A stretch of DNA of 64,000 nt, taken from Alphaproteobacteria bacterium. Its GTDB lineage: Bacteria > Pseudomonadota > Alphaproteobacteria > SP197. Position 1 is the stretch's first letter; each line of letters begins with the position of its first letter. Below, piece after piece: positions 1 to 64,000 of the stretch. Under the pieces are notes generated by a model that had not been told where the DNA came from, ran no database searches, and worked only from the letters and a program-made list of their open reading frames with translations. Position numbers and translations under genes: made by a program. The stretch lies in assembly GCA_964291415.2 (NCBI GenBank), contig OZ219920.1, forward strand, positions 480,001 through 544,000. Direction: 5' to 3'.

Positions 1-713
1 AGCTCGTTGCAGTCCACGCACCGCTCGGCGAGGTGGAGTGGCCCGGCACGGTCGAGCATATCCAGAACTCTATTCCCCCGGGCGTGCCGCTCATCATGGC
101 CCCCGTTACGTCCGGCAAGACCCTGCTCCAACAGGTGGAGGAGCGGGGGATGTGGCCGTCGAAGTTTGCCCGATGGTGTACCTCGGGCACGAAGCGCGGA
201 CCCATCGAGCGCGAGCTACGCCGCTACCTCAAGGCCCATCCGCGCTTCGCGGGACGGCTCGTCAACGCCCTCGGGATCCGCCGCGACGAGAGCCGCGACC
301 GGGCGCGGCGCATCCCCTGGCGCCGCAACGATCGCATGAGCGCCGCCGGCCGGGAGGTCTTCGACTGGCTGCCCGTGTTCGACTTCACGACGGAGGACGT
401 GTTCCGCGTCATCGCCGAGGCCGGCCAGACGCCGCACCCCGTCTACTCGTTCGGCCTGACCCGCTGTTCGTGCAGCTTCTGCATCTTCGCGTCGCGCTCG
501 GACCTGCGCCGCGCGGCGGAACTCCGTCCGGACCTTTACGCCAAATACGCGCAGCTCGAACGGCGCATCGCCCACACGCTCTCGCCCACACGAAAGTATC
601 TGCCGGAACTCACCGGCATTCCGGTCGAGAGCGCCGTCCGCACGTTGCCCCGGGCCCGCGGCCCCAAAGGAAGTATTCCGACGCGGCCCCGTGCCGCGTC
701 AGTGTCGCGGTAG
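1..713 (+). CDS. PAPS reductase family protein, 5' end outside the window
   Basis: Motifs RWCTSGTKRGPI, LGIRRDESRDRA, WLPVFDFTTEDVF, HPVYSFGLTRCSCSFC. Confidence 0.82.
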   Translation, partial: LVAVHAPLGEVEWPGTVEHIQNSIPPGVPLIMAPVTSGKTLLQQVEERGMWPSKFARWCTSGTKRGPIERELRRYLKAHPRFAGRLVNALGIRRDESRDRARRIPWRRNDRMSAAGREVFDWLPVFDFTTEDVFRVIAEAGQTPHPVYSFGLTRCSCSFCIFASRSDLRRAAELRPDLYAKYAQLERRIAHTLSPTRKYLPELTGIPVESAVRTLPRARGPKGSIPTRPRAASVSR

Positions 714-989
714 CGGCTCCCCGTAGCGGGCGGTCTCCCAGACCGCGCGACTCGCGGGATGACGGTCCATCCAGTCCTTGTAACCGTCCATCTTGCGCTT
801 CCAGTCGATTTCGCCGCCGATGTATTCGCCGGTCTCGTCGATGACCCCGCACTCGAGCTCCGCCGCGGTCATGTGCCACCACATGTCGACGTCGGCGGCG
901 AGCTTTTCCTCGCTGATGCCGTCATGCCCCAGCCGCTTCGCGGTGATGGCCCGCGCGACCGCCTCGATGTTGTCGCTCCAGCTACCCAT
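699..989 (-). CDS. hypothetical protein, 96 aa, acidic and Trp-rich
   Basis: Natural amino-acid composition, unlike the Arg/Pro-rich shadow ORFs; convergent with the PAPS reductase gene. Confidence 0.7.
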   Translation of the reverse strand: MGSWSDNIEAVARAITAKRLGHDGISEEKLAADVDMWWHMTAAELECGVIDETGEYIGGEIDWKRKMDGYKDWMDRHPASRAVWETARYGEPLPRH

Positions 990-1246
990 GCCCGCAAGTT
1001 AGCGCCGCCCCGGCGGACTCCGCAAGCCGTCCGTCGACTCCCGCCCGGCCGCCCCGTCCGGGGCCACTCCCGCATTCGCCCGCCGCGCCGCCGACGCTCC
1101 CACGCCGGTGGTCGCCCCGCGGCCGTTATCCCGCCGGCTCCAAGCCGTCCAGCCACCCGGAGACGAGGCCAGCCCGGGCAGGGGTGAAGACCGGAGGCCC
1201 GGGGAGGGTCTCCGCGCCGTGCTCCCGCCATTTCCGGAGGCTGCCC

Positions 1247-2278
1247 ATGACCGTTCCCGACACCATCTCCGCGGACTACACGCTGCGCCCGAGCGAGCTC
1301 GCCTCGGTGCTCGCCCTCCTGGTCGAGGCCCGACAGCCCTGCATCGTCTGGGGCCCGCCCGGCGCCGCCAAGTCGCAGATCGCCCAGCAGGTCGCGGCCG
1401 ACGCAAACCGCGAGTACGTCGACGTCCGCGCGCTGCTGCTCGACCCCGTCGATCTGCGCGGCATCCCCTGGCGCGACGGCGCCGACCGCACCCGCTGGGC
1501 GCCGCCTGCCTTCCTGCCCCCGTCCGACGACCCCGGCCGCTGGCTCATCAACCTCGAAGAGCTGCCGTCCGCCGTGCCGATGGTGCAGGCAGCGCTCTAT
1601 CAGTTGGTGCTCGACCGCAAGGTCGGCGAGTACGAGCTGCCCGAGGGCGCCTCGCTCATCGCCTGCGGCAACCGCGAGACCGACCGCGGGCGTGGTGCAT
1701 CGGATGCCAACCCCGCTCGCGTCCCGTTTCGTTCACCTGGATATCCGGGTCGACGCCGAGGACTGGCTGGCCTGGGGCGCAGCCAACGGTATCGCGGCCG
1801 AGGTGCTGTTCTTCATCACCTACGAGTCGGATCTCCTGCACCAGTTCGACCCGCAGTCGAAGGAGCGCGCGTTCCCCTGTCCGAGGACCTGGGAGTTCGC
1901 GAGCAACATCGTCAAGCGCCGCAACGGGCTCGACCCGGAGGCCGAGCGGGCGCTGTTCCGGGGCACGGTCGGCGAGACCGCGGCGGTCGAGTTCGCGGCG
2001 TTCCTCAAGGTCTGGCGCGAGCTGCCGCACCCGAGGGCGATCGTCAACGACCCCGAGAACGCGGGCATCCCGAACAACGCGAGCGCGCTGATGGCGCTCT
2101 GCGGCGCCCTCTACAAGCTCGCCTCCGACGTCAACTTCGACGCCATCGTCACCTACGCCCAGCGGCTCCGCCGCGAGGTCGGCGAATCGCTCGTCGGCGC
2201 GTGCGTGCGCCGCGAGCCCCTCCAGCGCTCCAGCGCTCGCCCGGCTTCATCCGCTGGGCGGCCGCCAAGACCCAGTGA
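1247..2278 (+). CDS. MoxR-like AAA+ ATPase (apparent frameshifts ~1690 and ~2220)
   Basis: GGAGG RBS; Walker A GPPGAAKS, DPVDLRGIP, Walker B-like LINLEEL, ACGN, then PLASRFVHL and FPCPRTWE in the next frame. Confidence 0.87.
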   Translation: MTVPDTISADYTLRPSELASVLALLVEARQPCIVWGPPGAAKSQIAQQVAADANREYVDVRALLLDPVDLRGIPWRDGADRTRWAPPAFLPPSDDPGRWLINLEELPSAVPMVQAALYQLVLDRKVGEYELPEGASLIACGNRETDRGRGASDANPARVPFRSPGYPGRRRGLAGLGRSQRYRGRGAVLHHLRVGSPAPVRPAVEGARVPLSEDLGVREQHRQAPQRARPGGRAGAVPGHGRRDRGGRVRGVPQGLARAAAPEGDRQRPRERGHPEQRERADGALRRPLQARLRRQLRRHRHLRPAAPPRGRRIARRRVRAPRAPPALQRSPGFIRWAAAKTQ

Positions 2279-2289
2279 AGGAGAACGCC

Positions 2290-2424
2290 ATGCACTGGTG
2301 GGTCACCCACTACCCGGCGGGGGATGCCCCGTCGCGCAGGTACGCCGTGCGGGCACGCAGCCACGAGGCGGCGAAGCGCAAGCTCGCCGCCTTTCTCGAC
2401 GTCCCCGTATGGACGCTTCGCTAA
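2290..2424 (+). CDS. small hypothetical protein, 44 aa (MHWWVTHYPAGDAPSRRYAVRARSHEAAKRKLAAFLDVPVWTLR)
   Basis: AAGGAG RBS, ATG 2290, TAA 2422-2424; fills the gap between two operon genes; not in the ORF track. Confidence 0.6.
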   Translation: MHWWVTHYPAGDAPSRRYAVRARSHEAAKRKLAAFLDVPVWTLR

Positions 2425-2441
2425 CCCGAGAGGAGAACCCG

Positions 2442-3341
2442 ATGGACCTCAATCGAGACGCCATGCTGGTCGGCCTGCACATTGCTGCCTGGTCCGGCCG
2501 GCTCTACGACCGCCAGGCGAGCGACCACGTCGCCGTCGCCCACGACGCCTCGGCGAGCGCCGGGCGCTACAACAAGCGCCTGCTGCCCAAGGCCGCCTTC
2601 GCCGCGCTCACCTCGACCATGAGCGAGGCCCGCACGAAGCACTACGAGAACAGCCTGCCCTGGGACGACAAGGGCGCGCGGCTGCTCACCGTCGCCAACT
2701 ACGAGCACTACACCGAGCTCATGAACGCGCTCCGCGAGCGCGTGGTCCGCCAGCGCGCCCGCTTCATCGAGGACTACGACGACTATGTCGACCAGGCCCG
2801 GCTCGACCTCGGCAAGCTCTTCCGCATCGAGGACTATCCGTCCAAGGAGGCGCTTCAGGGCAAGTTCGCCATCCGCTACCGCATCACCCCGGTGCCGGAC
2901 GCGGACCACTTCATCGCGAAGCTCGCCTCCGACGACACCGACCGGGTGAAGCGCGACATCGAGCGCCACATCGAGGAGCAGCTCCACGACGCGGTGGGCG
3001 ACCTCTACCGGCGTCTCGGCGAGGCGGTCGGGCGGGTCTCGGACCGCTTGCAGGAGGACGACAACGGCAAGCCGCTCGTCTTCCGCAACTCGATGATCGA
3101 GAACATCCGCGATCTGGTCGACGTGGTGCCGCGGCTCAACATCTTCGGCGACGACGAGCTCGCGCGCCTCTGCGGGCAGGTGAAGGAGAAGATCGCGGGC
3201 GTCGAGCCGGACGCGCTCAGGCCGTCCAAGACCTTCGACCCGGCGGCGCGCGCCCAGGTCAAGCGCGACGCCGACGATCTCGCGGAGAAGTTCGCGGGCT
3301 ACTTCGCGCCGCCGCCCGAGCCCGTGCGGAAGGCAGCCTGA
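2442..3341 (+). CDS. conserved MGE protein, DUF3150-like partner of MoxR/VWA
   Basis: GAGGAG RBS; MLVGLHIAAWSG...GRYNKRLL...LPWDDKGARLL...DYPS; TGATG overlap with the next gene. Family name is inferred from context. Confidence 0.65.
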   Translation: MDLNRDAMLVGLHIAAWSGRLYDRQASDHVAVAHDASASAGRYNKRLLPKAAFAALTSTMSEARTKHYENSLPWDDKGARLLTVANYEHYTELMNALRERVVRQRARFIEDYDDYVDQARLDLGKLFRIEDYPSKEALQGKFAIRYRITPVPDADHFIAKLASDDTDRVKRDIERHIEEQLHDAVGDLYRRLGEAVGRVSDRLQEDDNGKPLVFRNSMIENIRDLVDVVPRLNIFGDDELARLCGQVKEKIAGVEPDALRPSKTFDPAARAQVKRDADDLAEKFAGYFAPPPEPVRKAA

Positions 3342-4784
3342 TGTCTGCCCGCGTACTCCAGGAATCGGCGCTCCGCGTCAGCGACTGCGTGACGGAGCTG
3401 CTGCGCAAGCAGCCCTTCTTCGGGAGCCTCGTGCTGAGGCTCCCGCTTCGCCCCGATGCGACGCGCGAGACGCTTGGCGACCGACGGGCACGAGATCCGC
3501 TACTCGCCCCGCTGGGTGGCGGAGACCGATTCGCACCTCATCGAGACCGCGATGGCGCGCGTGGTGATGGCCTGCGCCCTGAAGCACCACACCCGCCGGG
3601 GCGACCGGGACCCCGAGCGCTGGCAGATGGCCTCGCAGCTCGTCACCCATGCGCTCGTTCGCGACGCGGGCTTCACGCTCCCGCCCGACGCGGAAGCCTG
3701 GGACGGGCTCACCGTCGAGCAAGCCTACGACCGCCTCCAGGCCGAGGACGGCGACCCCGGCGACGACGGCGACGCGCCCTCCGATACCGCCGGAGCCGGT
3801 GCCTCGCCCGCCGGCCAATCCTCGCCCGACGGCGATGACGAGGACTCCGACGACGACACCGATTCCGCCGCCGCCGACAGCGACGGCCCCGACGATGACG
3901 GCGACAGCGACGGCCGGGACGATGACGGCGACGGCGATTCTGACGGCGAGGCCGGAGGCGACCAGGACGGGGACGGCCAGGACGGCAACGGCGAGGGCGA
4001 CGATGCTACGCCCGATGCGCCGCCCAGCCACGATCCGTCCGGCACCGGCGAGGTCATGGACGCGGACGCCCGCGCGGGCGACGACGGCGAGCCCGCCGAG
4101 GCGCCGGTGGACGTCACCGCGGAGGAGCAGGCGTGGGACGAGGCCATGCACCAGGCGCTCAACATCGCCCGCGCCGAGGGCAAGGTGCCGGGCCGGGTCG
4201 AGGAGACCATCCAGGGCGCCCATGCCAGCACGCTCGACTGGCGCACGCTGCTGCGCCGCTACATGACCGACGCGGCGAGCCACGACTATAGCTGGAGCGT
4301 TCCCAACCGGCGCTTCATCGACGGCGGTCTCTACCTGCCCTCCATCCGTTCCGAGGGCATCGAGACCATCGCCTTCATCATCGACAGCTCCAGCTCCCTT
4401 GCGACCGCGACACTCGCCGAGTTCTGGGCGGAGCTGCGCGAGGTCGCGGCCGAGATCCGCCCCGAGAGCGTCATCGTCCTCCAGGTCGACACGGTCCTTC
4501 AGGACGCGGCGGAGTACGCCGCCGACGACCTTCCCGACGAGATCGCGGCCAAGGGCCGGGGCGGCACCGACTACCGCCCGGGCTTCGCATGGCTCGACGC
4601 GCAGGGCATCGAGCCGAGGGTGTGCCTCTACTTCACCGACATGGAGTGCTCCGACTACCCGGAGACCGAGCCCGCGTTCCCGGTGCTGTTCTGCGACTAC
4701 GGCGACGAGGAAAGCCCCTGGCGGCACCCCGCGCCCTGGGGCGAGCGCATCAGGATCGCCCCCGACCGGCGGGCCTCGCCGTGA
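3341..4784 (+). CDS. DUF2201-type protein: metallopeptidase-like N-domain, acidic linker, VWA-like domain (frameshift ~3475)
   Basis: PFFGSL...ATDG, RRGDRDPERW, Asp/Gly-rich linker, LDWRTLLRRY, YSWSVPNRR, MIDAS-like IDSSSS, GRGGTDY, YFTD. Confidence 0.85.
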
Positions 4785-5086
4785 TGCGCGCGATTCACGG
4801 CGCTCCCGCCGAGGCGCTGCGCCAGGCGCTCAAGGCCCTGGCCGAGCTGTCGTTCTGGATAGCGTGGACCTCGGACCCGGACCTCAAGCCCGAACCCGTG
4901 GTCAGCGCCCGCTGCATGCGGGACGCCGCGGCCGCGCTGCGCAAGGCCGCACGCCTCCTCGACCAAGCCGCCGACCGCGCCGACCCGCCGCCCCACACCG
5001 CCGCGCGTGCGGCCTCACCCGGCTCCACCGGGACCCCGGACGACCCGTCCGGTGCCGGCGCCGGCCGCCCCGCCGCCGGCGCCTGA
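4784..5086 (+). CDS. hypothetical helical protein, ~100 aa
   Basis: TGATG coupling to the VWA gene; MRAIHGAPAEALRQALKALAELSFWIAW. Confidence 0.5.
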   Translation: MRAIHGAPAEALRQALKALAELSFWIAWTSDPDLKPEPVVSARCMRDAAAALRKAARLLDQAADRADPPPHTAARAASPGSTGTPDDPSGAGAGRPAAGA

Positions 5087-5198
5087 GCCCTGCAGCGACG
5101 GCGCCCGGAGTCGGAGCCGGGCCGAGGCCGGGGCGCGCGCGGGGCGGGCCGGAGAGGGCCGCGCTCCGCGCCCCACCCCTCATCCATGGGAGATCCGA

Positions 5199-7741
5199 AT
5201 GAACCACATCGCACCCATGCACGAATCGGCGATCCGGGACATCCCGCTCTGCCGGCTCGCGCTCGCGCCCGAGAACGTGCGCAAGACCCCGCCCGACGAG
5301 GCGGCCGAGACCCAGCTCCGGGCGTCCATCGCCGAGCACGACCTGCTGGAGAACCTCGTCGTGCGGCCCGACGAGCCGGACGCGGACGGCATCGAGCGCT
5401 TCGCCGTCGTCGCCGGCGGGCGCCGCCTCGCGGCGCTCAAGGCGCTGGCCGAGAACGGCACGCTGCACGCCGATCACCCGGTGCCCTGCAAGATCGCCGC
5501 CAACGGCAACGCCAGCGAGCTCTCGCTCGCGGAAAACGTGGTGCGCATCGCGATGCACCCCGCCGACCAGGTGGTCGCGTTTGCCGGACTGGCCGATTCC
5601 GGCGTCACCGTCCCGGCCATCGCCGCGCGCTTCGGCGTCTCCGAGCGCACCGTCGAGCAGCGGCTTCGCCTCGGCAACGCGGCGCCCGAGCTGCTGGACG
5701 CCTACCGCGCCGAGCAGTTCGACCTCGAGACCCTGATGGCGTTCGCCGTCACCACCGACCACGACCGCCAGCGCAGCGGTTTGGGAGCGGGTGTCGGGGC
5801 AGAACTACCGCCCCGCCGCCTGGCAGGTGAAGCGCATGCTGACCGAGGAGCGGGTGCCCGCCGGCGCGGCTACGGCCCGCTTCGTCGGCGTCGCGGACTA
5901 CGAGGCTGCCGGCGGCCGGGTGCTGCGCGACCTCTTCGCCGACGAGCACGAGAACGGCGTGTGGCTGGAGGACCCGAAGCTGCTCGACGAGCTCGCCATG
6001 AAGAAGCTCCAGGCGGCCGCCGACGAGCTCTCGACCCGCTGGAAGTGGGGGGAGGCCATGGTCGAGGTCGACTGGAGCGCCACCGCGCGCTACGGGCGCA
6101 TCCATCCCGAGCCCGGCGAGCCGACCGACGCCGAGAAGGCCGAGATCGAGCGGCTCACCGCCCGCCACGACGAGCTCGTCAACATGGACGAGGACGCGTG
6201 GACGGACGCGCTGGTCGAGGAGGCCGAAGCCATCGAGCCGCGCCTCGACGAGATCGAGGCCGAGGTCGAATCCCGCGCCCGGTTCAAGCGCGAGGATTTC
6301 GCGATCGCCGGGTGCATCGCCACCATCGGGCGCGACGGCTCGCTCCAGGTCATCCAGGGGCTGGTGAAGCCCGAAGACCTGCCGAAGGACACCGGCGCCG
6401 CCGCGAACGGCCACGACGCCGATGCCGGTGACGACACCACGGCCGACACCGGCCGGGTCAACGGTCCCGCCATCACCACGCCGCTGGCATCGCCCGTCGA
6501 CCCGCGCGCCAAGGCCCGCGCCGACGCGGGCGTCGGCATCGGGCTCGCGGACGATCTGCGGGCCATCCGCACCGCGCTCGTCAAGGCGTATCTCGCGGGC
6601 GACTTCGAGGCCGCGTTCGACCTCGTGGTGTTCCAGATGGTGCGCGCGGTGTTCGCCCGCGGCTACACCGCGTCGTGGCACGCGCTCGACATCCAGTTCA
6701 ACGAGACCGCCGACCGGCCGACGTCCCGGACGAACGACGACGACTTCGCGAGCGTGGAGCCCGGGCGAGGCGATGCTCGCAGACTGGTCGCACCTGCCCT
6801 TCGAGTGGATGGAGGGCGACGACGACGCGGCCTGCTTCGCCGCGCTCCGGGCGCTGCCGCGCGCGGACAAGGAGAAGCTCTTCGCGGCCGCGGTGGCGCG
6901 GACGGTGAAGGGCCAGCTCGCCTTCGAGCACGACGCCCGGCCCGAGCTCGAAGCCACCGTGGCCCGGCTCGACATCGACTTCGCGAAGCACGTGCGGCCG
7001 ACCGCCGACAGCTTCTGGTCGCGCATCAGGAAGAGCCGCATCCTCGACATCGCCCGCGAGACCCTGGGCGCGGCCTGGGCATCGACGCGGTCGAAGTACA
7101 AGAAGGCCGACCTCGCGAACTCGATGGAGGAGGCGTTCGCGGCCGGCACGCCGCCCGTGGGCATCGGCGCCACGATGCACGCCGCCGCGCTCGCGTGGGC
7201 CATTCCGGGGTTCGCGGCGTTCGATTCGGGCGGTGCGCCCGAGGAGGATGCCGCCGCGAACGAGGCCACCGGGGACGCTCAGGCGAACCCCGCGGACGCA
7301 TCCGGGCATGCCACGGCAGATACCGCGGCCGCGGAGAAGCCGCGCGCCACGTCGGTGGTCGAGAGCATCGAGTCCCCGGGCGTCGCGGAGCGCCGCGCCG
7401 CCGCCAGTGCGGAGGCCAACTCCCCGAGCGGCAACGGCGAATCCGTCCCCGCCCCGGATTCCCGCGAAGCTGCCGCCGAAGCCGAGACCGGCGCGAACGG
7501 CAACGGCCACGCCGATCCGGTGCAGGACGAGGCCGAGGCCGGCCCGGAGCCGGTGAACGGCGAGGGCTCGGAGGACGGACAGCCCGAACCCTCCGCCGCC
7601 GACGCCATCGACGCGATGAACCGGGTCCCGACCGCCGACGGCGGGCCCCGGGTCATCGTGCAGACGGTCGGCCCGGTGAACGGCGAGGCTCCGGCGGACG
7701 ACCCGCTGGACATCCCCGAGTTCCTGCGCCGCGTCCACTGA
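5199..7741 (+). CDS. long ParB/Spo0J-family protein of plasmid leading regions (frameshifts ~5780 and ~6755) with an FtsZ-like C-terminal peptide
   Basis: IPLCRLALAPENVRK, LLENLVVRP, VVAGGRRLAAL (CTP-binding GxxR), SLAENVVR, HTH IAARFGVSERTVEQRLRL; ends DDPLDIPEFLRRVH. Confidence 0.88.
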
Positions 7742-7758
7742 CCGTTCGCCACCAACCG

Positions 7759-7799
7759 AGTGCCCCGTCCGGCACGCCGCCGGGCGGGGCGCTTTCCTT
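7759..7799 (+). terminator. putative intrinsic terminator after the parB-like gene
   Basis: GCCCCGTCCGGC-loop-GCCGGGCGGGGC stem followed by a weak T-rich tail (TTTCCTT). Confidence 0.45.
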
Positions 7800-7824
7800 C
7801 CCGCATCCATCACGGAGAGCGTCC

Positions 7825-9558
7825 ATGAACGACACCGCGACCATCCGCGCCCGCATCCACGACAGCGCCATCCGCCGCGTCACGAGGACCTTCGCTGCGA
7901 CCCTGACCGAGGCGTTCACCGAGATCCTGCAGAACAGCCGCAGGGCCGGCGCCACGCGGGTCCGCGTCGCCGTCTCCGGCGCCGGCGGCAACCTCGCGGT
8001 GAGCGTCACCGACGACGGCGCCGGCATCGCCGATCCGGGCGTCCTGCTCTCGTTCGGCGAGAACGGCTGGACCGAGGACCTGGTACGCCGCGAGGACGCC
8101 GCCGGCATGGGCATGCTCAGCCTCGCGCGGCGCGGCTGCACGGTTTCCTCCCGCCCGCGCGCCGCGAACGGCGAGCCCGCGCCCGGCTGGCGCGTCGCGC
8201 TTCAGCCCGCGCATTTTCTCGGCGAGGCAGAGGCCGAGGTTCACCCGGACGACACGGCGCCCTGGCCCGGCGGCACCGCCGTCGCGTTCGAGGCATACGA
8301 GACCGAGGACGCCGACGCCATCCGCAAGGCGGTCGAGACCGCCGCCTGGCACTACCCCCTGCCGGTCGTGTTCGAGAACGCCCCGGAGACCCCGCCCGGC
8401 GGCGAGACGCTCGAACGCCGCGCCTTCCTCGACGGCGCGCTCCATGCCGAGCCCTGGAAGGGGCTGGTGTTCGGCGTGTTCAAGGACCGCTGGAACGGCA
8501 TCGGCCTCAACGACCCGGACGTCAACTTCCACGGCCTCACCGTCACCGTCCGCCTGCCGTCCGTCAAGGCGGTTCACGGCCCGCACTGGACGGTCGCGGC
8601 CGACGTCGTGGACTGCCCGGAACTGGAGCTCGTGCTGCCCGCACGCAAGGAGGCGGTGGAAACCCCGTTCCTCGACGACATGCGCGAGGCCGCAAGGCTC
8701 GCGATCTACCGCGCCATGGCCGCCGATCCGGACCCGCGCCCGTCCTTCGAGGACCGCAGGCGCGCGCACGAGGCCGGCATCGACATCGCCCCGCCGCCCG
8801 CCGAGCTCCGGCCCTGGCGCCCCGGCCTCGCCGACGTCGACGACTGGCGCGAGCCGCCGAGGCGCGAGCCCGTCGGCGGGGACGCGCTGCTGATGGCGTG
8901 CGACCCCGAACCGCCCGAGGCGCAGGCGCTGTGGCGCGCCGCCGGGCGCGGCGGCATCGCCGGCCGGATGTTCGAGCCCGACCGCCGGCTGGAGGGCTAT
9001 GCCTGGTACGACGCGATCGAGCGCATCGTGAGCATTCACACCGAGGCGACCGTCGGCCGCCGCGGTCACGCGCTCGACCGCTATCCCGTGCCGGAGCGCA
9101 ACGGCGCGCCCGAGGCGCCGCTTCCGCAACGGCCCGATGCCATCCGCATGAGCCTCACCATCCGAGCCGGCAAGGGCGTGGGACGCGTCCTCGACCTCGA
9201 CGCCGATGTCGCCTTCGCGGGCGAAGCCTGGTCCTGGGTCGGCGACGCCCTGCCGCTGGTCACCGCCGCCAGCGACATCGACCCGTTCCAGCTCATGCTG
9301 CTGCTGCGGGCGGGGTATTTCTCGGCCTCCGACGACTCGGACGCCGATTCCTGGGAGCGCCAGCGCGACGTCTTCGAGCAGGAGGCCCACCACATCGCGA
9401 CGCGGCTGCTGGTCTCCGAGGACGCCGCGAGGCGGAGCTCCATCGCCGACGCTGTGACGCGCGAGGTGTTCTGGCTCATCCCGCACGACCGGGGCGCCGA
9501 CATCTCGGTCCGCGACCGCAAGGTCACCGTGACCCTGGGCGCGGCCGCCGCCGGCTGA
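7825..9558 (+). CDS. GHKL (HATPase_c) ATP-binding protein
   Basis: EILQNSRRAGA (N box), DDGAGI (G1), AAGMGMLSL (G2); GGAG RBS. Confidence 0.82.
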   Translation: MNDTATIRARIHDSAIRRVTRTFAATLTEAFTEILQNSRRAGATRVRVAVSGAGGNLAVSVTDDGAGIADPGVLLSFGENGWTEDLVRREDAAGMGMLSLARRGCTVSSRPRAANGEPAPGWRVALQPAHFLGEAEAEVHPDDTAPWPGGTAVAFEAYETEDADAIRKAVETAAWHYPLPVVFENAPETPPGGETLERRAFLDGALHAEPWKGLVFGVFKDRWNGIGLNDPDVNFHGLTVTVRLPSVKAVHGPHWTVAADVVDCPELELVLPARKEAVETPFLDDMREAARLAIYRAMAADPDPRPSFEDRRRAHEAGIDIAPPPAELRPWRPGLADVDDWREPPRREPVGGDALLMACDPEPPEAQALWRAAGRGGIAGRMFEPDRRLEGYAWYDAIERIVSIHTEATVGRRGHALDRYPVPERNGAPEAPLPQRPDAIRMSLTIRAGKGVGRVLDLDADVAFAGEAWSWVGDALPLVTAASDIDPFQLMLLLRAGYFSASDDSDADSWERQRDVFEQEAHHIATRLLVSEDAARRSSIADAVTREVFWLIPHDRGADISVRDRKVTVTLGAAAAG

Positions 9559-9717
9559 CCCAAGCCCGGATCCGCAGGCGCCGCCATGCCGTCCACTGCC
9601 ACCGCCAGCCCCCGGCCGCCTGGAGCCCGGCCGGCGTCCGTCCGGACGAGCGGGGGGCGGGGCGCGGGAGCGTCCCGTCCCGCCGCGTCCCGTTCCCCTC
9701 TCACCGGAGATCCCGCC

Positions 9718-9930
9718 ATGAAGACCCGCGCCGAACCCCGCCCGGCTCCCGCCGGCATCCCCGCCGCCCCGCCCGACTGCGCCGACGAGGCCAGGAAGCG
9801 CGCCATCGCCCACGCTCTCTGGACCGAGATCCACTGGCTGATGCCGACCGACCGGGCCGTGACCATCACCGTCGACGGCGACGACATCCGCGTCGCGTTC
9901 GGCCCGCCCGCCCGTTCCACGGCCCACTGA
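9718..9930 (+). CDS. 70-aa protein resembling the C-terminal domain of the upstream GHKL protein
   Basis: GGAG RBS; EARKRAIAHALWTEIHWLMPTDRAVTITV versus DAARRSSIADAVTREVFWLIPHDRGADISV. Confidence 0.65.
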   Translation: MKTRAEPRPAPAGIPAAPPDCADEARKRAIAHALWTEIHWLMPTDRAVTITVDGDDIRVAFGPPARSTAH

Positions 9931-10024
9931 CCCGGCGCTGCCGCCTCGACGTGGACGTTCCGCGTTCGCCCGCTCGCCGGACGGCGCGATCCCCTCCGCA
10001 TCCTCCACAAGCAGGAACCCCACC

Positions 10025-10434
10025 ATGCCCGAACCCGCCACCGCATTCGGTCCCGTGCTCCACGCCTACACCCGCGCCCAGGCGATCGAGGACGGCATCC
10101 TCGTCGACGTCTCCGAAACCGCGCGCGAGGCCGGTTTCCAGATTCCCGTCGCGGTCACGCGCAGCGTCTGGACCCGCCTGGTTGCCCTGCCCGAGGGCTA
10201 CCGGGGCTTCCAGGACGAGAGCGGGCGCCTGTGGGACGTGCTGTGGATGGCGCGCCACTACGCGCTCCGCGCCTCCAACAGCAACCGCGTGAGGATGTGC
10301 GTGCTGGTGCGCGACATCCGCAAGGACCTCCGCGACAGCAACCGCCCGCCCCGCAGGCACTTCCCCATCGTGGCGATCGGCGCCGGCGACGACGCAGCCC
10401 GGTCATCACCGTGATGTTCCCCGAGGACGACTGA
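10025..10434 (+). CDS. DUF6573-like hypothetical protein (frameshift ~10395)
   Basis: HAYTRAQAIEDGILVDVS...QDESGRLWDVLWM...PVITVMFPEDD. Confidence 0.7.
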
Positions 10435-10508
10435 GCGCGCCGCCGCGCCTCGTCCGCATTGCGCCGGGCCATGCCATCCGCAACCCGCGCCCGGAAAGGA
10501 GCTGAGCC

Positions 10509-11154
10509 ATGCCCCGCACCGTCGAGACCGTCGTCTACGAGCTGGAAGAGCTGCCGGAGGCGGCGAAGGAGAGCGCCCGCGCCTGGTATCGCGAGACCTG
10601 CCTCGAACACGAGTGGTACGACGCCGTGTTCGAGGACTTCGAGACGATCTGCCGGATCCTCGGCGTGACGCTCCGGACCAGCCCCGTGAGGCTCATGGGC
10701 GGGGGGACGCGGGAAACCCCCACCTGTTCTTTCGCGGGTTCCACAGTCAGGGGGACGGCGCGTCCTTCGAGGGTGCGCTACAGCCTACGCCCCCGGCGCG
10801 GCCAGGGCCATCCGCGCCCACGCGCCGAAGGACGAGGAGCTGCACCGCATCGCGGACGAGCTGCAGGCGGTCCAGAAGCGCAACTTCTACCAGCTCACCG
10901 GCACCATCCGGACGCGCGGCAACTACTGCCACGAGCACAGCATGGCGATCGAGGTCGAGCGCGACAGCCCGACCTGGCAGCCGATGACGGACGGCGCCGA
11001 GGACACCGTGATCGAGGCGCTGCGCGACCTCGCCCGCTGGCTCTACCGCCAGCTCGAACGCGAGTACGACTACCTCACCTCGGACGACGCGGTCGACGAG
11101 TCCATCGCTCTCAACCAGTACACGTTCACCGCGCAAGGCCGCCGTTTCGGCTGA
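10509..11154 (+). CDS. conserved plasmid hypothetical protein (frameshifts ~10720 and ~10785)
   Basis: AAGGAG RBS; VYELEELPEAAKESARAWYR, GFHSQGDGASFEG, LARWLYRQLEREYDYLTSDDAVDESI...YTFTAQGRRFG. Confidence 0.72.
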
Positions 11155-11398
11155 CCCGCCCGGCCGTCCCCGGTATCGCGGCTTCGACAGGCCCGCCCCG
11201 CACACCCTCCCCATAGCACCGCGCCGCGCCCGCACCGCCGGGCGCCGGTACGCCGCCCCCGCCTGATCCCGCACGTCCCGGCCCGCGCCCTCCCGAGGCG
11301 AGGCAGCCGGCCGGGGGCAGGCCCGGCGACGCGGCGCGGGAGCCCTCGCTCTCGCCGCACGGCCGGCGGTTCCACGTCCTGCCACTTCGGAGAATGCC

Positions 11399-14300
11399 AT
11401 GCTCGACGCCCACCCGGCGCCGGACGCGTCCGCGCGCCCGCCGCTTCCCCCCGTATCCGTCCCGGCCACCGGCCCCAACGGCGCCATCGAGGACGCTCCC
11501 GCCGCGCTCCTCGGCGCCGCCCGCACTCTGCTCCCCGTGCTCGAAGCGGGCCGGCCCCTCGACGCCGCCACGCTCCGCGACGCCATGACCCGTGCCTTCG
11601 GCGCGAGCGACTCCGACGGCGCCTGGGTCTGGAAGGACGCCTACGAGGCGGCCGAGGCCGCGGTGGTGATGTTCGTCCGCCGCTACGGACGCGCCATGCG
11701 CCGGCGGGCCGGCGCCGGCGCGGACGGCCCCCGCAGGATGCTCGACATGCTCGCGGCCGTCGCCGCGCTGGAGCCCTCGCACACGAAGCGTTCCGAGGAG
11801 CAGGTCCGGCTCCAGCAGTTCTCCACCCCGCTGCCGCTCGCCTATGCCGCGCTCAAGGCCGCCGCCGTCCGGCCGGGCGACATCGTGCTGGAGCCCAGCG
11901 CCGGCACCGGGATGCTCGCCGTGATGGCGGAGTGCGCGCTCGGCAAGGACGCCGCCGGCCGCCTGTATCTGAACGAGATCGCGGCGGTCCGCGCCGGCCT
12001 GCTCGCGGGGCTGTTTCCCGGCATCGCCGTCACCCGCCACAACGCCGAGGCCCTCGCCGACTTCCTGCCGGGCCTGCGTCCGACCGTGGTGCTGATGAAC
12101 CCGCCGTTCTCGGCGACGCCGGGGATCGAGCGCATCCGCCACGACGCCGATCTGCGCCACCTCCGCTCGGCCTTCTCGATGCTGCCGCCGGGCGGACGGC
12201 TCGCCGCCATCACCTCGGCCCACTGCGTTCCCGGCGACGCCGCCTGGCGCGGCGCCTTCGCCGGCCACGCCGCGCGCACCGTGTTCACCATGGCCATCGA
12301 CGGGCGCGCCTACGCCCGGCGCGGCACCGGCTTCGACACCCGGCTCACCGTCATCGAGCGGAGCGCCGGGGCCGGCATCGACATCGACGGCCAGGCCCGC
12401 GCCGCGACGCCCGCCGCGCTGCTCGACGCGGTCATCGCGCAGGTGCCGCCGCGCGCCGCAATCGAGCCCGAGCCGATCCGGCCCGCGCCCGCCGTCGCCA
12501 GCCGGGACCTGTTCGGCAATGCGGTCACGCCGCCGAAGACCGGGAAGCCGGCCGCCCACGCCGCCCCGAAGACGCCTCGCGACTGGGGTCCCGTCAGCGA
12601 GCTCCCCGTCGAGACGGCGGCGCCGGAGACCGGCCCGGGCGCACCCGTCGCCGCGTCCACCGCCGGCCCCTACGAGCCCTGGCGCCCGAGCGTCGTGCGG
12701 GTGCCGGGCGCCATCGAGCACCCGACCCCGCTCGTGCAGTCCGGTGCGATGGCCGCCGTGTCCCATCCGGTGCCGGCCTTCCGCCCCATGCTGCCCGAGC
12801 GGGCGGTGACGGACGGGCTGCTGTCCGACGCCCAGCTCGAGAGCGTGGTCCTGGCGGGGGAGGCCCACTCGCGCCACCTCGCCGCCGACTACCGCATCGG
12901 CTCCGGCTGGGAGACCGTCCACCGCTGCCGCGAGGACGACGGCGAAGAGATCGACACCGCTTGTCTCACCGATGACGGCGAAACGCTGTCGGCCCCGGTC
13001 CGGTTCCGGCGCGGCTGGATGCTGGGCGACGGCACGGGCGCCGGCAAGGGCCGCCAGGTCGCCGCCATCGTGCTCGACAACTGGCTCCAGGGCCGCAGGC
13101 GCGCGCTCTGGCTCTCGCAGTCGGACAAGCTCGTCGAGGACGCGCGCCGCGACTGGACCGCGCTCGGGGGCGCGACGACGACGTCATCCCCCTCGGCAAG
13201 TTCCGCCAGGGGGCGGAGATCCCGCTCTCGGAGGGCATCCTGTTCGCCACCTACGCGACGCTGCGCTCGCCGGCCCGGCAGGGGAAGGCGTCCCGGCTCG
13301 ACCAGATCGTCGACTGGCTCGCGGGCTCGCTCGACGAGGACGACCGCCACGCCTTCGACGGGGCGGTGATCTTCGACGAAGCGCATGCGATGGCCAACGC
13401 GGCGGGGTCGAAGGGCAATCGCGGCGAGGTCGCGCCGTCCCAGCAGGGACGCGCCGGACTCAGGCTCCAGAACGCGCTCCCCGATGCGCGCATCGCCTAC
13501 GTCTCGGCGACCGGCGCCACCACCGTCCCCGGTCTCGCCTACGCCGGTCAGCCTGGGCCTGTGGGCCGCCGGCGAGACGCCCTTCGAGAAGCGCACCGAC
13601 TTCGTCTCCGCCATGGAGGCGGGCGGGGTCGCGGCGCTCGAAGTGGTCGCGAGGGACTTGAAGGCCCTCGGGCTCTACCAGGCCCGCGCGCTCTCCTACG
13701 ACGGGGTCGAGGTCGAGATCCTCGAACACCCGCTCTCCGACGCCCAGCGGCGCATCTACGACGCTTATGCCGGCGCGTTCAAGGTCATCCACCACAACAT
13801 CCAGGAGGCGCTGAAGGCGACCGGCATCACGCAGGGCGACGCCACCCTCAACAAGAACGCCAAGTCGGCCGCCATGAGCGCGTTCGAGGGCGCGAAGCAG
13901 CGCTTCTTCGGGCACCTGCTGACCAGCATGAAGTGCCCTTCGCTCATCCGCGCGATCGAGGCCGACCTCGATTCCGGCCGCTCGCCCGTCATCCAGCTCG
14001 TCTCCACCGGCGAGGCGCTGATGGAGCGGCGCATCGCCGAGATCCCGGCGTCCGAGTGGGACGACATCAACGTCGACCTGACGCCGCGCGAGACCGTCAT
14101 CGAGTTCCTGGCCCACGCCTTCCCGGTGCAGCTCCAGGAGCCGTTCACCGACGACGACGACAACGTCATGAGCCGGCCGGTGTTCGACGAGGACGGCAAC
14201 CCCGTCATCTGCCAGGAGGCCGCCGCCCGCCGCGACGCGCTCATCGAGAAGCTCGCGTCATTGCCGCCGGTGCCCTCCGCGCTCGACCAGATCGTGCAGC

Positions 14301-15897
14301 ACTTCGGGCACGACGCCGTCGCGGAAGTGACGGGACGGTCCCGCCGGGTGCTGAAGATCACCGACGCCCGCGGCGAGCGCCTCGCGCTGCGCACCCGGCC
14401 CGCCTCGGCCAACCTCGCCGAGACCGCGGCGTTCATGGACGGCGAGAAGCGCATCCTGGTGTTCTCGATGGCGGGCGGCACCGGCCGCAGCTATCACGCC
14501 GATCTCGCCTGCGGCAACACCGAGCGGCGCATCCACTACCTGCTGGAGCCCGGATGGCGGGCCGACCAGGCCATCCAGGGGCTCGGCCGCACACATCAGG
14601 ACGCACCAGGCGTCCGCGCCGCTCTTCCGCCCCGTCGCGACGGACGTGAAGGGCGAGCGGCGGTTCATCGCCACCATCGCGCGCAGGCTCGACAGCCTCG
14701 GGCGCGATCACGCGCGGCCAGCGCGATTCGCAGACCGCGATGGGCGGCGACCAGGCGCTGTTCCGCGAGAGCGACAACCTGGAGAGCCTGTACGCCAAGG
14801 CGGCGCTGCGGCAGTTCTACATGGCGCTCCACCGCGGCGCCATCGAGGGCTGGTCCCTCGCCGACTTCGAGGAGGCGACCGGCCTCAAGCTCGTCCACGA
14901 GGGAACCCTCAAGGAGGACCTGCCGCCGATGTCGCGGTTCCTCAACCGGCTCCTGGCACTCCCCATCGCCGAGCAGAACCAGCTCTTCGCGGCATTGGAG
15001 ACCCGCATCGAGTCGAACATCGAGCAGGCGATGGAGGCCGGCAGCTACGAGGTGGGCGTCGAGACGGTGCGCGCTGACTCGCTCTCCACCGCGGGCCGCG
15101 AGACGCTGTATGAGCATCCCCGCACCGGGGCCGCGACCGACCTCGTCGAGATCGTCCGCCGCGACCGGCTGGAGCCCACGACCGCCGAAACCGCGCTCGA
15201 CATCGGCGCCCGCGATCCGGGGCCGGACGGCAAGCCGTCGCTGGTCGTGAACGCGCGCTCGAAGCGGGCCGCCATCCTGCTGCCGGCGCCGTCGCGCCTG
15301 TTCGACGACGGCGGGGTCCAGGAGCGGACGCGCCTCGTCCGGCCCGCGACCCGCGAGACGATGGCGCGGACGGAGCTCGACGCGTCCCACTGGCGCCCGG
15401 CCGACGAGCCGACCTGGCGCGCGCTCTGGGAGCACGAGACGACTGAGCTGCCGACCCACCGGGAATCGCGCTTCTGGCTCGCGGCCGGATTGCTTCTGCC
15501 TATCTGGGACCGGCTGCCGTTCGAGAACATGCGGGTGCGCCGGCTCACCACCGACGCGGGCGAGGCCCTCATCGGCCGCGTGCTCGACGCCGAGCAGGTG
15601 AGAGCCGTGCGCACGAGCTTCGGCCTCGGCGGCGCGTTCGCCATGACCGGCGCCGAAGCGTTCGAGGCGGTCATGGGACGCGGCACCGCGCTCGCGCTCG
15701 CCAACGGCTGGCGGCTCGCGCGCCGGCGCATCATGGGCGCCGACCGCGTCGAGATCGAGGGACCGGTCGACGGCGACACCGATGCGCTGAAGCGCATGGG
15801 CTGCACCGTCGAAATCGTGTCGTGGCGGGCGCGCGCCTTCGCCCCCGGCGCGCACGTCCTCGACCGCATCCTAGAACGCTGGCCGCTCGCCTCATGA
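11399..15897 (+). CDS. N6-adenine methyltransferase fused to a strawberry-notch-family helicase (about 4 frameshifts)
   Basis: QQFSTP, LEPSAGTG, NPPF; LGDGTGAGKGRQ, IFDEAH, YVSATGA, AGGTGRSYHA, QGLGRT. Confidence 0.9.
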
Positions 15898-16045
15898 ACG
15901 GCGCCCGCGCTATACGTATTGCCGGCCCGCCGCCCTCCGGCGGCGCCGGCCCGTCCGCTACCATGCCCCGCACCGCCATGCGCGGGGCACGCGCCGCCGG
16001 CCCGCCGGCCGCCAACACCGCCACCCGCGCAAGGAGACCGCTCCA

Positions 16046-16315
16046 ATGACCGCGCAGACGCTCCCCGACGAACCCAACTTCTGTTTCGTGCCGGCCTACG
16101 ACGTCGAGACCGACGTGCAGCAGATCCGCATCGTCATCGAGGGCCTCGCCGGCCACGTCCCGACCGCCCTCATCGCGCTCGACCTCGACGACGCGCTCAC
16201 GATCTGCGACAAGCTCAACCGCAGGCTCGGTTACGACCGGGATGCCTGGACCGCCATGGCCGCCGCCTCGATGCGCGCCGAGACGCCCGAGCCCGGCGAC
16301 CCCGCCGAGCACTGA
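16046..16315 (+). CDS. hypothetical protein, 89 aa
   Basis: AAGGAG RBS; natural composition. Confidence 0.7.
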   Translation: MTAQTLPDEPNFCFVPAYDVETDVQQIRIVIEGLAGHVPTALIALDLDDALTICDKLNRRLGYDRDAWTAMAAASMRAETPEPGDPAEH

Positions 16316-16324
16316 GGCGAAGCC

Positions 16325-16587
16325 TTGTCCCCCGCCACAAGCTATGTCCGCGCCGCCAGCCGCATCGACGACATCGTGCGCGATCGCGGCTTAACGCAAA
16401 CCGAGGCCGCGCGGCTGACGGGCCTGTCCCAGCCCGACGTGTCGCGGCTGCTGCGCGGCGACTTTCTCGAGTATTCGCTGGAGCGCCTGTTCCGTCTGCT
16501 CAACGCGCTCGGCGCGACATCGTCATCCGCCTGCCCCGTTCCGCCGACAGCGCACGGCTGCGCATCGCCGCCGCCGAACCCGCCTGA
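16325..16587 (+). pseudogene. XRE/HigA-like HTH fragment, no clear start, frameshift ~16515
   Basis: RGLTQTEAARLTGLSQPDVSRLLRG...YSLERLFRLLNALG, continuing RDIVIRL in another frame. Confidence 0.65.
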
Positions 16588-16847
16588 CCGCTTCGCCGGT
16601 TTCGCCGGACGCCGCCGCTCAGCCGGCGTCCGCCCCTCCCTCCAGCCCGCCCCGAACGGGACGTCCCGCCGGCCGGCCTTCGGCCGCGCGGGGCACGTGC
16701 CGCCGGCCCGCCGCCCTCGGGCAACGCGGCCCGGACTCGCCGCGTACATCGCAACGAGGCGGAGTCCGGCGCACGCGAGGGCGCGGACCGGCAGGGCAGT
16801 GAAGAGCCTCCGGGCCGCACCCCTTCGCTGCCGTACGAGGAGGCGAC

Positions 16848-17537
16848 ATGTCCGCCGAATCCGCTCTCGCCCTCGCACCTGCTGCGCCACTGTCCCGCGC
16901 CGCGCTTCCGCCGCCCGCGCCCGTTCTCGCCCGCATCGCGCGGGGAGGCCCCGCCGCCCTGGACGACCACGAGCTGCTCGCGCTCCTCGGAATCGCCGTC
17001 GACGCCCGCACCCTCGCCGCCGCCGGGGGGCTCCGGGGACTCCTCGACGACCCCGACGATCTCTGGCGCACCGTGGTCCTTCCTGCCGAGGACCGCGCCC
17101 GCGTTCACGCGCTCCTCGACGTGCACGCCCGCTGGATGGAGGCCCGGCTCCACCGCGACGGCGGGCCGCTCACCTCGCCGGACCACACGCAGCGCTACAT
17201 CGAGGCGCGGCTCCGGGGCTACCGCAACGAGGTGTTCGCGATGCTCTACATGGACAGCCGCCACCGCATCATCGCGTTCGAGGAGACCTTCTCCGGCACG
17301 GTCGACGGCACCACCGTCCATCCGCGCGTCGTCGTGCGCCGCGCGCTGATGCACAACGCCGCGGCCTGCATCGCCGCGCATTCGCACCCCTCGGGCGTGG
17401 CAGAACCGAGCTCCGCCGACCGCGCCATCACCAGGCGGCTTCACGACGCGCTCGCCCTGGTCGAGATCCGCCTCATCGACCACTTCGTCGTCGGCGACGG
17501 GGAGCTGGTCTCGTTCGCCGAATGCGGCCTCCTGTAG
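16848..17537 (+). CDS. radC: RadC (JAB/MPN domain) protein
   Basis: LDDHELLALLG, EVFAMLYMD, GTVDGTTVHPR, AHSHPSGVAEPSSAD, LIDHFVVG. Confidence 0.93.
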   Translation: MSAESALALAPAAPLSRAALPPPAPVLARIARGGPAALDDHELLALLGIAVDARTLAAAGGLRGLLDDPDDLWRTVVLPAEDRARVHALLDVHARWMEARLHRDGGPLTSPDHTQRYIEARLRGYRNEVFAMLYMDSRHRIIAFEETFSGTVDGTTVHPRVVVRRALMHNAAACIAAHSHPSGVAEPSSADRAITRRLHDALALVEIRLIDHFVVGDGELVSFAECGLL

Positions 17538-17648
17538 CTCCACCGGACCCGACCTCCCCCATCCCGCGCCGGAGGGACAGCCGGGGGCGGGCGAATGCCG
17601 CTCACAGAAAGAGGGAGCGGCGCCATCGTCTCCCGGAGGAATCGCGAC

Positions 17649-18176
17649 ATGACGACTCTCATCTACGCCGGCATCGGCTCGCGCGCCACGCCCCGGTCCG
17701 TGCTTGCGGACATGACGAAGATGGCCACCTGGCTCGCGCGCACGGGCTGGCACCTCGCGAGCGGCGGCGCGCACGGGGCCGACACCGCGTTCGCGGCGGG
17801 CGCGCCGGCCGGCCAGCGGACGCTCTACCTGCCGTGGCCGGGCTACAACGGGCACGCGGGGCCGGATTGCCGCGCGCTTTCCCGGTCCGCGCTCGCCGAT
17901 TGCATGGACGTGGCCGCCTCCCTGCATCCCGCCTGGCGCCGCTGCTCGTCCGGCGCCCGGATGCTCCACGCCCGAAACGTCCTGATTCTGCTCGGCGCCG
18001 GGCTGGACCATCCCGTTGATGCGGTCGTCGCCTTCACCCGCGATGGGGCGGTCACGGGCGGCACCGGGATGGGGCTGCGCATCGCGGCCGAGTTCGGCAT
18101 TCCGGTGATGAACCTCGGCGCGATGCCTCCGCGTGAGGCCTGCGAGCGCCTGCTGGCCATCCGCCGCGCCGCCTGA
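17649..18176 (+). CDS. SLOG-superfamily protein (DprA/Smf-like fold)
   Basis: YAGIGSRATP, LASGGAHGADTAF, LHARN, GGTGMGLRIA...IPVMNL; GGAGG RBS. Confidence 0.8.
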   Translation: MTTLIYAGIGSRATPRSVLADMTKMATWLARTGWHLASGGAHGADTAFAAGAPAGQRTLYLPWPGYNGHAGPDCRALSRSALADCMDVAASLHPAWRRCSSGARMLHARNVLILLGAGLDHPVDAVVAFTRDGAVTGGTGMGLRIAAEFGIPVMNLGAMPPREACERLLAIRRAA

Positions 18177-18293
18177 GCCTCCCGCATTCGAGCCGGAGGG
18201 TTGCCTCGCGCCGGGCGAACGCCCGGCAGGGAGAGGGAGATGGGCTCCCGCCCCCGATGCCGGACGCGGCAACCGGCTTAAGGAGTCTCGCCC

Positions 18294-18425
18294 ATGTTCG
18301 ATTTCGACGTTCAACCGCAATCCGGCACGGACCTGCTCGCACAGCTCGGCCTCGATGCTCGTGCCATCCGCACCATTCTCGAAGAACCGGCTCCCTTCGA
18401 CCCGCGCGGCGACGACCGCGAGTAG
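18294..18425 (+). CDS. small acidic protein, 43 aa (MFDFDVQPQSGTDLLAQLGLDARAIRTILEEPAPFDPRGDDRE)
   Basis: AAGGAG RBS 8 nt before ATG 18294; TAG 18423-18425; not in the ORF track. Confidence 0.5.
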   Translation: MFDFDVQPQSGTDLLAQLGLDARAIRTILEEPAPFDPRGDDRE

Positions 18426-18531
18426 GAGGGAAGCGAGGGAAGGGTGAACGGGAAGGGGCCGGGGGGAGTGAACCCCGGTCCCCCCGCTTCGCAACCCATC
18501 GTCAGCAACCAGGAACCTCAGGAGACGAATC

Positions 18532-18999
18532 ATGGCTTTCGGATTGAACCTCGCGCAGCTCATCGGCCGGCTCGGCGACGACGTGCGCATCAACCACCTC
18601 CCCTCCGGCGGGCGCGTGGCGAACATGAGCATCGCCACCGACGAGTCGTACATCGACAAGAACACCGGCGAGCGGATGGACCGGACCGAGTGGCACCCGG
18701 TCGTCACCTTCCAGCCCGGCCTGGTCGACATTCTCGAGAAGCACGCGAAGAAGGGCCGGCTGGTCTACGTCGCGGGCAAGCTCCAGACCCGGCGCTGGCG
18801 CAAGGACGGCGAGGACTCCGACCGCTTCACCACGGAGATCATCCTGATCCCCGGGGGCAAGGTCCAGTTCCTCGACAAGCCCAAGACCGCCAACGGCGCG
18901 TCGACGTCGGACGCCCAGGCGCCCGCGAGCGGCCCGGCGATGCCGGCCGGCGGCGCCCCGGTGCCCATGGACGACCCCGATAGCGACATCCCGTTCTGA
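18532..18999 (+). CDS. ssb: single-stranded DNA-binding protein
   Basis: LIGRLGDD, TEWHPVV, KGRLVYVAGKLQTRRW, acidic tip DSDIPF. Confidence 0.95.
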   Translation: MAFGLNLAQLIGRLGDDVRINHLPSGGRVANMSIATDESYIDKNTGERMDRTEWHPVVTFQPGLVDILEKHAKKGRLVYVAGKLQTRRWRKDGEDSDRFTTEIILIPGGKVQFLDKPKTANGASTSDAQAPASGPAMPAGGAPVPMDDPDSDIPF

Positions 19000-19024
19000 G
19001 TCGCTTCCTCCTCCCTCCCACCTC

Positions 19025-19058
19025 GGGGACCGGCGCTTCGGCGTCGGTCCCCCCTTTT
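19025..19058 (+). terminator. intrinsic terminator after ssb
   Basis: GGGGACCGGCGC-TTCG-GCGTCGGTCCCC followed by TTTT. Confidence 0.65.
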
Positions 19059-19141
19059 GCCGCCGGCTTCGAGTCCTCCGATGGCGCCGCCGTTCGAGTG
19101 GAGCGCCCATGTGGGCGCTTCCACCGGACAGGAGAGAGAGC

Positions 19142-19705
19142 ATGCCGCGCGACAGCATCTTCGCCCACGGGGCCGTCATCGTCCCCGACTTCGTCACCCC
19201 GGCCGAGGAGGCGCGCATCCTGCTGCGCATCGCCGAGGCGCCCTGGCTCTCCGAGCTCAGCCGCCGAGTGCAGCACTACGGCTTCCGCTACGCGTACCGC
19301 GGCGGCGGCTCGCGCGAGCCCGCGCCGGCCTTCCCGCGGTGGGCCGATGCGATGGCCCAGAGGCTCCGTCCGCATTTCGGCGGTGCGCTCCCGGTGCAGT
19401 GCATCGTGAACGAGTACCGGCCGGGCCAGGGCATCGGGATGCACGCCGACCACCGCGACTTCGGTCCCGTCGTGGCCTCTCTGTCGCTCGGCGCCGATTG
19501 GCCGATGCGCTTCCGGCCGCGCGCCACCCGGCCCTACGCCGCCGGCGCGCTGCCGGGCGACGAGGTCGCGCTGCTCCCTCGCCGCTCGGTGCTGGTGCTC
19601 GCACGAGACGCCCGCCATCGGTTCATGCACGGGATCGACCGGGAGACGAGCGTGCGCGAGACCGCGACGCGCGTCTCCGCGACCTTCCGCACCCTCGCCC
19701 CTTGA
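19142..19705 (+). CDS. AlkB-family 2OG-Fe(II) dioxygenase
   Basis: RRVQHYG, IVNEYRPGQGIGMHAD (HxD), SLSLG, HGI, RVSATFR. Confidence 0.9.
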   Translation: MPRDSIFAHGAVIVPDFVTPAEEARILLRIAEAPWLSELSRRVQHYGFRYAYRGGGSREPAPAFPRWADAMAQRLRPHFGGALPVQCIVNEYRPGQGIGMHADHRDFGPVVASLSLGADWPMRFRPRATRPYAAGALPGDEVALLPRRSVLVLARDARHRFMHGIDRETSVRETATRVSATFRTLAP

Positions 19706-19875
19706 GCGGCGCTTCGCGCCCGCTCCCGTCCCGGCCTCGCGGCCGTGCTCCGCACGGCCCGCTCGCCCTCCGGCGCCGGCAGGAGCCGGGCCTGGCCGGT
19801 ATCGGGGCGTCCGGTCCAAGCCCCGAGGAGTCCCGCCATGCCCCATTCCTGCAACTCGCCCGCCGGAGCCGCGCC

Positions 19876-20907
19876 GTGAACGCGGCCGCCATCGCCGCCG
19901 CGCTGGCTGAGCGCGCCGAGGCCGTGTGCCGGCAGTACCTGCCACACGGCCGGCGCCAGGGCCGCTACTGGGTCGCGGGCGACCTCGACGGCGCCCGCGG
20001 GCGCTCGCTCTACGTGCGGCTCCGACCCCCCGGCACGCCGGGGAAGTGGACGGATGCTGCCGAGGGGACGCACGGCGACCTGCTCGACATCATCCGCCAC
20101 CGCTCGCGCGCGCCGACGCTTCGCGCGGCGCTCGACGAGGCCCGCGCCTTCCTCGCCCTGCCGGCTGCGCCGGCCGCGGGCGGGAGCTCGGGCGATTCCT
20201 ACGACGCCTCCGAGGCGGCGCGCCGTCTCTGGGCGCGTTGCCGCGCCATCGACGGCACGCACGCGGAAGCGTATCTCCGCGCCCGGGGGCTCGCGCGCTG
20301 CCGCTTCGCGGCGCTGCGCTTCCACCCCGAGCTTCGCTATCGCGAAGGCTCGACCGTGCGCCGCCTGCCGGCGCTGGTCGCCGCCGTGACCGGCGACGAC
20401 GGCGCCGTCTCCGGCGTGCAGCGCACCTGGCTCGACCCCCGCTCGCCCGCCAAGGCGGGCGTCGCATCCCCTCGCAAGGCGCTCGGGCGCATCTACGGCC
20501 TCGCGGTCCGCTTCGGGCGCCCCGCCGACGGCGCTTCGCTCCTCGTCGGCGAGGGCATCGAGACCGTTCTCTCCCTGGTGACCGCCGTGCCGGAGATCAC
20601 CGCCGCCGCCGCGCTCTCCGCCGGGAGCCTCGGCGCATTCGCGCCTCCGCCCGGGGTCGCGCGTCTGGTCATTGCGCGCGACAACGACGAGGAAGGTGAG
20701 CGGGCGGCGGAACGCCTCGCCCGGCGCTGCGCGCGGGCGGGCGTCGCCGCCCTGATGCTCGTCCCCGAGGGCGAGGACTTCAACGACGACCTCATTGCAC
20801 TCGGCCGCGACGCGCTCGCGGCGCGTCTCTCGCCGCTGCTCCGCGTTCCGCTCCGCACCGGCTCGCGCGAGTGGGAGTGCGCGCTTCGCTTAGGGCGAGA
20901 GCAGTGA
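19876..20907 (+). CDS. plasmid-type DNA primase (TOPRIM domain)
   Basis: GKWTDAAEGTHGDLLDII, AEAYLRARG, LRFHP, VQRTWLDP, VGEGIET, IARDND, DFNDDL; GTG start inferred. Confidence 0.85.
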   Translation: MNAAAIAAALAERAEAVCRQYLPHGRRQGRYWVAGDLDGARGRSLYVRLRPPGTPGKWTDAAEGTHGDLLDIIRHRSRAPTLRAALDEARAFLALPAAPAAGGSSGDSYDASEAARRLWARCRAIDGTHAEAYLRARGLARCRFAALRFHPELRYREGSTVRRLPALVAAVTGDDGAVSGVQRTWLDPRSPAKAGVASPRKALGRIYGLAVRFGRPADGASLLVGEGIETVLSLVTAVPEITAAAALSAGSLGAFAPPPGVARLVIARDNDEEGERAAERLARRCARAGVAALMLVPEGEDFNDDLIALGRDALAARLSPLLRVPLRTGSREWECALRLGREQ

Positions 20908-20920
20908 AGGGAGAGGGAGC

Positions 20921-21718
20921 ATGGCCCGCATCGTCAATCTGAAGCACGAGCCCGACGCCGTCGCGCGCGGCGCGGTGCGCATCGACCGCCGCACGCGCTG
21001 GGGAAATCCCTATCGGATAGGCCGTGACGGAACGAGGGACGAGGTGATTACGCGCTATCGCGCGCACCTCTGGCGCCAGATCCGCTCGGGCGAAATCGCC
21101 CTCGCGGATCTCGCTTCGCTCGATTCCCGCGACCTGGCGTGTTGGTGCCATCCGAAGCCCTGTCACGGCACGGTGCTCGCCCGCGCGGCGGCCTGGGCCG
21201 CCGGCGAGCTTCGCCGCCGTGTCGCGTCGCCCGAACCGATTCTGTTCTGGTCGCGCTGCCCGGAGTGGGGATGGCTCTCGAACTTCGCCGCCGCCGGCTT
21301 CGCCGGCCCCGGCGGCGAAGTCTGGTCGAGCGTCGAGCACTGGTACCAGGCCGGCAAGGCGGCGGACCCGGCGGCGGTCGAGCGTATCCGCCGCGCGGCG
21401 ACGGCGCGCGAGGCGCAGCGCCTCGGGCGCGCCGTGCGCTGCCGCGCCCGCTGGGACGACGCGAAGCTCGCGCGCATGGCGGAGGGGCTGCTGCTCCGCT
21501 TCGCTCCGCAGCGCCCCGACACCGCGCGGCTGCTCGCCACCGGCGAGCGCGCGCTCCGCCACGCCACGCCCTGGGGCGCGCACGGCGACCCCTTCTGGGG
21601 CATCGGCCGCGACGGGGCCGGCGCCAACCGCCTCGGCCGGATGCTGGACGCCATCCGTGCCGCGCGCCGGGACGGCGCGCCGCTCGATGCCGACGCACTC
21701 GCCGGGCGCGTCCGCTGA
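20921..21718 (+). CDS. DUF4326-NADAR fusion protein
   Basis: N-part IDRRTRWGNPY...DLACWCHPKPCHG (DUF4326); C-part WLSNF, SVEHWYQAGK, DPFWG...GANRLGRML (NADAR); single uninterrupted ORF. Confidence 0.85.
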   Translation: MARIVNLKHEPDAVARGAVRIDRRTRWGNPYRIGRDGTRDEVITRYRAHLWRQIRSGEIALADLASLDSRDLACWCHPKPCHGTVLARAAAWAAGELRRRVASPEPILFWSRCPEWGWLSNFAAAGFAGPGGEVWSSVEHWYQAGKAADPAAVERIRRAATAREAQRLGRAVRCRARWDDAKLARMAEGLLLRFAPQRPDTARLLATGERALRHATPWGAHGDPFWGIGRDGAGANRLGRMLDAIRAARRDGAPLDADALAGRVR

Positions 21719-21799
21719 CGGAGCGCCCCGCTTCCGCTTCGCGGGAGGAAGAGGAGAGCGAAAGGGTGGGCAAGCCCACAAGGAGAGGAGGGAGAGTCC

Positions 21800-22264
21800 A
21801 TGAGCACCGCCGCGAACCCGAGCACCATCCGGATGGCGCCCCGCTACGTTGTCCGCACCGTCGACGAGGACTGGATTGACCTCTTCGATGAACCCTCGCG
21901 CATCGGCGAGAAGCGCCCGGCTTGGGACGAGGCCCAGCGTCGCGTCCGCGAACACCCCGAGCTCAAGACCGTCGTGCTCGATCGCCACACCGGCGCCACG
22001 CTCTGGCAGAGCGACCCGGACATCCCGGCGCGCTACGAGGTTCTCGCGGTCGACGAGACCGTGTTCCACGTCCTCGACACGGACCTCTCCGTCACAAGCG
22101 ACCTGCTCTCCGCGCACAAGGAGAAAGACGACGCCTGGACCGCGTTCTACGCCGCCATCGAGAAGCGCGTGGGCAACGACATCATCGTGCTGCGCGACAC
22201 GATGCAGGGAGACACCGTCCTCGCGACCTCCGACGAGGACCGCTACAGCACCGATGCGCCATGA
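21800..22264 (+). CDS. hypothetical acidic protein, 154 aa, with apparent internal duplication
   Basis: Purine-rich RBS; two similar halves (PRYVVRTVDE...AW...VVLDRHTGATL and ARYEVLAVDE...AW...VLRDTMQGDTV). Confidence 0.72.
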   Translation: MSTAANPSTIRMAPRYVVRTVDEDWIDLFDEPSRIGEKRPAWDEAQRRVREHPELKTVVLDRHTGATLWQSDPDIPARYEVLAVDETVFHVLDTDLSVTSDLLSAHKEKDDAWTAFYAAIEKRVGNDIIVLRDTMQGDTVLATSDEDRYSTDAP

Positions 22265-22326
22265 GGGCGGTGGCTTCCATTCCTCATCGAATGCCCGGTG
22301 GGTGGCGGGGCAGGCAGGGGAAGGTT

Positions 22327-22442
22327 TGGGCGCGTCGCTTCGCGACCGGGCTACCCTGTCGAGCCCGCTGCGCGGTCTCGCCCCTTCGGGCGGGTATCCC
22401 TCGCGCCTCCGCTCCCTGCGGTCGCTGCGCGCTCCGCTTGCC
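22327..22442. repeat. 116-bp structured direct repeat, copy 1
   Basis: Matches 24105-24220 with about 3 substitutions. Confidence 0.92.
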
Positions 22443-22773
22443 AGGAGGAGCAGGAGAGAAAGCTGCCTCCCGCCGTGACTGGGCATTGTCCCACACGTGC
22501 TCAGTGCGCCAACCCCTGCGGGGTCCTCCGCTGACGCTCCGGCCGGGACTCGCAGGGCAACGGCGCTGGCGCGCCTAGTCCCGGCGGCGCGCGCGACCGT
22601 GGCTCGCTCGCTTCGCTCCCTGCGCCCGCACCACTCGCGCACACAGCCGGGCCATGCCCTGCGGCCCCGGTGGCTCCCCTGCGCGCGCGTGAAACATACC
22701 CAGTCACCACGGGGGAGGCCCCGAGGACGAGCCGCAGACGGTTCGAGACACTCACTTCCATCAGGAGAACGTC

Positions 22774-23775
22774 ATGACTGACATCGACCGCACCGACACC
22801 ACGATGGGCCACGCCTTCGCACAGGCCGGCTTCGACTTCGACGCCACCGCCGTCATCGAGACCGGCGACGACGGGCCGCGCGAGGAGTCCCAGACCGCCA
22901 TCGCTTGCGAGCACGCCCAGCTCTTCGGCGCAACGCCCGAGCGCGACGAGTTCGACCCGCGCGAGGTCTGGGACGCCGACGACGCGACCGACGCGGTGGG
23001 CGAAGCCTTCCGCATCCTCGCCGAGGGCGTCGCACCGGACGGCTTCCAGCTCGCCGACGAGCGCGAGAGCCTGCTGTGGGGCTTCGTCAACTGCCTCGAC
23101 GCCCAGGTGCGCCGCCTCGACCGCGCCACCGACCGGCTCCTCCCGGAGATGCGCGACCTCGAACGCGCGCAGGACGGCACCGAGGTGAAGGCCCGCGAGC
23201 TGGAGCTCATCACCGACCGGGCGCGGAACTTCGGCGACCGCCGCGACGCGTTCGAGACCATGCGCGACCTCGCCGCCGACGCCTACCGCACCGAGACCGG
23301 CGACCTCTGGCGCCCGCGGCGCGGCAGCCACGTCAGCCAGACCGGGCACCTCACCTCGGCGGCCATCGACGCCCGCGACTTCCAGCGCGCCCGCAAGGAC
23401 CGCGAGCTCCGGGCGCACCTGCCGCAGGGCACCCTCGTCGCCATCGCGGGCGGGAAGCACGTCGCCGACGTGGGCGCCGTCATCGCCCGCCTCGACAAGG
23501 CCCGCGAGAAGTACGCCGACATGGTGCTGGTGCACGGCGGCGGCCCCGGCGTCGAGCGCATCGCGGCGCAGTGGGCCGAACGGAACGACGTGCACCAGGT
23601 GGTGTGCAAGCCCGACTGGACCGCCCACGGACGCGCCGCTCCCTTCCGCCGCAACGACGAGCTGCTGAACCTGCTGCCGAAGGGCGTCATCGCCTTCCCC
23701 GGTTCGGGCATCACCGACAACCTCGTCGACAAGGCCGTCGCGCTGGGCATCCCGGTGCAGCGCTGCGCCGCCTGA
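22774..23775 (+). CDS. DUF2493 / YspA-like SLOG domain protein
   Basis: AGGAG RBS; LLWGFVN, TGDLWRPRRGS, VAIAGG, LVHGGGPGVERIAAQWA, AAPFRRND, IAFPGSGIT. Confidence 0.85.
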   Translation: MTDIDRTDTTMGHAFAQAGFDFDATAVIETGDDGPREESQTAIACEHAQLFGATPERDEFDPREVWDADDATDAVGEAFRILAEGVAPDGFQLADERESLLWGFVNCLDAQVRRLDRATDRLLPEMRDLERAQDGTEVKARELELITDRARNFGDRRDAFETMRDLAADAYRTETGDLWRPRRGSHVSQTGHLTSAAIDARDFQRARKDRELRAHLPQGTLVAIAGGKHVADVGAVIARLDKAREKYADMVLVHGGGPGVERIAAQWAERNDVHQVVCKPDWTAHGRAAPFRRNDELLNLLPKGVIAFPGSGITDNLVDKAVALGIPVQRCAA

Positions 23776-23790
23776 CCCGCAGCGCCCCCA

Positions 23791-23831
23791 CGGGTCGCGT
23801 CGCTTCCGGGCGGCGCGGCCCGTTTTTCTTT
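23791..23831 (+). terminator. intrinsic terminator after the DUF2493 gene
   Basis: CGGGTCGCGTCGC...GCGGCGCGGCCCG stem followed by TTTTTCTTT. Confidence 0.7.
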
Positions 23832-24104
23832 GGTCGGCCCCGGACAACGCCACCGCCGCGCGGCTCGCCTTCGCGTCGCCCGGCGCCTGCGGCGCCGCGC
23901 TCCGCAGCGGCTCCGCCGCTCTCTCTCCGCACAACGCCCCGCAGACAACGCTGATGCTACCCCTCGCGGTGCCGGTGTCGCTGGCGACAATGTTCGCGCT
24001 GCCGTCGATGGTGACGACGACGATCCTGCCGGCGGTGTTGCCGGTACTGGTGATGCCGCTGGTGCCGAAGATGGTACGCGGTGTGCCGAACGGTCAGGTT
24101 AGTC

Positions 24105-24220
24105 TGGGCGCGTCGCTTCGCGACCGGGCTACCCTGCCGAGCCCGCTGCGCGGTCTCGGCCCTTCGGGCGGGTATCCCTCGCGCCTCCGCTCCCTTCGGT
24201 CGCTGCGCGCTCCGCTTGCC
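24105..24220. repeat. 116-bp structured direct repeat, copy 2
   Basis: Near-identical to 22327-22442. Confidence 0.92.
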
Positions 24221-24597
24221 CGGCGGCTCGCTGCGCTCGCCGCCGTTGCCGGCCCGACACGCCCGGTGCTTCATTCGACCGCACCGTCCACGGCACCGCC
24301 GTGTCCTCCTCGCGATGGCGCTGCGCGCCGCGCTCGTCGCGGCAGTACTCCGTGCGCCGCCGGTGTCGGCTTCGCCGTCCACCGGCTCGCGCACTGCCCG
24401 GTGCAGTCGTGTCCGCACAAGTGCGGACACCACCGCCATCGCCTCCGGCAGCGTGCTGCGCACGACTGCCTGCGGCTCTGTCCGCACCGCCGCCCGCTCA
24501 CGCGCCGCGGCGGCTCCCCTCCGCCGGCTTCGCCGGCGTCGATTCCCCGAACTTCAATGCTGCCGATTTGGCCGTCCCGACCGCCGGGGCGGCCTTG

Positions 24598-24626
24598 GTT
24601 CTCACACCCGACGCATCGTTGATGCA
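24598..24626 (-). other. candidate oriT nic site (MOB_F type); predicted nick between 24604 and 24603 on the - strand
   Basis: The - strand reads GCATC-AAC-GATGC-GTCGGGTGT^GAG. This parallels R388 (GCACC-GAAA-GGTGC-GTATTGTCT^) and F (TGCGTGGGGTGT^GG). Confidence 0.65.
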
Positions 24627-24842
24627 AGGGTTGCCGTGACTGGCCATCGCTGCTGTTGGCTGGCTATGCCGCGCTCGTCGGTGCGCGTGTCGGCGCCTGG
24701 CGTGCCGGATTGACCTGCCACCGATCGGTGCTCCAAACCGAGCCCCGGTTACGTCGCCAAGACCGTCCCATCGCGCCCATGCCGCAGCGAGCACCTTTCG
24801 GTGCCTCGCCGTGTACGGCGAATTCTCTTGAGATTTGCTGCG

Positions 24843-24858
24843 AGCACCTATAGGTGCT
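24843..24858. promoter_or_regulatory. perfect 16-bp palindrome, candidate protein-binding site between nic and the RHH-like gene
   Basis: AGCACCTATAGGTGCT is self-complementary. Confidence 0.5.
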
Positions 24859-25043
24859 AGGCCGGGCGCGGCGTAGAATGACAGTCTCACCTGCGCCCAG
24901 CGTCGCCCAAGCCCGTAACGGCGTTCGTGCCGGCCCCGCGCATGGGCGCTTCCACCGCTCCAATGGAGGTCCGGAGCCCTTGCGATCCGCCCCCAGCCCT
25001 TCCCCGGAGCGCCAACTATTCCATCCGGAGGCAGCACCAAACC

Positions 25044-25358
25044 ATGACCAGTTCGCCCGACGGCTCCCTGCACAAGCACATCCGCGTGTCCCGCGCGCAG
25101 TGGGAGCGCATCGAACGGGCCGCCGAGGGCAGCCCGCATTCCCCCAACCAGGTCCTGGTCGAACTCGCCATGGAGGCCCTCGACCGCCGCGAATGGCCCG
25201 GCACCGACACCGAAATGCGCGTTGCGCGGGCTTCGCTGTTCGCCGCCCAGGCCCTCGCGCGTGGCCTGATCGCGGACGGACGCGAGCAGGAGGTTCAGGA
25301 GATCCGCGACTACATCTCGTCGATCGTGCCCGATCCGGAAGCCGACGAGCCCCGCTAA
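25044..25358 (+). CDS. RHH-like DNA-binding protein, probable relaxosome accessory factor
   Basis: Strand-helix-helix pattern HKHIRVSRAQWERIERAA...PNQVLVELAMEAL; adjacent to the candidate oriT. Confidence 0.6.
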   Translation: MTSSPDGSLHKHIRVSRAQWERIERAAEGSPHSPNQVLVELAMEALDRREWPGTDTEMRVARASLFAAQALARGLIADGREQEVQEIRDYISSIVPDPEADEPR

Positions 25359-25645
25359 GCGGACCGAGCCAAAGAACGGCCGTGTCCGGCGGCCACGGTC
25401 GCGGGTAGCTATTTCGCGCCTACATCATGACTACCGTCACGCGTGCCTTCGCGCCGAAAACGAAACCCGCCTGCTTCGATTGTCGATGTTCGTTGCACGG
25501 GCTGTCGCTAGCGACATCGCAGCCGAAGGCATCAACGAGGTCACGAGCAGATCCGGCACAACTTCTTCGCCGCCAAGCACCCCTCAGTCAGCACTTCAAC
25601 GGGCGCTCTCCCGCGCAACGGGCGCGCCGCCCCGGGGCGATGTCG

Positions 25646-26845
25646 TCACATCAGCTCTCCCAGCACGTGCTCGAGCTCGTCGGGCGCGCTGAGAAAGGCA
25701 AGGAATCCCTTGTCCCACACGGCGCAGGTGCGGTCCTTGGCCAGAATCCAACCGCTCCCGTATGCGTCTCCGCCATAGTGATGGTTCACAAGCATGCGCA
25801 ATCCGTGGAGCATTTCGATGGACTTGCGATCGAACTCGAAAGCCGTGGCGTGCAGAAAACCATCGTCCCAGGAGTCGACAAGTATCAGCGGGGGCCTTGG
25901 CCTCGCGCTCCGTGCGTCGCCCAGCCAGGTATTGAGGTGCAGATCCACGAGACCGCAACCGATCACGTAGATGATGTCGGCTGCCAGCGCGTCGCGAGCC
26001 ATGCTCGCGTAGTAGTGCGAAAACGGCTGCTGCTGCAAGCGCGAGAGTTTTTCAAGACCGGTGACGACCGCGGTACGCGTCACCTCGCTGCCATCCATCC
26101 TCCGCCCTCCCGTCCCCGTAAACGACGCGTGCTTCAGCGCCGCAGCCCGATCGTCGAACCAATAGAGGGCGCCCAGCTCCGCATCCCGCTTCGGCGGGAC
26201 AGGAAAACCCAGATGCACCGAGCCGTGCAGGTGGAAGGCGCAGTCGTCATCGACCGTCTGCCAGAAGGATCGCGCGTCGAAGCGTTTGGGATCCCGGCTC
26301 GCCGCACGCGCGAATCCCGTGTACAGATCGGGCGCCGCCTGCAGAAGGAAGTCGTCGTAGTTGGTGGTATAGATGCGGGCAACATGATCCTGTCGCAATC
26401 CGGCGATGAACCCGGCGAGCGGTCCGAGATTCCTCGCGGGACGGTCGCAGACCGTCGATAGCTCGGCGTAGATGAACTCCGCCATTCGCCCGACCAGCGC
26501 TCGCAATGCCTCCTCATCCGCCGAAAACCGCCGTTCGATGAACGGCACCAGGATCGGCCGGAACTCATCCACGGCGCGCGGGTCCGGCTGGAAGGTGAAC
26601 AGCAGCTCGTGGGCGCAGTGGTAAATGTGCTCGAACGTAACCGCACTAGCGCCGCCTTGGAGATAACCGGCCAGCATCGCGCGGATCTCCCGGTAGGCTC
26701 CATCTCCGCCGCAGCACTTCATCCAGTCGTCGGCCATCACCCTTGCTTCGACAAGCTGCGTCAGCTTCGCGGTGCTGGGCGCTCCGAATTCGAGCGAGGC
26801 GCCCGCCCCCGCGAGAACCAATGCACGCTTCTTCCGCTTCCCCAC
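25646..26845 (-). CDS. SIR2-like (SIR2_2-type) protein, candidate defence NADase
   Basis: LVLAGAGAS, IYTTNYDD, FHLHGSV, IYVIGCGLVDLHLN. Confidence 0.85.
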   Translation of the reverse strand: MGKRKKRALVLAGAGASLEFGAPSTAKLTQLVEARVMADDWMKCCGGDGAYREIRAMLAGYLQGGASAVTFEHIYHCAHELLFTFQPDPRAVDEFRPILVPFIERRFSADEEALRALVGRMAEFIYAELSTVCDRPARNLGPLAGFIAGLRQDHVARIYTTNYDDFLLQAAPDLYTGFARAASRDPKRFDARSFWQTVDDDCAFHLHGSVHLGFPVPPKRDAELGALYWFDDRAAALKHASFTGTGGRRMDGSEVTRTAVVTGLEKLSRLQQQPFSHYYASMARDALAADIIYVIGCGLVDLHLNTWLGDARSARPRPPLILVDSWDDGFLHATAFEFDRKSIEMLHGLRMLVNHHYGGDAYGSGWILAKDRTCAVWDKGFLAFLSAPDELEHVLGELM

Positions 26846-27381
26846 GAACCTTCTCCCGCTAATCCAGTATGGCCGATAGCACCGAATCGCCCGCTACATC
26901 TCGTCGATCATGCCCAATCCCGACACCCGCGGACATGCCGAAACGGGCCGCGCCGCACGGCCCGATGGTCGGTAAGGGAACCCGAATTGAGTTCACGGGT
27001 GCCAACACGGGCGACCAAACGAGTTTCCGGCTCATGGTCTTTGCACCAAAGCGAGCTGCACCATAGACGGTACTGTGAACGACACCCACGACGGATTGGG
27101 TCCGTTCGTTCCGAACGACTGCGAGAGTCTGTCCCATACGTTCGCGGAGGACGGCGGCACGATTGCGGTCACCGAGCGAATCGGGTTTCGTTTCGAGACG
27201 TCGCCAACCTGGAGCTCCAGTCGGCCGTTCCACTGCGAGGGCCACACGGCGCAAAGGTAGCGAAAGGTCGACGGCCGGGCAGCCGTCAGCTCGAACGGCA
27301 GAAAGCCACCGGGCAGAATGCGAACCGCATAGCCTTGACTGCCCGGACCACCGACAGGCGCAGCAACAGAGAGCACCGACA

Positions 27382-28404
27382 GTGAGCCACGAAGACGCAC
27401 CGGAGTTCCTTCCCGCCGAAGGGAGTCTCATCGGCGGGTTCTCCAGGGACAAGCCAGGACGCATTACGGAAGCGCTGCAGGACATGACGCTCGCCGTCAA
27501 CGGGATGGCGATGCAGTTCGGGAAGAGTGGCACCGGACAGGGCGAGGAGTGGGCAACGGCGATGGCCGCTTTCGCTCGGGCCTCTTCGATATTCCTCCGG
27601 AAGACCGTGCTCGGCGACTTCGGCAAGAAACAGACGCGCCTGCTCGACGACGACGTGCTGAACACGCTCGGCCTGCGGTTTCACCGTCTCGTGACGATCC
27701 CGCGCGAGTTGCGGAGACCCATCCGGATCGAGTTCGGGGGTATCAGGGGCGGCGCGTTGTACCTCACGAAGCTGAATGACGAGACAGGGGAACCGGAAGA
27801 GACGTTTGCCGCGCCCATGGGTCCTCAGACATTGGAGATCGTCATCCAATGGCCCCTTCCGGGAGCAATCGGTTGGACCGGGGTGCCCACCGCGCAGCAA
27901 CCCTGGCTGATTGTTCCGGAGATGCTGTTCCGTCTCGACCAGGAGCCCGCGATGGACTGCGACCAATGGCTCGGCCAGCAGGTTGTGCTGTTCGACAAGC
28001 GAGGTATTTCGCTCAGGGAGATCATTCAGACCGTGGTCAACTTTGAAGCTGCGCACGCCGTGAGTACCAGCAGACTCGCGACCTTCGGGGGCGCGGCGCC
28101 GACCGCGGCGGCCCAGAACCCGGCACCGCACATCCTGAATGCGGTCACGTTCTGCGGCATCAGGTTTGCCCATCTCGTCGTGATCGAGTCCGCGATGTAT
28201 CTCTACGATACCCTCCTCGACAACAAGTCTGTCGCGCGTCCGAAAGGCGATCTCTACCGGATGAAGCTGGGCGTCGGGTGGGACAGCGAAGAGAACGGGT
28301 CCGAAACGCCCCGCTGGGCGCGCTTCCAGGGAACCATGATGGTCGCTTTCCACAACGCGCCAATGGTGACACGCCATGAGATCCGGCCGGTCGGAAAGGG
28401 ATAG
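27382..28404 (+). CDS. hypothetical protein, ~340 aa (start uncertain)
   Basis: Long ORF with natural composition in the lower-GC cargo; motif WLGQQVV...SLREIIQTVVNFEAAH. Confidence 0.72.
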   Translation: MSHEDAPEFLPAEGSLIGGFSRDKPGRITEALQDMTLAVNGMAMQFGKSGTGQGEEWATAMAAFARASSIFLRKTVLGDFGKKQTRLLDDDVLNTLGLRFHRLVTIPRELRRPIRIEFGGIRGGALYLTKLNDETGEPEETFAAPMGPQTLEIVIQWPLPGAIGWTGVPTAQQPWLIVPEMLFRLDQEPAMDCDQWLGQQVVLFDKRGISLREIIQTVVNFEAAHAVSTSRLATFGGAAPTAAAQNPAPHILNAVTFCGIRFAHLVVIESAMYLYDTLLDNKSVARPKGDLYRMKLGVGWDSEENGSETPRWARFQGTMMVAFHNAPMVTRHEIRPVGKG

Positions 28405-28563
28405 CGAGACCCATTGGATATAGATTTCCAACGGCAGCGCCGGTGACGATCGCGCTTCCGGCGACCGAGGCGATCGATTCAATTCAATGCGGTGGCCGCC
28501 GTCACCTGGACACTCGACGTTCGTGATCCCGACAAGCAGTCCTCCGGTGAGAGTGCGTCGGCT

Positions 28564-31539
28564 CTACAACCCGAGTCCGCGATCGACGCCCTTCGGCGTG
28601 CGTGCCTGCTCCATTTCGGGCACCGGGGTTCGCTCTTCCTCCCGGGGCGCCGGAGCACCGCCTTCAAGGCCAGCATTTCGGCCCGCCCCCAATCCGGCCT
28701 CGCGCCCCTTCGCACGCTCCGGTTCGACAGCTTCGAGCGCCGCGATGCGCTCGCCGGTGGCCGCTTCGAGCTGCTCCTTGAGCGCCGCCTTGTCGTCGGT
28801 GACGAGCTCGGCCCGGTCCCGCGCGCGGGAGATCTCGACGTAGAACGACTTCTGCGTGGTGAGGTGGGGGTGGTTGGCCTCCATCGCGGCGATCACGGTG
28901 TCCACCGTGCGGCCCTGGAACGCGTGCACGGTGGAGGCCCAGGCGCGGTCGACATGGCGGAGCTGCGGGTCCCCGGGGGCGAGGTCGAGCGTGCGCCCGT
29001 CCTCGAGGCGGAACGTCACCCTGCCGTCCCTGACCGCCGCGACCTCGGCGGTGCCGCTGTTGACGAGCCCAAGCCCGGCGTCGTTCCGGGTCCAGCGGAT
29101 CCGGTCGCCGGTGCGGAGCTCCATCTCCTCGCTGCGGTACACCTCGACGCCGCCGGCGCGGGCCGCGATCCGGTTGGGCTCCCAAGCAACGGAGCGCCCG
29201 TCCGTTCCCTCCAGATTCACCATTCGCGTCCGGCGGTCCACCCCGGCGACGCGCAGCTCGTCGCCCTTGTCGACCCCGAGACGCTTGTAGGGGCGGTGGA
29301 ACGCAACCGTGTCGCCGGGCCGGTAGTTGGCGGCGAGGGTCTTCTCGGCGTTGGTGTAGCCCCGCGAGACGAGGCGTTCGACTGTCGTGGCGGGGCCGTG
29401 CACCGCGCCGTCGCGCACCAGGCGTTCGCGGACGATGGCGTTGATGTTCTCGCGCAAGCCGTGGCTCGGGGCCATCAGCCCGGCGTTGGCCCGCTCCTCG
29501 GGCGAGAGCGCGAGCCAGCGCGCGGCGGCGGCGCCCGCGAGGTTGTCGGGCTTCACTTCGGCCACATTCTCCCCCAGCTTGTCGAATGCGCGTGCGACGT
29601 CGCCCGCGAGGCTCGCCTCGACGGCTTCCTTCAGCGCCGGGTCGCGCTGGCGCATGATCTCGTCCATTACGGCGGTCTTCATGCCGGCGGCCTGGAGTTG
29701 GGCGAAGGGCTTGCCGGCGTCCACGGCGTCGAGCTGCTTCGCGTCGCCCACCAGCACCACGCGGGGGATCCGGAGCGCGTCCGCGATGCGGAGCAGGTTC
29801 CGGGCCTGAACTGTGGAGGCGAGCGAGCCCTCGTCCACGACCAGCGCGGTCTTCGCGAACTGAGCCCGCATGTCCTTCTCGCCCTTCCTGGTCATGCGCC
29901 CTTCGGCGACCCCGGCGTAGCGGGCGAGGAAACGCTGGAGGGTTTCCGAGCCGATGCCGGCCTCGCCTTCGAGGGTGCGCGCGGCCGAGGCCGAGGGCGC
30001 GAGTCCCCGGACCTCATAGCCCTTCTTCTCCAGCAGCCCGCGGGCGCGCCGCAGCATGGTGGTCTTGCCCGAGCCGGCGTAGCCCTGGACGCCGACCGTG
30101 CGATCGTCCGACGACAGGATCAGCTTCACCGCCTCCTTCTGGCCGGCGGTCAGCGGGCCGCCCCAGAGCGCCTTGTCGACGGCGCGGGCGCGCATCGGCA
30201 CGGCACCCCGGCGCTCGCCCGCCCGCATCAGCGCGATGGTCTCGCGCTCGTCGGCGACGGCGCGGTCGGTGGTGAGCAGCCCCTCGGCGCCCGGCAGACG
30301 GGCGGCGTGCAACGTCCCGGCTTGCTCGCGGGCCGCCACCTCGCGTTCGATGTCCCCGATCCGCGCCGCGCCGGGGCCGTGGGCGAGCGCGGCGGCGAGC
30401 AGGTCGGTGCGGGCGAACACCGCCTCGCGCTCGGAAAGATGGGCGACGGCCCATTCCACGGCCTGCGCCGCCGGCGACCCGGCTGCTTCGTCCCGCGCTG
30501 TTGCGGAGTCCGCTTCCACGGCCGCGCCTGCGCCGGGCATGGCTCCGTTGCCCCCATCCGGCCCCGCTTCCCGTCCCCGGCCCGGCTCCGTCCCCGCGTC
30601 CCGGCCGGCCTCCCGCGATCTCGCTTCGCCGGCAAGCGCAGGGGCATCGAACCCGAGCGCGGCGGCCTGCCGCTCCCAGCTCTCCCTGAGCTCGTCACGG
30701 TCGACGTCGCGCTTGGCGGCGCGGGTCATCAGCGCCGCGCGCTGGGCGAGGCGCTGGTCGTCCGCGGTATCGCCGCCGCCGCGCTCGGCGACCGCCGCCT
30801 CGATCTCGGCGCGCCGGGTCGAGAAGGCTTCCACGACCTCGCGCGAGACGCCCGCGATCTCGAAGCGTCCGTCGGCATGGGTCTTCTCGATCCCGTATCC
30901 GAGCCGTGCGAGGCCGGCGGCGAGCTCGCTGCGGTAGAGCGCGCCCAGCAGCATCTTCGACCGGTACAGCTTCTCGTTGGCCATCGAGCGCCACTTGCCG
31001 TCCTCCCCCTGCACCATGTTGGCGATCACCGCGTGGGTGTGGAGCGCGGGATCGAGGTTGCGCGAGGTGTCGTGGCGGAAGGTGGCGATCACCGTCTTCT
31101 GGCCGCCGGTGCGGGCCATGCGCCCGGTCTCGGGGTCCTTCATCCGGGTCTCGGCGACGTTCCGCTCCAACCAGGAGAGCGTGCGCGCGACGGCCCGGTC
31201 GTGGGCGTCGACCACGCGGGCGTCGCCGCCTACGAGCGCCGCGAGCGACACGGACTTCGGGGCCGAGAGGGTGAGGTCGCGGCCGGGGCGGTGCGTGATT
31301 TCGCCGTCCTTGCCGCGGCGACCCAGGCGGGTGTCCGAGCCGTCCGGCACCTTGCCTTCGAGCACCGCGCGGAAGGCGCCGGGATCGACCGGCCCGGTCA
31401 GCCCGAGCTCGTCCGCCCCCCTGCCGGCCCAGGCGCTCGCCTCCCGGTGCTCCGGATCGTCCTTCGCGTAGTAGCCGTCGCGCTCGTAGTAGCTCGCACC
31501 CTGGGCCGGAGCGGCGACGGCCCCGATCGAGGCGACCAT
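28564..31539 (-). CDS. traI: MOB_F relaxase-helicase (TrwC/TraI)
   Basis: SYYERDGYY, DLTLSAPKSVS, HDTSRNLDPALHTH, QGYAGSGKT, VVDEGS, STVHAFQGRT. Confidence 0.96.
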   Translation of the reverse strand: MVASIGAVAAPAQGASYYERDGYYAKDDPEHREASAWAGRGADELGLTGPVDPGAFRAVLEGKVPDGSDTRLGRRGKDGEITHRPGRDLTLSAPKSVSLAALVGGDARVVDAHDRAVARTLSWLERNVAETRMKDPETGRMARTGGQKTVIATFRHDTSRNLDPALHTHAVIANMVQGEDGKWRSMANEKLYRSKMLLGALYRSELAAGLARLGYGIEKTHADGRFEIAGVSREVVEAFSTRRAEIEAAVAERGGGDTADDQRLAQRAALMTRAAKRDVDRDELRESWERQAAALGFDAPALAGEARSREAGRDAGTEPGRGREAGPDGGNGAMPGAGAAVEADSATARDEAAGSPAAQAVEWAVAHLSEREAVFARTDLLAAALAHGPGAARIGDIEREVAAREQAGTLHAARLPGAEGLLTTDRAVADERETIALMRAGERRGAVPMRARAVDKALWGGPLTAGQKEAVKLILSSDDRTVGVQGYAGSGKTTMLRRARGLLEKKGYEVRGLAPSASAARTLEGEAGIGSETLQRFLARYAGVAEGRMTRKGEKDMRAQFAKTALVVDEGSLASTVQARNLLRIADALRIPRVVLVGDAKQLDAVDAGKPFAQLQAAGMKTAVMDEIMRQRDPALKEAVEASLAGDVARAFDKLGENVAEVKPDNLAGAAAARWLALSPEERANAGLMAPSHGLRENINAIVRERLVRDGAVHGPATTVERLVSRGYTNAEKTLAANYRPGDTVAFHRPYKRLGVDKGDELRVAGVDRRTRMVNLEGTDGRSVAWEPNRIAARAGGVEVYRSEEMELRTGDRIRWTRNDAGLGLVNSGTAEVAAVRDGRVTFRLEDGRTLDLAPGDPQLRHVDRAWASTVHAFQGRTVDTVIAAMEANHPHLTTQKSFYVEISRARDRAELVTDDKAALKEQLEAATGERIAALEAVEPERAKGREAGLGAGRNAGLEGGAPAPREEERTPVPEMEQARTPKGVDRGLGL

Positions 31540-31540
31540 C

Positions 31541-33605
31541 TCAGATCGCTATCCCCGGCCCCGTGCCGGGGAGCCCGCCTTCTTTCGCCTCGCCGTCCCG
31601 ATCTTGCGGTCCGCCGTCCGCGGCCTCTCCGGCGTCCGCCGGGGCATCCTCCGCCTCGCCGGGCAGCGGCGCGGGCTCCGGCCCGTCCCCGGGCGGCGCG
31701 GAGTCCGGCGCGCCGTCCTTCGCCGGCGACGGGTCTACGGGCTCTGTATCCGCCTCCTCCGGCAGGGCGGGGAACGCGATATCCGCGTCGCCGCCGGGAT
31801 CGGCGACCGGCGCCGATGCGGCGACTTCGGCGTCGTCCGCACGACCGGGTGGCTCGGCCCGGTCCTCGCGCGGCACGAACCGCTCCGCCGCCTTCGGGCG
31901 GGAGACGTATTTCAGGCGGATCGAGGCGACCGGGAAGGGGCCGGGGAACTTGAGATAGCCCTCCAGGTTGGCGAGCCGCATGATCTCGGAGGGGAGCGCC
32001 AGCGCGCGCAGCTCGCGGCGCGGGGTCAGGCTCACCCCGTCGCGAATCGTGTTGGCGCCGTAGGAGAACCCCTCGGCGACCTCCTCGATCTCGCTCCGTC
32101 CGAGACTGTCGGCCGACCACTGAGCGGTGTCGCGGTCCGGCGCCGCCAGCACCACGCGCGTGCCGCAGAGCCCGGAGATCGTCTCGGCCCCGTTCCGCCC
32201 GTAGAGGTCGCGCAAGGCCGACGCCACCTGGACGCCGAGCACGAAGCAGCCGCCGAACTGGCGCGACTCGGCGAGGCCGGGCTGGAGCGAGGGCACCTGG
32301 TGCAGGGTGGGGAGCTCGTCGAGGATCACCCAGATGCGCCGGTCCGGTTCCTGCGCGAGCGAGAGCATGGCGTTCACCGCGATCTCCAGCCAGGTCGAGA
32401 TCAGACCGCGCAGGCTGGCGTGCTGGTCGCCGCGCGAGGTGAGGAACAGGAACCCGTCCCGGTCCTCGTCCGATATCCACTCGCGGATCGAGAACGGCTT
32501 GCCGGTATCGGGCAGGAACTCCAGCGCCGACAGGTTGGCGGTCAGCATGGCGCGCACGCTGAGCGCGGTCTTCGGGTTGTCGGGATCGACGATGGACTGC
32601 GCGACCGTGCCTTCCATCGCCTCGGCGAGCGCCGTCAGGTCCGTCTTCAGGAGATGGTCGACCAGGACCTTGTTGTCCTTCACCCCCTTCTGCCGGAGCA
32701 CCCCGGCGCCGTTGGAGAAGAGCTGGCGCGCGGCCGTGACCCAGAAGGGATCGACCGTGTCCTTCTGCTGGGGGATCAGCGCGGCCGCCATCATGTCGAA
32801 GTCGCGGGGATTGCGGGCTTCGAGGAAGGGCGACCAGCGCGGCGCGCGCGCATCCAGCGGGTTCATCAGCACGTCGCGGTCGCGATCGAAGAAGGACCGC
32901 GTGTAGCTCCCCATCTTGTCGTAGAGGACGCAGCGCTCGCCGCGCGCGCGGATCTGCGAGACGAGGTCGGAGATCAGCACCGTCTTGCCCGACCCGGTGG
33001 TGCCCGAGACGATGGTGTGCTGCGTCTCGGTGCGCTCCGGATACGGGATGCCGGCGATGGACCAGGGGCGGAGCCGCCTGCCGCCCGGAAGGATGCCGAG
33101 AAGCCGCTCATGGGGCGATTGCAGCCGGCGGCGGAGCTCTCCGGCCGCTGACCATCTCCGCGCCCCGGATGCGCTTCTGGCGGCCGAGCTGCGCGCCGCG
33201 ATACCAGAACACGACGAGGAAGAGCCCGATCAGCCCGGCGCCGGCCGCCGGCCCGAGCCCGGCGCTCGCGAACATCTCGTCCCTGATCCGCTCGCGTGCT
33301 TCGCGGGCCGGGACGGAGGCGGCGATGTCGCGGATGCGCAGCACCCGCCGCGTGCCGTCCTCGAAGCGGATCTCCTGGCCCGAGTCCGGGTCGTAGCCGA
33401 GGACGAGCTTGACCTCGGCGAGGCTGACCATCCCGGCGGCGTACCACTCGTCGCCCGTCGTGCGCTGCCACAGCGTCCAGGCCGGGACCGCCACGGTGGT
33501 GAAGGCGGCGAAGAACACGGCCGCGCGGAAGAGCTGGCCCCACATGCGCAGCCCGTGGAAGACGGTCTGGCCGCCCCGGAGCGTCGAGCCGCCGATGCCG
33601 CGCAT
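31541..33605 (-). CDS. traD: type IV coupling protein TraD (frameshift ~33140)
   Basis: RGGQTVFHGLRM N-terminus with TM segments, Walker A GTTGSGKT, NPLDAR, WVILDELP, ESRQFGG, acidic tail. Confidence 0.93.
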
Positions 33606-33736
33606 CACGCTCTCCCCGTTGTCGGGCAGGTCGCCGGCCGGAGGCGGAGGCCGGCGGAGGCGGGGTCGAGAGTGAACGGGACGGAGAGAGGTCCCGGGGA
33701 TTCCCTTTTCCGGTTTCGCCGGTATGCTCGGAGGAC

Positions 33737-34107
33737 ATGAACATGACACGAACATTCAACGACCGGGCCGGACCGCCGGCGCCGGCCGGCACGCCGCGGG
33801 TCACCCGGACCGAGCGCGCCGTCGTGCTCGGCGGCTTCGCCCTCGCGGCGCTCTGCACTGCCTGGTCCATCCTCGCCGGCGCCGGCATCGAGACGGTGGC
33901 CGCCGCGTGGCTCGCCGCCGGCGTCTGGGCCTTCCTGTCGTCGCTGGCGCTCGCGCTCCGGCGGGCCTGCGCGGCCGCGACTGGAGCGCCTTCCGCCGTG
34001 GCGATCTTTCCGACGGCACCGAGCTCATCGACTGGTCGACCGGGAGCGGGCGCTGGCTGGAGCTGGGCGTCGCCGAGGACCACGAGCGGCTGATGCGCGG
34101 CGACTGA
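33737..34107 (+). CDS. small two-TM membrane protein convergent with traG, candidate entry-exclusion factor (frameshift ~33965)
   Basis: GGAGG RBS; two hydrophobic segments followed by a polar tail (RDWSAFRR...EDHERLMRGD); same position as eex in SXT/R391. Confidence 0.55.
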
Positions 34108-34130
34108 GCCCGGAGAGTTCCGCCCCGGCC

Positions 34131-37054
34131 TCACGGCGAGGCGTCCCCCCAGCCCCGCTCGTCCGCCTTCGGCCGTTCCGCCGCGCCGCCGGGGGCGCCA
34201 TCCGGCACGGCGTTCTTCGCGGTGCCGAACAGCTTGCCGGCGAGCCAGTCGCCGACCACCGGCAGGTTCTCCGTGGCGTGGCGCTCGAAGGGCTTGTCCG
34301 CCTCGACGGCGACGCCGGCGCGGCCCTCCGCGGTATCCTGCCCGGTCACCGTCTGCCGCGCCTCGCGGGCCGTGCCCTTCATGATCTGCTCGGTCTTCGT
34401 CTCCGCGCGCTCGCCGAGGGCGGCGGCCTCGACCTCGCCCGGGATGGGCGCGCCCGCGGCGTAGGCCCGGTCGCGCACCCCTTCCGCCCACCCTCCGTAG
34501 GCGGCCGCGGTCTCACGACCGTAGGCGCCGCGCAGCTCGCCCGCCGCACCCTCGTACTCCGCCGCGCCGCCGACCGAGGCCGGGTCCGGCCCCGCCGGGG
34601 CGGGGAACTTCTCGGCCACGAACGCGGCGGCGTACTCCCGGAGCTGCTCGGCGTCTTCCGGGGTCTGGGGCGATGCGATGCGCATGGCGCCGGCGGCGCC
34701 GATCGCGCGCCCGTCCGTGCCCGGCTGCTCCGAGAGCCAGGCGAAGAAGGGCTGGCCGAGCTCGCGCTCGATCGCCTGCGCGTCCGAGCGCACCTGCGCC
34801 GCCTGCTCCGACCAGCTCTCGGACTCCTGGCGCGCCAGCGACGCCCGTTCCTGGAACGTCCGCATCCGGGTGAGGTTGGCCGACAGGCTCTCGTCGAGGC
34901 TCGCGAGCTCCGAATCCCCGGTCTGCGTGGAATACCGCCGGGAGGCTTCGGCGACCTGCGACCAGGTCTCGGTCACGCCGTGCTGGCGGTCGTATTCCTT
35001 CACGCGGTTCCAGGCTTCGGACTCGATGGTCTGGCCGCGCCACATCACCGAGCCGTTCGCCTTCGCCTTGACGATGAAGTCCCAGCCGCCGCCGACGCTC
35101 GCCTGTCCGGTCAGCACCGCGGCCTGGTTCCGGGAAATCCCGGCGATCTCCGACAGTTTCTCGACATGGGAGTCGAGCTGCTGCGCCTGGCTCGACTCGC
35201 TCTCGGTGACGCCGCGCGCGAAGGCTTCCCCGTCGACACGTCGTGCGAATAGCGCTCGATCAGCCCCGTCGCGTCGGTGACGGCGGCGTTGCGCGCCTGG
35301 CCCGCCTCCGCCGACCAATGGCGCGAGAGCGTGCTGGCCTCGGCCGCGCGGGTCTCGTAAGAGGTCGCGAGCGACTCCGAGAGCCGCACGCCGGCGGCCG
35401 GGATGCGGCTGGTGGCGGCGCCGGCATCGGCGACCACGGTGCCGTCTCCGGTCACGGTCATGGCCGCGCCGGCCGGCGCGTAGCCCGTGTAGCGGTCGGT
35501 ATCGACATGGGCCGAGGTGCGGATCTGGCGCCCCTCCAGGGTCGCGAAGCGGTGGGTGTCGTAGCCGGTGTTGGCGAGCGAGAGGTTGCCCGTCGTGCCC
35601 TCGTGCGCGGCCGAGCTTGCGGCGTCCTGGCCGACCGCGAGGACGGACGTGGCGAGCACGGTGGCCTTCGACAATCCGTAGGCCAGCGCCGCCGCCAGGA
35701 ACGGCACCGACATGGAGAGGTAGCCCGACATCACCGCGACGTCGGACGCCACCGCCCGGATCCCGGCCTGGGCCACCAGCGAGATGCCGATGTCGCCGCC
35801 CGGCATGAACGCCGCGGCCTGCATCCGCTCGGCCGCCTCGCCCATCGAGATGCGGTGCAGCACCGCGTAGAGCGGCCCCCAGGACTGGAGCCACACCAGC
35901 CCCGTCACGTAGGAGCGGAAGATCGCCGTGCCCGCCGGCGTCAGCATCAGCAGCACCGCCATCGGGAAGGCCCCGACATAGAGGCACTCGAACACGATCC
36001 GCAGCAGCGGCACCCAGGTCTCCGCCTGCCGGCCGATCGCCCGGTAGGCCGAGACGGTCTGCGCCTCGGCGCGGGCTTCCGTGTAGGCGCGCAACGCCGC
36101 CGCGTTGCCCGCTTCCGCCGCCCATTGCTCGCCGGCGTCGTGGACGGCGTTCAGCACCATCTGCTGGCGCATGATCTCGCCGGCCGTGCGCGAGGCCCCG
36201 ATGAGGAAGTCGTGCGCGGCCGGGAGCGCGGCCAGAAGCTCGGCGCGGGCCAGCGCGTCGGTCCGCGCGTCCGGGAATATCCGGCGCCCGAACACCGTGC
36301 CGGCGCGGGCCATTTCGGCGGCCCACTGGCCGTTGAGCCGTCCCGCCGCGTCCCGGCAGGTGACGATCTGCCGGTCGATCGGCGTCGCGCCCGTGCCGGT
36401 CGACGCCGCCTGCCTGCCGGGTCGAGAACTCGACCATGCGCGCGGGCGAGGCCCCGGCAGACGGCGAGCCCGAGGCGGTGACCAGCCGCCAGATATCCGT
36501 CGACTCCCGCAGATCGTCCGCCGAGATGTGCCCGAGCAGGAGCGCGTGGAAGACGCACTGGCGGGCGTAGTTGCGGACGTTGCGCGCGAACACGGCATCG
36601 GTGATTTCCAGGCGCGTCGCCTTGGCCGCGAGCCTGGCGCCGAAGATCAGCCCGTGGCGCTGGTACTGGAGGTCGTTCGGGCAGCGTGAACGCCTGCTCG
36701 GTGAGGCGCGTCAGCCCGTCACCCACCTGGCTGGTGAGCGAGGCGAACAGCGCGAGCCCGATCGGGACGTTGGCGACCACCGCCGGCGCCAGCGTCGGGT
36801 CGAGCCGGTCGACCACCCGCACGGTGGCCTTGGGCACGATCATCGCGCCCCAGACGGTGACGAACAGCAGGATCCACTTGGCGTTGTCCTTCCACGAGCC
36901 GCCGAAGGCGGTGCGGAAGAGCACCCAGGCGAGCCCGGCGACGCCGGCGAGCTGGGCCAGCGTGACATAGGCGCCGCCCGCCGGTGATCGCGGCGACGGC
37001 GTTCAGCAGATCGACGAGGTAGGTCCCGCCGCCGAGGGTGAAGAGCTCGTACAT
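34131..37054 (-). CDS. traG: TraG mating-pair stabilisation protein (about 4 frameshifts)
   Basis: MYELFTLGGG...LNAVAAI, VANVPIGLA, WLQSWGPLYAVLH, GYLSMSVPFLA. Confidence 0.92.
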
Positions 37055-37078
37055 ATGATAAGGTGTCACGCTCATGGC

Positions 37079-38515
37079 TCAGCGCGACCCGGCCCCGGCG
37101 CCGCCGCGCGCGAACGCCAATGCGGCGCGGAGATCGGCGCTGAGCGCGCCCGCCAGCTCGGTCTCGATCAGGCGCAGCTTCTCGACCACGGCGAGCGCCG
37201 TGTTGAGCCGTTGCAGGCCCTGGTGCCGGTGCCTTGCCAGCGCGACGCGGTTGGACCGGAGCCCCTCGCGCCAGCGCCGGAGCTGCTCGCCGTCGGCGAT
37301 GTCCAGCGTCCCGGCGCGCTCCTCGACCGTGCGGTGAAGATCGGTGATCCAGACCTGCATCACGTCGAGCGCCACGGCCTCGGCGAGCGCGTCCATCTCC
37401 TGGTCGATGACTGCGCCCCGGTACGCGGCGGCCGCGTTGGCGACCCGGTAGACCGGCAGCGTGGTGAGGTTCACGAGGCCGAGCGCCGGCGCGGGCGGCG
37501 CGGTATCCGCGCGCACCGCGTCCACGAGATCGCGCAGCAGCTCGGCGACCCGGGCGCGGAACCCCCGGTCGGCGGGGATGGTGACCGTGCCGAGGCTCGG
37601 GTTGAGGCAGAGGTTCGGCGTGTCGCAGCGGTAGACCGGCAGCGCGCCGCCGCCCTCCATCAGGGTCTCGGTGACACGGCGGTCCAGCGCCAGCGGCTCG
37701 AGAATCCGCACCCTGGGGCCGGACGTGTCCGCATCCGAGGTCGGCGCCGTCACGATCAGCGTGCCGGTCACCGCCATGGCGAACTCGGCGAGCTGCGTGT
37801 CGCCCGCGAGGAACGACGACGCCCGGATCGCCTTCCAGGCGTAGTTGACGTTGACCGGCACCTGGTCGGCCATGGCGCCCGAGGCCGACGCCAGGGTCGA
37901 GTTGCGCTGCCCGTCCGCGCCGCAGCCGTGCCTGGCCGCCGCGTAGTCCGAGAAGATGCCCTGCGAGGTGCCGATCGCGGCACAGATCGACGCGCTCGCC
38001 CGGTCGTTCTTCGACCAGACCGCGCCCACCAGCGCCTGCGCGGTCTCGCAGGAGTTCATGTTCTGGTTGTTGATCCACTGCGCCAATGCCCGGAGCTTGG
38101 CCATGGTCTCGGCGATCACCGGCGAGATGGTCTCCAGCGCCAGCTCGAAGGCGAAGCCGGCGGCGTTCTGCGCGACGGCCCGGCCGAAGGCGATGAGCTG
38201 GTCCGAGTTGATGAACGAGAAGGCGCCGGCGAAGGCGTCGATGCCGCCGCAGCCCGCCCGGAAGGAGGGCAGGCTCACCGTCGCGATCTGCTCCGAGCGC
38301 ACCGGCGAGCGCAGGTAGAGGTTGCCGAGCGTCCAGTGGCCGGACGCCTGGCCGTGGAACGCGGTCGGCCCGGTGGTGTTGACCGCCGCGCCCTGCCAGA
38401 AGCGGCCCATCTCCGAGAGCACGTCGGCGCGCGCGGGGGAGGCCGCGAGCAGGAGGGCGGCAAGCGCCGTGCCGAGGGCGAAGGACAGGGCGCCCTTCCT
38501 TGCATCAATAGTCAT
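37079..38515 (-). CDS. traH: TraH pilus assembly protein
   Basis: LPSFRAGCGGIDAFAGAFSFIN, AFELAL, NSCETAQ. Confidence 0.95.
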   Translation of the reverse strand: MTIDARKGALSFALGTALAALLLAASPARADVLSEMGRFWQGAAVNTTGPTAFHGQASGHWTLGNLYLRSPVRSEQIATVSLPSFRAGCGGIDAFAGAFSFINSDQLIAFGRAVAQNAAGFAFELALETISPVIAETMAKLRALAQWINNQNMNSCETAQALVGAVWSKNDRASASICAAIGTSQGIFSDYAAARHGCGADGQRNSTLASASGAMADQVPVNVNYAWKAIRASSFLAGDTQLAEFAMAVTGTLIVTAPTSDADTSGPRVRILEPLALDRRVTETLMEGGGALPVYRCDTPNLCLNPSLGTVTIPADRGFRARVAELLRDLVDAVRADTAPPAPALGLVNLTTLPVYRVANAAAAYRGAVIDQEMDALAEAVALDVMQVWITDLHRTVEERAGTLDIADGEQLRRWREGLRSNRVALARHRHQGLQRLNTALAVVEKLRLIETELAGALSADLRAALAFARGGAGAGSR

Positions 38516-39332
38516 TGCCGGGCTCCAGGGCGGTGAGGGCGAAGATGCGCTCGGCCATCTCGTCCTCGGCCATCACGCCGAAGCCGACCGGGACGATCCG
38601 CTTGGTGGCCGTGTCGAACAGCACGAGGGCGGGGACGGGGGAGTCGCGCAAGCCCAGCCGCGCGGCGCGCCCCTGGTCCGCCACCGCTTCCGGCCAGCCC
38701 TCCAGCGCCTCGCCGGTGAGCGAGACCGCGAGCACGTCGAGGCCGTGGCGCTGGGCGAACGCGCGCAGCAGCGGCCCGAACACCTTGCAGCCCGCGCAGC
38801 CGGCATGGCCGAGATAGATCAGCCCGTAGCGCTCGCCGAGCCGGGCGAGCGCGGCCGACCGGTCCTGCCGCCGCTGGTCGGACCAGACCCGCTTGGCGAG
38901 CGCGCCGACCGGACGGCGGAGCGTGTAGTCGAGCTCCGGCGTCGCCCACACCGTGCGCCGGAAGGCGTCGGAGAAGGCGGCGGCGCGTTGCAGCGTCTCC
39001 TGCTGGAGACGCAGATAGGCGGTGACGTTCGCAGGCGTCGGATCGAGGATCGCCTCGGCGCGGGCTTCCTCCAGCGCCCGGCGCATCGCCTCGATTTGCT
39101 CCGTCGCAGATCGGCTCGTTTGGCCCGAAGGCGGGGCCGGGGCGGGTTCGGCCCGTCGCGGCTCCTCCTCCTGGCGGTCGCAGTAGAAGTGCCAGCCGAG
39201 CGAGGCGCCGGCGCCTTCCTCGGCACACCAGGACCGCCATTCCCCGCCGGCCGCGGGCGCGCCCAGGACCGACCAGACCAGCGTCGCGGCAAGGGCCTGC
39301 TTGAGGATGCGAAGGGCGGCGCGCACCATCAT
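38505..39332 (-). CDS. traF: TraF thioredoxin-like pilus assembly protein
   Basis: GWHFYC, AILDPTPANV, PELDY, CAGC, PALVLFD. Confidence 0.92.
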   Translation of the reverse strand: MMVRAALRILKQALAATLVWSVLGAPAAGGEWRSWCAEEGAGASLGWHFYCDRQEEEPRRAEPAPAPPSGQTSRSATEQIEAMRRALEEARAEAILDPTPANVTAYLRLQQETLQRAAAFSDAFRRTVWATPELDYTLRRPVGALAKRVWSDQRRQDRSAALARLGERYGLIYLGHAGCAGCKVFGPLLRAFAQRHGLDVLAVSLTGEALEGWPEAVADQGRAARLGLRDSPVPALVLFDTATKRIVPVGFGVMAEDEMAERIFALTALEPGNDY

Positions 39333-40477
39333 TGCCCCCGCCGGTAGAAGTCGCGGATGCGCGTGCGCATCGCCGTGCCGGTGTCGCCCGCGTCCGGCAG
39401 CGAGACCGAGGGCTCGCGCGAGCCGTCCATCAGGTCCTGGGTGAACTCCGAGAGGTCGAGGCGCGCGAAGTCGATGCCCTCGACCTCCGCGACGGTGAGG
39501 CCCCGGCAGCTCGACCAGCCGATGCCGAGCTGGGCCCGGCCCTGCTGCTGCAGGATGCGCCCGAGCTTGGAGCCGAACACGCACCAGGCGCGCGAGCGGC
39601 GGATACAGACGCCGAAGAAGGTGCGCTTCGAGCAGTACCGTCCGAGATAGTGGGTGTTGCCGGCGTTGCGCTCCTCCGCCAGCTCGCGCTCCGAGGCCGA
39701 GCAGTTGCCGAGCCCGATGAGCAGCCCGAGTTCTTGCAGCAGTTGGCGAGCCCGAACAGCTTGATGTGGCAGGCGCGGCGCTGGCCGGTGAAGAAGCGCA
39801 TGTCGTCGCGGTCGAACTCGTCGCCGCCCAGCTCCACCGCCATGTTGAGCCGCGTCGTCGCGTTCACGAATCCGGTGTTCGACTGCGAGGGAACGGTCTC
39901 GCAGCCCGCGCCCACGCACCAGCGCACGGACCCGCAGGACCCGCCGTCCTGGGCGTCCTGGAGGTCCGCGCCGCAATCCGCCGTGCTGCCCGAGGCGAGG
40001 CCGTCCGCGCCGTGCGCCGACGATTGCGGCGACGCCGCGATGGTCTCCGAGCGCGCCACCACCGGATCGCTCGCCGGCACGGTCGCCGGGGGCCGGCTCG
40101 TCGCGCCCCGGACCACCGTCCGCCCGGCCGCGCCGCCGGGATCGTCGGGATCGGCGAGCCGCGCCCGGCCTTCGTGTTCGAGGCGGCTCGCGCCGATGCT
40201 CGCGCTCCGGCAGGTTCGTGCCGGCATAGCCCGGCACGTCGGCCGCGTTGGAGGAATCCCGCGCGATCGCGCGCGCCGCCGCATTGCCCGCATTGCCGAT
40301 GGCGCGCGCCGCCGCCTTGGGGTCCTCCTCCGCCTTCGCCGCCATGCCGGAGACCACCCACAGCATCAGGCAGACCAGCGCAAACATGGCCGTCCAGGTC
40401 AGCAGCCGGACGACCCGCGTGCCCCGGTCCAGCGCGACCTCGATACGGTCGCGGGACAGCTCGTTCTGTTCCGTCAT
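39329..40477 (-). CDS. traN: short TraN, ~380 aa (frameshifts ~40200 and ~39730)
   Basis: FFTGQRRAC...NCC, CSASERELA, HYLGRYCS, CVFGSKLGRILQQQGRAQL, CRGLT...IDFARLDLSEF. Confidence 0.88.
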   Translation of the reverse strand: MTEQNELSRDRIEVALDRGTRVVRLLTWTAMFALVCLMLWVVSGMAAKAEEDPKAAARAIGNAGNAAARAIARDSSNAADVPGYAGTNLPEREHRREPPRTRRPGAARRSRRSRRRGRADGGPGRDEPAPGDRAGERSGGGALGDHRGVAAIVGARRGRPRLGQHGGLRRGPPGRPGRRVLRVRALVRGRGLRDRSLAVEHRIRERDDAAQHGGGAGRRRVRPRRHALLHRPAPRLPHQAVRARQLLQELGLLIGLGNCSASERELAEERNAGNTHYLGRYCSKRTFFGVCIRRSRAWCVFGSKLGRILQQQGRAQLGIGWSSCRGLTVAEVEGIDFARLDLSEFTQDLMDGSREPSVSLPDAGDTGTAMRTRIRDFYRRGQ

Positions 40478-41214
40478 GGCGGGTCCTCTCCCCGCAAGCG
40501 TTCGAGGTGGCGGCGGGCAACGTCCCGTCCGACGGCTCCCTCGTCGGCGACGGCTTCGAGCGCCGCCGCCAGGCCGATGTTTCCGGTCACGACGTCGTGC
40601 GGCGGCGCCGGGTCGTCGGCGCAGCCCCGGCTCTGGCAGGGCGGTCCGCCGCCCGGCACGACCGCCACGGCCGGCACCCGCTCGATGCCGAACAGCCGGA
40701 ACAGGCGCGGGTCGATGGCGACCCCGGCATCGGCGCCGCCGAGGCGCTCGCCGATCCGCTTCGCGGTCTCCGGCAGGCCGCCAACGCCCACGCCGCGCAG
40801 CACCAGCGGCGCGCCGGATGCCGCCGCCTCGCGCGCCCATTGCCGCCAGCTCGCCGCCGGCACCGAGAGGCTCATGAAGATGAGGATTTCGGCCGTGCCG
40901 GAACGCGGGTCCGAGAGCTCGCCGGCATGGCGTTCGGCCGGGAGGGGCGCGGTGGACCGTCCGGGAACCGTCTGCCGCGCGCTCTCGCCGGCGCGTTCCA
41001 GGGCACGGTCGAGGATCGAGCGGGTCCAGGCGCCGAGCGACTCCCCGTCATCGCCGCCCGCCTTGCGCAGCACCTCCTCGACCAGGCGCGCGGCGTCCGC
41101 ATCGGGCGTGCCGGCGCGCGGCGCTTCCTCCGCCCGCGCCGTTCCCGACCCGCCCGCCGCCAGCAGCAGGGCCGTCAGGAACAGGACCGTCGGGGCTTGT
41201 CGGAAACGGCGCAT
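40474..41214 (-). CDS. trbC: type-F pilin assembly protein TrbC
   Basis: IFMSLSVP, LVLRG, IDPRLFRLFGIERVPA, VTGNIGLAAALE. Confidence 0.9.
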   Translation of the reverse strand: MRRFRQAPTVLFLTALLLAAGGSGTARAEEAPRAGTPDADAARLVEEVLRKAGGDDGESLGAWTRSILDRALERAGESARQTVPGRSTAPLPAERHAGELSDPRSGTAEILIFMSLSVPAASWRQWAREAAASGAPLVLRGVGVGGLPETAKRIGERLGGADAGVAIDPRLFRLFGIERVPAVAVVPGGGPPCQSRGCADDPAPPHDVVTGNIGLAAALEAVADEGAVGRDVARRHLERLRGEDPP

Positions 41215-41258
41215 CGGATTGTCCTCGGAGTGCAAATTCTTGTTGTCTGTCAATGGGT

Positions 41259-42261
41259 TCAGAGCAGGCAGCAATTGCGTTTTCTCCACAGCAGGTAGCC
41301 GAAGTTCTCGCCCGCGACCGGCAGCTCGCGGAGCGTCTCCCACAGCACCGTGGAGCGCCCGGTCGGGTTGCAGCCGGTGAACGGGTCGACGGCCGGCACC
41401 GGCTGGGTCATCTGCCAGCGGTACTGCGACTTCCGCATCACCGGCATCGGGTAGCGCCCGCAGAGCGCGCCCGACCCGAAGGTGCCCCAGGCGAGCCCGG
41501 CGCGGTGGAGCCGGTAGAGCAGGCGCTGGGAGGCGAGCAGCGACGCCTGGACCCCGCCGACATGGGCGGCGACGTTGCCGGTGAGCGGATACATCCCGCC
41601 CTGGCAGCCGGCGCACCAGAACATCGGGTCGAGCGGCAGGCCCGCCGAGGACGCCGCGCAGTCGGCGGCGCAGGCAGCCTGCGCCGGCAGGTTGGCGAAC
41701 AGCGCCGCCTCGGGGTTCAACAGGAACGACAGCTCGTCGTCGAGCCAGGCCGGGTCGAGCTCCGAGGCCCAGGCGATGTCGAGCCCGCCGCCCTCCAGGC
41801 AGCCCAGGTCGAGCAGCACGCCGATCCAGGAGAGCAGCGGATACATGTAGTAGTGCGCGTGCCAGACCGAGCCCTTGGCCCCGTCGCCGCCGGCCGCGCC
41901 GGTGCGCCCGCGCCCGGCCGGCAGGCCCGGATCGATGGTGAGGCCGCCCGAGGTTCGGGAAGCACCAGGGCGCCCGCGTCGCGTCGACCAGCCGGGCCGG
42001 CTCCCAGACCCCGAGCGAGAGGCCGATGCGCGGGATCGGCGAGCCGCAGAGGCAGATCGGCGAGGACGGGTTGGGCGTGTCCAGCACGCCCGAGACGCTG
42101 CCGATGGAGATCGGGCCGATCGAGATCGGGAACAGGCACTCCCAGCAGACGTCCGAGATCGGGTTGACGAACCGCCCGGTGCAGGACTGCGCCGAGGCCG
42201 CGCCGGACCACAGGACGGCCGCCAGGACAAGCGCGGCGAGAGGGGCGAGGCGGCGGATCAT
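41259..42261 (-). CDS. traU: TraU (frameshift ~41955)
   Basis: CTGRFVNPISDVCWECLFPI, SELDPAW, FWCAGCQG, YLLWRKRNCC. Confidence 0.95.
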
Positions 42262-42676
42262 GCCGGGGCTTCCGGTGCGGCGCCGTCACCATCACCCCCA
42301 CCGCGGCATCCGGCGTTTCTTCCGGCGCGCGCCGTCGCGCGGTCAGGATGTTGACCAGGCCCTGCCATCCCGAGACGACGATCTCGGTGACCGTCCGGTC
42401 GTTCCCCTCCCGGTCGGTGAACCCGCGCGTCGCGATCCGGCCCTCGACCATGACCCGGTCGCCCTTCTTCAGCATCGCCTCCACCGCCTTGACCGCCGCG
42501 CCGTAGACGACGATCCGGTGCCACTCCGTCGCCTCGGCGGGGCGTCCTTCCGCATCCTTCCACTTCTCGGTGGTGGCAAGCGTGAAGACGGCCGCCCTGC
42601 CGCCCTTCTTCAGGTCGCGGATCTCCGGATCGCGCCCGGCATGGCCCAGCAGGGTGGCGCGGTTGACGTTCAGCAT
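42258..42676 (-). CDS. ssb: second SSB inside the tra operon (probable frameshift ~42295)
   Basis: NRATLLGHAGRDPEIR, LATTEKW, TEWHRIV, KGDRVMVEGRI; no DDIPF-type tail. Confidence 0.88.
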
Positions 42677-42680
42677 GGCT

Positions 42681-43346
42681 TCACTCCTTCCCTTCAGTTC
42701 CATCGGGGTCCGGGTCTTGGACCACGGGGATTTCGGTGATGCGCAGCCGCGTCCCGGCCTGCGCGACCAGCGCGGGCGTGAAGCGCAGGCCGAAGCGCGC
42801 GGCGAGGCGTCCGCCCTGGTCGAAGAAGAAGGGCCGGCGGTGGCGGCGCATCAGCTCCAGCGGCCGGCCGGCGAGCAGCACGATCTTCGCGGGCCGCTCA
42901 TGTTCCAGCGCCCAGGCGATCTCGGCCTCGCGCCTGCCGTCGACGAACAGCAGGTCGCGGGCGAGCGTCACGCGCTCCAGCGGGCTGACCCGCGTGCCGG
43001 CGGCGGCGATCAGCGCGCCGTCGGCGGTTCGGATATCGCGCGCGACCGTGATGGCGGGATCGAACAGGCGGCTGCGCTCCTCCCTGGCCGGCGCGATTCC
43101 GGGCACCGGCTCCGGCTCCTCCAGCATCCGACGGGCGCCGTCGCGGGCTTCGTCCTCCAGCCGCGCCAGCGCGCCGGAGCGTTCCATCTCGACGAGGCGC
43201 GCCTCGATCTGCGCCAGCAGGTCCGGCTCCGCCACCGGCCAGGTCGCGCCGCGCACGCCGAGGTCCTTCGCGGATGCGGGCGCGGCCAGCGCCAGCGCCG
43301 CCGCCACTCCCGGCGCCGCCAGCAGCCGCAGGGCCGGGGGTCTCAC
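42681..43346 (-). CDS. traW: TraW
   Basis: DLGVRGATWPVAEPDLL, FDPAI, FFFDQGGRL...TPA. Confidence 0.93.
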   Translation of the reverse strand: MRPPALRLLAAPGVAAALALAAPASAKDLGVRGATWPVAEPDLLAQIEARLVEMERSGALARLEDEARDGARRMLEEPEPVPGIAPAREERSRLFDPAITVARDIRTADGALIAAAGTRVSPLERVTLARDLLFVDGRREAEIAWALEHERPAKIVLLAGRPLELMRRHRRPFFFDQGGRLAARFGLRFTPALVAQAGTRLRITEIPVVQDPDPDGTEGKE

Positions 43347-43971
43347 GACCGGTCTCCGGCAACCGGGGGCGGTCCGTCCGCCGGATGCGGCAGGATGGCC
43401 GGGTCTCCGGCATCCGCGTCCTCCGGCCCGACCAGCGGCCCGTCGAGGCCGAGCCAGGGGATGTCCGGCATGGCGACGGCGCGGCCCAGGATCTGGCGTC
43501 GCGCGGCACGAGGCCGATTTCGGCGTAGCGGCTGTCGTGCGAATCCGCGTGGTCCGCGAACAGGTAGTAATGCCCCGGCGGAATCACGCCCGGCGCGATC
43601 GGTTCCAGCGGGCGACCGTCGCGCGCATATGCCTTGGCCCGGCCCGCCGGCGCGCCGTCGAGGAAGACCGTCCTGTCCGGTCCGACCGTGACCGCCATGC
43701 CCGGCACGCCGCGCACCGTCTTGAGATAGGGCACCGGCGAGCCGACGGCCTCGGGAGGCTCGAACAGCACCCGGTCGCCGATTTCCGGCGCCTCGCCGAA
43801 CAGCGGGAAGGCGGCATAGCCCCAGGCTTCGTCCGACCAGCTCGCGTTGACATGCACGCGCGAGACGCCAACCAGCCACAGCGCCGCCAGCGCGACCATC
43901 ACGGCCAGGCCGATGCGCCGCCGCCGCGGCCGGGCGGCCGCCAGCGCGAAGTCCGGGCGCCCGCCGCTCAC
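43343..43971 (-). CDS. trhF: S26 conjugal signal peptidase, TrhF-like (frameshift ~43500)
   Basis: NASWS, YLKTVRGVPG, HADSHDSRY, ILGRA. Confidence 0.85.
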
Positions 43972-44345
43972 CGTCCGTCTCCCCGGGCCGTCCCGGCCCC
44001 GGTGTCCGGGCGCCGCGCCAGGAGCTCCGCAAGCACCGCCTCCACGTGCCACGTCACGTCCGGCGCTCCGGCGGCCACCGCCCGGGCCGGCAGCAGCACG
44101 ACGCCACGGCGTTCGGATACATGGACGAGCGCGGCCTCCAGCGCCTCGCCCCAGGCCCGCACGTCATCGGCGGTCCGCCCCTCCGTCGCGGCGCGCATCG
44201 TCCAGGCCGCGGTCATCTCGCCGAGACGGACCGAGGCGACGCGCGCCGGTTCGGGCGCGGCAAGGCGCACCGTCGCCGCCGCGACCGCCGCCGCCACGCC
44301 GCCCGCCAGCAGCACGGCGCAGGCCAGCAGGCGAAGCTCGCTCAT
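43968..44345 (-). CDS. trbI: type-F TrbI-like protein
   Basis: N-terminal TM segment; VVLLPARAVAAGAPDVT; position between traC and traW. Confidence 0.75.
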   Translation of the reverse strand: MSELRLLACAVLLAGGVAAAVAAATVRLAAPEPARVASVRLGEMTAAWTMRAATEGRTADDVRAWGEALEAALVHVSERRGVVLLPARAVAAGAPDVTWHVEAVLAELLARRPDTGAGTARGDGR

Positions 44346-44584
44346 GCCGCGTTCCCCGCCCGCCGCGCGGTCATCCTCACATGGGCGCGGGTGTCCCGAT
44401 GCTTGAACCAGGCCGTGCCGTCCTCGTCATGGAACATGTAGAGGTAATGGCCCGCCCAGTTGCGCGCGCCCGGCTCGCCCGACAGCACGCCCGCCAGGAT
44501 GGCGGCGCGGAACACCGTCTCCGCGTCCCGCTCCACGGTGATGCCGTTCGCCGCGGGCCGGCGCCGGTCAGGACGCGGGCGCAT
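44342..44584 (-). CDS. hypothetical protein, ~80 aa, within the tra operon
   Basis: Overlapping stop/start with trbI; WAGHYLYMFHD...FKHRDTR. Confidence 0.6.
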   Translation of the reverse strand: MRPRPDRRRPAANGITVERDAETVFRAAILAGVLSGEPGARNWAGHYLYMFHDEDGTAWFKHRDTRAHVRMTARRAGNAA

Positions 44585-45196
44585 CGTCCGCCCCCTCGCC
44601 GCCTGCCCGCCGTAACGCTGCCCGGTCGCCCGCAAGCGCCCGGAACCGGGCGAGCCAGCCCTCCGCCGCCTTGTCGGGAGGTACCGGGCGGATGCGCCGC
44701 TTCAGCGGCGGGAAGGCCACGCCGGCCCCGGCCGAACCCTGGCCCTCCAGAAGGTCGCGCCTCTCGGTCGCCGCCGCCATGCGGGTGACGAAGCGCAGCA
44801 GCTCGGCTTGCTCCTCGTTCAGCACGGCATCCAGCCCGGCGGCCTCGCGCACCGCAGTCTCGATTCCGTGGCGAGGCGTCCGACGCGGTCCGCCGCACGC
44901 TGCGAGTCCGGCAGGCGCCCCCGGAGCCAGGCCGACGGCGCATCGGCGAGGAGCGCGTGCAATGCGAGCCGCCGGCGGTCCTCCTCGTCGAGGCCGTCGA
45001 GCGCCTCGATCTCCTCGCTGACCGTCACCGCATGCGCCGCGACCGAGTGGTAGTGCCGGATGCAGCCGCCCCGGCGGCAGGTGTTGGCGAGCACATGGGC
45101 CAGCGCCTCGAAGTCGATATCTTCCGCCGTCACCGTCTCCGGGTCGTCCGGCCAGGTGAGCGGGCGTTGCCCGCCGTCGGTTGCCTTCCGCGTCAT
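44568..45196 (-). CDS. degenerate HD-domain protein (YfbR/YfdR-like) in the tra operon (frameshift ~44868)
   Basis: DIDFEALAHVLANTCRRGG...HSVAAHAV...ALLADAPSAWL...IETAVREAAGL...ATERRDL. Confidence 0.75.
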
Positions 45197-47754
45197 GCGG
45201 CATCCTCCGTCTCGCTGGTTTCGGAATGGCCTGTAGGGGCGGGATTGACGTCCCCCGCCAGACGGTCGATGGCCTCGACCGTCGAGAGCCCCTCGGCCTT
45301 GAGCCGCTCGACCGCTGCGAAGGCGGGGCCGCGCGACGAGAACAGCGCCACCGACCAGGCGTCGAGCACGAGCCGCGCCACGCGCCAGCCGTCCGGGACC
45401 GTGCAGCACCAGCTCGGCGTAGCGCCCGTCGGCGGTGGTGAGGGATCTTCAGCGCCCGCTCCATGCCGGGATCGCAGTGGATGCGCTTCTCGGATTTCAG
45501 CAGCTCGACCGACTCGTCCTTCTGGGCGAGGAAGATCACCCAGTCCGAGTTCTCCCAGGCGGCGCGGGCGGCGGGGTTGGCGTAGTAGTCGTTGACCGAC
45601 TGCGTGCCGGTCACCAGGGCGCCGCGGTATTTGCGGGCGCGCCGGGCCGCCCCTTCGAGGAACGCCTTCGAATCCTCGCCGGAGAGCAGGTCCCAGGCCT
45701 CGTCGATGACGATGGCCTTCGCCCGGGTGCGCGGGCCGTGATACATGCGTTGCGTCGCGAGGAAGACCACCAGCATCAGCACCACCGCCTGGACGTCGCC
45801 CCGGCCCTTGAGTTCGGCGAGCTCGAACACCGTCATGGCGTTCTCCAGGTCAGGCACGTTCGAGCCCGCGAACAGCCGCCCCATGGCGCCGCCCGGACAC
45901 CAGGGGCCGAGGGAGGTCGCCATGTCGGCGGCGCGGCGGTCGTCGCGGGCTTCGAGGTTCTTGCGCACCGTGCCGAGATCGGCGTCATTGCCGGCCTCGT
46001 CCCAGGCCGCCGCGATGGCCTCGGCAATGAGCGCCGCCTCGATGTCGTCGATGGAACCGCGGCGCCGGGCCATGCGGCCTATGACGCCCGCCAGCATGGC
46101 GAAGCACTCTTCCCTGTAATCGCCGTCATGCTCGGCGGTGCCGGCGTCGATCATGGCGAAGGGGTTGAGGCAGGCCGGGTCCTTGCCGAAGGCGATGAAC
46201 GCGCCCTCCAGGGCCTCCGCCGTGTGCTGGAACGATCTTCCGTCGTCGATCACGACAGCCTCGCCGCCGGCGCCGATCAGCCCGGTCACCAGCTCCTGCA
46301 TCAGCACCGACTTGCCGGAGCCCGACTTGCCGGTGACGGCGACGTTGTAGTTGCCGGCCTCGTTGGCGAAGGGCGACCAGCAGGCCGGCTGGCCCCGGCG
46401 CCCGATCAGGAACAGCGCGGGCGGGTTGTCGGGATTCGCCGGCTGGCCGCGCCACTCGCCGTGCAGGGGGCTGAGGTTGACCGCGCGAGGACGTCAGCAG
46501 GGTCTTCATCCGGCCCATGCGTTCGAGGTCGGCGTCGAGGCCGCCGGCGGACGCCATCGGCAAACACGCCAGCCAGGAGGGGAGCTGCATGTAGCGCTCC
46601 GCGTTCACCCGCCAGCCCTGGCCGTGGTAGATCGCGCGCACCGCCTGCTCGGCCTCGTCGAGCGCGTCGAGCGGTGCGTAGACCGCCGCCATGTAGGAGG
46701 CGCGGACCAGCTTCTCGCCGTCCTTGATCCGGTCGGTCACCGCCTGCCAGTCGCGCGCCTTCTCGGGCAGGCCGGGGAGATATTTCGCGATCCCGGTGCC
46801 GGCCTGCTGGGTCGCGCGGGCGGACTTGAGGAACGCCTTCTCGCCCGCCGCCTCGTCGCCGGTGACGACGGTGAGGCAGGTCAGCACCGGGCAGCCGGGC
46901 TGCAGGAAGTCGCGGTGGAAGTCGCCGATCAGCGCGTTGCCGCGCCAGCCCGGCCAGACCTCCGGGAAGGCGATGGCCGACAGCACCCGGACCGCGATGT
47001 CCTGCCCGTCGGGGTGGTGGAAGGTGAGGCCGGTCGGCGCCACGGTGAGCGCGCGGCCCGGTGCAGTGCATTGCTCGTGCAGCGGATCGCGCGGCGCCCA
47101 GCGGCGCGGCGGGCGTTCCGCGCCGCCGTCGCGGTAACCGCCGATGTCGGGGTTCGTGAGCTCCGCCGCCAGCGACAGCAGCGCGTCCGGCTCCAGCCGC
47201 CGGGTCTGTGCGCCGGCCGAGGCGAGCGTGCCTTCGAGCGCGCGGCGGAAGGCGCCGAGCGCGGTCTCCGCCGAAGGTCCCGGACCGCCCGCGAGGCAGG
47301 CGGTGACGAACACCCGGTAGTCCGAGAGGGTGAAGGGCGGGCCGCCCGCATGCAGGCGGCGCCAGCCGCCGGGCGCCAGCAGCTCGCCGCGGCGGGAACC
47401 CATTCGGGCCAATGCGCCCCCGGCCTCCCTGCGCGGCCCGGCCCAGGCGCGCGCGGCCGCGCCGAAGCGCGGGCTCGCCCAGTGGATCACCTGGATGGTG
47501 CAGCGCTCGGGCGCGGCATCGGCGAGCGTTCCCGCCAGCGCCCCCAGGGTCTCGGCGTCGATGCCGGCAAATGGCGGCAGCTCGACGACGAACCCCACCG
47601 AGCCCGCGTTGACGTAGAGCTCGCTCGATTCGTCGAAGGCGCGCCAGGGCAGCAGGGCATGGAGCGCGGCCGGCAGCGCCGGCGGCGTCCACGCGCCGGG
47701 CGCCTCCGGGCCCTCGAACAGCTCCAGCAGCCGCGACAGCGCGCCCGATGCCAT
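45193..47754 (-). CDS. traC: TraC, VirB4-family ATPase (frameshifts ~46488, ~45445, ~45395)
   Basis: LLPWRAFD, NYNVAVTGKSGSGKS, IDDGRSF, IVIDEAWDLL, RRARKYRG...TQS. Confidence 0.95.
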
Positions 47755-48413
47755 CAGCGGAGCCTCCACCCGGCGGGCTCCAGCACGACCCGCACGTGGC
47801 TCGCCTCGCGGTAGACGCCGTTCGCGTCGACGAAGGGCGCGATCCAGATCCGCGCGACGATTTCGCCGGTGCGAAGATCCTCGGCCTCCGGTCCGTCCGG
47901 CGCCGCTTCGGCTTCGGCCGGAAGGGGGGCGGAGTCCGGTTCCCCGGTCCGCGCGGCGGCGGGCGTTTCGGCTTCCTCGACCGGCGCCGGACGCTGCGCC
48001 GCCGTCGCGGAGGACGCCACGGCGGAGCCTCCAGCCGGACGCGCCTCGTCTTCATGGGCCTCGCCCGCGAACAGCCGCGCCAGCCAGGCGAAGGGATCGA
48101 ACGCGCCGCAGCCCGCCTCGCACGGCGGCGCGGTGTCCGGTGCCGGCCCGGCCCGTTCGTGCCCACGCTCCCGCCAGAGCGGCTCCGCGAGCACCGTCGC
48201 GCGTGTCGCCTGCCGGTCCGGCACCGCCGGATCGGCGGCGGCGACGCTGTCGCACAGCCCCCCCTCCGCGAGCGGGCATTGCCAGGATTCGCCGATATGG
48301 CCCGTCGAGCAGCCGGCGAGCAGCAGCGCGGCGAGCGCCGCGGCGGGGACCCCGGCTCGGCGGCCGGGACGGGCCGCCGTGAGAAGCGGCGCGGGTCTGG
48401 TTGCATGCGTCAT
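47754..48413 (-). CDS. traV: TraV lipoprotein
   Basis: Lipobox LLAGC, WQC...C, RIWIAPFVDANG. Confidence 0.9.
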   Translation of the reverse strand: MTHATRPAPLLTAARPGRRAGVPAAALAALLLAGCSTGHIGESWQCPLAEGGLCDSVAAADPAVPDRQATRATVLAEPLWRERGHERAGPAPDTAPPCEAGCGAFDPFAWLARLFAGEAHEDEARPAGGSAVASSATAAQRPAPVEEAETPAAARTGEPDSAPLPAEAEAAPDGPEAEDLRTGEIVARIWIAPFVDANGVYREASHVRVVLEPAGWRLR

Positions 48414-48414
48414 G

Positions 48415-49695
48415 TCATTGTCCTTTCTGCGCGGTGAGAACCGGCCCGCGGCCGTCGATGCGGGCGCCTTCGAGGAACACCAGCGTCACCTTCGTGCCGG
48501 CCTGGAGCTGGACGACGGGCTGGTACTGCTCGGCGCGGCGGATCATGTAGTCGGCGACCTTCTGGCCGGCGGAGCCGGCGCCCGCACCGAGGCCGGCGCG
48601 GCCGATGTCGCCAAGCCCGGTATTGGCCACGGCTGCGCCGGTGCCCGTGGCGACCGCCTGGGGCTGGAACGCCTGCGACACGCCCTGGCCGAGGCCGGAG
48701 ACCATGCCGGCGAGGAACGCCTTCTCGACCAGCGCGCCCTCGCGGCTCACCACCGGGCCGCGCACCCCGGTCTTGCCCGAGCCCGCCACGAACCCCGCGA
48801 CGTCGGTCTCGATCACGGTGCCGGGCTCCGGTCCGGCGCAGGTCATGGTGCGGAACCGCACATAGACCTTCTCCGAGGAGAGGTCGCCGTGGGCCGCCCC
48901 GGTCACGGTGCAGCCGTCGACGTCGACAGCCAAGGCCGTGCCGTCCTCGGCCGCGGTCCATGCCGGCCCCGTGATGCGCAGCAGCACCGGGCGCGGATCG
49001 CCCTGGCTGCTCACCCCGGCCGAGGCGTCGACGCCGGCCAGCACCACGGCTTGTGCATGCGCGCCCGCCGGCAGCCAGGTCGAGACCGGCTTCGCCACGG
49101 CGTCGGCCACCAGCTCCGGTCCGGTACGTGAATCGGATACGGAGGATTGCGGCGCGCCCTCGAGCTCGAAGGTCTCGATCATGCGCACGCGCGAGGGCAT
49201 CGCCGGCCGCGCCTGTCCGTCCCCCGGAGGAGCCGGAGTCTCGCCCCGGAACCAGGGATCGCCGCCGGGCGCGTTGGCCTGCCCGGCGGTGCCCTCGGCC
49301 GGCAGCCCGCGCCTGAGCTCGTCGATCAGCGCCGCCTGGCGGTCGATGACCTCGCGCGCGTTGGCGGCGTCGCCCTCCAGCCTCGCACGCAGCCGCTCGT
49401 TGTCCGCCCTGAGCGTCCGCGCCTCCTGGCCGAGCTCGCGGATCCGGGTCTCGATCCCGCCGAGCCTGGCCTCCGAGCGCCGCGTCCAGACCTGCTCGGC
49501 CGCGTCCGGCCCGGCGATCTCGGCCTCGATGCCGCCCTGCGGCGCCTTGCTCTTGCCCCCGCCCATGCCGAGCCACGCGGCCACCGCCACCAGCAGCACC
49601 GCCGCGATGGCGGAGAACAGCAGGAGCTGGCGCCGGCGCACCGCGTCGGCGTCGACCAGGTCGCGGACGCGCCGCCCGTCGCTGCGCGCGCTCAT
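48415..49695 (-). CDS. traB: TraB (VirB10-like)
   Basis: LPAG...VLAGVDA, GCTVTGAAHGDLSSE, GVRGPVVSR, YMIRRAEQYQPVV. Confidence 0.94.
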   Translation of the reverse strand: MSARSDGRRVRDLVDADAVRRRQLLLFSAIAAVLLVAVAAWLGMGGGKSKAPQGGIEAEIAGPDAAEQVWTRRSEARLGGIETRIRELGQEARTLRADNERLRARLEGDAANAREVIDRQAALIDELRRGLPAEGTAGQANAPGGDPWFRGETPAPPGDGQARPAMPSRVRMIETFELEGAPQSSVSDSRTGPELVADAVAKPVSTWLPAGAHAQAVVLAGVDASAGVSSQGDPRPVLLRITGPAWTAAEDGTALAVDVDGCTVTGAAHGDLSSEKVYVRFRTMTCAGPEPGTVIETDVAGFVAGSGKTGVRGPVVSREGALVEKAFLAGMVSGLGQGVSQAFQPQAVATGTGAAVANTGLGDIGRAGLGAGAGSAGQKVADYMIRRAEQYQPVVQLQAGTKVTLVFLEGARIDGRGPVLTAQKGQ

Positions 49696-50462
49696 CGCGG
49701 CTCTCCCACCGCGGCGGCTTCCACGACCGCCACCGCCAGCCGCCCGCCCGAAGGGCCGGTGCCCGGCGCCGCCAGCCATAGCGCCGACACACGGCCGCGC
49801 CCCGCAACGCCCTCGATGGTCCCGGCGAGGCCCGCGGCCCCGTCCGCATCCTGCGATGCCGGACGCGCGGCCTCGACCACGAGCGCCGCGAACCGCCGGC
49901 CCCGCCAGGTCTCGATGAGCGTCAGTCCGTCAACGGACCGATCCTTGCCGGTCTCGATGGCGTAGCCCGGCAGGAGCTCGCGCCGCGCCACCGCGCGCAC
50001 CAGCCGGACGAGAGCGGCGATGTGCGCATCCTCGGCCAATGCCCGGGCGCCCGGCCCCCCGTCCGGCAGGGCCGCCGCGTTGCGGATCAGGATCTGCGCC
50101 GAGTCGCGCGCCGCCGGAGTCAGCGTCAGCCGGTAGGTGAAGCCCCTCTCGGTGCCGACGAACAGGGTGACCGGATCGTCGGTCCCGGGCCCCTGGCCGG
50201 CCGGCCGGAGATAGAGGTCGCCCGAGGCGCCGTCGTGCTCGACCGCAAAGCCGTCCGGAGACCGCACCACCTTCGCGATCCGGTCGCCATGAAGCGCGAT
50301 GCGGTTGACGCCGCTCGCGGAGATTTCCGCCGCTAGCTCGGCATGGTCGGCCGCATCGAGGATCTGCATTGCCAGCGCGGGAACCGGCGCCGCGAGCGCG
50401 CCCATGGTCAGAATGCGCAGGGCAAGCAGCATCGCGCGCACGCGCGAACCGATATCTGTCAT
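49692..50462 (-). CDS. traK: TraK secretin-like protein
   Basis: ISASGVNRIAL..DRI, GDLYLRP, VTLFVGTERGFTY; position in the operon. Confidence 0.88.
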   Translation of the reverse strand: MTDIGSRVRAMLLALRILTMGALAAPVPALAMQILDAADHAELAAEISASGVNRIALHGDRIAKVVRSPDGFAVEHDGASGDLYLRPAGQGPGTDDPVTLFVGTERGFTYRLTLTPAARDSAQILIRNAAALPDGGPGARALAEDAHIAALVRLVRAVARRELLPGYAIETGKDRSVDGLTLIETWRGRRFAALVVEAARPASQDADGAAGLAGTIEGVAGRGRVSALWLAAPGTGPSGGRLAVAVVEAAAVGEPR

Positions 50463-51031
50463 TTGTCACTCTCCAGTTGCTCGAAGCGCAGGAGGCCGAT
50501 CCGTCCGGCGTCGATGCGGAAGACGAGCCGGTAGCGCCGGTCTTCGCGCGAGGACTCCTCGCGCCCGATCCAGGTCACCAGCTCGCCCGCGATCTCGACC
50601 GAAAGCCCTTCGGGATCGGCCTCGATTTCGGTGGGGTAGAAGGCGCTCGCCATGTCGCGCCCGGCCATGCGCGCCGCCTCGGCCTCGACCCAGGCGCCGA
50701 TCGCGCCGCGCGCCGAGGCGTGTGCGAGACGCGCCGCCGCAAGCCGCACATGGGCCGCGTTCTCGGGAGTGAGGGTGAGCAGCGTCACCGCGACGGTGCG
50801 CGCCATGTCCTCGAGATACCGCGCCCCCGCCGGGCCGATACCGACGCCGCTGCCGCCGACCTCCAGGGACGGCCCCGAGACCGCCGGCACCAGCACGGTG
50901 ACGGTCTCGCGCCCGGCGAAGCTCACCGTCAGCGCCAGGTTGGCGGTCATCGACAGCACCAGCAGCGCCGCCAGCGCGAGCCGGACGTCCCGCACCCGGC
51001 GGATGGCGGAGTCCATGTCGATGCGTCTCAT
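50459..51031 (-). CDS. traE: TraE
   Basis: TM segment, TVLVP, YLEDMA..LLTLTPEN, SAFYP, GELVTWIG. Confidence 0.9.
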   Translation of the reverse strand: MRRIDMDSAIRRVRDVRLALAALLVLSMTANLALTVSFAGRETVTVLVPAVSGPSLEVGGSGVGIGPAGARYLEDMARTVAVTLLTLTPENAAHVRLAAARLAHASARGAIGAWVEAEAARMAGRDMASAFYPTEIEADPEGLSVEIAGELVTWIGREESSREDRRYRLVFRIDAGRIGLLRFEQLESDK

Positions 51032-51041
51032 GCCGCCCGCC

Positions 51042-51335
51042 TCAGCCGACGAAGCGCCGGAGGTGGCTCGGCGGCGTCGCCTTGAGACGCAGCACGAAGT
51101 CCGGCAGGAACCAGTACAGCGCGTAGCGCGCGATGTTGGCCCCGCCGCCGCGCTTGACGCGCCGGAGCAGAAGCCAGCCGCCGACGCCGGCAATGAGCCC
51201 CGGCACGAACTGGTTCGCGGCCAGCCCGAGCAGGGCCGGGCCCATCAGCGCGGCCGCCTCGTCGACCGTCCAGAACAGCCAGCGCTCCGGATCGTCGAGC
51301 CGGCGCGGGATGGTGTGGCGGGCGGTGTCGTTCAC
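51042..51335 (-). CDS. traL: TraL
   Basis: IPRRLDDPERWLFWTVDE...LYWFLP...PPSHLRRF. Confidence 0.92.
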   Translation of the reverse strand: MNDTARHTIPRRLDDPERWLFWTVDEAAALMGPALLGLAANQFVPGLIAGVGGWLLLRRVKRGGGANIARYALYWFLPDFVLRLKATPPSHLRRFVG

Positions 51336-51345
51336 GATTGCCGCC

Positions 51346-51684
51346 TCAGACGATCGCCGTGCCGACCAGGCCGGTGACGATCCCGGTGCCGGCGCCCGCC
51401 GCGATGCCGACGCCGACCGCGCCCATGAGCTGCATGGCGTTGAAGCGCAGCACCGAGCCGACCAGCGCCGCGCCCACGGCGAGCGCGGCGGCGAGCTGGC
51501 CGCCGGTGCCGCCGACGATGTTCTCCACCGTGTCGAGCGGCGTGCCGAAGGTGGTGTCGGTGGTCGCCAGCGCCGCGTCCGTTCCGGCCAGCACGGCGGC
51601 AGCCGCCAGTGCCGCCAGCGCGGCGATGCGAAGCGCGTCGCCGGAGCGGTCCACGGCGGCCGCGGTCATCGCCCGCGCCCTCAT
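51346..51684 (-). CDS. traA: TraA pilin
   Basis: Leader peptide plus two hydrophobic helices, immediately upstream of traL. Confidence 0.8.
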   Translation of the reverse strand: MRARAMTAAAVDRSGDALRIAALAALAAAAVLAGTDAALATTDTTFGTPLDTVENIVGGTGGQLAAALAVGAALVGSVLRFNAMQLMGAVGVGIAAGAGTGIVTGLVGTAIV

Positions 51685-52406
51685 CGGTCGGCTCCCCCCG
51701 GAGCGCGGTCCGGGGCAGGCCCCGATGCGTCCGACCCGCCGCCGTCCGGCCGGGGCTCGTCCGCGGCCGGCACGCGCCGCTTCGCCGCCCAGGCGTCGAG
51801 GTCGTCGCGCCGGTAGACGATGCGCTGGCCGAAGCGGTGATAGGCCGGCCCGTCGCCGGTCTCGCGGTAGCGGTCGAGCGTGCGCGGGCTCAAGCCCAGC
51901 ACGGCCGCCGCCTTGCGCGTGCTCAAGTATTCGCCGTTGGCGTGGGTCATGTCGCAGTCTCCCTGTGGTGCGCCTCTGTCCACCTCGCCGAGCAGCGGCA
52001 CGCCCGCCACCGCCGCGCGCATCGCCGCGCGCGCCGGGGCCGACGCATGCCCCGCCATCCACCCCCGCACCCGCTCGACGGTGCCGAGCCGAAACGAGGC
52101 GCCCCGGCGCAGACGGTCGACGAAGGAGGGGTCGCCCGCCGCGAGCTCGCCGAACACGTAGGCCTTGGTGCCGCTGACGCGCAGGAACGCCTCGACCTCG
52201 CGCCGGAAGGCGGGGCCGACGGGCGCGAGGCCCATGAAGGCGAGGAGGCGGTCGACGGTCCTGAGCCCCGGACAGCGGCCCCGGTCGAGCGAGCCCATGA
52301 AGCAGGGGTCGCCCAGCGCCTCAATGCCGAAGCGCCGCGGGCCGGTGCCGGTCTCTTCGAGGAACGCGCCGAGAAGGGCGCGGAGCTGGCGGTCGAGGTG
52401 TGTCAT
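51681..52406 (-). CDS. regulator: two tandem Cro-like HTH domains plus an excisionase-like HTH (possibly two genes, second starting at 51950)
   Basis: Repeated AFL...FG..A.GDP.F...L.RG....L.TV.R...M units, then YLSTRKAAAVLGLSPRTLDRYR..GDGPAY..FG..IVYRRDDLDAW. Confidence 0.78.
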   Translation of the reverse strand: MTHLDRQLRALLGAFLEETGTGPRRFGIEALGDPCFMGSLDRGRCPGLRTVDRLLAFMGLAPVGPAFRREVEAFLRVSGTKAYVFGELAAGDPSFVDRLRRGASFRLGTVERVRGWMAGHASAPARAAMRAAVAGVPLLGEVDRGAPQGDCDMTHANGEYLSTRKAAAVLGLSPRTLDRYRETGDGPAYHRFGQRIVYRRDDLDAWAAKRRVPAADEPRPDGGGSDASGPAPDRAPGGADR

Positions 52407-52436
52407 GGGGCGCGAACGTAAGCCGAACGCGCCTCG

Positions 52437-52467
52437 TTGACAACTGTGTTAGTTAGGAGTTATCCTA
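52437..52467 (+). promoter_or_regulatory. sigma70-like promoter of the repressor gene overlapped by a candidate operator
   Basis: TTGACA (52437-52442), 18 nt, TATCCT (52461-52466); inverted repeat TAGGA-N4-TCCTA at 52454-52467. Confidence 0.62.
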
Positions 52468-52498
52468 CGTCACCGCAGCATGGACGAGGAACCCCACG

Positions 52499-53169
52499 AT
52501 GGACCGCGACCCCGTACGAGAAGCTTTGAAGGAAAAGCTCTGGAAGGCCGGCACCTCGCTCGCCGAGGCGTCTCTGGCCATCGGCAGGAACAAGGCCTAC
52601 CTCCAGCAGTACCTCGCACGCGGCATGCCCCGGGTGCTCTCGTTCCAGGACTCCGAAGCGCTGGGGCGAGCTCCTCGGGTGCGACCCCGCCGAGCTCCGC
52701 CACGACACGCTGCCGGCGCCGAAGCCCTGGACCGGGCCGAAGCGAAGGCGCACCGCGGGCGCCGCGGTCGCCGAGGTGGAGGTCGAGGCCGCCGCCGGAG
52801 CCGGCGCCTGGAACGAGGACTTCGTCCACGAGAAGGCCCGCTGGCGCCTGCCCGAGTCGATGGTCCGCCACGAGGGCGACGCCGACGCCCGAGGCGCTTC
52901 GCATCCTCAAGGTGCGCGGCAACTCGATGGAGCCCGAGCTCCGCGAAGGCGACCGCCTCGTCGTCGACACCGCGCGCACCGTGCCCGCGTCGGGCGAGCT
53001 CTTCGTGCTCTGGGACGGCACCGGGCTCGTGGTCAAGCGCGTCGAGGCGCTCACCGCGAAGGGCACGCTCCGCCTCGCCTCGGCCCACCCCGACTACCCG
53101 CCCTACGAGCGCCCCGCCGACGACGTCCACATCGTCGGCAAGGTGCTGTGGAAGGTCACCCGCGCCTGA
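52499..53169 (+). CDS. CI/LexA-like repressor with S24 autopeptidase domain (frameshifts ~52665 and ~52890)
   Basis: HTH SLAEASLAIGRNKAYLQQYL; Ala-Gly site EAAAGAG; catalytic VRGNSMEP and VVKRV. Confidence 0.9.
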
Positions 53170-53218
53170 GCGCCCGCGCCGCCGCGTCACCGGCGTCCGC
53201 ATTGCACGCCGCCGCCCA

Positions 53219-56200
53219 TCAGAACCGGGCTTCCAGCTTCAGCCGGACCCCGTGCTCGGGCTCCGTCCCGGCGTCGTTGGCGGGCTCCTTGCGCGTCGCC
53301 TCGATGCCGAGCTCGAACGAGGACGGCCCGCCCGGCACCAGCCCGAGCCGCCAGCCGAGCCGGTAGTCGCGCCCGGCGTCGGAGACGCCGATCCCGAGCT
53401 CCGGCGTCGACGTGAACCGGTCGCCGAACGCCGGGAGGCCGTAGCCGAGCTTCAGCTCCAGCCGGCGCGCCTCGAAGCCGTTGTCGTTGGCCGCGAGGTC
53501 GGCGAGCGTCTGGCGCCCGAGCAGCGCGTCGGCCCCGCCCGCGGCCTGCGCGCCCAGCGTCTGCGTCAGCGTGAGCGACGGCCCGCGGTCCGACGCCGGG
53601 TCCGGGTCCCAGGCGAGCGAGCCGGAGACGCCCCGGTCCTTGAGCCCCGCCGCCTCGTGGGCAACGAGCCCCCGTCCCGAGACCTCGGCCGAGAGCCCGA
53701 GCGCCGGGGCGTGCCAGCGCAGCCCGCCGCCGATATCGACGCCCCAGCCGGTCTCGGCGTCGCCGCCGTCATGGCGCAGACCGAGCTCGAAGGTGGGCTC
53801 CAGCGTGCCCCCGCCGTCGCCCGTCCCGGAACCCGATCCGGGAAGCGCGAAGGCGTAGCCGCCGTCGAGCCCGAGACGGAGCCGCGTCACGTCGGCCTCC
53901 GCCGCCGCCAGGCCCCGCGCCTTCTCCGAGGCGGTCCGCACCCAGAACGCGTCCGCCTCCAGGTCGAGCCGGAACCCGCTCCCGCCCGCCGGCTCGACGA
54001 GGTTGCCCCTGGCGCCGAGCGCCGCCATGCCGAGCGACATGTCGGTCTCCAGCGCCGGATCGTCCTCGCCCGTCTCCGGGTTCTTCGGGGTGAGCGTCAG
54101 CGTGCCCTCGCCGAGCCCCGCCGCGGCCCAGGCCCTGAGACGCGCGCTCACGTCAACCGCCGCATAGGGGTAGACCCCGGTGAGCGTGTTCTCGACTTTT
54201 CCTGAGCCGCCGTCGCCCGAATAGCTGCCCTCGCCGATGCTGTGCTTGACCATCGCGCCGAGCAGCCAGCGCCCGGTGCGCCAGTCGGCCCCGAGCGTCG
54301 CCGAGGTCACCTCGCCGTCGACGGTGAGCGGGCCGTCGCGCCCGCTGAACGACGACGACGCGCCCCGGCCCCAGAGCGCCACCGACGCCCCGCCGTCCTC
54401 CGGCGCCGCCGTCAGCGAGAACGCCGTCGAGGCCAGCACCTCGCGCCCCGTCATGCTCCGGTCCTTCGCGCGCGCCTCGTCGTCCCGCTCGTCGGTCCCC
54501 GCGAGCCACCGCCCGAGCCGCTCCGCGTCGCGCCGCGCCGCCGCGTCACCGACGAACCCCGCCGCGGCGGTTTCGTTGTCATTCGCCGCGCTCGCGCCCC
54601 GCCCGCCGCGGACCCCGAGGGCGCCCACGACGGCAGCGCCTGGCCGCCCAGCGTCGCCTGGCCGCCGGCCGCGCGCGGCGCGTCGAGCCGCGCGCCGACC
54701 GCGTCCACCACCTGCTCGGCCACGGTGCGCCCGAACCGCGCGAGCCACGCCTTCGGCATCTTGTCGGTGTTCCTGATCGTGCCCGTCGCCTCGAGATCGC
54801 CTGCCCGCGCGCCGACCACGTTCGAAAGCCGCAGCAGGAAGGTCTCGTGGCCCTCGTCGTGGCCGTCGTCGAGGATGGGCACCCGGACCGTCTTCGACGT
54901 CTCGCCCGCAACGAAGACGAGCGTGCCCGAGGTCGCCGTGTAGTCCTCGCCCGCCGTCGCCGTGCCGTCCGCCGTCGCGTAGCTCACCCGCACCCGGTGC
55001 CCGGACCCGTGAAGGCGCGGCTCAGGCTCACCTCGAACGCGACCGCCTCGTCCACGCCCTCGCGCGCCTCCGCGTCCGCCACCGAGAGCACCGGGCGCCA
55101 GTCGACCTTGTGCTTCGGGTCGTGGCCCAGCCCCGCGTGCCCGAGCGCCGCGTCCGCGCCCGTCGCCGCCGAGCGGATCGTCCCGCCGCCGAGCGCCAGC
55201 GTGTTCACCAGCACCGCGATGCCCTGCGGCGCGTAGTTGGGCTCCACCACCGTCCAGGCGAAGGTCAGCGCCAGCGTCGCCGTGCCGGTCGCGCCCTCGT
55301 ACACCGCCCGCTTCTCGCCCCAGCGCGGGTCCATCTTGATCGTGAGCCCGGGCGAGCCCGTCACCTCGACCGCCTCGCTGAAGGTGAGCCGCACCCGGAT
55401 CGTGTCGCCCAGGAGGTAGGTGTCGTCGCTGCCCGCATCCGAGACCACCGCCACCCCGGTCACCGAGGGCCGCCCCTCGGCCGGCGGCGCGAGCCGCCAG
55501 TCCACCCTGTGGGCCGCGTCGTGGCCGAGCCCCGCATGCGCAAGGCTCGCGTCCGACTGCGTCCCCGCCGACTTGATCGCGCCGCCGTTCGCCTCCAGCG
55601 TGTTGGCGAGCACCGCGATCCCGGTCGGGGCGGTGTTCGGCTCCACCACCGTGTAGGCGAAGGTCAGCGCCGCCGTGCCGCCGCCGCTCGCATAGCCCGC
55701 CCAGAACTCGCCCCAGCGCGGGTCCATCTTGATCTTCACCCGCGGCGAGCCCGTGACGTCGACCGCCCGGTCGAACGTCACCCGCACCCGGATCGTGTCG
55801 CCCAGGCCGTAGGTCCGGTCGCCGCCCGCGTCCGAGACCACCGCCACCCGGTGACCTTCGCCGGCGCCGCCCGCACCCCGGCGGACCCCGTCCCGCCGTG
55901 CGCGAGCGCCGCGGCCAGCCCGCCGCCCGCGCTCACGATCGACCCGCCGCCGAGGCTCAGGCTGTCCGCGACCACCCCGACCGCGCCGTGCCCGCCGTCG
56001 GCCCCTGCCAGGGTGTAGCCGAAGGTCAGCGCGGGCCCGCCGGAGCCCGCGCATACGCCGCGCGGCGCTCCACGCCCCCGAACGAGAGCGCCACCGAGGG
56101 CGCGCCCTCGACCGCGACCGGCTCGGCAAAGGTGAGCGTCACCGCCACCGTGTCGCCCGCGCCCCAGCCCCCGGCCGGCGCGTCCGGGACCGCCAGCCCC

Positions 56201-59200
56201 GTCACCCCCGGCGCCTCGCCGAAGGCGAGCGATGCCGCCGTGCCGCCCGCCGCGGCCGCGATCGCGCCGCCATTGAGCTTCAATCCCGACGCCGCCGCCC
56301 GCACCGAAGCGCCCAGGCTCCCGTCCGCCGCGACCGCCCGGTACGCGAACACGAGCCGCGCCGTCCCCGAGCCCGACACGTAGGCCGCCCGCCGGATTCC
56401 GTCATTCGCGATGAGCGCCAGCGTCGGCACGCCGCCTTCGGTGTCCACATCCACCGGCGCGTCGAACGTCACCGCCGCCTCGACCGTCTCGCCCTCGGTG
56501 TACGCGCCGTCCGCGCCCGCGTCCGACGTCACCTCGACCCCGGTCACCGCGACCGGGACCGGCGCGAGCCGCCAGTCCACCTTGTGCGCCGGGTCGTGCG
56601 GCAGCCCGGCATGCCCGAGCGCCACGGCCGCGCCGGTCGCCGCCGACGTGATCGTGCCGCCGTTCGTCTCCAGCGTGTCCGCCAGCACCGCGATGCCGGT
56701 CGGGGCGGTGTTCGGCTCCGCCACCCGGTAGGCGAAGGTCAGCGCGTTCGTGCCGGAGCCGCTCTCGTAGCCCGCCCGGAACGCGCCCCAGCGCGGGTCC
56801 ATCTTGATCGTCAGGCGCGGCGTCCCGCCGCCGGTGTCCACCTCGACCGCCTCGGCGAAGGTCACCTCCACCCGGATGGTCTCGCCGAGCGCGTAGGTGT
56901 CGTCGTCGCCCGCGTCCGAGACCACCGCCACGCCGGTCACCGAAGACCCCGTCCCGGTGACGTTGACCAGCTCGATCCGGACGTACAGCCCGGTGCCGGC
57001 GTCGCCGTCCGGCGCCAGCAGGTTCCCGGCGAGGTCACGGAACGACCCGTCGGCGCCGTCGGCGCGCCGGAAGTAGGTCAGCTTGTTGCGCTCCGTCAGG
57101 CCCGCCCGCGCCGGCGGACAGTACTTGCCCAGCCCGACCGTCACCGTCTCGCCGTCGACCGACACCGCGCCCGTGGCGGAGCAGCCGAGCGATGCCGTCT
57201 CCGAGGTCTGTATGCCCATCAGGAACCGGCCCCCGGTCGATGCCGGGTCCAGCGCCTCGCTGAAGGTGAGAGTCACCGTCCCGCCGTCGATCTCGCCCCG
57301 CAGCAGCCGGGGCGGCTCCCCATCCACCCTGTGCGCCGCGTCGGGCGCAAGACCCGGGTGGCCGAGCGCCGCGTCCGCCTGCCCGGCCGCGGTCCGGATC
57401 GTGCCGCCATCGAGCTCCAGCGTGTCCGCGAGCACCGCGACGCCGCCGCCGGACACATCGCCGGCGGCCACCGTGTAGGCGAAGGTCAGCGCGTTCGTGC
57501 CCGAGCCGCCCGCATACGCCGCCCAGCGCTCGCCGCCGTCGGCCGGGTCGAGGTCGAGCTTCAGGCGCGGCGTCCCGCCCGCCGTGCCCACGTCGACCGC
57601 CTCGGCGAAGGTGAGCCGCACCCGGATCTCGTCGCCGGCCGCGTAGGTTGCGTCCGCGCCCGGGTCGGAGACCACCGCCACCGCCTCGCCCGACGGCGCC
57701 GCGGGCGTTGCGTTCGCTGCCGCCTCGCCCGAGAAGGCCGCCGCCGCGTTGCCCGCGAGGTCGCGGACCGGGCCGTCCTCCGGCGGCGCGTAGGCCACCG
57801 TCACCGTCTCGCCGGCAAGGACCGCCCCGGCGAGCGTCACCGTCAGCGCCGCGCCGTCGACGCCCGCCGTGCCCGTGCCGGCGATCTCGCGCGCCGCGCC
57901 GTCGCCGAGCCGCGCCGTCGCCGTGAAGGCGCTTCCCGCCGGCGCCGGGTCCGCCTCCAGCGCCTCGCCGAAGGTCACCGTCAGCGCCGTGCCCGACACC
58001 GCCGCCGACGCGAACGCGGGCGCCGCCGTGTCCACCCGGTGGCCCGTGTCCGCCGCCACCGCCGGATGGGCGAGCGCCGCGTCGGCATCCGTCGCCGACG
58101 ACCTGATCGTGCCGCCGTCGAGCTCCAGCGTGTCCGCCACCACCGCGACGCCGTCCGCCGACATGTCGCCGGCGACCACCGTGTAGGCGAACGTGAGCAC
58201 CGTCCCGCCGCTGCCCGAGGCGTACGCCGCCCACCGCTCGCCCGCGCCGTCCCCGCCGCCGAGGTCGAGCTTGAGCCGCGGCGTCCCGCCTTCCGTGTCG
58301 ACGTCCACCGTCTCAGCGAAGGTGAGCGACACCCGGATCTCGTCGCCGGCCGCGTAGGTCTCGTCCGCGCCCGGGGCGGAGGCCACCGTCACCGCCTCGA
58401 CAGCCGGCGCCGCGGCCGGCGTCCCGACGGTCACCGGCAGGTCCACGACGTTCCCGAGCTGCTTGCCGTCGACGCTCCACAGCCCGACCTCGCCGAGCGG
58501 CCGCCGGTAGCTCACCGTCGCCGTCTCGCCCGGCGCGAACTCGCGGCTCAGCGTCAGCCGGAGCGCGCGCGGGTCGTCCGCCGGGAACGCCGTCCCCGTC
58601 ACCGTCACCGGCCCGCCCGACGCCGCGACCGTGAACCACTCCGGGCGCGCCTCCGAATGCGCCGCGAACGGCCGTTTCGCCCTCAGGATGACGCTGCCCG
58701 GCTCCGCCGAATCAAGTCCATCCGGATCGCAGTGATCCCACCGCTCGTTCTCCACCTCCACCGGGCCGAAGCTCTCCGCCTTCGTGCCCCAGAGGTTGCG
58801 CAGCGCGTTGCGCTCGGGCTCGGCATAGCTCACCATCACGTCGTCGCCGGAGTCCTCATGGCCGTCGCAGGGCTGCAGCGGCCTCCCCAGGCGCAACGCC
58901 ACCTCGGCGCCCTGCACCGTGACGGCGTTGACGCCGTGGTACACGTTCACGGAGAGCACGAACGCCTCGTTCCACGGTACCGTCGTCGGGTCCAGCAGCT
59001 CGTCGAAGGTGAACGTCAGCACCCTCCCGTTCGCCTCCGGCGGGTCGTGCTCGATCTCGTCTTCCAGATTGGTGTCCACGAGCGTCGGCCGACCCAGGTG
59101 GCCCGTCACACCCAGGTTTTCCATCAGTTGACGCGGAAAGCTGAAGTCCGCAGCTTCGTTGCCGGCCGGGTCCCGCAGCGGGGTCGCGCCCGCGTTCGCC

Positions 59201-62200
59201 TTGGTGTAGTCCACCGTCACCACCGCACCGGCGGCCGCCGCCGAAGCCAGGGTGAGGTAGACCGCGTTGCCCCGCACCTTCACCGCGTCGACCCCGCGGT
59301 CCGCGCCCGCCACCTCCACCGTGAAGGCCGCGGCCGCCGGCACCGAGCTCTCGTCCAGCGCCTCGTCGAAATAGAGCGTCAGGTCCGTCCCGGAGACGCT
59401 GCCGGAAGTCGCGCCCGGTCCGGTCCCGTCGAGCCACGCGGCCCGCCAGGCGCCGATGTCCGCCACCTCGCCGCCGGCCGCGCCGCGCAGCGGGCTGGCG
59501 TCGTCGCCCTTGTCGTAGCCTATCCACGCGACCCCGATGTCGTCGTCCAGCGCCTCCTCCAGCGTGACCACGACCGTCGCGCCCCGGACCTGCGCCCGGC
59601 CCGTGCCCCGAACGCGGTAGGACCCGTCGCCCGAATTGCCGTACACCTCGAACCGGCGCCCGGCCGGGCGCGACGCCGAGTCCAGCCCGCGATCGAAGAA
59701 CAGCGTGAGCGCGCGCCCCTCCACCGTCGCGCGCGCCAGTTTCGGCGGCGGACCGTCGATTCCCGTGGCGTTGAAGACCGGCCGGTTCTCCAGGTCCGCC
59801 ACCGGGTTGCCCGCCGCGTCCTGGAGCCGGTGCCAGGACGCGGCCCCCCCGTAGTCCAGCGTGACCGGCTGGCCGGGCGCCACCGCCGTGCCCAGGGTGA
59901 GCGTCACCGTCGGGCCGCTCAACGCCACCCGGTTGGGGGACTGGTTGACGATCGGGGTTCCCAGGTGGCGCCCGCCCTGGATGATGAACGCGTGGCGCAG
60001 CGCCCGCGCCGCCCTCTCCGCCTCGTCCGGCACCGCCAGGTCCTCGTCGAAGGTCAGCGTCAGCGTCTTGCCGCTCACCGACGCATCGACGAGCTCCGGC
60101 GGCCTGTTGTCCTCCCCCGCCGGCTCGGCGCCGTTCACCTTGTGGTCCGGGGCGGCGCCCAGCGCCCCGGTGCCGCGCGACGCGTTGCGGTCCTGCCCGT
60201 CCTTGAGCGTCGCTCCCCCGGTCAGGATCACCAGGTCGCCCGCCGCCGTGCGCAACGGGGCGATGCCGTCGCCGTCCATGTCCGCCTGCACGACCGTGTA
60301 CCGGAAATGCAGCGCGCGCGCCCGGCCGCTCGTCTCGCCGCCCGTCAGCAGGGACGCCGTCCGCGTCGTCCCGCCCACGTCGAGCTCCACCGCCATCTCC
60401 GCGCCGGCGGCCGACACGTCCCACAACACGTCCGCCGACCAGGTCACCTTCACCCGGATATGCTCGTTCCGTCCGTAGGTGTCGGCGGCGAGCGACGGCG
60501 CGGACTCGATCGCCACCGACAGGATCGTCGTCAGGGGCGCCGGCGTCGCGTTGGTCACGTCCGCGTTGGCGAAGCTGTCGCCTGGTTGGCCCGGGCGTCC
60601 CGGAGTGCGCCGCCGCCGGCCTGGGTCTTGTCGTAGCCCACGGTGACGGTCTGGCCGTAGGCGACCGCCGCGGCCAGGGTCAGCGTCACCGTCCGCCCGC
60701 TTACGGAGACGGCGCCGCTCGCCGCCAGCTCCGCCGCCGATTCGCCCGCCGTCACCGTGAAGGCGGCCTTCGCCGGCGCCGCCACGGTCTCGTCCAGCGC
60801 CTCGTCGAAGGAAATCGTCAGCACCGCGCCGTTCACCGACGCCGAGGCGAGCGCCGGGCCCGTCGTGTCCGCCCGGGTGGCGTTGGTCGCCGTCTGGGCC
60901 GCGAAGTCCGGCACCGGGTGCTTCGCGTTGTCCGAGTCCTGGAGCTTCGCGCCCGTCGCCGGCGCCGCATAGGCCACCGTCACCGTGTCGCCGGGCAGCA
61001 CCGCCGCGGCGAGAGCGAGCGTCACCGTCGAGCCGCCGACCGAGACCGGGTTGGTGGCCGCCAGGCTCAGCGTGCTCTCGGCCCCCGAGCGCGTCCCCTT
61101 CACCGTGAACGCGCTCCCCGCCGGCACCGCGCTCCCGTCCAGCGCCCCGTCGAAGGTCACGATCAGCACGTCCTCGTTCACCGTCGCAGACGAGAACGCC
61201 GGCGGCGTGTTGTTGGCCGCGGCCTTGTTGAACCCGACCACACGGTTGCCCGACAGGTCCCTGAGCTCCAACGCGGCGTCGGACGGCCGGGAGTAGTTCG
61301 CCCCCAGCTCCTGTCCGTGCCGAGCCGCCGTCGCAAAGGTCGCGGTCACGGTGCTCCCGGAGATCGACGCGCTGTCGGCAAACGTGGTGGCCAATTCGAA
61401 AAACCGTCCGAACGCGTCCGCCGGCACCGCCACGGTCTCGTCCAGGGGCTCGTCGAACGTGATGGTCATCTTCGTCCCGTTCACCGTCGCCGAGACGAAC
61501 GAAGGCGGTGTCGAGTCGGTGGTGTTGTTGGTCGCCGTCTTGGCCGAGAAGTCCGGCACCGGGTGCTGCGCGTTGTCCGCGTCCTGGAGCTTGTCGCCGG
61601 TCGCCGGCGCCGCGTAGGCCACCGTCACCGTGTCGACGGGCAGCACCGCCTCGGCCAGGGTGAGCGTCACCTCGAGCCGCTGATTGAGACCGGGTTCGTG
61701 GCCGCCAGGCTCAGCGTGCTCTCGGTCCCCGAGCGCGTCCCCTTCACCGTGAACGCGCTCCCCGCCGGCACCGCGGCCTCATCCAGGCCCCCGTTGAAGG
61801 TGACGGTCAGCGCCGCCCCGTTCACCTTCGCCGACGAGAACGCCGGCGGCGTCACGTTGGGCAGGTTGTTATTGAACGTCCCCTGCGGCACCAGGTTGCC
61901 AGACAGGTCCTTCAGCGCGTTCGCCGAGTTCAAGTCCTGCGGCCCGACATAGGACGCACCGCAAGCGCACTCGCCGATGTGGCGTACCGCCGTCGCCAAG
62001 GTCACGGTCACGGTGTCGCCGGAAATCGAGACCCCCGACGAACGAATGGGGTTGACGAAGTCGTTGCCCCTTACGATCTGAAACATACTCGCCACCGCCG
62101 CTGGCGGCAGCACGCTCTCGTCCAGCGCTTCGTCGAAGACCACCGTCATCGTCGCCCCGTTGATCGACGCCGACACGAACGAGGGCGGTGTCGTGTCCGC

Positions 62201-64000
62201 CGGCGTGTCGTTGGTCGCGGTCTGGGCGGAGAAGTCCGGCACCGGGTGGTTCGCGTTGTCCGAGTCCTGGAGCTTGTCGCCGGTCGCAGGCGCCGCGTAG
62301 GCCACCGTCACCGTGTCGATGCGCAGCACCGCCTCGGCCAGGGTGAGCGTCACCTCGTCGCCGCTGACGGAGACCGGGTTCGTGGCCGCCAGGCTCAGCG
62401 TGCTCTCGGTCCCCGAGCGCGTCCCCTTCACCGTGAACGCGCTCCCCGCCGGCACCGCGCTCCCGTCCAGCGCCCCGTCGAAGGTGACGGTCAGCTCATC
62501 GCCGTCCACCGTCGCGGACGAGAACGCCGGCGGCGTGTTGTTGGTCACGGCCTCCGTTGAACACCACGGGCGCCTCGTTGCCGGCAAGGTCCTTGAGCCG
62601 CTTGGTGGCGTCGTCCGACTGCGCGTACCCACCCTCGCCCTCTGCCCGTGCAGGGCCGCCGTCGCGAAGGTCAGGGTCACGGTGCGCCCGGAGATGGAAC
62701 GAGCCGGTGGGAGCCTCGCCCAAGCCGTCGAGGGCGCGCGAAAACTTGGCAGTTATCGAGCGACACGCTCTCGTCCAGCGCCTCGTCGAAGGTCACCGTC
62801 ATCGTCGTCCCGTTCGCCGACGCCGACACGAACGAAGGCTCCGTCGTGTCCGCCGGGGTGGCGTTGGTCGCCGTCTGGGCGGAGAAGCCCGGCACCGGGA
62901 GCTTCGCGTTGTCCGAGTCCTGCAGCTTGTTGCCCGTCGCCGGCGCCGCGTAGGCCACCGTCACCGTGTCGGCGCGCCAGCACCGCCTCGGCCAGGGTGA
63001 GCGTCACCTCGGAGCCGCTGACGGCGACCGGGTTCGTGGCCGCCAGGCTCAGCGTGCTCTCGGTCCCCGAGCGCGTCCCCTTCACCGTGAACGCGCTCCC
63101 CGCCGGCACCGCGTCCTCGTCCAGCGCCCCGTCGAAGGTGACGGTCAGCGCCGAGCCGTTCACCTTCGCCGACGAATACGCCGGCGGCGTGTTGTTGGTC
63201 AGGTTGTTAGCGAACGTCCCCTGCGGCACCAGGTTGCCAGCCAAGTCCTTCAGCGCGTTCGCCGAGTTCAAGTCCTGCGGCCCGACATAGGACGCCCGCA
63301 AGCGCACTCCGATGTGGCGTACCGCCGTCGCCAAGGTCACGGTCACGGTGTCGCCGGAAATCGAGACCCCCGACGAACGAATGGGGTTGACGAAGTCGTT
63401 GCCCCTTACGATCTGAAACATACTCGCCACCGCCGCTGGCGGCAGCACGCTCTCGTCCAGCGCTTCATTGAAGACCACCGTCATCTTCGCCCCGTTGATC
63501 GAGGCCGAGACGAACGAGGGCGGTGTCGTGTCCGCCGGCGTGTCGTTGGTCGCCGTCTGGGCGGAGAAGTCCGGCACCGGGTGGTTCGCGTTGTCCGAGT
63601 CCTGGAGCTTGTCGCCGGTCGCAGGCGCCGCGTAGGCCACCGTCACCGTGTCGATGCGCAGCACCGCCTCGGCCAGGGTGAGCGTCACCTCGTCGCCGCT
63701 GACGGAGACCGGGTTCGTGGCCGCCAGGCTCAGCGTGCTCTCGGTCCCCGAGCGCGTCCCCTTCACCGTGAACGCGCTCCCCGCCGGCACCGCGCTCCCG
63801 TCCAGCGCCCCGTCGAAGGTGACGGTCAGCTCATCGCCGTCCACCGTCGCGGACGAGAACGCCGGCGGGGTGACGTTGGTCGCGGTCGCGGCGAGCAAGG
63901 TGAAGTTGAGGCCGTCCGGCACGGCGATCGCGTTACCCGACTGGTCCGCGAGCCGGTCGGCCGCCGTGTTCGATTGATGGTAGCGAAGTAGCCCCACGCT
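53219..64000 (-). CDS. giant repetitive surface adhesin / autotransporter-like protein (>3500 aa, start outside the window, several frameshifts)
   Basis: SwmB-like repeats (ATVDGDELTVTFDGALD...LQD), ~125-aa Ig-like repeats (DDTY..G.TIRV..TF.EAV...Y..GSGT..LTFAY), Calx-beta (YATADGTATAGEDY...FVAGETSKTV.V.ILDD), beta-barrel ending HGVRLKLEARF. Confidence 0.88.
61620..63868. repeat. near-identical intragenic duplication, period ~1.34 kb (about 61620-62533 versus 62960-63868)
   Basis: For example GAACGAATGGGGTTGACGAAGTCGTTGCCCCTTACGATCTGAAACATACTC occurs at ~62040 and ~63375. Confidence 0.9.

Follow-up and report, generated by a model that had tools for sequence, protein, structure and literature searches.

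What might a copy of the FtsZ C-terminal peptide be doing at the end of a ParB-family protein of a conjugative element? The question arises from a gene in a 64,000-nucleotide stretch of alphaproteobacterial DNA (the window; all positions below refer to it), in which a first-pass annotation had described such a tail at 7697-7741 behind an acidic, Ala/Pro/Gly-rich linker of about 150 residues. The translation agrees exactly with that description: positions 7697-7738 on the forward strand encode DDPLDIPEFLRRVH, and the TGA stop codon occupies 7739-7741. The features discussed here are collected in Table 1.

Table 1. Positions in the window of the ParB-family gene, its parts and its neighbours.
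Feature	Position	Strand	Evidence
Upstream gene, DUF2201_N and VWA-like DUF2201 domain	3456..4784	+	Pfam; in 36/80 related loci within 3-kb flank
HerB/YfjB/ParB2-family gene (ParB-like CTP-binding domain, HTH, D3, D4, acidic linker, tail)	5199..7741	+	tblastn, hhalign
ParB N-terminal (CTP-binding type, AGGRRLAAL box) and HTH domains	5199..5780	+	Spo0J/Noc structures, Pfam, IncI1 alignment
First frame break, one base more than in relatives	5775..5782 (near 5779)	+	tblastn; relatives' contigs
Second frame break, one base more than in relatives	6750..6757 (near 6754)	+	tblastn; relatives' contigs
Helical C-terminal domain (D4 equivalent), end W..PGF	6761..7222	+	AlphaFold2 pLDDT 70-93, all helical; IncI1 alignment
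Acidic low-complexity linker, 127 residues	7223..7603	+	28 D/E, 5 K/R, 82 A/G/P/S/T/N; pLDDT <50
Second conserved island in linker, AIDAMNxVPTADGGPRVIVQ	7604..7663	+	Kept in close homologues, part of distant
FtsZ C-terminal-peptide look-alike DDPLDIPEFLRRVH and stop codon	7697..7741	+	Translation, FtsZ-tail comparison, genome scans, homologue conservation
GHKL-type ATPase gene, conserved downstream neighbour	7825..9558	+	Pfam HATPase_c E 6.4e-6; downstream in 78/80 related loci
TrwC-type relaxase-helicase and type IV coupling protein, same element	28564..33229	-	TrwC E 9.7e-87, TrwB_AAD_bind E 1.2e-141

By sequence comparison, the gene (846 codons) encodes a HerB/YfjB/ParB2-type protein, putatively a ParB-like DNA clamp of an integrative conjugative element. 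In hhalign, the family alignment (A2) matches the 652-residue IncI1 ParB encoded in the ssb-psiB interval with a probability of 99.9% and an E value of 3.4e-33; the match spans 563 columns (template residues 35-619) and takes in D3 and D4, the D4-equivalent domain being aligned with IncI1 residues up to 619. Identity to the IncI1 protein is 36% across residues 15-346, and AGGRRLAAL, which contains the GxxRR box, is aligned to its AAGGRRLAAL. In a PDB set without the HerB entries named in PMC13370423, the N-terminal domains match canonical ParB and Noc entries only, with Spo0J and Noc structures at E values of 2.5e-9 (Spo0J) to 1.7e-4. Among Pfam models, ParB_N (E 0.0059) is below cut-off, and an HTH is found at residues 131-157 by HTH_23 (E 1e-4) and HTH_28 (E 8.9e-4), both just under their cut-offs. 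The models of canonical partition ParB proteins are missed (parB_part, 25.6 bits with a cut-off of 58.45; PRK13832, 52.1 with 640; PRTRC_parB, 59.2 with 278.6), and the protein falls outside the Noc family (NCBIfam Noc model, 31.4 bits vs a cut-off of 315). The clamp is presumably CTP-dependent and combines an HTH with a helical domain for dimerisation. The HerB-type family is large, with more than 5,000 matching plasmid records and 10,327 cluster representatives at an E value of 0.001 or better.

The gene sits within an F-type integrative conjugative element, whose relaxase and coupling protein genes are followed, up to about 50 kb, by F-type T4SS genes (Pfam matches to TraH, TraG P-loop and TrbI). 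Its neighbours include genes for DUF2201/VWA, GHKL ATPase, DUF6573, strawberry-notch helicase and RadC proteins, and a tyrosine integrase is encoded about 4.5 kb to the left of the window; a scan of the window and 60 kb of flanking DNA gave no tRNA gene that could serve as integration site. PADLOC gave no match for the ParB-family protein, the GHKL and DUF2201 proteins or an upstream 696-residue frame. Neither ssb nor psiB was found beside the gene among the ORFs scanned, which were a part of all ORFs. The earlier assignment to a leading-region ParB family is upheld as regards kinship to the IncI1 ssb-psiB ParB; the gene lies on the strand opposite to the tra operon, so that the label 'leading region' rests on family resemblance rather than on position.

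In this copy, the reading frame is broken twice. tblastn with an intact relative (P0004, 846 aa) recovers three pieces in frames 3, 1 and 2 at 87-97% identity, and the listed ORF at 6422-7741 is the third piece only of the full gene. All four runs compared have one base fewer at 5775 or 5778 and again at 6750 or 6754; they are relatives' contigs, and therefore cannot decide whether the two extra bases are real here. Among public runs searched with sampled words of window positions 5600-7800, none contained at least half of the words (best share 0.39). Because of the two single-base insertions, the tail of this genome's copy may go unmade, unless they are assembly errors. An earlier concern that the true C-terminus might lie in another frame is dispelled for the family, in which intact relatives end alike, and stands for this copy with its two insertions.

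The host's own FtsZ ends in ...DDDLSIPSFLRRRE, and [DE]D.L.IP.FLRR is common to the FtsZ tails of 29 genes (30 relatives' loci). Set against these 29 tails, DDPLDIPEFLRRVH contains the core [DE]-[IV]-P-x-F-[LM]-[RK] with acidic residues before it, and the core common to the element tail and the FtsZ tails is [DE][DE].L[DE]IP.FLRR. A relaxed regular expression matched nine sites when the 4.44-Mb genome was translated in six frames, and only those in FtsZ and the ParB-family gene lie at most three residues from a stop ending a long frame. The FtsZ tails of 28 relatives (20 distinct sequences, host excluded) were turned into a position matrix, which was run over the 21,596 stop-to-stop frames (4,859,110 residues) of the whole genome. 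FtsZ ranked first with 37.1 bits and the element tail second with 28.1 bits; the third-ranking window (26.7 bits) lies in the interior of an unrelated frame of 279 residues, and all others scored at most 16.4 bits. The 13-residue matrix window ends one residue before the stop in both FtsZ and the element tail. At the level of sequence, the tail is therefore near-identical to FtsZ tails of Alphaproteobacteria, and it lies equally close to the carboxyl end.

The likeness exceeds the hydrophobic core: the pair of acidic residues in front, the RR behind and the spacing to the carboxyl end match as well. It is limited to the last ~13 residues of the protein, and therefore points to a short linear motif rather than a captured piece of a gene. 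The tubulin-like GTPase domain is absent, the protein being ParB-like throughout in profile, structure and hhalign comparisons, and the genome contains one FtsZ match only, on contig C2. Capture of the linker from an ftsZ gene was also considered and is rejected, because without the last 13 residues alignment scores stay at shuffle level: 3 of 29 FtsZ C-terminal regions were matched by at most 2 of 100 shuffles, and the local alignment with the host's own FtsZ C-terminal region has a z-score of 0.1. Acidic tails of the SSB type have a linker with Ile-Pro-Phe as the very last residues; here L-R-R-V-H follows F, and one residue separates P and F.

From the last folded-domain motif, PGFAAF (7205-7222), to the end there are 172 residues, about 158 of which precede the tail. 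The linker described earlier is confirmed in its acidic composition (Table 1) and is predicted to be disordered; AlphaFold2 models a short helix at the start of the conserved island and another at the tail. The first-pass annotation had also proposed, as a test, asking whether LDIPxFLR is conserved at the protein end in homologues with divergent linkers, and the homologues bear this out for L[DE]IPxFLR. Among the matches listed, [IVL]PxF[LM] plus four more residues forms the C-terminus in 118/120 close homologues, and the motif is carried by 79 of 80 genome-contig loci chosen by two D4 peptide patterns, in which the tail was not used. Four residues follow F-L in all 118 motif-bearing close homologues, and two to five do so in 76/79 loci. 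Column conservation is 0.45-0.75 in the linker vs 0.94-0.98 in the tail, and pairwise identity averages 0.72 over the 11-residue motif vs 0.21 over the preceding 40 residues. As judged from these comparisons, the last 11-13 residues are under strong purifying selection while the linker drifts.

The element tails also have features of their own. Between P and F, 66 of 79 element tails have E, a residue that none of the 29 FtsZ tails has there. Two sub-clades converge on FtsZ-like tails, as exemplified by genome G024, in which one copy ends in PLEIPEFLRRVH and four copies end in LLEIPAFLRRG (own FtsZ end, DLLEIPAFLRRQAN), and by a Defluviicoccus MAG, whose copy ends in LDIPAFLRRT and whose own FtsZ has LDIPAFLRRQAN. 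No co-variation with the host FtsZ was seen in five genomes, a sample too small, with an FtsZ too conserved, to decide the matter. In one mismatch, the host FtsZ ends in NPVPTHLRKQVD and the element tail reads DVPEFLRRIAS, and in gammaproteobacterial hosts FtsZ has RK while the element tails still have RR.

Further away in the family, the motif loosens. Of 150 distant representatives, 69 lacked a recognisable D4 end and were excluded; 34 of the remaining 81 were tailless and 47 had a tail of at least 25 residues. A relaxed hPx[FW]h occurs near the end of 34 of these 47, and only 17 of the 34 fit the FtsZ-like [LIV]PxF[LM][RKQ], acidic or neutral residues following in the others. The ancestral motif may therefore have served a partner different from an FtsZ-tail reader. 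In many distant homologues the final residues are ..AA or ..AAE, and E. coli HerB-type proteins are without the FtsZ-like tail.

With regard to possible readers of the tail, FtsA and ClpX are present in the host, and ZipA (ZipA_C), MinC and ZapD were not found in its genome, which is rated 100% complete; the docking partners named by the first-pass annotation are thereby narrowed to FtsA and ClpX. ClpXP also recognises the FtsZ C-terminus, and in Alphaproteobacteria ZipA, ZapD and often MinC are missing. Taken together, the likeness and its conservation suggest that the tail of the clamp may be a plug of the element into the host division machinery. The extra module of the ParB-like clamp, a disordered linker of ~160 residues and a copy of the FtsZ peptide, would dock in the FtsZ-tail pocket of a host protein, most likely FtsA, a reading to which we give about even chances. 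If so, clamps loaded on DNA would present many such tails, which would draw FtsA and the membrane towards the DNA or else compete with FtsZ for its membrane anchor, and either outcome would delay or reposition division during establishment or transfer of the element. It is possible rather than probable that incoming or excising element DNA, or a clamp-coated nucleoid, captures FtsA and titrates FtsZ's membrane anchor in this way; such a 'reverse nucleoid occlusion' would hold up host division or shift its site during establishment.

Several observations were counted against docking at an FtsZ-tail reader, namely the E between P and F, the lack of tracking of host FtsZ variants and the looser distant motif. 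The GHKL neighbour as a possible partner, the E. coli HerB-types without such a tail, a HerB preprint that reports transcription reprogramming and no FtsZ and the two frameshifts were counted on the same side.

It is somewhat unlikely, though worth weighing, that the tail instead binds a partner with no part in division; the candidates are the GHKL ATPase, the coupling protein or relaxosome (to carry the protein itself into the recipient) and the protein's own D4. In the last case the acidic linker would act as a DNA mimic with a hydrophobic anchor, and the FtsZ likeness would be convergence on a common peptide with an acidic run, a hydrophobic P-x-F-L turn and a basic end. The GHKL gene lies downstream in 78 of 80 loci, distant homologues retain only hPAFh, often followed by acidic residues, and both the E at the x position and the host FtsZ variants untracked by the tail in five genomes agree with such a partner. 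In the available parts of the respective papers, ParB2 of pED208 was reported to be translocated via an F-type T4SS (PMC8406263), and a conserved basic patch was reported on HerB D4 (PMC13370423). However, motif and GHKL gene are separable, as shown by one example each: pNL1 has a ParB-GHKL pair with an acidic tail and no motif, and a Phaeobacter plasmid ParB that ends in LPAFLSEDAA lacks a GHKL gene across the 8 kb of annotation to either side. In addition, the match covers the acidic pair, RR and carboxyl-end distance beyond the hydrophobic core, and AlphaFold2, at low confidence there, leaves the tail unpacked on D4.

A role mainly as turnover signal to ClpXP, limiting the protein to a short pulse after transfer, is improbable. 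ClpX is present in the host, and the ..AA/..AAE ends of many distant homologues resemble known ClpXP tags, but the FtsZ-like-tail clade ends in VH or VQ, not AA, and a degron would not need 11-13 conserved residues copying FtsZ's whole peptide. A brief pulse would agree with the report, in the part of the text available, that HerB of F is active only in the earliest post-transfer stage (PMC13370423). That the likeness arose by chance, without function, in a drifting low-complexity tail is very improbable: the unrelated internal stretch at 26.7 bits indicates that such peptides can arise without a link to FtsZ, but the conservation of the motif, always carboxyl-terminal, in 79/80 loci and in 118/120 of the homologues listed, behind 40 residues that are 21% identical, disfavours this reading, and two non-FtsZ windows above 20 bits in 4.86 million would leave about 0.01 expected among 21,596 frame ends.

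Docking at an FtsZ-tail reader can be compared with known systems in which DNA-bound proteins are coupled to the division machinery. Noc, a ParB-family CTP clamp, links DNA to the membrane and blocks division, for which it uses an N-terminal membrane helix. SlmA, bound to DNA, takes hold of the FtsZ tail (PMC4117426), whereas here the arrangement would be reversed, the clamp itself presenting the tail. Compared with FtsZ, the element tail has the same core, one to three residues from the carboxyl end, and a long disordered linker, but it is carried by a putative DNA clamp and not by a tubulin-like GTPase, the linkers are dissimilar, and E stands in P-x-F where FtsZ has A, S, P or T. Division arrest by an integrative conjugative element has a precedent in ParA-Shi-ParB of ICEclc, which likewise has a ParB-type gene and stops division in transferring cells (PMC6812849); ICEclc belongs to a different element family, and the part of that article available describes no FtsZ-like tail and mentions FtsZ nowhere.

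HerB of the F plasmid and its IncI1 counterpart share with the present protein the order of four domains, that is, the CTP-binding domain with a GGRR box, HTH, D3 and helical D4, and both are encoded on conjugative elements beside genes of anti-defence type. In contrast, the E. coli protein ends about 30 residues past D4, where the protein here adds ~172 (linker and tail), and the gene here lies in an integrated element with a GHKL ATPase behind it and no ssb/psiB beside it. As far as the available text goes, HerB of the F plasmid forms a clamp-like dimer that binds CTP, associates with the nucleoid and is produced immediately after transfer; its published function is the reprogramming of host transcription, without a division role and without an occurrence of the word FtsZ (PMC13370423). 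The first-pass annotation knew of no such tail on a conjugative ParB-family protein, and the literature agrees, including the accessible part of this 2026 preprint (PMC13370423). In their accessible text, papers on FtsZ-tail mimics, plasmid division inhibitors, HerB/ParB2 and integrative conjugative elements yielded no FtsZ-like tail on a ParB-family protein, and those retrieved with the peptides IPAFLR, IPEFLR and PAFLRR were, among the matches listed and in the parts available, all about FtsZ or degrons.

To our knowledge, mobile elements that interfere with division do so through proteins binding FtsZ, FtsA or MinC. If docking at an FtsZ-tail reader is correct, the protein would be the first of a mobile element to mimic FtsZ's tail instead of binding FtsZ, would add peptide mimicry of that tail to the ways in which mobile elements disturb division, and would provide a direct link to the divisome for the newly described HerB family in Alphaproteobacteria. 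Among leading-region genes of conjugative elements, those for HerB-type ParB proteins rank with the most widespread, and a description of their mode of action began only in 2026. The conserved, easily deleted 14-residue tail offers a sharp hypothesis on how a large HerB-type clade may touch host physiology, as well as a natural tool, the DNA-anchored display of an FtsZ tail, for probing FtsZ-tail readers in Alphaproteobacteria.

Positions 7697-7741 of the window encode DDPLDIPEFLRRVH, followed by a TGA stop, and this end of the ParB-like protein had been read in the first-pass annotation as a mimic of the FtsZ C-terminal peptide. The host FtsZ ends in ...NDDDLSIPSFLRRRE. FtsZ tails were readable at 29 of 30 relatives' loci (one locus had no readable tail), and all 29 have in common [DE]D.L.IP.FLRR, then two or three residues. 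A log-odds matrix built from 20 distinct 13-residue FtsZ tails of 28 relatives, with the host excluded, was run over every stop-to-stop frame of at least 100 codons (21,596 frames, 4,859,110 residues). In the whole genome, 37 matrix windows exceeded 8 bits; host FtsZ ranked first (37.1 bits) and the ParB tail second (28.1 bits), the carboxyl end lying one residue past the scored window in both. The third (26.7 bits) is inside an unrelated frame of 279 residues, and all others reached 16.4 bits at most. A cruder regular expression gave nine six-frame matches, of which only FtsZ and the ParB tail terminate a long frame. The likeness, second only to FtsZ in the matrix, is real and non-random. The 26.7-bit sequence, VVDVLQIPAFLCRQTDLLV, lies internally at G000:C4:1184169, outside the window, in what is presumably a KDO-8-phosphate synthase-type protein; the resemblance is a coincidence, and the stretch serves as a negative control for motif scans.

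Capture of an ftsZ piece as the source of the linker was ruled out, as without the last 13 residues its alignment to the FtsZ linker is at shuffle level. The FtsZ likeness ends at the motif, and the tail is a short linear motif rather than an ftsZ fragment. In G024, a 5-Mb genome from another family of the same class, copies of two sub-clades end in PLEIPEFLRRVH and LLEIPAFLRRG, the latter having ten consecutive residues in common with that genome's FtsZ; in a Defluviicoccus MAG, LDIPAFLRR is common to the element copy and the host FtsZ.

Conservation was followed in three samples. The first drew on 1,743 database proteins matching the C-terminal third (longer proteins only, 8,000 candidates scored); of the best 120, 118 close with [IVL]PxF[LM] plus four residues, the two exceptions having divergent, frameshift-like ends. 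Conservation per column runs from 0.45 to 0.75 across the linker and from 0.94 to 0.98 over the final 16 columns. The second sample, 80 loci in species-representative genomes, was chosen by two peptide patterns in D4, the helical domain before the linker, and is thus independent of the tail. Here the motif occurs within the last 16 residues at 79 loci, with P, F, and L invariant, R next in 78, and I, V, or L before P in all 79. Mean identity is 72% in the 11-residue motif versus 21% in the preceding 40 residues. By record title, the hosts are mostly alphaproteobacterial MAGs, with some Gammaproteobacteria and a few contigs binned to other phyla. The expected pattern of a kept C-terminal motif behind a drifting linker was thus borne out, and the motif is under strong selection. 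For the third sample, the full-length relative served as query, and one member was taken from each of 150 clusters formed at 50% identity, down to about 35% identity to the query; 69 without a recognisable D4 end (fragments or frameshifted calls) were left out. Among the remaining 81, the protein ends no more than 25 residues past D4 in 34, none with the motif, while 47 have longer, acidic tails; a relaxed motif, hPx[FW]h, lies within 20 residues of the end in 34 of these, and the stricter FtsZ-like form in 17. Together, the samples argue that part of the family has an old and recurrent module, an acidic linker closed by a hydrophobic P-x-F-L motif, and that its most FtsZ-like version is that of the clade of the window gene.

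The drifting linker also holds a second conserved island, AIDAMNxVPTADGGPRVIVQ (7604-7663), which is retained in close homologues and some about 50% identical ones and was matched to no known motif, and an N-G-H-D stretch right before the tail is kept in many clades. AlphaFold2, given the C-terminal 336 residues and a 32-row alignment, returned a confident helical domain (pLDDT 70-93) and a linker mostly below 50, with weak helices at SVVESIE... and the AIDAMN island and a four-residue helix across EFLR of the tail. In the model, the tail does not pack against the helical domain, though confidence in that region is low enough for packing to be possible.

With regard to the reading frame, 6422-7741 is not a stand-alone gene but the last of three pieces of the 5199-7741 gene. 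With P0004 (846 aa), the nearest intact relative, whose identity to the C-terminal piece from the window (P0001) is 91%, tblastn places the gene in frames 3, 1, and 2 at 87%, 97%, and 88% identity. Public sequencing runs contained only relatives of the stretch 5600-7800 (best share of sampled words 0.39), and their contigs have one base fewer at 5775/5778 and 6750/6754 in all four runs compared. Since both extra bases are missing there, the family's protein does end at the C-terminus first noted, and the window copy may be a pseudogene or carry two assembly errors. A strawberry-notch-like helicase gene is likewise in five pieces (frames 2, 1, 2, 3, and 1, against a Phaeobacter plasmid homologue), and the ORF at 10509-11216 also appears frame-broken. 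The GHKL, relaxase, and coupling-protein genes are each a single open frame; split genes beside intact ones suggest local decay or local assembly trouble, not a uniform error rate.

Spo0J and Noc structures matched the N-terminal 200 residues (E 2.5e-9 to 1.7e-4), where a GGRR box and an HTH are located, and scores against curated partition-ParB, PRTRC-ParB, and Noc models are all far under the cut-offs. A plasmid collection gave at least 5,000 matching records, none reaching 80% query coverage among the matches listed; one is an E. coli IncI1 plasmid whose gene lies between ssb and psiB. BLASTP aligned residues 15-346 with this protein at 36% identity, and profile comparison aligned 563 columns, spanning residues 35-619 of the 652 in the E. 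coli protein (99.9% probability). These alignments assign the protein to the HerB (YfjB) family as a four-domain member, a base protein of known kind. C-terminal ..AA or ..AAE is common in distant members (P0124-P0273, L002:5890-7848, L003:7929-10106), including the IncI1 protein. Such ends resemble ClpXP-type C-terminal tags, which would suit an early protein of short lifetime. Excerpts of a July 2026 preprint, the source of the name, describe HerB as a CTP-binding, HTH-bearing, V-shaped dimeric clamp that forms nucleoid foci in fresh transconjugants, with host transcription reprogrammed (PMC13370423), and excerpts of another paper describe, for F-like plasmids, the ssb-parB2-psiB-psiA cluster to which the IncI1 arrangement corresponds (PMC8406263).

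Features of the element carrying the ParB-like gene (window coordinates unless a contig is given)
Feature	Position	Strand	Remark
Tyrosine integrase	G000:C4:474213-475487		~4.5 kb left of window
Frame joins	near 5779 and near 6754	+	one extra base each vs relatives' reading
GHKL-type ATPase, 577 residues	7825-9558	+	directly 3' of ParB/HerB-like gene
Strawberry-notch-like helicase	11500-15910	+	five pieces
TrwC-type relaxase, coupling protein, TraH, TraG, TrbI	28.5 to ~50 kb	-	
SWM_repeat and Big_5 Ig-like repeat frames	56026-64000	-	1,894 and >414 residues

The element is conjugative and integrated; this genome has a single copy, and occurrence in the genus is patchy (3 of 18 other genomes). 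Right of the integrase, G+C falls to 0.49-0.54 (against 0.65) over 4 kb (G000:C4:476001-480000); integrase and dip are probably the left end, near which no tRNA gene was found. The very large repeat frames right of the transfer genes are either element cargo or chromosomal. G024 has ten matches to the ParB gene (L068, L073, L075, L077-L083) in eight or nine places, several truncated or split, which points to many related elements on its chromosome. The protein had been called a leading-region one: homology upholds the family membership, while as to position the gene lies on the strand opposite to the tra genes. In F and IncI, the transferred strand is the one that leading genes are read from, whereas gene order suggests the reverse arrangement here. 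With an oriT upstream of the F-like tra operon, early entry would be expected for the integrase end, followed by the ParB block.

Among the FtsZ-tail readers first suggested, FtsA (adjoining ftsZ) and ClpX are present in the host genome (rated 100% complete, 9% contamination), which gave no match to ZipA_C, MinC (two models), or ZapD, so that only FtsA and ClpX are left; Alphaproteobacteria-specific anchors may be other readers. Several points count against a role in division. E stands between P and F in 66 of 79 tails and in none of 29 FtsZ tails; that position is solvent-facing in structures of tail complexes, so E there may not matter. The tails do not track host FtsZ idiosyncrasies in five genomes, and acidic residues often follow the motif in distant homologues. 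Two gammaproteobacterial element-bearing MAGs (L168/G031, L167/G033) have unusual FtsZ ends, ...NPVPTHLRKQVD and ...FDIPAYIRRRTHDGPRV.

The GHKL ATPase, a further point against the division reading, offers an alternative partner, its gene lying downstream of the ParB gene in 78 of the 80 loci (L084-L163; the other two, of 2.1 and 5.4 kb, are short or broken off by a contig edge). The ParB clamp and GHKL clamp are a conserved pair, also present in plasmid pNL1 and absent from the PADLOC library; however, the pNL1 pair lacks the motif, and in a Phaeobacter plasmid the motif occurs with no GHKL gene, a single example each. A role of the tail in protein translocation may also be considered, since ParB2 of pED208 is a T4SS substrate according to excerpts of PMC8406263. 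Engagement of FtsA or another FtsZ-tail reader is the best-supported mechanism, an inference to which we give about an even chance. The first-pass annotation knew of no description of such a tail, and in the literature searched, the FtsZ-like tail on this HerB/YfjB base seems to have no earlier description.
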